Positions 1 through 24,607 of a DNA stretch of 24,607 nucleotides are shown in pieces. Below the pieces are notes generated by a model. It saw only the letters and a program-made list of their open reading frames with translations, had not been told where the DNA came from and made no database searches. Source of the DNA: a virus (Duplodnaviria; Caudoviricetes); IMG/VR virus record IMGVR_UViG_3300044724_001500, positions 1 through 24,607 of that record; one strand, written 5' to 3'. The position numbers and the translations under genes are program-made. The stretch's first letter is position 1. Each line of letters opens with the position of its first letter.

Positions 1-3000
1 GTCCAAATAGACCCGTTTTGAGACTTGAATAGAGATCCAGCGCCATACTGTCTAGCGTAAATAACGCCTTCTACGTTTGGAAGAGTAGACGTGTTTACAG
101 TCTTTTCTCCCATTCTTGCAACCCAGGCTTCGTATTGATCGGTGGAAGGAGCAAGAAGAACAATAGCGTATTCTGTATTTGGTTCGAGATAAATTGGTGC
201 AGGGAATGTTACTCTTGTGGGAACATCTGCTGTTCTTGAAGTGTTAATTTGGTCTGGTTCAAGAGTTACTACAGAATCTTCATTGACGAGTTGTCTTGTT
301 GGAGTTCCCAACTCCATTGTTCTCAACTGAATCTCAAGTGGAGAAGCGGTATCTTTATTGCCCATAAAGATATCGACAGAAGTAATATATCCACCAGTAT
401 TGTCCGTTGTAAAGGACTGAGCAAGAGGATCGTAGAACTGAACAACGGTTTGTGTGATAGTTCTAATGATACCAGTCGCTCTGTAAGAGGCTTCGGCAGA
501 ACTAATCAGAAGACTACCGGGAAGAGGTTCAGCATTTGTGGAACTAGAAGACAGTTTATAAGTCTTTGTTCCAGTTGGGAATCTCAGAGCAGGAGCAGGA
601 ATGCTATTTGGATTTCTAAAGAAGAACGAACCAATAATCGTTCCATAGTTATCAGTTACAATTCTATTGTTGGTAATAGTTGCCTGAGCCTGACTCGTTC
701 TACCAACAAGTCTTCCACCAGTTACAATGTAACCAGAATATGAACCACCAGCCTGAGCAGAAAGAGCATCAATGTCAACGTTTACCAGAACAGAAGAACT
801 ATTATACGCATCAAGAGAACCCATGAGGAGAGTTCTGTCATAAGGACTTACATCATATTTTCTGGTAGGATTGTTAAAAGGTCCTTCTTTGTGGTTTTGT
901 TGTGCTACTCTAAAGGAAATAGTTCTATTTCCAGCAGCATCAAATCCATCTACAGTTTCACCAACTTGGAATGTTCCAGCTACGGGTGTAACTTCGATGA
1001 GTTTGGGAATCCAGTCAAGACCACCAACACCATCAAGGAATTGATAGTATCTTGTGAATGGTTTGAAACCAGTTGTCTTATTCTTAACGTTTCTGGATCT
1101 AATCCATGGATCAGCAACATCACTTACAGAATTGCTAACAATTGTTTGACCTCTTCGATGAGGATTTGGAACTCTAGCAAAACCGCCACTTCTAAAGATA
1201 GTTGTAACCCAACTATCAACAGCTGGTGTTAGTGAAATAGATCCAACCCACTCAATCAAGTTAAATGGGTTTACATTCTCAACTCTTGTTGCCAAAGGTT
1301 GCTCGATCCAGGTTTCTTCCTGATAAGCGAGTTGAACTTTATTTCCTCTCTTAACAACGTTAGAATCGATAAGGTCAATATTAGCACTGTAGTCAATTAG
1401 AGAATCAGCAGCAGTGCTAGCCGTTGCAACTTGAACGGGAATTGTTACCGTGGTATCTTCTACGATCAGTTGCTTCAACTCTGTATCAACAGTGATACGA
1501 GTATCCTCCATGCTGTAATCAATGAATTCCTGATTCTGGAAATCATCTGCAAAGAATCCAGACTTAAATCTAGTCAGACCTTGATCATCAACAACTTGGA
1601 AAGTAGAAGTATCCAGTTCTAACAGAGAAAGGGATGTTGTAATTTCTAAGTTTGAAAGTCTGTCATCAAGATTGCCAATATCGCGCATCGTATAACGACG
1701 ATTGTCGATAGTAGTAATTTTTACATCAGTTACATCATAAAGGTAAGGGGGATATTCAATGATAGCAATATCCATTGCCTCTTCAGAATTAAGAGGTGTC
1801 TTAGGTGTATCGCTAGGGGCTCCTTTAATGATTTGGAAATTGCCATCTTTGCCAAGGACAATTCTGTCAATTCTTCCTTGATAGTAGGAATAATCTACTA
1901 AAGAAGTTTCTCCAGACTTGGGAACAAGAGTAGTTGTATTTCCAGAAGCATTAAATGCTCTACTTGCAAACGAGAATGGAGAAGACGTTTCTACAGACCA
2001 GGATGTAACTCTAGGTCTGAAGTCAAGAGTATCAGTTAATCTAATTTCCTTGAAGGATCCAGTCTGTCTATCGAAATACTCAGATGTTGGAATATACTCT
2101 TTGTATTGAGAAGCAGCATACGAACCAACAGTAAATACATCTCCAGTATCTACACTAGGAACTGTATAATGATCGTATACGATAACCAGTCTCTTGGAAG
2201 CAGAAGGCTTTCCTGTATTTCTTACGATTCTAGAGAAATCGCAGAATTGTTTTCTGTGTCCAGTGTCAAGAGTATAATTGGAAGTTACGTCAACATAAGA
2301 TCCAAGATTTACTTCTTGAATTGTTCCAACAATGTTAGATTCTAAGAACTTAACATCCTCATTTACTTGGAACTTGGAGGAGTTCAGATATACAAATTCA
2401 ATTGTAGTAGAGTTGGATCTTGTTACAATTTGTGCAAGTGCTCCACTGGTTCCACCAAGAATGTATTCCCCAAGGACAGAATTGACATCTAAACCAAGAC
2501 CAGTTTGGAATACCAAATTGTCAAAGGAAGGATCATTAGATCCATTGGATTGATAGACCGCAACAAGATTGATTGCATCGGGGACGTTGAAAGAGATTTC
2601 TTTATCTTCAACTCTCAGACCGTAGAACTTATTATAGGTGAGACCGTTATTTACTCCAGTAGAGATTCCTGAACTGGCAAGATTGGAAAGTCTTACATAA
2701 CGCTTAGCACTTCTTGTAAAGTTCTTAACTTTATTCTTAATTCCTCTCTTCTTAAGAGTAGCAGTTACAACGATATTGCTTTGTGAACCAGTAAGACCAG
2801 AAATGTTCAGAGTCGTTGCATCATTAGTCAATGAGAATTGTCCAGCCGTTAAGTCGGCAGTGTTTCCACCAGAGTATGAAACTACGAATCTATCGGGATC
2901 ATAAGTTTCAAAGAAAGCACTGGTGATTCCAGATGCAGATGCATCAATGGAAAGGAGTCCACTTCCATCAGTGGATTCACCAGTGAACTGATGAACAATG

Positions 3001-5099
3001 GAAAGATTGGATGTGCCAAGATCTACTTGAGATACGTTTTGCTTACCTATTGGAGTAAACAAATAAGCATCTTGTGGATTTGTGAATTGTGGAACCATTT
3101 CCTCAATGGTATAAGTTCCACTAGAAGCGGGAAGTCCACCATCACAAACGTTGTTGACGGTTGTGACACCAGATAGGGTCATTACCAAACCATTGGTGCT
3201 GACATTTGTTACTCTAGCAAAAGTTGGTAGAGCCTTGTTTACGTTTTGGAATCTGATGATTGAATCGGTAGAGACACCACTAAAAACTCTACCAGGGCTT
3301 CTAACAGTGGTTAAACCAGTGGCACCATTATTGCTGAAACTTACACTATCAGTAACTTTAAAACCAAGAGGAGTTCTAGCAGACATAACTACGTCTGCAG
3401 AGAAGTCAACGGCGTAGCCAGACACTGCACTAGTGTCTTGCCATACGGAGTGGATATCTTTTGTAGTAAAGGTTCTAATATTAATAATCGATCTAGGGGT
3501 CTCCGTTACACCATTAATTCTAATGGTTTCACCCTCTTGGAAAGTTCCCGAAACCTCAGACAGTGAGATTGTTCTATCACTAGCAGAAGCAGCTGTTACA
3601 ACGTAACCACTAGCACCACTGCTGAGTCCTTCGATATAGGATGTTGCGGGAATACTTACTACATCTCCTGCAACGTTTAATGTGATCTGTGTGTATGTCT
3701 GAACATCCCACAGTTGAAGATTAAATACAGTCTCATCTCCAGTGTAGTTCTGATCGTCTGTATTAATTGCATACACTCTTGCTTGACCGATCAGAGTGGC
3801 ACCTGAGGGCGCTGCAGAGGCGACTCTAGTCGTTTTACGGAGGTTGTACAGATTAACGACTTGAGTGGCATTGAGGGCGACTACAGGTTGTCCTACGACG
3901 TTATTAACCTTAAGGACGTTACCCATATTGAAGGGAACGTTCGTTGTTGTTGCCTTTGTATCTCTTGGTTTCGATACGTCAATAACTTTGGTTCCAAAAT
4001 TATTGATATCATAACCTCTAACATATGCCTTTCCAGGACCAATCGTAACAGAGGCTAAATTGTCTGAAGGAGTATTGCCACTATAAGATTTTTGACTGTC
4101 ATAGAACAAACCGCTGTTTCCTTTGCGATCGTTTAAAGTTTCTCTGACGCCAATCTCAAAATCTTCTACGGAGTAATCTCCAGATTCATCATAAGTTCTC
4201 TCAGCAAAGTAATCTCTAATAAGATTGTACTGAGTCTTTGTTCCGATTTTTTCAACTCTACCTTCAGTGAGTCTTAAAATCTCAATAAATGTCTTGTCTT
4301 CCCTATCAGTGATACTCTTCTTGGAAAGTTTCAGTTCGATCTTGAATCGATCTGCTCCAGGCGCAGCAAAGTTTGAGAATCCTCTAGCGTTATCGTATAA
4401 AGAATCATCTTCTTTAGCAGTTACGATAGTTTCGATTACATCCAAACCAACTCTGTACTCGGGTTGGTTAGTATACTGATCAAGAATAAGAGTTTGCTTT
4501 GCTACCTGTGCAAAGATACCTCTTACAAAGTAAATACCAGCATCGATGTGAGCTGCACAACCAATCGCTGTTGCTCCAGACGCGATACACTGGGCAAATG
4601 TAGAACCACCAGTAATTGTGGTATTACCGTAAGTTACATCCTCTTCAGCAAGAAGAATTTCACCATCTTGGAAAGAGGCTACACTTAGAGCAGTTCCAGA
4701 CTGCTTATACTTGACATAAAGAGTTAGTTGATTTTCTTCAGAATCAGAAGCTTGAAGAACGTTTACAACTGTTGCCGTGATCTGAGTTGTTTGTCCTTTG
4801 ATTGTTTTTCCAATGAAATTGTCAACGTAAATGGATACATCGACACCAACATGGATTGGATCAATCTTGACAGCGTAATACTGATCATCAAAAGACGCTG
4901 CTCCAGGGATGACTACAGATCCGTCTTTGAAGATATGATTACCAAACTGTTCTACTTGATTCTGTAGAATAGATTGGATATTGTTAAGTTCCCTGGCTTG
5001 AATGGGATATCCAGGTTTGAATAAGACTCGGTAGAAATCCTTATCAATGCCGAAGTCATCATAGTAAGGACTTACATTCAGATTCGTCTTTTGTGGCAT
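1..5099 (-). CDS. Large virion structural protein, VrlC-like / DUF4815 family (3' end truncated by window edge, at least 1699 aa)
   Basis: Manual translation from ATG at 5099: MPQKTNLNVSPYYDDFGIDKDFYRVLFKPGYPIQARELNNIQSILQNQVEQFGNHIFKDGSVVIPG, the N-terminus typical of cyanophage VrlC-like proteins. The same frame reads GSLFKSQNGSIW at the left edge. It is missing from the ORF track, consistent with no stop inside the window. It lies 4 nt downstream of gp8, the usual position. Confidence 0.9.
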   Translation of the reverse strand, partial: MPQKTNLNVSPYYDDFGIDKDFYRVLFKPGYPIQARELNNIQSILQNQVEQFGNHIFKDGSVVIPGAASFDDQYYAVKIDPIHVGVDVSIYVDNFIGKTIKGQTTQITATVVNVLQASDSEENQLTLYVKYKQSGTALSVASFQDGEILLAEEDVTYGNTTITGGSTFAQCIASGATAIGCAAHIDAGIYFVRGIFAQVAKQTLILDQYTNQPEYRVGLDVIETIVTAKEDDSLYDNARGFSNFAAPGADRFKIELKLSKKSITDREDKTFIEILRLTEGRVEKIGTKTQYNLIRDYFAERTYDESGDYSVEDFEIGVRETLNDRKGNSGLFYDSQKSYSGNTPSDNLASVTIGPGKAYVRGYDINNFGTKVIDVSKPRDTKATTTNVPFNMGNVLKVNNVVGQPVVALNATQVVNLYNLRKTTRVASAAPSGATLIGQARVYAINTDDQNYTGDETVFNLQLWDVQTYTQITLNVAGDVVSIPATSYIEGLSSGASGYVVTAASASDRTISLSEVSGTFQEGETIRINGVTETPRSIINIRTFTTKDIHSVWQDTSAVSGYAVDFSADVVMSARTPLGFKVTDSVSFSNNGATGLTTVRSPGRVFSGVSTDSIIRFQNVNKALPTFARVTNVSTNGLVMTLSGVTTVNNVCDGGLPASSGTYTIEEMVPQFTNPQDAYLFTPIGKQNVSQVDLGTSNLSIVHQFTGESTDGSGLLSIDASASGITSAFFETYDPDRFVVSYSGGNTADLTAGQFSLTNDATTLNISGLTGSQSNIVVTATLKKRGIKNKVKNFTRSAKRYVRLSNLASSGISTGVNNGLTYNKFYGLRVEDKEISFNVPDAINLVAVYQSNGSNDPSFDNLVFQTGLGLDVNSVLGEYILGGTSGALAQIVTRSNSTTIEFVYLNSSKFQVNEDVKFLESNIVGTIQEVNLGSYVDVTSNYTLDTGHRKQFCDFSRIVRNTGKPSASKRLVIVYDHYTVPSVDTGDVFTVGSYAASQYKEYIPTSEYFDRQTGSFKEIRLTDTLDFRPRVTSWSVETSSPFSFASRAFNASGNTTTLVPKSGETSLVDYSYYQGRIDRIVLGKDGNFQIIKGAPSDTPKTPLNSEEAMDIAIIEYPPYLYDVTDVKITTIDNRRYTMRDIGNLDDRLSNLEITTSLSLLELDTSTFQVVDDQGLTRFKSGFFADDFQNQEFIDYSMEDTRITVDTELKQLIVEDTTVTIPVQVATASTAADSLIDYSANIDLIDSNVVKRGNKVQLAYQEETWIEQPLATRVENVNPFNLIEWVGSISLTPAVDSWVTTIFRSGGFARVPNPHRRGQTIVSNSVSDVADPWIRSRNVKNKTTGFKPFTRYYQFLDGVGGLDWIPKLIEVTPVAGTFQVGETVDGFDAAGNRTISFRVAQQNHKEGPFNNPTRKYDVSPYDRTLLMGSLDAYNSSSVLVNVDIDALSAQAGGSYSGYIVTGGRLVGRTSQAQATITNNRIVTDNYGTIIGSFFFRNPNSIPAPALRFPTGTKTYKLSSSSTNAEPLPGSLLISSAEASYRATGIIRTITQTVVQFYDPLAQSFTTDNTGGYITSVDIFMGNKDTASPLEIQLRTMELGTPTRQLVNEDSVVTLEPDQINTSRTADVPTRVTFPAPIYLEPNTEYAIVLLAPSTDQYEAWVARMGEKTVNTSTLPNVEGVIYARQYGAGSLFKSQNGSIW

Positions 5100-5103
5100 C
5101 GTC

Positions 5104-6669
5104 TTAGAATTCCAGAATTACCTTAATGTCTTCTTTTTGGCGAGAATTACGAGTAACAGAAGTTCTGTTATCCAAATACAAGATCTCGCCCGTCCTCTTA
5201 TTTATTTCGGGATTTGCAAGTCCTGAAGTGAAATTCACTCCAAGATTTACAGTTCTATTGTTAATGATCGTTGTGATTCCAGAGAATCCAGTATCTACAG
5301 ATCCACTAAAACCACCAACAGTAGTTACTGGTTGAGCGGATGCTGCAAAAGCGAGTTTTTGACCTTCGCTAGAAACACCAACATAGTCAGTTTGATCACC
5401 ATAAATGGGGCTGAAGTACAGCGATCTATCTTGATAGTATTTCAGAACGCTTGTTTCACTATCGTAAGATGCAACATATCCAACGGCAGTGGACGTTCCA
5501 ACAACTTGACGAATCTCATCTCCAATAGCAACAGATCCAGAGGTGCTGGTCAATTTAATTGCGCTAAGATTTGAATACTGATTCGCAGTATAAACGGTTG
5601 TAGATCCAAAAGATGTTGGGTTCTTTACAAGTCCAATTTGTGCAAAAACCGTATCAACTGGGAAGTCTTTTGTCGAATCATCAAATCTTGCATAAAGAAG
5701 AACTTTATCTGCCCCCAGTTCCCTATACAGATCATATCCATGCCCTCTAGAGGGAGGAATGATGGGAACTAATTTTGCAAGTTGAGAAAGTGTGCTTCCT
5801 TGCAGAGGCCCAAGATCAACGATACCGTAAGAGTATCCTTGGCCACCCTGAGAAATTTGAACATCAGTAATTCTACCCGATGTGTCAGTGCTGACAACGC
5901 ACTTTCCACCAGTACCATCACCAAGAATGTCTACCTCTCTGTCTAATCCGACACCATATCCAAAACCAGCATTCTCAATGTAAACTTTTTTCAATTGGTT
6001 ATTATTAATGGTCGAATCACCATTTTCTCTTACCGATTGAATCTGAGAATTTGTTGAACCGCTCCAGTTTCCAGGAACAGAGATATACTCTACTGAGTCG
6101 AACTTAATGATATCTGATGGATCAACGGTGTAAAGGTACTTCCAGACATAGCCATCTCCACTATCACCTGCTTTTGAGGGTTCGAGGTCAGTGAAAGTGG
6201 GTTCGTCTTGTGAAGCATTGCCATTAGGGTTAGTACCGCTGGATCCGTTGTCGATGCAGATGTAGACCCTGTAGTCTGAGTTGATGACATAATATCTTGC
6301 ATCGTATAAACGTGCTGAACCAGTAATAGGAGAAGGATTCGTTACGCTGTAGTCATGACGATACATCTCATAAGTAGTTCCTTGAGACCAGTTGACCCTA
6401 CGGACCAATCTTCTAACGTTAGCAGATGTGATCTTTTTACCAAATAGCATCGTATCATACGAATGATTCGTATAATTGATGTTATCGACTGGAGAAGGAG
6501 CTCCAGTGGTAGCAGTATTCCAATCGCTAGTTCTACCAAAACCAATGGCTGGCGAAGTCGGATTCGATAACCCTAGGAAGATGTAGAATGAATTGTCAGA
6601 ACTTTCAATTGACGAAACAAAATTGTTCGCATTAAAAATTCTAAATTGATCAGTTACTAGCGCAGGCAT
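5104..6669 (-). CDS. gp8: Baseplate wedge subunit (T4 gp8-like), 521 aa
   Basis: Motifs VRRVNWSQGTTYEMYRHDY, YYVINSDYRVYICIDN, DGYVWKYLYT and C-terminal GEILYLDNR...RQKEDIKVILEF; position after gp7; late promoter upstream. Confidence 0.92.
   Translation of the reverse strand: MPALVTDQFRIFNANNFVSSIESSDNSFYIFLGLSNPTSPAIGFGRTSDWNTATTGAPSPVDNINYTNHSYDTMLFGKKITSANVRRLVRRVNWSQGTTYEMYRHDYSVTNPSPITGSARLYDARYYVINSDYRVYICIDNGSSGTNPNGNASQDEPTFTDLEPSKAGDSGDGYVWKYLYTVDPSDIIKFDSVEYISVPGNWSGSTNSQIQSVRENGDSTINNNQLKKVYIENAGFGYGVGLDREVDILGDGTGGKCVVSTDTSGRITDVQISQGGQGYSYGIVDLGPLQGSTLSQLAKLVPIIPPSRGHGYDLYRELGADKVLLYARFDDSTKDFPVDTVFAQIGLVKNPTSFGSTTVYTANQYSNLSAIKLTSTSGSVAIGDEIRQVVGTSTAVGYVASYDSETSVLKYYQDRSLYFSPIYGDQTDYVGVSSEGQKLAFAASAQPVTTVGGFSGSVDTGFSGITTIINNRTVNLGVNFTSGLANPEINKRTGEILYLDNRTSVTRNSRQKEDIKVILEF
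5199..5206 (-). promoter_or_regulatory. Putative T4-type late promoter AATAAATA inside the gp8 3' end, upstream of the VrlC-like gene
   Basis: Plus strand tatttatt at 5199-5206 matches NATAAATA; 100 nt upstream of the ATG at 5099. Confidence 0.55.
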
Positions 6670-6693
6670 TTTGAATCTAGTTTCCTATGGTGA

Positions 6694-6701
6694 TATTTAT
6701 A
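6694..6701 (-). promoter_or_regulatory. T4-type late promoter TATAAATA for gp8
   Basis: Exact T4 gp55 consensus in the 34-nt gp7-gp8 intergenic gap, 25 nt upstream of the gp8 ATG. Confidence 0.85.
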
Positions 6702-6703
6702 CG

Positions 6704-9700
6704 TTAGTTGGATACTTGTTTTTTGAGAGCACCAGAGTTTCTTAATCCAAACCCTCTTCTTTGGACGATTGGGTATGTAGATAGTCCAGCACTTGTGGTG
6801 TAGGAGGAAACTGCGAAAGCAACAGATGTTGACTCTCTAGAACCTTGACCAATTCTTCCCCAAGAGAAGCGGCCAACAGGTACGTTTAAGGTTCCTGTAG
6901 TGGTAAGACCAGTTGTATCTGTTGTGCTGAGAATGTTGCAAGTAATGACACCGACGTTGGAGTTTCTGTAAATTCCAGCAACTTTGTAAACAGCATCTGC
7001 AAATGTTGTACCGATACCGACTGTATCAGTATCTAGGACATCAACTGCAGTGATTCCAGATCCAACTGTTGTATCATAAACATAAATTGGATATCCAACA
7101 ATCAGAGAATCCAATTCAGCAGTGGATACCAAGGAATTTGTGTAATCTGTTTGGAACTCGATAGCAACAGTTGCTCCTCCAAGTCCACTCACCGTAGTAA
7201 TTCCGGTAATAACGCCAACATAACCAATAATAACGTCTGCACTATTAAGTACATCTTTCTTCACTGTGTTATCTGGTACAAGAACTTGTGGGGGAACCGT
7301 ATATCCACCACCAGCATTGTAGATGTCAACACTGGTGATAGAACCACCACTAATAATTCCTCTAGCAACAGCTGTTGTTCCAACACCAATGATTCCATAC
7401 TTAGCATTATCGACTCTGGGGGGAGCAGCAATACCAAGTGCTACAGAGGTTCCAGCATATCCAGAACCACCGCTAACAATATCAAATGTCAATGTACCAT
7501 CACCAGCAACCAAAGCAGTAATAGAAGCGCCAACATTTTCTGTCGGATCGATGATGATCAGATCAGTGGAAACAGTTGTTCCTGCAGGAGCTCCATCAGC
7601 ATATTCTTCATATTGGAAGAATCTTGCGTTATCAACAAATATATCTGTTGCTCCTTCCGACAAATCTCCAATGAGTCTTGCTGTTGGATAAACAAGTCCC
7701 TCAAGAGAATCTCTAGTCTTGTAAATGATCTCTGTGTTTACGATCTTATCGGCTTTTTGCTTTCTCCAGTCAAGAGGTCTGAATACAGTCTCATCTATTC
7801 CCTGATTGATGTAGATATTTGTGGTAATCTTATCTGCAGAGGCAATTTCTTGTACTAATCTAGAATCCTGTGTTACAGTTCCATCATTTTGACCAAGTTT
7901 TCTGAGAGTTACAGTATCTCCAGCCTTAATTGTTTCAGACTGTGATGTCTGTGCGCTATCAGTTCCAGCAGTTCCTCTATAGAAGAAGATTTCAATATCA
8001 GATTCTGGACTAGGAGCCTGGGTAAAGGCAAAACTTGTACCACCATCAAACTCATACGCAACGCCAGGAACTTGAATTACTCCATCAACAAAGATGAGTA
8101 GAACATTGGCAAGATCAATTGCTGCAGAAGATGCAATTTCTGGATCTTTTTGGAAACTCAGTAATTGAGCATTCTGATAAAGTGGGAATCTTCTTCTAGT
8201 TCCATTTTGGAGATCCTTGATAGAATCAATATAATCAATTTGACCGAATTGCCATGCACTGAAACTATCAGTGTATACAGACTCTACAGTCAATTCAAAC
8301 TCTGTGAAGGAAGAACCAGCACCGATTGCACTAACAAGTCCAACAGGTCTGAATACATCACCAATTCTAAATCCATAACCAGGATTATTAAGAGTAAATC
8401 CATTAACAAAGTGATATTCATCATCAACTGTAGTTGTTCCTGCACCAACCTCAAGAGAAATCACACATCCAAATCCAGTATCGGTTGTAGAACCAATTCC
8501 GAGTCTAGATACACCTTCAATAATCATGTTGGAATAAGTTGGATCGGGAATGATCACTGCAGGCTGATTATATCCAACTCCAGGATTGTCAATACTAAGA
8601 GATAACGTTCCTCCAGCACCGACTGTCGCACTAATTACAGCACCATAACCAGTTGTTCCGCCAACTCCAGTTCCAAGATCTGTAATTGCTACAGATACTG
8701 GACCTCTGTAACCAGAACCATTGTTCAGAGAAACATTGTGCTCATAGATTGTTCCAGAACCAACATAGTCGTGACCTATAGTGCTAATTCCAATATCAAC
8801 CGAGAAGATAGTTGTTGATCCAACACCCACAACTTCAAAGACATGACCTCTTGTTCCATCTGGGAAGATGGTTGTTGTTACACCAGCGTGAGCCGCAGCA
8901 CATTCAAATTCAAGTCCAATCATGTAGACTTGCTGACCAGTTCCCGTAAGTCCATGGGCAGAAGTTGTAGTAACTTCCATAACGCCCGTGTTGTTATTAT
9001 AAGATGCTGTACTAATAGAGAGTGCAGTTCTACCAAGTGTCGTTCCAAATCCAACAAGGGATTCGATTGTTCCACCGACGCCAGTGATTGCTCTGTATTG
9101 AGCACCAACTAGAGGAGCAACTCCAGTTCCACCAGTGCTTCCGAGAGAAACGATAATTCCACCTCTGGGAATTTCATTAGTGTTGACATCTGTCTCAGAA
9201 ACATATGGAGATCCATCTACAAGTCTTACTCCATTGAATACTGCACTGGTGACACCAGATACTGTTGATTCGAGGGTGTAAGATTTTCCTGTATTGTTGA
9301 GAGTTGTGGGTGCTTGGAAAATTCCATTCAAGAATAGAACACTGCCACCAGTTTCAAATCCAACGGGATTATCATCATCAGTTCTAAGTGTAAATGTTCT
9401 TGCCAGACCAGTGAATTGGTTGGAAACATCAACGAACAGAGCATTATTTGTATAGTTTTGTCTCAGGTATACTCTACCACCAAATGTCGAGTTTGCTGGC
9501 GAAAGATTGAACTCATTGAATTGTTCTTCTGAACCAGTTCCAGCGGGAGCATTTGTAAAGTGAATACTATTTCTTACAATGTTGTAAGATCCTCTATAGA
9601 TCTTTGCAGTATCTCCATCTGCCTTAGCGGAAGCCGCAGAACCAACAGCACCTCTTAGAACATTGACTACGTTAAATGTGCCAATTCCAGAAATGTCTCC

Positions 9701-12700
9701 AGAAGTTGTTCCAACACCAACATTATTGATGCTCATGTATTCTGCGCCAACCTTTAGAAGATCTCCAGGCTGTATAGAACTAATTCCGCTTATCGCAAAC
9801 GAAGTTGTGGCAGAACTTACGGATTCTCTTAACTCAAACGATAGATCGGCAAAGGCAATAGGCGCTTGATTAATTCCATCAAGAGAGATGAGAGATTTCT
9901 CAAGTTTCTTCGTTGTATCAAGAACGTGGGCATTTCCAGATCCAATCGAAGTGTAGGTCATGCCAATGCCAGCAAGAGCAAAATCTTTCTTGGTGGCCAA
10001 CTTGAATGTATCTTCTGTCAGTTTAATTGCATAAACTGTGGAAGGAATTACATCGGTAGTAATACCAGATCTAAATGTTTGTCTGATAGTTGTCGCAGCA
10101 CCAGCGGAAGAAATTGTGACAGATGGTGCTAAGGCAGTAGAATAGTATGCACTTCCTACTCCAATTGGAACTGTGTTAGCAACTGTAATCGAATTAATTC
10201 CAATTGCAGTAATTGTTCCAAATCCAGTATAGTCTGTGTTAGAAACGATTGTCTCGTTAAGTGCAAATATTGTAGTATTTCCAACTCCAGTGAGGACGTT
10301 AGTTCCGTCACTATTAGCAACGAAGAACTTGGCACTAGAACCGATGCTTACAATTGTTGCACTAGCTGGAACTCCAGGTCCAATAATCTCCTGAGAAACC
10401 TCCATTCCACCAGTTGTTGTTAAACCAGTGATGGTTGTAAATCCAATGATGAGATCACCAACTCCATCTCCACCACCAGCAAGAGTGGATCCAATGGAAA
10501 GAGAGACAGAAGATACACCAACAACGGTGCTTTCTGGAATATAGTTTAATTCCTGACCACTATTGAAGAAGTGGTTCTTAATCGTAAATACTCCGGTAGA
10601 AGTGTTGAGAGTGGAGACTTTGGCAGGATCAAAAACTTTTGCATAAATTGGATAACCATTACTGGTAAGTTCAAAGTTGAGTTGATCTCCTCTATTGAAG
10701 AAAGATTCGGAATACTCTTCAATCGCTCTTCCGTAAGTGATATTTGGAATAGTGTCTGCATTGGAATCTTGATCTCTATAGAATACCTCGTGGTATCCCG
10801 TGATTGTAGCCACACCCTGATGAGCATCGGGATAGAAGACTACTTGGAATTCAGATCCACTAAACTCCGTACCAAATGTTCCAAGTCCAACAGAATCACC
10901 AATTGTTAACTGTGGGTATTCAATAATTTGTGCAGAATTTCTATTCTTATCTGCAGAAATGATTAGTTGAGAAGTATTGGAACTATCTCCAATAGAAACT
11001 CTTACAATAGACTTTACTGCAAGATCATTGTCTGTTGAGAATCCAACAGCAGTAACAGCATATCCAGCTCCAGTGATGGTATCGGATGTTCCGCTGCTCT
11101 GATATCTTGCACTTCTTTCTGTTCCAGTATTTTGAATATCAAGTTTAAACGATTGTGTAGAAATACCCTCACTAACATCATTTAAACCAACAATTCTTAC
11201 CCTAGCAATAATTTCTTCAGAACCATTGTTAGTGTAGTCTAACTTAAGTCTTCCACTATCAATATATGATGTAAATGAACCAATAAAGGCAGTTGATATG
11301 CCACCCTCAGTGTATCCAGTATCAAATCCAAATTCAGCCAGATATGTGTCTGTTCCATTGTGATCAACAACTACTTCGTGGTAGTTTCCGTATTGATCAG
11401 ATGGTCTAGTAATTGCAACGTGCGCTGTAAAGGCGTCTACAGAGGCAGCAAGAGCGTTAAACAGAGTTACAGCAGAACTTATACCAACAGATGTTGTAAC
11501 GCCCGTTACAGAGGCAATACCGATCGCCAGAGTTCCAACTCCACCAACATTTGAATCAAATAATTGGCGTACAACCTTAAAGTTGTAGTTAACTCCTTCT
11601 GCAACTGGTGTGGCCGAAATATCGATAACACCAACATCAGATACATCAGCGGAGAAAGTTACAACTTCTTCATCGGTGCTTCTAACATCAGATTTCTGAA
11701 GTGTATATACTCCCTCTTCAGTATTCAGTACGATGAGTTCTGTAAATTGATACTCGAAGAGATTGTTAACATCCTTAGCAAGAATAAGAATTCTCTGGAA
11801 AGGAATATTAACTGGATATGATACAATTTTCTGAGACGTTCTTTGGTTTAGTTCTTTGCTGGAGAACTGAGTAGAGATATCATCAATAAGAAGAACCCTA
11901 TTCGTTAAGCACTTGATGAAGGAGGACAACTTCTTATTTTGCATCTTAATGGCAGGAGATACGCCACTAACTACGTCAATATCGGCCGCAAAGTCAAATG
12001 TATTGATTTGATCTGCTCTACCTTCAAAAACATAATCAAGTCTAATAGAAGTTCCAAGGATTGAAGTATTGATACCGATAGTTGCAGCCGCAGAAACTGG
12101 TGACTTGATCTCCATATCAGAGAAGTTCTTCATTCCACTGGAGTGGAGAAGACGATTCATTGGTCCAACCAGAGTGTTCCACTCAAGAGGAGATTGAACC
12201 GTGTATGATAAGTTCTGATAATAGTTGTTATCTGGGAGAACGGATAGATCACTGTTGGTAAATCCAATCTGATCAGACCATCCATAAGATTGCTCTACAT
12301 CGAAAGAAACACGGAAAGTGCTTTCATAATTCTCAAGGATGAGTATGGTAGCAATGAATCCAGTGGAAACTCCTTTAACTCTATCGCCAATTTTTAACTC
12401 ATATGATCCTTTAACTTTAAGGATATCACCCTGAGATCTGACGACTACCAGATCTGTATCATTAAATCCGTTTCCAACATCTACTTGTACTTTTTCATTT
12501 ACAAGGAATTTTTCTCTCTCAAGAGTAACTTCAAAAGTTGGATAGTCTTCTTGTTTTACTAAAGATGCAGTGTTATTTGTGGTAGTTACAGCAACCCCGA
12601 CATCTTGAGTCGCAATTCCTACCAAGGAATATGTAACTGTTACTGGGTTAATTGCAGCATTAACGTTCGTAACTTCAAAGAATCTATATCCATGATCTTT

Positions 12701-15700
12701 GGAGTTATGTCCATCATAATCCCCAGAGAAGTACTGATTGATACCATCAACAAAGATCTTATCTCCAATGGCTACTGGCGCAGTAGTAAAACCAAGTACA
12801 GGAGTTTGAATCGTTACGGTAACAATTCCTGCAGGAACACTATCAACAGCAGTAATAACAATTCCGTTACTATTGGAAGTTGTGTAAAGTGTATGTGCTA
12901 CTCCAGCAAGACCCGTTGGTTGTTTCAGAACCTGAATAGAGTCAATGGAGTTCTCATTCATAACAGCATTGTAAGAACCATCTCCAGATGGTTTTCCAGT
13001 AGTGCTATCAACAAGAACCAGTTGTGGAGGATTAGTAAAGTTCTTACCACCAGTTCTTACGATAATGTTACCGTCAGAAACAGTGTAGTTATTGGAAACT
13101 TGAGACCATGAAGGAATAAGGGCAGCTGCCGTTAATGTTTTGTCGCTTGGATATTCAAAACCAGCATTTACAATTCTTGTGCTATTGACTCTACCAATAG
13201 TTTCTGAAGATGCTTCAAGGATAGCATTGATACCATTGGAAGTAGTTCCTACACCAACAAAGTCTGGTCTGGAATCAAAACCAAATCCAGGAGAGACAAT
13301 CTTAACCTTCTCGATACCACCATTGGAAGAACGAGACTTGGTTGTATATCTAAGTTCAGCACAATCTTTTTGAATATAACGTGTAGTTTCTGGTTGATCT
13401 ACAAGTGCTACTGTGAACGTTGTAGATCCAATTCCAGTTACTTTGAAAGCACCGTTATACTTGCTATTGCTGTAACTGATCTCAGAATAAGAGTTTACCT
13501 CAGTATCAGAAGTAGATAAGTATCCGCTCTTCTCTAAGTTATAGAACAACTTAGAAGGCCATGCAGAACTAAATCCAACTGTCGTTATGCCAGTAGAACC
13601 AATAACTCCAGTTTCCTGAATATCAAATGCAGAACTACTTCCGATAGAGATTACTGGGTTGTTAAATTCTTTATCATAGAAGAACTTAAGTTTATAACCT
13701 GTGAGAGTTGAATCTGTGAGATTAAAAACTAAGTTTCTATTTCTGATTACAGGAATCTGTGGGTTGATACGACCAATTGTATGAGTTGCGCCAATTCCAG
13801 TGATATCGACTAATACAGGTGGGAAAGAATCAAGGTCAACTTTAGTTTTTGCAAGACTGAATGTATTTTCGTCAATAAGGTAGACGAAGTAAACTCCGTT
13901 TGACAGACCTTGTGCTGTTTCTACTCCCTCATATACAACTTTGTCCCCATTTAAAAGACCATGAGATGCAATGGTTATTCTATTTGTCGCTGTATTGATT
14001 CCAGTGGAGTTAAATCCAATGCTGTTAACAACAACACTATCAACTAATCTGTTATAGGAAAGAGAGACAGAAGATGCAGCTCCAATACCAAAGTTTCCTT
14101 TTGGTTTTACAAAGAAAGATACAACATCATTAGTTTCTAAAAGATGTGTCGATGCAGTTGCAACAGTTGTTTCGATCTTACGAACAGTTCCTGTTACAGC
14201 AGAGAATTCGGATACAAGATTGTAATCATTACTGTTTTGAGCGTTTTCTAAGAAGAATAACTGCTCACCAGAAAGAGATGTCTTAAGACCAATTAAATCT
14301 TTACCAACATTAACGACATATACAGTTTGTGCAACTCCAGCGGCAGATGGTAAATATTGCGTATCGCCATAACCAGCCCTGACAACAAATGGTTGTCCAG
14401 TTGAAGGTGTTGTCAAAACAACACTTTGATTTGCTACAAATGGGTGATCTTGGATGAAGATTGTTTGTGCTGGAACATCTCTCTGAGAAGTTACACCAGC
14501 CTGGGTGTAGGAAAGTGTTGCACTAATTCCAGCAGTTGTGGCAATACCGACAGTTTCAGATGCATTGAAGAAAATTGACTTCTGAGTCTGGGACTCAAAA
14601 TCATCAGTTTCTAAGTTGATTGTAAATGTATTCGTCAGGAACGATACTGCAACACCAGTGGTAGAAATTCCACCACCAGATCTTTCTACTCTCAGAAGAT
14701 TCTGTACTGGAAGTTTATTTAAGACTTTGAACAGTTCTGCACCAATAAGAACACTAGATCCAACACTAACAAAGGATGGTATGGAGGAGAGTCTAATATC
14801 AACAACATCTCCAGCACTACCAGCATTGATCTGTTCAGTTAATGCTCCAGTCGCACTGGTAACTCCTACAACTTGTTTTCCAGAAAGTCCTCTTACAAAG
14901 GTGCTAAGTCCAGAAACAATAATAGTGTCACCATTTCTAAGATCATGATAAGTTCCAATGGTTCCAGTTACAACTTGATTGCTTGTCTTTTCAAATACAA
15001 TTCCACTATAATCTCTATAGTTTGTATTGAGTTCTACAATGCTCTTTCCACGAATCTCAGATACAACGGCATCAAGACCTTCACCACCACTGGTGGATTC
15101 GTCAAAATACAGAGGCTCATTGACAACATAACGATCTCCGGGAGATAGGACCTTAATATTCTCAACTGTTCCAGAAGATACTGATTCAATAATTGCTTTT
15201 TGAGTCGCTAATTCATATGACTCTAAAATGTAATCATTGTCAGCTTTTGGTTCTCCAAGAAGATATGGATATGTGTTTCTGCTATATTCTCCAGATTCAA
15301 AATCAAAATTACTCTGATTGATCGATTCTCTACCGTAGAGATTTTCTACTACGGGAACAGTTCTGTAAGATCTACCTACAAAGTATGGATATTGTGCTTT
15401 TAAATCACCGGTGGTAGGATCAATTTCGGATGTTGCAAAATAAGCATAGACACCATTAGGATAGTCAACTGTTTTACAGAATCTACCATTATGTGCGTCT
15501 AGTTGACCAGATGCATTGAATTCGTAGTCTTCAACAAAAAATCCTTCAGCGAATCCATTGGGGCGATTTTGAACTAAACCAGTGTTTAGAACATAACCAG
15601 GAGACAATCTAACAATACCAGAAGAAGAATCTTCTGGATCGGAATATCCATATGAACCGTAAATTGGATTTCCATCATAAGCCCACCCAATCAAAGGTGA

Positions 15701-18700
15701 GTGTACATTTGTATCCGTGTCAAAAAATGCACTTCTTAAAGTGTCATTGTATCCGAGAATTGAGTACTCAAGTCCTTTATTTGCCTCATTGCTGAATAAG
15801 AACTCACCACCATACTCTTCAAATCTCTTAGTCTTGTTAATTGTAAGCTTTCTTACGGACGTATTGACTACAAGTCCACTTCCGACTGTAGTTATTTTAA
15901 TGCTTGTGCTTATTGGATCGTACCCAATACCAGTGCTTTGAATAATAACTTTGGTAATAGTACCACCACTAACAATCGCTCTGAGTTTTGCTCCAGATCC
16001 AGATGTAGAAATTACACTCAAATCTGGTGCTGACTTATAGTTTCTACCACCACTTAAGATCTGAACGGAGATGATTCTTCCGTTAGAAATAATTGGGTTC
16101 AGTTGAGCCTCAGTACCATTAACAACAGTTACCAGAGGTTTCTTCTGGAAATCTACAATTTTTGATCCATAGTCAGTTCCTTCTTCATAGAGGAATAGTC
16201 TTTTAATGGAACCACGAATCGAAGGAGTTGCTGTAATTACACCAACTGTATTTGCATATGCAACATTGATGGATACGGTTGCTGTTGGGTAGTTAAACTC
16301 TTGATATCCAGAACCAGTACTATTGAAATCAACTGGAATAGATCTGTTGTAGTTGTCTTTAATCGTTCCACCAACACCAGCACCGGATAGTTGGAAACTA
16401 TTAGTTGAAGAATTTAGAATGTAGTACTGATTACTAGTATTCAGACCACTAATCGCAGATCCTGTTGTCGAAGCGTAAGAAACAATCTCACCATCAACAA
16501 ACCCGTGATTTTTGAACGAAATCGTATTTCTTGATGTTGATACTCCAGAAGCCTTTACTCTGAGTCTTCTGCTTGCAAATCCTTCACCGCCATTGATGAC
16601 TCTAACACCAGTGAGGGTTCTCTTTTGATCAAATGTTCTGAATTTATGAATGCCACTGTTTCCAATAGTGGTAAATCCGATGGTATTAATACCAGCATTC
16701 AGATCGTTGACACTTTGATACAGATATACTGATTTGTTATTAATTTTAGAGATAAAGTAAGAACCACCGCTGTTAAGCGTTAATCCAGTATCTTCGTTCC
16801 CTCCACCAAAGGTTCCAATTCCAAGAGCAGAGTTGCCATTTCTATCATATACAACCTGCTGACCAGTGACAAAGTTGTGCTCATCTAAGAATGTGATTGT
16901 TTCTGTAGATGTTCCGATTCCACCACCAAATACAGAATCGGCCGCATTGAATGCAACTTCTCTGTATCTATTTTCGACAATTGGTTCTAACTGTGAGTTC
17001 TTACCGTTTGCTCCACTCACCGAAATCGAGAATACTTCAGTGATATCAAAGTTTTGTGGGTCTACGGAAACCTCAGTAATACTTCCAACAACAACAGGTT
17101 CAACTAACGCAGTTGTTCCAGAAGATACACTAGGACTACCAACAATAACGGTTGGTGGATTCAATACGTCAAAGTTGCTGCCGCCATTTAAGACAGAAAC
17201 ATTGCTTACAGGTCCGTAGTAAATAAATTCTTCCGATCTTGGGTTGAGAATCTCAACACCATTACGCAGGATACCAACAGGACCAGGAGATGTTAAAGTT
17301 TTATCTCCAGATTGAAGATCTTGAGATAATGGGAACTTTTTGAGGATAGCCTGTGGTTCTATCAGTTTATCAGACTGAGATGCTAATGTGAAGACGTGAG
17401 TTCCAGATCCAGAGGGAAGAGGTGCAAATTTTACATAATCTTGTGCATCGATGAAAGATCTAGCAACGCACAGTTTTACCTTTTTAGGATCTGGTTGTAC
17501 TTCTACGAAATAACGGCCTTCTTTAATTCCAGTAAATCCTTCAACCATTCCAAGAGTGGTAGAAGCAGTTCCAACTCTATAAATTACCTCATCACCTGTA
17601 ATAAAGGGGACTTCGGTATCAAATGCTAAAACAGAATACAATCCATCAGAATCAGCATCCTGAACACCACCAGATGCTGTAGAAGCCTCTGTTAATGTCT
17701 TGGAAATGATGGGTGTTGTAATCTCATATGAAGGTAAAGAGTTACTTGCAACAAATCCGTATAGATCATCATTCGAGATATAAGTATTTTGAATGTCAGA
17801 TACAATAACCTCTTCGCCATTCTTGATGATATTGTTTGAGGATGTTGCTTTTTTGACTAATCTACGAATATCGTACTTTGTATTTGGATTAAGTGAAGAA
17901 ACAATAGAACCAGATAATGTGCAGTCACTAGTTGCTGTAACCGAATTATCAATAGTGATCTGAGCCGTTCCAAGAACTGTACTGGAACCACGAGCAAGAA
18001 TCTGAACAGTATCTCCAGTTCTAATCTGAACTCTATCGAGTTCCAATGCTAATTTAAATGCAGATCCAGTAAAACTTTGAATCTGAATCCTGTTAGTTGG
18101 GTTATATTCCCAAGAATTGAAGAAGGTCTCAACAAAAGTCTTCGATTCTGGATTTCTAATTTTTTTACCAACAAACTTGACGTTGATTTCTTCCTCAACA
18201 TCTGCATTGTTGTATCCAGTTGGAATATTGAATTGATTCAATACACCAGTAAGTCTAAGTTCTACTTTATTGGTAGTCCCTTGCTCATATCCATAAACGA
18301 CAAGATTCTCTCGGATATCGGAAGCATCGGAGATACTCTCAGTGATCCCAGAAACGCCTAGAAACTGGTTTACAGTCTTGTCGGTATATGTGATAGTATT
18401 ATTGCCTACAATCGCCTCTCCGGCGGCAGGGAACCCGATTGTGGAGTCAACTGTAATAGTATCTGCACTGGTTCCATAAGTGCCAATTACTTTGGACTTA
18501 CCAGGCTGTTTGTAGTTACCAAAAAACCCAGATGGAGGGCTATCATAACCAAAGAACAGAGAGATCTTGTAATATCTCTTATTCTGGATTGTAAATGCTT
18601 CAACCTCTGAAATAGGAGCACTCGCAGATCCAACTCCAGTTAAAAGATTTTCATCTTGGAATAAAGTTTGACCAACTAACTGTTCTGGATCTCCAGAAAT

Positions 18701-19447
18701 TAGATCAGTAATTAAAGTCAGTCTATTTCTATAGTTTGCTGTAGATGGTTTACTGAGAAGTTGCTCAAGGTCTACAACGTTAGCACTTACATTGTAAAGT
18801 GCTCGCATGAGGATTCTAAAGGAATCGGACGTTCCTTTTGCTTCATAGAATCCACGAAGAGATTTGATAAAATTATTAACATCCAGAGAACTTGTAAAAT
18901 CTTGATCCTCCAGTCCAGGAGCAAAAGAGATTTTGAGTTTTCTGAAGAACTCTTTGAGGAAAAGAGTACTTAAGTTTTGGGCAACACTACCAGAACTATG
19001 AGATGCAGCCGAAGAAGTTGCAAATACTAAACTTTCCGAATCTGTTCCGGATCTATAGGAAGTAATTCCACTAAATCCACGAACGCATCCAGTAAAACTA
19101 TTTGTAGTTACACCAGTGTAAGTAATGATCTCATTATTAATCTTGATGAGACCATATTCATTTGGGAAACCCTTTGTAGTGTCAACGTAAATCGTTGTGT
19201 CAGACGCCAAGACACTTTCAGTTACACCTACTCTTCCATTGAGTGCTTCTGGTGTAAGATTGTCCAGTTTGATGTACTGGTCAATGTTTTCAAGCAGATC
19301 GACAGGACCGCTTTGAAATTGTTGAGACTGATAGTACTGTTTTAAGAAATCAACAAATAATGGAGACTCCGAAACGACATACTCAGGAAGTTGTCCCTCG
19401 ATCAGCTGGCTGATCTTGACCCGTTGATCAATTGCGGTCTCAATCAT
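6704..19447 (-). CDS. gp7: Giant baseplate wedge initiator (cyanophage gp7-like), 4247 aa, multi-repeat beta-rich protein with a YHYH-like domain
   Basis: N-terminus QLPEYVVSESPLFVDFLKQYY...FIKSLRGFYEAKGTSDSFRILMRALY; internal DNNYYQNLSYTVQSPLEW...LLHSSGMKNFSD; C-terminal GRFSWG. Lies between gp6 and gp8 as one uninterrupted 12.7-kb ORF. Confidence 0.85.
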   Translation of the reverse strand: MIETAIDQRVKISQLIEGQLPEYVVSESPLFVDFLKQYYQSQQFQSGPVDLLENIDQYIKLDNLTPEALNGRVGVTESVLASDTTIYVDTTKGFPNEYGLIKINNEIITYTGVTTNSFTGCVRGFSGITSYRSGTDSESLVFATSSAASHSSGSVAQNLSTLFLKEFFRKLKISFAPGLEDQDFTSSLDVNNFIKSLRGFYEAKGTSDSFRILMRALYNVSANVVDLEQLLSKPSTANYRNRLTLITDLISGDPEQLVGQTLFQDENLLTGVGSASAPISEVEAFTIQNKRYYKISLFFGYDSPPSGFFGNYKQPGKSKVIGTYGTSADTITVDSTIGFPAAGEAIVGNNTITYTDKTVNQFLGVSGITESISDASDIRENLVVYGYEQGTTNKVELRLTGVLNQFNIPTGYNNADVEEEINVKFVGKKIRNPESKTFVETFFNSWEYNPTNRIQIQSFTGSAFKLALELDRVQIRTGDTVQILARGSSTVLGTAQITIDNSVTATSDCTLSGSIVSSLNPNTKYDIRRLVKKATSSNNIIKNGEEVIVSDIQNTYISNDDLYGFVASNSLPSYEITTPIISKTLTEASTASGGVQDADSDGLYSVLAFDTEVPFITGDEVIYRVGTASTTLGMVEGFTGIKEGRYFVEVQPDPKKVKLCVARSFIDAQDYVKFAPLPSGSGTHVFTLASQSDKLIEPQAILKKFPLSQDLQSGDKTLTSPGPVGILRNGVEILNPRSEEFIYYGPVSNVSVLNGGSNFDVLNPPTVIVGSPSVSSGTTALVEPVVVGSITEVSVDPQNFDITEVFSISVSGANGKNSQLEPIVENRYREVAFNAADSVFGGGIGTSTETITFLDEHNFVTGQQVVYDRNGNSALGIGTFGGGNEDTGLTLNSGGSYFISKINNKSVYLYQSVNDLNAGINTIGFTTIGNSGIHKFRTFDQKRTLTGVRVINGGEGFASRRLRVKASGVSTSRNTISFKNHGFVDGEIVSYASTTGSAISGLNTSNQYYILNSSTNSFQLSGAGVGGTIKDNYNRSIPVDFNSTGSGYQEFNYPTATVSINVAYANTVGVITATPSIRGSIKRLFLYEEGTDYGSKIVDFQKKPLVTVVNGTEAQLNPIISNGRIISVQILSGGRNYKSAPDLSVISTSGSGAKLRAIVSGGTITKVIIQSTGIGYDPISTSIKITTVGSGLVVNTSVRKLTINKTKRFEEYGGEFLFSNEANKGLEYSILGYNDTLRSAFFDTDTNVHSPLIGWAYDGNPIYGSYGYSDPEDSSSGIVRLSPGYVLNTGLVQNRPNGFAEGFFVEDYEFNASGQLDAHNGRFCKTVDYPNGVYAYFATSEIDPTTGDLKAQYPYFVGRSYRTVPVVENLYGRESINQSNFDFESGEYSRNTYPYLLGEPKADNDYILESYELATQKAIIESVSSGTVENIKVLSPGDRYVVNEPLYFDESTSGGEGLDAVVSEIRGKSIVELNTNYRDYSGIVFEKTSNQVVTGTIGTYHDLRNGDTIIVSGLSTFVRGLSGKQVVGVTSATGALTEQINAGSAGDVVDIRLSSIPSFVSVGSSVLIGAELFKVLNKLPVQNLLRVERSGGGISTTGVAVSFLTNTFTINLETDDFESQTQKSIFFNASETVGIATTAGISATLSYTQAGVTSQRDVPAQTIFIQDHPFVANQSVVLTTPSTGQPFVVRAGYGDTQYLPSAAGVAQTVYVVNVGKDLIGLKTSLSGEQLFFLENAQNSNDYNLVSEFSAVTGTVRKIETTVATASTHLLETNDVVSFFVKPKGNFGIGAASSVSLSYNRLVDSVVVNSIGFNSTGINTATNRITIASHGLLNGDKVVYEGVETAQGLSNGVYFVYLIDENTFSLAKTKVDLDSFPPVLVDITGIGATHTIGRINPQIPVIRNRNLVFNLTDSTLTGYKLKFFYDKEFNNPVISIGSSSAFDIQETGVIGSTGITTVGFSSAWPSKLFYNLEKSGYLSTSDTEVNSYSEISYSNSKYNGAFKVTGIGSTTFTVALVDQPETTRYIQKDCAELRYTTKSRSSNGGIEKVKIVSPGFGFDSRPDFVGVGTTSNGINAILEASSETIGRVNSTRIVNAGFEYPSDKTLTAAALIPSWSQVSNNYTVSDGNIIVRTGGKNFTNPPQLVLVDSTTGKPSGDGSYNAVMNENSIDSIQVLKQPTGLAGVAHTLYTTSNSNGIVITAVDSVPAGIVTVTIQTPVLGFTTAPVAIGDKIFVDGINQYFSGDYDGHNSKDHGYRFFEVTNVNAAINPVTVTYSLVGIATQDVGVAVTTTNNTASLVKQEDYPTFEVTLEREKFLVNEKVQVDVGNGFNDTDLVVVRSQGDILKVKGSYELKIGDRVKGVSTGFIATILILENYESTFRVSFDVEQSYGWSDQIGFTNSDLSVLPDNNYYQNLSYTVQSPLEWNTLVGPMNRLLHSSGMKNFSDMEIKSPVSAAATIGINTSILGTSIRLDYVFEGRADQINTFDFAADIDVVSGVSPAIKMQNKKLSSFIKCLTNRVLLIDDISTQFSSKELNQRTSQKIVSYPVNIPFQRILILAKDVNNLFEYQFTELIVLNTEEGVYTLQKSDVRSTDEEVVTFSADVSDVGVIDISATPVAEGVNYNFKVVRQLFDSNVGGVGTLAIGIASVTGVTTSVGISSAVTLFNALAASVDAFTAHVAITRPSDQYGNYHEVVVDHNGTDTYLAEFGFDTGYTEGGISTAFIGSFTSYIDSGRLKLDYTNNGSEEIIARVRIVGLNDVSEGISTQSFKLDIQNTGTERSARYQSSGTSDTITGAGYAVTAVGFSTDNDLAVKSIVRVSIGDSSNTSQLIISADKNRNSAQIIEYPQLTIGDSVGLGTFGTEFSGSEFQVVFYPDAHQGVATITGYHEVFYRDQDSNADTIPNITYGRAIEEYSESFFNRGDQLNFELTSNGYPIYAKVFDPAKVSTLNTSTGVFTIKNHFFNSGQELNYIPESTVVGVSSVSLSIGSTLAGGGDGVGDLIIGFTTITGLTTTGGMEVSQEIIGPGVPASATIVSIGSSAKFFVANSDGTNVLTGVGNTTIFALNETIVSNTDYTGFGTITAIGINSITVANTVPIGVGSAYYSTALAPSVTISSAGAATTIRQTFRSGITTDVIPSTVYAIKLTEDTFKLATKKDFALAGIGMTYTSIGSGNAHVLDTTKKLEKSLISLDGINQAPIAFADLSFELRESVSSATTSFAISGISSIQPGDLLKVGAEYMSINNVGVGTTSGDISGIGTFNVVNVLRGAVGSAASAKADGDTAKIYRGSYNIVRNSIHFTNAPAGTGSEEQFNEFNLSPANSTFGGRVYLRQNYTNNALFVDVSNQFTGLARTFTLRTDDDNPVGFETGGSVLFLNGIFQAPTTLNNTGKSYTLESTVSGVTSAVFNGVRLVDGSPYVSETDVNTNEIPRGGIIVSLGSTGGTGVAPLVGAQYRAITGVGGTIESLVGFGTTLGRTALSISTASYNNNTGVMEVTTTSAHGLTGTGQQVYMIGLEFECAAAHAGVTTTIFPDGTRGHVFEVVGVGSTTIFSVDIGISTIGHDYVGSGTIYEHNVSLNNGSGYRGPVSVAITDLGTGVGGTTGYGAVISATVGAGGTLSLSIDNPGVGYNQPAVIIPDPTYSNMIIEGVSRLGIGSTTDTGFGCVISLEVGAGTTTVDDEYHFVNGFTLNNPGYGFRIGDVFRPVGLVSAIGAGSSFTEFELTVESVYTDSFSAWQFGQIDYIDSIKDLQNGTRRRFPLYQNAQLLSFQKDPEIASSAAIDLANVLLIFVDGVIQVPGVAYEFDGGTSFAFTQAPSPESDIEIFFYRGTAGTDSAQTSQSETIKAGDTVTLRKLGQNDGTVTQDSRLVQEIASADKITTNIYINQGIDETVFRPLDWRKQKADKIVNTEIIYKTRDSLEGLVYPTARLIGDLSEGATDIFVDNARFFQYEEYADGAPAGTTVSTDLIIIDPTENVGASITALVAGDGTLTFDIVSGGSGYAGTSVALGIAAPPRVDNAKYGIIGVGTTAVARGIISGGSITSVDIYNAGGGYTVPPQVLVPDNTVKKDVLNSADVIIGYVGVITGITTVSGLGGATVAIEFQTDYTNSLVSTAELDSLIVGYPIYVYDTTVGSGITAVDVLDTDTVGIGTTFADAVYKVAGIYRNSNVGVITCNILSTTDTTGLTTTGTLNVPVGRFSWGRIGQGSRESTSVAFAVSSYTTSAGLSTYPIVQRRGFGLRNSGALKKQVSN

Positions 19448-19448
19448 C

Positions 19449-21356
19449 TTACCTCGTTAATGTCCCGTCAACGTAATTTGGTGTTACTTGGAAACCAACT
19501 CCAGAGATTTGGTCTCCCGAAGAAATGGTGTCCTTCACCATATTTATTGTGCTATTTCCAACATCAAAACTGAGATAGATATCCTTCAGTCCAATGATAT
19601 CGTTAGATAACGGAACAGCTTGAATTTCAATTACTCCATCGTCTTTGGATGTTTCTGTAATTGTCAAGGAGGAGATAAGAATCTCGCCTGTTTCGTAATT
19701 AATCGTTCCCGCATCCCTTTTGACAACAAGAACTTCATCGTTGACTTGGCGAACGATGGAAAGAACTCCTGTCTTAAGATCTGAATTGGGAGTATCTGTA
19801 AAGTATACAGTATCAGCAACACCTAAGATCTTAAATCCTGTACTCTTGATGTTTCTACCAGAAGCAACTGCTCTAAAAGCGTTTCCGTAGCACAATTCGT
19901 ACTGAGCCGTGCGATTTAGTTGAGATCTCAGATCTCTTCTAATAACGACTCTAGTAATATTGGATGTAATCGCATCACTAGTGCCATCAATAACGGAAAG
20001 AACCTTACTGTACTTAAATCTTCCACCAAATTTGTTCAAATCGATAGAAGATGCATATTGGGTAATGCTATCTAAAGTTGTTTTCTTCAGATCTGTAGCA
20101 GAAGTAACCTTACTGGCGTTATAGTAGACAAAAGCATCAATTTCGACGTACAGAATCTTAAGGTCAACGATCTTTTGGTTGATTCCAGCCAAAGAGTATT
20201 GCTTTAACTTTGAAAGGATCAGTTGCTTATTAAATTCTGATACAAATGAACCATTCTTGGGTTTGATGCTGATAATTACGTTACCAAACTCGGGTGGATC
20301 AAGTTCTTCACCACCAACAACAGAAACTGACTCTGTATCGGGATAAATTGTCGAAATAATCGCTTCATAATCCCTCGTTGTAACCGCTCTGTATTGACTT
20401 GAGTAGAGTCTAGGAGCAAAGTACTTGATAGACTCCAAAGTCTCGATCTCAGCGCCTCCCTGGGCGTTTCTAGAGGCAGATACGGTGACTGTTGAGGTTG
20501 GGATGATTGTAGAATCGAGAGAAGATCTCAGATTAGCTGAAAAATCAAATTGTGTAGGTCCGTTTCCATCCAGACCATCAGTTACAATGTACGAACAGGT
20601 AATTACGGTGCCGTTATCAAGTTTTTTACCAAAAATACCGTCACCAAACAGAACTTCGTACTTTTCGTCCTTAACTTCTTGTAAAAGATAGATTTCAGAG
20701 TTGGCGTCAATGTTAAGAATGTTGTCTACAACCGTATATTCTCTTCCGAGACCAGTTTCAGAGGGCCCTTTTATCCTTACTTTGAGTGTTGAGGTATCAA
20801 TGTGGGGATTATTGAGAATAAAACGCTGATCAAGCGATCCATTGACTACAAATTGCTTTGTTAAGTACGTTCCTTGGTAAATTTCTACGTCTGTGAACGT
20901 TGCAAGTCTAGGTCCGTTAGTATCACCAGCTGGATTTGTTAAAGGAGAGGTTGTTGTAACGTCTGCAGGGATAGAAAACATGTATGATGTGTTGTCATAC
21001 GCTCCAACACACACCAAACCTGCCTTCAAAGTGCAAGTTCCGCTCTCTCCGACAAAAGGAACAGTAAAACTAACCGTAGTTTTTGCCGCAGTACGCGATC
21101 TGGGCAAATAACCGATGTTTCTAGCTAAAGAAACGACGTTTTCACGCAAAGTTGCCGAATCCAAGAAGGATTCGTTAGCCACCATGTTGGCATTGAACGC
21201 TGAAATGTAAGTATTATACGCCAGCGTGTCAATTAAGACCGAAAAATTGGACCCTTCAAAGTCAAAATCCGTGAAATTGCTGTTTGCACGGAGATAATCT
21301 TTGATGGATGCCCTAATTTGGTCAAAATCTAGGTTTGCAAACTTAGTGAGTGGCAT
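19449..21356 (-). CDS. gp6: Baseplate wedge subunit (T4 gp6-like), 635 aa
   Basis: LDFDQIRASIKDYLR...FTDFDFEGSNFSVLIDTLAYNT, ESFLDSATLRENVVSLARNIGY, FGDGIFGK and QYRAVTTRDYE are hallmark gp6/baseplate J-like motifs. Confidence 0.95.
   Translation of the reverse strand: MPLTKFANLDFDQIRASIKDYLRANSNFTDFDFEGSNFSVLIDTLAYNTYISAFNANMVANESFLDSATLRENVVSLARNIGYLPRSRTAAKTTVSFTVPFVGESGTCTLKAGLVCVGAYDNTSYMFSIPADVTTTSPLTNPAGDTNGPRLATFTDVEIYQGTYLTKQFVVNGSLDQRFILNNPHIDTSTLKVRIKGPSETGLGREYTVVDNILNIDANSEIYLLQEVKDEKYEVLFGDGIFGKKLDNGTVITCSYIVTDGLDGNGPTQFDFSANLRSSLDSTIIPTSTVTVSASRNAQGGAEIETLESIKYFAPRLYSSQYRAVTTRDYEAIISTIYPDTESVSVVGGEELDPPEFGNVIISIKPKNGSFVSEFNKQLILSKLKQYSLAGINQKIVDLKILYVEIDAFVYYNASKVTSATDLKKTTLDSITQYASSIDLNKFGGRFKYSKVLSVIDGTSDAITSNITRVVIRRDLRSQLNRTAQYELCYGNAFRAVASGRNIKSTGFKILGVADTVYFTDTPNSDLKTGVLSIVRQVNDEVLVVKRDAGTINYETGEILISSLTITETSKDDGVIEIQAVPLSNDIIGLKDIYLSFDVGNSTINMVKDTISSGDQISGVGFQVTPNYVDGTLTR
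19541..19548 (-). promoter_or_regulatory. Putative late promoter AATAAATA inside the gp6 3' end, upstream of gp7
   Basis: Plus strand tatttatt at 19541-19548; 94 nt upstream of the gp7 ATG at 19447. Confidence 0.55.
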
Positions 21357-21359
21357 TTT

Positions 21360-21761
21360 TTATCGGGTCGCTTCTAATATGAAGGTAAATTCTTGTGCTG
21401 TTACTGCTTCACCAACGATATCAAAGGAAACCGTTACCTCAAATTCGTTTTGATCGGGTCTTGGATCTACAGTTACGTTAACATTATCCACTCTAGGCTC
21501 GTATGCGTAGATTACTTCGTAAATTTGAGTCTCAATTGCAGATGCAGTACCGTAATCTACGAAGTCAAATAGTAATCCTGTGACATCTGTACCCAAATTT
21601 GGTTGGAAGAACCTCTCAGTTGGAATGGTTTGAACCAAATTTCTCACTGCACGACGAATCGCGTTCTCATTTTTAAGAACTTGGAGGTCCTTGGTCACAG
21701 GATGTGGCTTGAAGGACAAGTTTATATCTTTGAATGACTTACTTATCCTATTTGTAGCCAT
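21360..21761 (-). CDS. gp25: Baseplate wedge subunit / tail sheath initiator (T4 gp25-like), 133 aa
   Basis: FKDINLSFKPHPVTKD, AIRRAVRNLVQT...ERFFQPNLG and YEPRV are GPW/gp25 family motifs; directly upstream of gp6. Confidence 0.95.
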   Translation of the reverse strand: MATNRISKSFKDINLSFKPHPVTKDLQVLKNENAIRRAVRNLVQTIPTERFFQPNLGTDVTGLLFDFVDYGTASAIETQIYEVIYAYEPRVDNVNVTVDPRPDQNEFEVTVSFDIVGEAVTAQEFTFILEATR

Positions 21762-21782
21762 GGAAAAGACAAGAATCTGACC

Positions 21783-21790
21783 TATTTATA
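21783..21790 (-). promoter_or_regulatory. T4-type late promoter TATAAATA for gp25-gp6
   Basis: Exact consensus 22 nt upstream of the gp25 ATG; overlaps the TAA stop of the 75-aa ORF. Confidence 0.85.
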
Positions 21791-22013
21791 GTGGTTTTCC
21801 GTAACTGGGTTCTGTTCCATACTCCCAGTCGTCATAATCTTCGTCATTTCTGATCTCTTCATGCAGTAAAGTCTGCTTTTTGAGGTCATGTTTATGATCG
21901 CCAACTACTTCTCTGAGCAGTTTATCGCATTTTGGGTCTGTGATGAGGTATTTTGTGCCAAATTCTTCACTCATCATGTCCGAATTGTGGTCGGGAACTG
22001 GATGATTAGACAT
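21786..22013 (-). CDS. Small acidic hypothetical protein, 75 aa
   Basis: Strong Shine-Dalgarno GGAGG 6 nt upstream of the ATG, own late promoter, co-oriented with neighbours; acidic/aromatic C-terminus DEDYDDWEYG. Confidence 0.8.
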   Translation of the reverse strand: MSNHPVPDHNSDMMSEEFGTKYLITDPKCDKLLREVVGDHKHDLKKQTLLHEEIRNDEDYDDWEYGTEPSYGKPL

Positions 22014-22067
22014 TTTAGCCCTCCGTAAAGTTCTTTCAGAGAACTTTTAGAGGGGTTGCTATCCCTT
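22014..22067 (-). promoter_or_regulatory. Structured 5' leader that can sequester the Shine-Dalgarno (candidate cis-regulatory RNA)
   Basis: RNA AAGGGAUAGCAACCCCUCUAAAAGUUCUCUGAAAGAACUUUACGGAGGGCUAAA-AUG: perfect 8-bp stem AAAGUUCU/AGAACUUU, extended by CCCUCU pairing with GGAGGG. Confidence 0.55.
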
Positions 22068-22072
22068 ATTGC

Positions 22073-22080
22073 TATTTATT
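22073..22080 (-). promoter_or_regulatory. Late promoter AATAAATA upstream of the 75-aa ORF
   Basis: Plus strand tatttatt at 22073-22080, overlapping the stop of the 198-aa ORF and immediately upstream of the structured leader. Confidence 0.7.
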
Positions 22081-22672
22081 TTACCCAGAAACCTTTTCGT
22101 AGGTAATCTTTTGATTCTATGAAGCGATATCCATCAAAATTTACTGGTCTATCTCCGTTCCAAACTGGAATTGCTTCGCTATTACCATATCTAAAATCTG
22201 GATTTTGGCGAAAATGTACCTCAATTAGTTTCCCACCTATAAATTCGCAGTTAATCCAGTCATAATGTCCATGTAATTGGTCCAAGATTTCTGGAAATTT
22301 TATTTTTCTATCAATTTTTTCCCATTTTTTCCATCGGTAGAGATCACTTTCTAGATCACGATCACCGATTACTGTCAATTTTTGTTCTTTGTTGTGAAAA
22401 TCTACACTAATGTGGTCTCCTTCAAAGATTTCACACCAAAATTCACTTGGATGATATGACTCTGTGTACTTGTAAATGTATTCTATCCGAGCAAAACGGC
22501 CCATTCCAAGTAAATTCATGCTCGGCCGAACAACATAAAAGTCGGGTTTGGGAACTGTGGTGCCAATAGGACCACAAGTATAACCCAATACCCGACTTAG
22601 CAGTAACTTATTATAAACCCAGAGGTCATGTGGATGAATATAATTCCATTCTTGATCTCCCTCTAGGTACAT
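22076..22672 (-). CDS. Hypothetical protein, probable minimal ATP-grasp fold enzyme, 198 aa
   Basis: Ordered motifs YVVRP..NLLGMG (hhhKP plus Gly loop), FWCEIFEGDHISVD (hhQE.h.G..h.hD) and INCEFIGGKLIEVHFR (hhEhN.R-like metal-binding strand) follow the ATP-grasp pattern. The fold is inferred by eye. Confidence 0.7.
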   Translation of the reverse strand: MYLEGDQEWNYIHPHDLWVYNKLLLSRVLGYTCGPIGTTVPKPDFYVVRPSMNLLGMGRFARIEYIYKYTESYHPSEFWCEIFEGDHISVDFHNKEQKLTVIGDRDLESDLYRWKKWEKIDRKIKFPEILDQLHGHYDWINCEFIGGKLIEVHFRQNPDFRYGNSEAIPVWNGDRPVNFDGYRFIESKDYLRKGFWVK

Positions 22673-22677
22673 AATTT

Positions 22678-22827
22678 TTACTTACCTTGACCTCGATACT
22701 TTTTGCGTGCTTTGTTTCGTGAAGTTGCAGAATAACGAGTATTCTTTGAATTGCCCTGACAAGTCATTTTAGGTTTGCCACCTTGAAACTTGATTGCACT
22801 GGTGCCAACTTTAGATCGTACTGCCAT
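22678..22827 (-). CDS. Small highly basic protein, 49 aa (not in ORF track)
   Basis: Manual translation MAVRSKVGTSAIKFQGGKPKMTCQGNSKNTRYSATSRNKARKKYRGQGK*. The ATG overlaps the upstream stop (TAATG), a GAGGA Shine-Dalgarno precedes it, and it fills the gap almost exactly, ending 5 nt before the next ATG. Confidence 0.8.
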   Translation of the reverse strand: MAVRSKVGTSAIKFQGGKPKMTCQGNSKNTRYSATSRNKARKKYRGQGK

Positions 22828-23042
22828 TAGTCCTCATAAGTAAAGGTTTCATGCCGAAAGGACGAAGGAGCGAACTTCGCCTCTTGAGTCATATAATACT
22901 CTTGGGCATAGTAGTCCATTTTATCCATAAACTGATCCTTTGTCAAGGCCTCATCTACGAGTGTTTCGACGCCGCTTCCGGGGTCACGCTGGTAGATATT
23001 ATAGAACTCCTCCTTGGGAGAGGTACGCTTTCTAATTTCCAT
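22827..23042 (-). CDS. Hypothetical protein, 71 aa (MEIRKRTSPKEEFYNIY...)
   Basis: Same frame as track ORF 22827..23177; the ATG at 23042, 4 nt after the GT stop, avoids a 131-nt overlap and is the more likely start. Confidence 0.7.
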   Translation of the reverse strand: MEIRKRTSPKEEFYNIYQRDPGSGVETLVDEALTKDQFMDKMDYYAQEYYMTQEAKFAPSSFRHETFTYED

Positions 23043-23046
23043 AATC

Positions 23047-23802
23047 TTAAATAACGCGGGGTTTTTCGTGTCCAACACGGATACGAGGATCGCACCAGAT
23101 TTCAAAGCCTGCTTCTTTGGCATCGAGACAGAACGACACGTCTTCGCCGCACATGTCTTGAACAGCACCAGACTCAAAGACTTGCATCTTAGGAGCGAAC
23201 CAGGGATACTTCATCTCAGGATGCTCAAAGACACCGTGCTTGATCAGCAACCATCCGAAACCTGCATAGTCCACGGTGAAGGGTTTGTGACGGTTCTTCA
23301 TCGTCTCCAAGGTCTCGTGATTCATCACACCACCATTCTTGGCGAATGCTTCTTCATCCAACCAATGAGCCACCGAGGAAGTCATGCCATCTTCGGTACA
23401 ATACCAACCAGATGCAATGTCTTGATCCATCAGGACAAGTTGCCAGAACTTCTCTGTGGTAAAGATAATATCCGAGTCAATCCAGAGTTGATAATCATAC
23501 TTCAGTTTGCCGTCCCAGGGAATCTGATCGGGACCGCGCAGCACGTTTGCACCTAAGCACTTACAACGTGCAAAGTTCACCATACTGCTATAATCTTGGG
23601 AGATCTGAATCTGAGCTCCGGCGTGAACAAGATCAAAGCAGAGTTGAACAAAGTTCTTCAGATATGCGTAAGAGACACCTCGACCAGGCAGGCAGAACAC
23701 AATGCTCTTACCATTGACCATCTCTCGTGCTTTATTATAGTCCCATTCAGACTCTGCTTTCTTGATGGGAGTTTTCGCTTTTACTGTAAATCCTTTCGCC
23801 AT
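23047..23802 (-). CDS. Glycosyltransferase-like protein, GT-A fold (GT2-like), 251 aa
   Basis: N-terminal beta strand IVFCLPG, VNFARCK, DxD motif in YQLWIDSDI, AGFGWLLIK..VFE, GEDVSFC, and C-terminal WCDPRIRVGHEK. Confidence 0.8.
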   Translation of the reverse strand: MAKGFTVKAKTPIKKAESEWDYNKAREMVNGKSIVFCLPGRGVSYAYLKNFVQLCFDLVHAGAQIQISQDYSSMVNFARCKCLGANVLRGPDQIPWDGKLKYDYQLWIDSDIIFTTEKFWQLVLMDQDIASGWYCTEDGMTSSVAHWLDEEAFAKNGGVMNHETLETMKNRHKPFTVDYAGFGWLLIKHGVFEHPEMKYPWFAPKMQVFESGAVQDMCGEDVSFCLDAKEAGFEIWCDPRIRVGHEKPRVI

Positions 23803-23825
23803 GAGTAATAGTGTACTTCAAATGA

Positions 23826-23854
23826 ATTATAACTGATAGTATCTATAATGTCAA
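23826..23854 (-). promoter_or_regulatory. Consensus sigma70-type promoter TTGACA-N17-TATAAT for the glycosyltransferase cluster
   Basis: Minus strand TTGACA TTATAGATACTATCAGT TATAAT; -35 at 23854-23849, -10 at 23831-23826, 24 nt upstream of the ATG at 23802. Confidence 0.88.
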
Positions 23855-24033
23855 TACGAGTGTTCTTCACGGTCTGGAAGAACCTCTAAGGGCTGCACTT
23901 CTAGATTCTTTTTTCTTTGCTCAGCGAACCATCCTGGCTTACTGATTAATTCTTCCATTTGTTCGACAGTTAAACTGTGTGCAACCACACCATTCCCGTC
24001 GTATATGTGGAAGATCTGCTCAGTGGTTATCAT
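23851..24033 (-). CDS. Hypothetical protein, 60 aa
   Basis: Co-oriented ORF filling the gap between the AbrB-like gene and the GT gene, with an upstream sigma70-like promoter. Confidence 0.7.
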   Translation of the reverse strand: MITTEQIFHIYDGNGVVAHSLTVEQMEELISKPGWFAEQRKKNLEVQPLEVLPDREEHSY

Positions 24034-24057
24034 GGATATCTCTCTGAATCATACTGT

Positions 24058-24087
24058 ATTATATCAGAAACTCTCGAAATTTTCCAA
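24058..24087 (-). promoter_or_regulatory. Sigma70-like promoter with extended -10 (TTGGAA-N18-TATAAT; TGn-TATAAT)
   Basis: Minus strand TTGGAAAATTTCGAGAGTTTCTGATATAAT; the TGA stop of the AbrB-like gene supplies the TGn motif; 25 nt upstream of the ATG at 24033. Confidence 0.6.
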
Positions 24088-24249
24088 GTCTGTCACGACA
24101 AGTTCATTGCCGTCCTCAGTAATTACTACTTCTGTCCCATCGTACCATCCGAGTTCATTGACAGTACTCTCAGGCAATTTAATCACATAACTTCCATCTA
24201 TCGGATCGACCTCTACGACGGAAATTATGGGTCCGGAATTTTTTTGCAT
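24064..24249 (-). CDS. AbrB/MazE/SpoVT-family DNA-binding protein, ~61 aa
   Basis: GSYVIKLPESTVNELGWYDGTEVVITEDGNELVVT fits the swapped-hairpin pattern G...h.hP..h...Lgh..GD.h.h......hhh. The ATG at 24249 (MQKNSG...) is preferred over the GTG at 24300 because a TATAAT (24280-24275) and a purine-rich GGGAAAAGGGA lie between them. Confidence 0.75.
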   Translation of the reverse strand: MQKNSGPIISVVEVDPIDGSYVIKLPESTVNELGWYDGTEVVITEDGNELVVTDLENFESF

Positions 24250-24371
24250 TCGTGGATCCCTTTTCCCATTTTCGATTATATATGTCTTTCGATAACTCAC
24301 TCGATCTGGGTCGTTTATAGATTAGGGATGTTAGCTGTTTTTAAACAACGCCCGCCGACATATAACAACAT

Positions 24372-24406
24372 AAAAACGGGGCAACTGTCAATAACAACTG
24401 CCCCGT
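24372..24406 (-). terminator. Rho-independent terminator
   Basis: Minus-strand RNA ACGGGGCAGUUGUU-AUU-GACAGUUGCCCCGU-UUUU: 14-bp stem followed by a U-tract, 13 nt after the 54-aa ORF stop. Its three G-U pairs form only on the minus strand. Confidence 0.8.
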
Positions 24407-24412
24407 CTCTGT

Positions 24413-24597
24413 GTATAACTCAGACCTCTCTCCAGAGGTACATCATCTTCAAGTAATCGTCAGACTTAGTGTAACCGAAGGACCTGACTGACTGTGTAGC
24501 CCTACCGATGGCATCTGAATGGACTGACTTACTCTTTGCCCACGTCGGGCGGGTATAAGACTTGGAGGAGACTTGGATGCTCATGGTATAACTCAGA
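24413..24597. repeat. 12-bp direct repeat GTATAACTCAGA (24413-24424 and 24586-24597)
   Basis: Exact copies, each containing the TGA stop of a small minus-strand ORF; the 8-bp core ATAACTCA also occurs at 24292-24299. Confidence 0.75.
24420..24584 (-). CDS. Small hypothetical protein, 54 aa (not in ORF track)
   Basis: Manual translation MSIQVSSKSYTRPTWAKSKSVHSDAIGRATQSVRSFGYTKSDDYLKMMYLWREV*; starts 8 nt after an upstream TGA and is followed by a terminator. Confidence 0.6.
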   Translation of the reverse strand: MSIQVSSKSYTRPTWAKSKSVHSDAIGRATQSVRSFGYTKSDDYLKMMYLWREV

Positions 24598-24607
24598 AGT
24601 TGTTCAG
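24593..24607 (-). CDS. Possible 3' end of an upstream small ORF (...LNNF*)
   Basis: CTG AAC AAC TTC TGA at the window edge, ending in the same repeat as the 54-aa ORF; only 5 codons are visible. Confidence 0.3.
   Translation of the reverse strand: MNNF

What the first reader, a model, noticed from the sequence alone, without database searches (positions are those of the whole stretch)
22011..22080. Switch-like structured RNA leader between a late promoter and a 75-aa peptide gene
Seen: a late promoter would start transcription near 22067, giving a ~54-nt leader AAGGGAUAGCAACCCCUCUAAAAGUUCUCUGAAAGAACUUUACGGAGGGCUAAA-AUG. A central 8-bp hairpin brings CCCUCU against the Shine-Dalgarno GGAGGG, with possible extra UAG/CUA pairing (OFF state). 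The 5' AGGG can instead pair with CCCU around the loop AUAGCAAC, freeing the SD (ON state). This is an anti-SD / anti-anti-SD layout. Known: T4 uses SD-occluding hairpins to time late translation (e, soc, I-TevI), and cyanophages carry cis-regulatory RNAs (glnA, wcaG, manA, PhotoRC-II); I do not recognise this sequence as any of them. Inference: a riboswitch-like, thermometer or protein-binding translational switch at the entry to the baseplate operon.
Basis: partly seen in the sequence, partly recalled or inferred. Interest (0 to 1): 0.72.

Follow-up and report, generated by a model that had tools for sequence, protein, structure and literature searches.

The report
Cyanophage pseudoknot translational switch RNA
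Hundreds of viruses of cyanobacteria keep a 28-base RNA element, predicted from compensating mutations to fold into a small knot, just ahead of one small gene of unknown function; it likely acts as an on-switch for making that protein, it matches no catalogued RNA family, and what flips it is unknown.

Summary
It is a 28-nt H-type pseudoknot (22039-22066, minus strand): a covarying 4-bp stem whose loop AUAG-N-AAC pairs with downstream GUUCU. It precedes the phrog_1414 peptide gene in 73 of 80 and 70 of 80 protein-selected loci. Support: a double compensation, bulge deletions, and strand insertions that always match the opposite base. So I read it as a translational ON switch, tipped by an unknown binder. 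The RNA-peptide module also sits between terL and phoH in S-CBWM1, which lacks RegA and gp32, and gp25 usually has its own promoter, so it does not gate the baseplate operon. No Rfam family matches; it fails the coremin and preQ1-I tests. This scan's sequence look-ups found no earlier report of it; word look-ups found other cyanophage pseudoknots, which gave the coremin rival. Nothing is tested at the bench.

The parts
22073..22080 (-). Late-promoter-like box AATAAATA; overlaps the stop codon of the upstream 198-aa ORF; inferred start of transcription near 22067
   Evidence: same spacing in 107 of 242 relatives; start not mapped
22063..22066 (-). Stem 1, 5' strand AGGG
   Evidence: covariation
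22055..22062 (-). 8-nt loop AUAGCAAC: A = loop 1; UAG and AAC = 5' strand of stem 2; C22058 = variable bulge
22051..22054 (-). Stem 1, 3' strand CCCU; with 22050-22049 it is also the anti-SD of this genome's OFF hairpin
22045..22050 (-). Loop 3, CUAAAA; fixed length in 222 of 246 leaders, last four A invariant in the 74-row alignment
22039..22044 (-). Switch strand GUUCU(C): 3' strand of pseudoknot stem 2, or 5' arm of the rival hairpin
22027..22034 (-). AGAACUUU, 3' arm of the central 8-bp rival hairpin (pairs 22047-22040); clade-specific
22019..22024 (-). Shine-Dalgarno GGAGGG, paired with 22054-22049 in the predicted OFF fold
21786..22013 (-). 75-aa peptide gene, phrog_1414, function unknown; modular, low-confidence two-helix model
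21783..21790 (-). Exact TATAAATA in front of gp25: separate late promoter for the baseplate genes
   Evidence: TAAATA after the peptide gene in 165 of 196 relatives
21360..21761 (-). gp25 baseplate wedge gene (neighbour, not part of the module)
22076..22672 (-). Upstream 198-aa ORF, phrog_3577 (variable neighbour)

Best explanation
The leader is a conserved element, predicted to fold as a small H-type RNA pseudoknot, that likely works as a two-state translational ON switch for the phrog_1414 peptide gene, and it would be tipped by a binder that is not yet identified. Shown by the sequences: conservation, covariation of stem 1, co-variation of loop and GUUCU strand, one copy per genome, linkage to the peptide gene in two phage lineages. 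Predicted: GUUCU has two partners, the loop (pseudoknot; ribosome-binding site free) or a downstream arm (hairpin over the Shine-Dalgarno or start region; OFF), and OFF is the default. Inferred: a bulge keeps the pseudoknot marginal, and something that recognises its invariant core stabilises it. I split the trigger about 0.3 for a protein (the peptide itself or a host protein; not RegA or gp32) and 0.2 for a metabolite or ion.
For: Stem 1: pair 4 is AU 111, CG 80, GC 39, UA 4, GU 1, mismatched 10; on a gp25 tree of 226 loci its two sides change 36 and 37 times but only 40 joint changes are needed. Whole structure on 74 distinct cores: 96.1% of cells paired, 53 two-sided changes, 0 of 500 shuffles as high, slid controls 22-54% paired. 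Stem 2: S-CRM01 changes AG/CU to GA/UC; G-C or G-U at the end pair; bulge deleted in S-CAM7 and L873; a U inserted in the tail in 6 distinct leaders, each opposite A or G (purine bulges are 48 of 246); a G inserted in 9 loci, each opposite U or C. Rival fold: at least 3 of 6 tail bases pair downstream in 224 of 226 MFEs; median cost to open the SD 7.1 kcal/mol, 2.2 once the pseudoknot is removed, 4.2 with shuffled spacer, real above shuffled in 192 of 226; hairpin core covaries (AU 87, UA 52 of 174); S-CRM01 and S-CBWM1 keep a rival hairpin matched to their changed tails. Marginal tuning: common stem 2 is -4.3 kcal/mol, -8.1 without the bulge, -11.2 with a G inserted, yet 245 of 246 keep it. 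OFF favoured by a median 5-8 kcal/mol in a rough estimate. S-CBWM1 has the module but no RegA or gp32 match.
Against: The end pair of stem 2 is A-C in 76 viral stretches, 15 of 74 rows, in many places on the tree; three of six stem-2 pairs never vary. Much of the 246-member set was found with patterns that fix these bases, and stem-1 pair 2 was required by my filter. The 'pseudoknot removed' opening cost is lower partly by construction, and the leaders are related, so the paired test overstates significance. The energy estimate uses recalled loop penalties and omits coaxial stacking and triples, which could close the gap without any binder. Invariant junction bases and an A-rich loop are expected from base triples alone (established knowledge; PMC11625349 passages). 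The peptide gene exists without the RNA (7 of 80 with one truncated, 10 of 80; S-PM2, S-ShM2, S-TIM5). Neither half of the peptide is present in all carriers (N motif absent in 26, C motif absent in 87 of 246), which weakens self-binding. Some carriers lack a clear SD (20 of 246). No transcript end, probing or reporter data.
Confidence: 0.5

Rival explanations
1. Same two folds, but no binder: the pseudoknot forms first during transcription, or refolds behind a ribosome leaving the upstream gene, and gives a short window for initiation before the OFF hairpin takes over (a metastable or translation-coupled timer).
For: All pseudoknot strands are made before the SD (sequence order). It begins at the predicted late start in 107 of 242; where no promoter box lies within 16 nt, the upstream ORF ends in or reads through it in 89 of 122. 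timP mRNA uses a pseudoknot-containing active conformer against an RBS-hiding one (PMC11228461 abstract); IncI repZ coupling is a recalled precedent.
Against: A fixed dose limit could be had with a weak SD; the sequence-invariant core is kept across two phage lineages while stem 1 drifts.
Confidence: 0.2
2. A static, coremin-like block to 5'-3' exonuclease (RNase J) or a 5'-end stabiliser; the SD pairing is incidental.
For: Same outline as coremin: short hairpin, conserved A-rich spacer, second hairpin conserved in structure only; Watson-Crick variants resist Xrn1 (PMC6546385, PMC10321173 passages). It sits at the predicted 5' end. Earlier notes of this scan read other cyanophage pseudoknots this way (unchecked).
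Against: 0 of 246 loops fit YG..AD and 0 of 246 spacers hold CUAC; a second hairpin that survives pseudoknot formation (at least 4 bp, -0.5 kcal/mol) exists in only 32 of 226 and in none of the 29 of this genome's class; the rival hairpin consumes the pseudoknot strand; the destabilising bulge is kept.
Confidence: 0.15
3. The pseudoknot is a repressor-binding operator, as for T4 gene 32 or (recalled) rpsO-S15: binding turns translation off.
For: T4 gp32 binds a leader pseudoknot to repress its own translation (PMC3014915 passages). The element ends 20-29 nt before AUG in 243 of 246, near the ribosome footprint.
Against: The fold without the pseudoknot already hides the SD, so a repressor would add little; no gp32 or RegA match in S-CBWM1; no second copy in the genomes searched.
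Confidence: 0.08
4. One reading: stem 1 alone is the ON state and competes with CCCUCU/GGAGGG, possibly as a thermometer.
For: It is the MFE in this genome and the stem-1 strand pairs with the SD in 51 of 226 leaders, with matching changes.
Against: It explains neither the invariant loop and GUUCU nor their co-variation; 174 of 226 use only the tail; the SD stays paired at 15-37 C.
Confidence: 0.05
5. A DNA-level site (operator palindrome or antisense terminator).
For: Stem 1 is an inverted repeat; a terminator-like match lies on the plus strand at 22050-22067.
Against: Stem-2 wobble pairs favour the sense RNA (50 G-U cells against at most 15 A-C); matched insertions and deletions between loop and tail make no sense for duplex DNA; terminator-like hits are at chance level (2 found, 1.1 expected).
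Confidence: 0.02

Closest known systems
timP mRNA pseudoknot switch (enterobacterial timPR; PMC11228461, abstract seen)
   Same: Mutually exclusive conformers; the pseudoknot-containing one is the translated one; small-protein gene downstream.
   Different: timP's knot joins distant stem-loops and is targeted by an antitoxin sRNA; here it is a compact 28-nt H-type knot, no antisense RNA was found, and the peptide is hydrophilic.
T4 gene 32 leader pseudoknot (PMC3014915, passages seen)
   Same: Small H-type pseudoknot in the leader of a T4-like phage gene, controlling translation initiation.
   Different: Gene 32's knot lies 67 nt upstream with an unstructured AU-rich tract and nucleates repression by gp32; here the tract is replaced by a competing hairpin, the gene is not an SSB and a carrier lacks gp32.
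Coremin / xrRNA_C (PMC6546385, PMC10321173, PMC10520033, passages seen)
   Same: Short hairpin, conserved A-rich spacer, putative pseudoknot, variable second hairpin.
   Different: Loop and spacer consensus not met (0 of 246); second hairpin mostly overlaps the knot; found before a start codon in phage, not in RNA-virus 3' UTRs.
preQ1-I riboswitch (PMC11625349, passages seen)
   Same: Size, H-type fold, AC just before the 3' strand of P1, A-rich loop 3, overlap with an SD platform.
   Different: The C is predicted to pair with an RNA G here; first loop base is A, not U; predicted ON rather than OFF; no queuosine gene; no Rfam hit.
Rfam GP20-b (RF03003)
   Same: Its second hairpin has a similar 8-nt loop ending in AAC followed by UAAAA.
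   Different: 15.2 bits against a cut-off of 36.2; first hairpin absent; its 3' end and gene context could not be compared.
T4 e, soc, 49, I-TevI SD-hiding hairpins (PMC3014915 section 29, read)
   Same: RBS hidden in a hairpin next to a late promoter.
   Different: There the late start cuts off the 5' arm; here the predicted start is upstream of the whole structure.
Downstream-peptide (glutamine-II) and glnA, wcaG, manA, PhotoRC-II motifs (PMC2864571, passages seen)
   Same: Cis-regulatory RNAs of cyanobacteria or cyanophages; Downstream-peptide also precedes short unknown ORFs.
   Different: No Rfam match at any of these; different size and fold.

Membership tests
Any Rfam 15 family | Score at the gathering threshold | tested here: not met
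   0 hits in the window and 10 loci of divergent carriers; best local hits 23.1, 18.9, 15.2 bits, all far under cut-off
H-type pseudoknot | Hairpin loop pairs with a 3' strand, supported by compensating change | tested here: met
   end pair often A-C
H-type pseudoknot | Physical formation of both stems | not testable with these tools
   needs probing or NMR
Coremin / xrRNA_C | Loop YG(N)nAD | tested here: not met
   0 of 246
Coremin / xrRNA_C | CUAC in the spacer | tested here: not met
   0 of 246
Coremin / xrRNA_C | Independent second hairpin right after the spacer | tested here: inconclusive
   32 of 226 at my threshold; weaker AU-rich cores are commoner
Coremin / xrRNA_C | Stalls a 5'-3' exonuclease | not testable with these tools
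   bench assay
preQ1-I riboswitch | Free specificity C before P1 3' strand, U at loop 1 | tested here: not met
   C present but paired with invariant G in the model; first loop base is A in all rows (features)
preQ1-I riboswitch | Upstream of queuosine-pathway genes | tested here: not met
   downstream gene is phrog_1414 or a related short peptide
Riboswitch (general) | Conserved core overlapping an expression platform in a 5' leader | tested here: met
   (predicted folds)
Riboswitch (general) | Binds a small molecule without protein | not testable with these tools
   in-line probing needed
T4 gene 32-type operator | Upstream of the SSB gene, unstructured tract to the RBS, gp32 encoded | tested here: not met
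   single copy at the peptide gene; structured spacer; no gp32 match in S-CBWM1
T4 late SD-hairpin timing (e, soc, I-TevI) | Late start inside the hairpin's 5' arm | tested here: not met
   TAAATA ends 4-8 nt before stem 1; start itself not mapped
GP20-b | Two-hairpin model score and gp20-domain gene downstream | tested here: not met
RNA thermometer | SD helix melts in the physiological range | tested here: not met
   predicted SD unpairing at most 0.07 at 15, 25, 37 C (prediction only)

The most novel reading that the evidence does not exclude
A riboswitch class born in phages: a 28-nt pseudoknot aptamer, among the smallest known, that senses a host metabolite or ion late in infection and switches on a mobile small protein, using at least three independently built expression platforms.
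Probability: 0.2. Interest if true: 0.87.

Novelty: new variant of a known kind. Interest (0 to 1): 0.6.

Why it matters
It adds an abundant (about 3500 stretches estimated in IMG/VR), uncatalogued cis-regulatory RNA to cyanophage biology, with a testable structure and mechanism, and it is present in cultured phages (Syn9, S-CRM01, S-SRM01, S-WAM2, S-CAM7, P-RSM1, S-CBWM1). A 2010 review noted that no riboswitch had been characterised from T4 and that the gene 32 knot might be the only viral pseudoknot used in translational autoregulation (PMC3014915). Finding what flips this switch would also point to the job of a widespread small phage protein.

Tried and rejected
Rfam scans: nothing at threshold. 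GP20-b search in 5 phage records: 0 of 5. Extra copies of the element in whole phage genomes: one strong copy each, other model hits E 0.05 or worse, so no regulon. Bacterial and archaeal genomes: 66 pattern hits, 16 with stem 1 of at least 4 bp; 10 of these precede the peptide gene and one more is a cut copy, read as phage contigs in assemblies (inferred); 5 have no peptide and were dropped as chance. Frameshift or readthrough role: no fixed frame relation to the upstream gene; slippery sites were only looked for by eye. Peptide function: no Pfam or NCBIfam hit, Atlas hits are hypothetical viral proteins, AlphaFold model pTM 0.27 with only cyanophage homologues in BFVD. Expression: four metatranscriptome assemblies hold short pieces over the motif, mostly from relatives; contigs cannot give strand, start or level, so not used. 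Loose pattern scan was mostly chance: 6 of 120 hits were family members. Syn9 start-site paper not held. Not in print as far as searched: paper searches; the S-CREM1 paper lists four RNAs, none at this position. Not excluded: the alignments of Fremin et al. 2023 (PMC10690425 files 1, 2 and the PDFs) and the Weinberg 2017 supplement could not be read, so the element may be among their unnamed candidates.

Full report
Observation. The window is a stretch of a T4-like cyanophage: gp25 at 21360-21761, a 75-aa ORF of PHROG family phrog_1414 at 21786-22013, and a 198-aa ORF ending at 22076, all on the minus strand. The leader reads as quoted. No Rfam family reaches threshold.

Conservation. Loci chosen by the protein alone carry a common core upstream in 73 of 80 viral loci (one of the 7 is cut by the contig end; the other six encode N-terminally shorter peptides) and in 70 of 80 metagenome loci chosen with a divergent alignment. 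Conversely, pattern hits with a closed first stem nearly all precede this peptide gene. Pooling protein- and pattern-selected loci gave 246 distinct leaders; this pool is biased by the patterns. The core is stem 1 (4 bp), loop AUAG-N-AAC, a 6-nt linker ending in AAAA, and GUUCU.

Stem 1. Pair 2 is GC 188, AU 50, UA 6, CG 2 (pairing required by my filter); pair 4, not filtered, is AU 111, CG 80, GC 39, UA 4, GU 1, mismatched 10. On a gp25 tree of 226 loci, pair 4 needs 36 and 37 changes per side and 40 jointly. Pairs 1 and 3 are always G-C.

Stem 2, the pseudoknot. The loop's AG and AAC are complementary to GUUCU with one bulged base, which is C 168, A 31, U 29, G 17, absent 1. S-CRM01 changes AG/CU to GA/UC. 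The end pair is G-U or G-C in further lineages (the G-C set was selected by its pattern). The bulge is deleted in S-CAM7 and L873, leaving six perfect pairs. A complete scan for a changed fourth tail base gave 96 hits, 10 with stem 1 of at least 4 bp; the 8 ending in U (6 distinct) have an inserted U opposite an A or G bulge, and the 2 others have no peptide gene. In a divergent clade the tail is GUUGCUG in 9 loci and the inserted G faces U or C each time; the longer linkers go with longer first stems there. On 74 distinct gap-free cores the structure has 96.1% paired cells and 53 two-sided changes, 0 of 500 shuffles as high, slid controls 22-54% (4 of 78 equal-length cores and 16 longer ones were left out). 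Against: a scan for a changed fifth base gave 91 hits, 76 of them family-like, all with A-C at the end pair and none with A-A or A-G; three stem-2 pairs never vary. I put the pseudoknot at about 0.9.

The rival fold. In nested folding at 25 C of the 226 leaders with a detectable SD, at least 3 of the 6 tail bases pair downstream in 224; opening the SD costs a median 7.1 kcal/mol, 2.2 when the knot's bases are removed (partly by construction) and 4.2 with a shuffled spacer. The SD or start region pairs with the tail only in 174, with the stem-1 strand only in 29, both in 22, neither in 1. Three layouts recur: a short hairpin whose lower stem is tail against AGGA, with a covarying core (AU 87, UA 52 of 174); the long hairpin of this genome, where changes in stem 1 are mirrored in the SD region; and a hairpin closing on the bases at the start codon. 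A rough estimate with recalled loop penalties and no stacking or triples leaves OFF favoured by a median 5-8 kcal/mol at 37 C, and by 10-13 here. Removing the bulge would add about 4 kcal/mol, yet it is kept in 245 of 246. I infer a knot tuned to be marginal.

Context. TAAATA ends 4-8 nt before stem 1 in 107 of 242; 131 have none. Without it, the upstream ORF ends in or reads through the element in 89 of 122. gp25 follows in 183 of 196, with a TAAATA box after the peptide gene in 165. In S-CBWM1, classified outside Kyanoviridae, the RNA and peptide lie between terL and phoH, followed by a terminator-like hairpin, and the record has no RegA or gp32 match while Syn9 and S-PM2 do; the divergent metagenome clade has the same terL-phoH setting. 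So RNA and peptide form a module independent of the baseplate. Of 14 records picked through gp25, 2 carry the element; S-PM2, S-ShM2 and S-TIM5 have the peptide without it. It is single-copy where searched. The peptide is modular, with an N motif and either of two C motifs, and has no known fold or name.

Mechanism. Most likely (0.5): OFF hairpin by default, pseudoknot ON when a binder stabilises its invariant core; protein 0.3, small molecule 0.2. The switch logic overall (first, second and fourth readings) has about 0.75-0.8.

Comparison. It works like the timP conformer switch (PMC11228461, abstract) and resembles in outline the T4 gene 32 knot (PMC3014915, passages and section 29), coremin (PMC6546385, PMC10321173, PMC10520033, passages) and preQ1-I (PMC11625349, passages), but fails the defining tests of each. 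The coremin lead came from earlier notes of this scan on other DNA, which I did not check; look-ups by this leader and by the peptide returned nothing. Weinberg 2010 (passages), Weinberg 2017 (passages) and Fremin 2023 (passages, section 10, readable tables) do not name it in what I could read; their alignment supplements were unreadable. The repZ and rpsO precedents are recalled, not looked up.

Verdict. A real, abundant, apparently undescribed cyanophage leader RNA with strong comparative support for a pseudoknot and good predicted support for a translational switch; trigger and output unknown. New variant of a known kind; interest 0.6.

Noticed in passing
proteins P0121-P0127: One of the peptide family's C-terminal motifs (RPCGG-x-GGFDD-x-VERW) is fused to the C-terminus of 2OG-Fe(II) oxygenases and of an unrelated 202-aa protein, suggesting a portable short linear motif.
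   Followed up: partly
L925 (S-CBWM1) 2299-2877; L874, L882, L889, L902, L913: A freshwater/estuarine non-T4-like lineage has the order terL, pseudoknot, peptide, phoH, with longer stem 2 and no clear Shine-Dalgarno.
   Followed up: partly
L048, L058, L571, L585, L613: In many carriers the element is translated as the 3' end of the upstream gene, which may overlap the peptide's start codon; the RNA sequence stays unchanged.
   Followed up: partly
window 22045-22092 (-): Weak likeness to the second hairpin of Rfam GP20-b (8-nt loop ending AAC, then UAAAA); whether GP20-b hides the same pseudoknot could not be checked.
   Followed up: partly
window 6704-19447 (-) and 3-5099 (-): A 4247-aa ORF and an ORF of at least 1699 aa downstream of gp6, probably virion structural proteins; no NCBIfam hit.
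   Followed up: no
window 24064-24300 (-), 23047-23802 (-): A small MazE/AbrB-like protein (Pfam E 0.002, under cut-off) and a glycosyltransferase-like protein lie upstream of the leader.
   Followed up: no
L788, L831, L809, L825, L836: Five bacterial genome hits form stem 1 and most of the core but have no peptide gene; treated as chance.
   Followed up: no
L896, L905 upstream of the peptide: Two loci without the pseudoknot have a different short GC-rich hairpin between the late box and the start codon.
   Followed up: no
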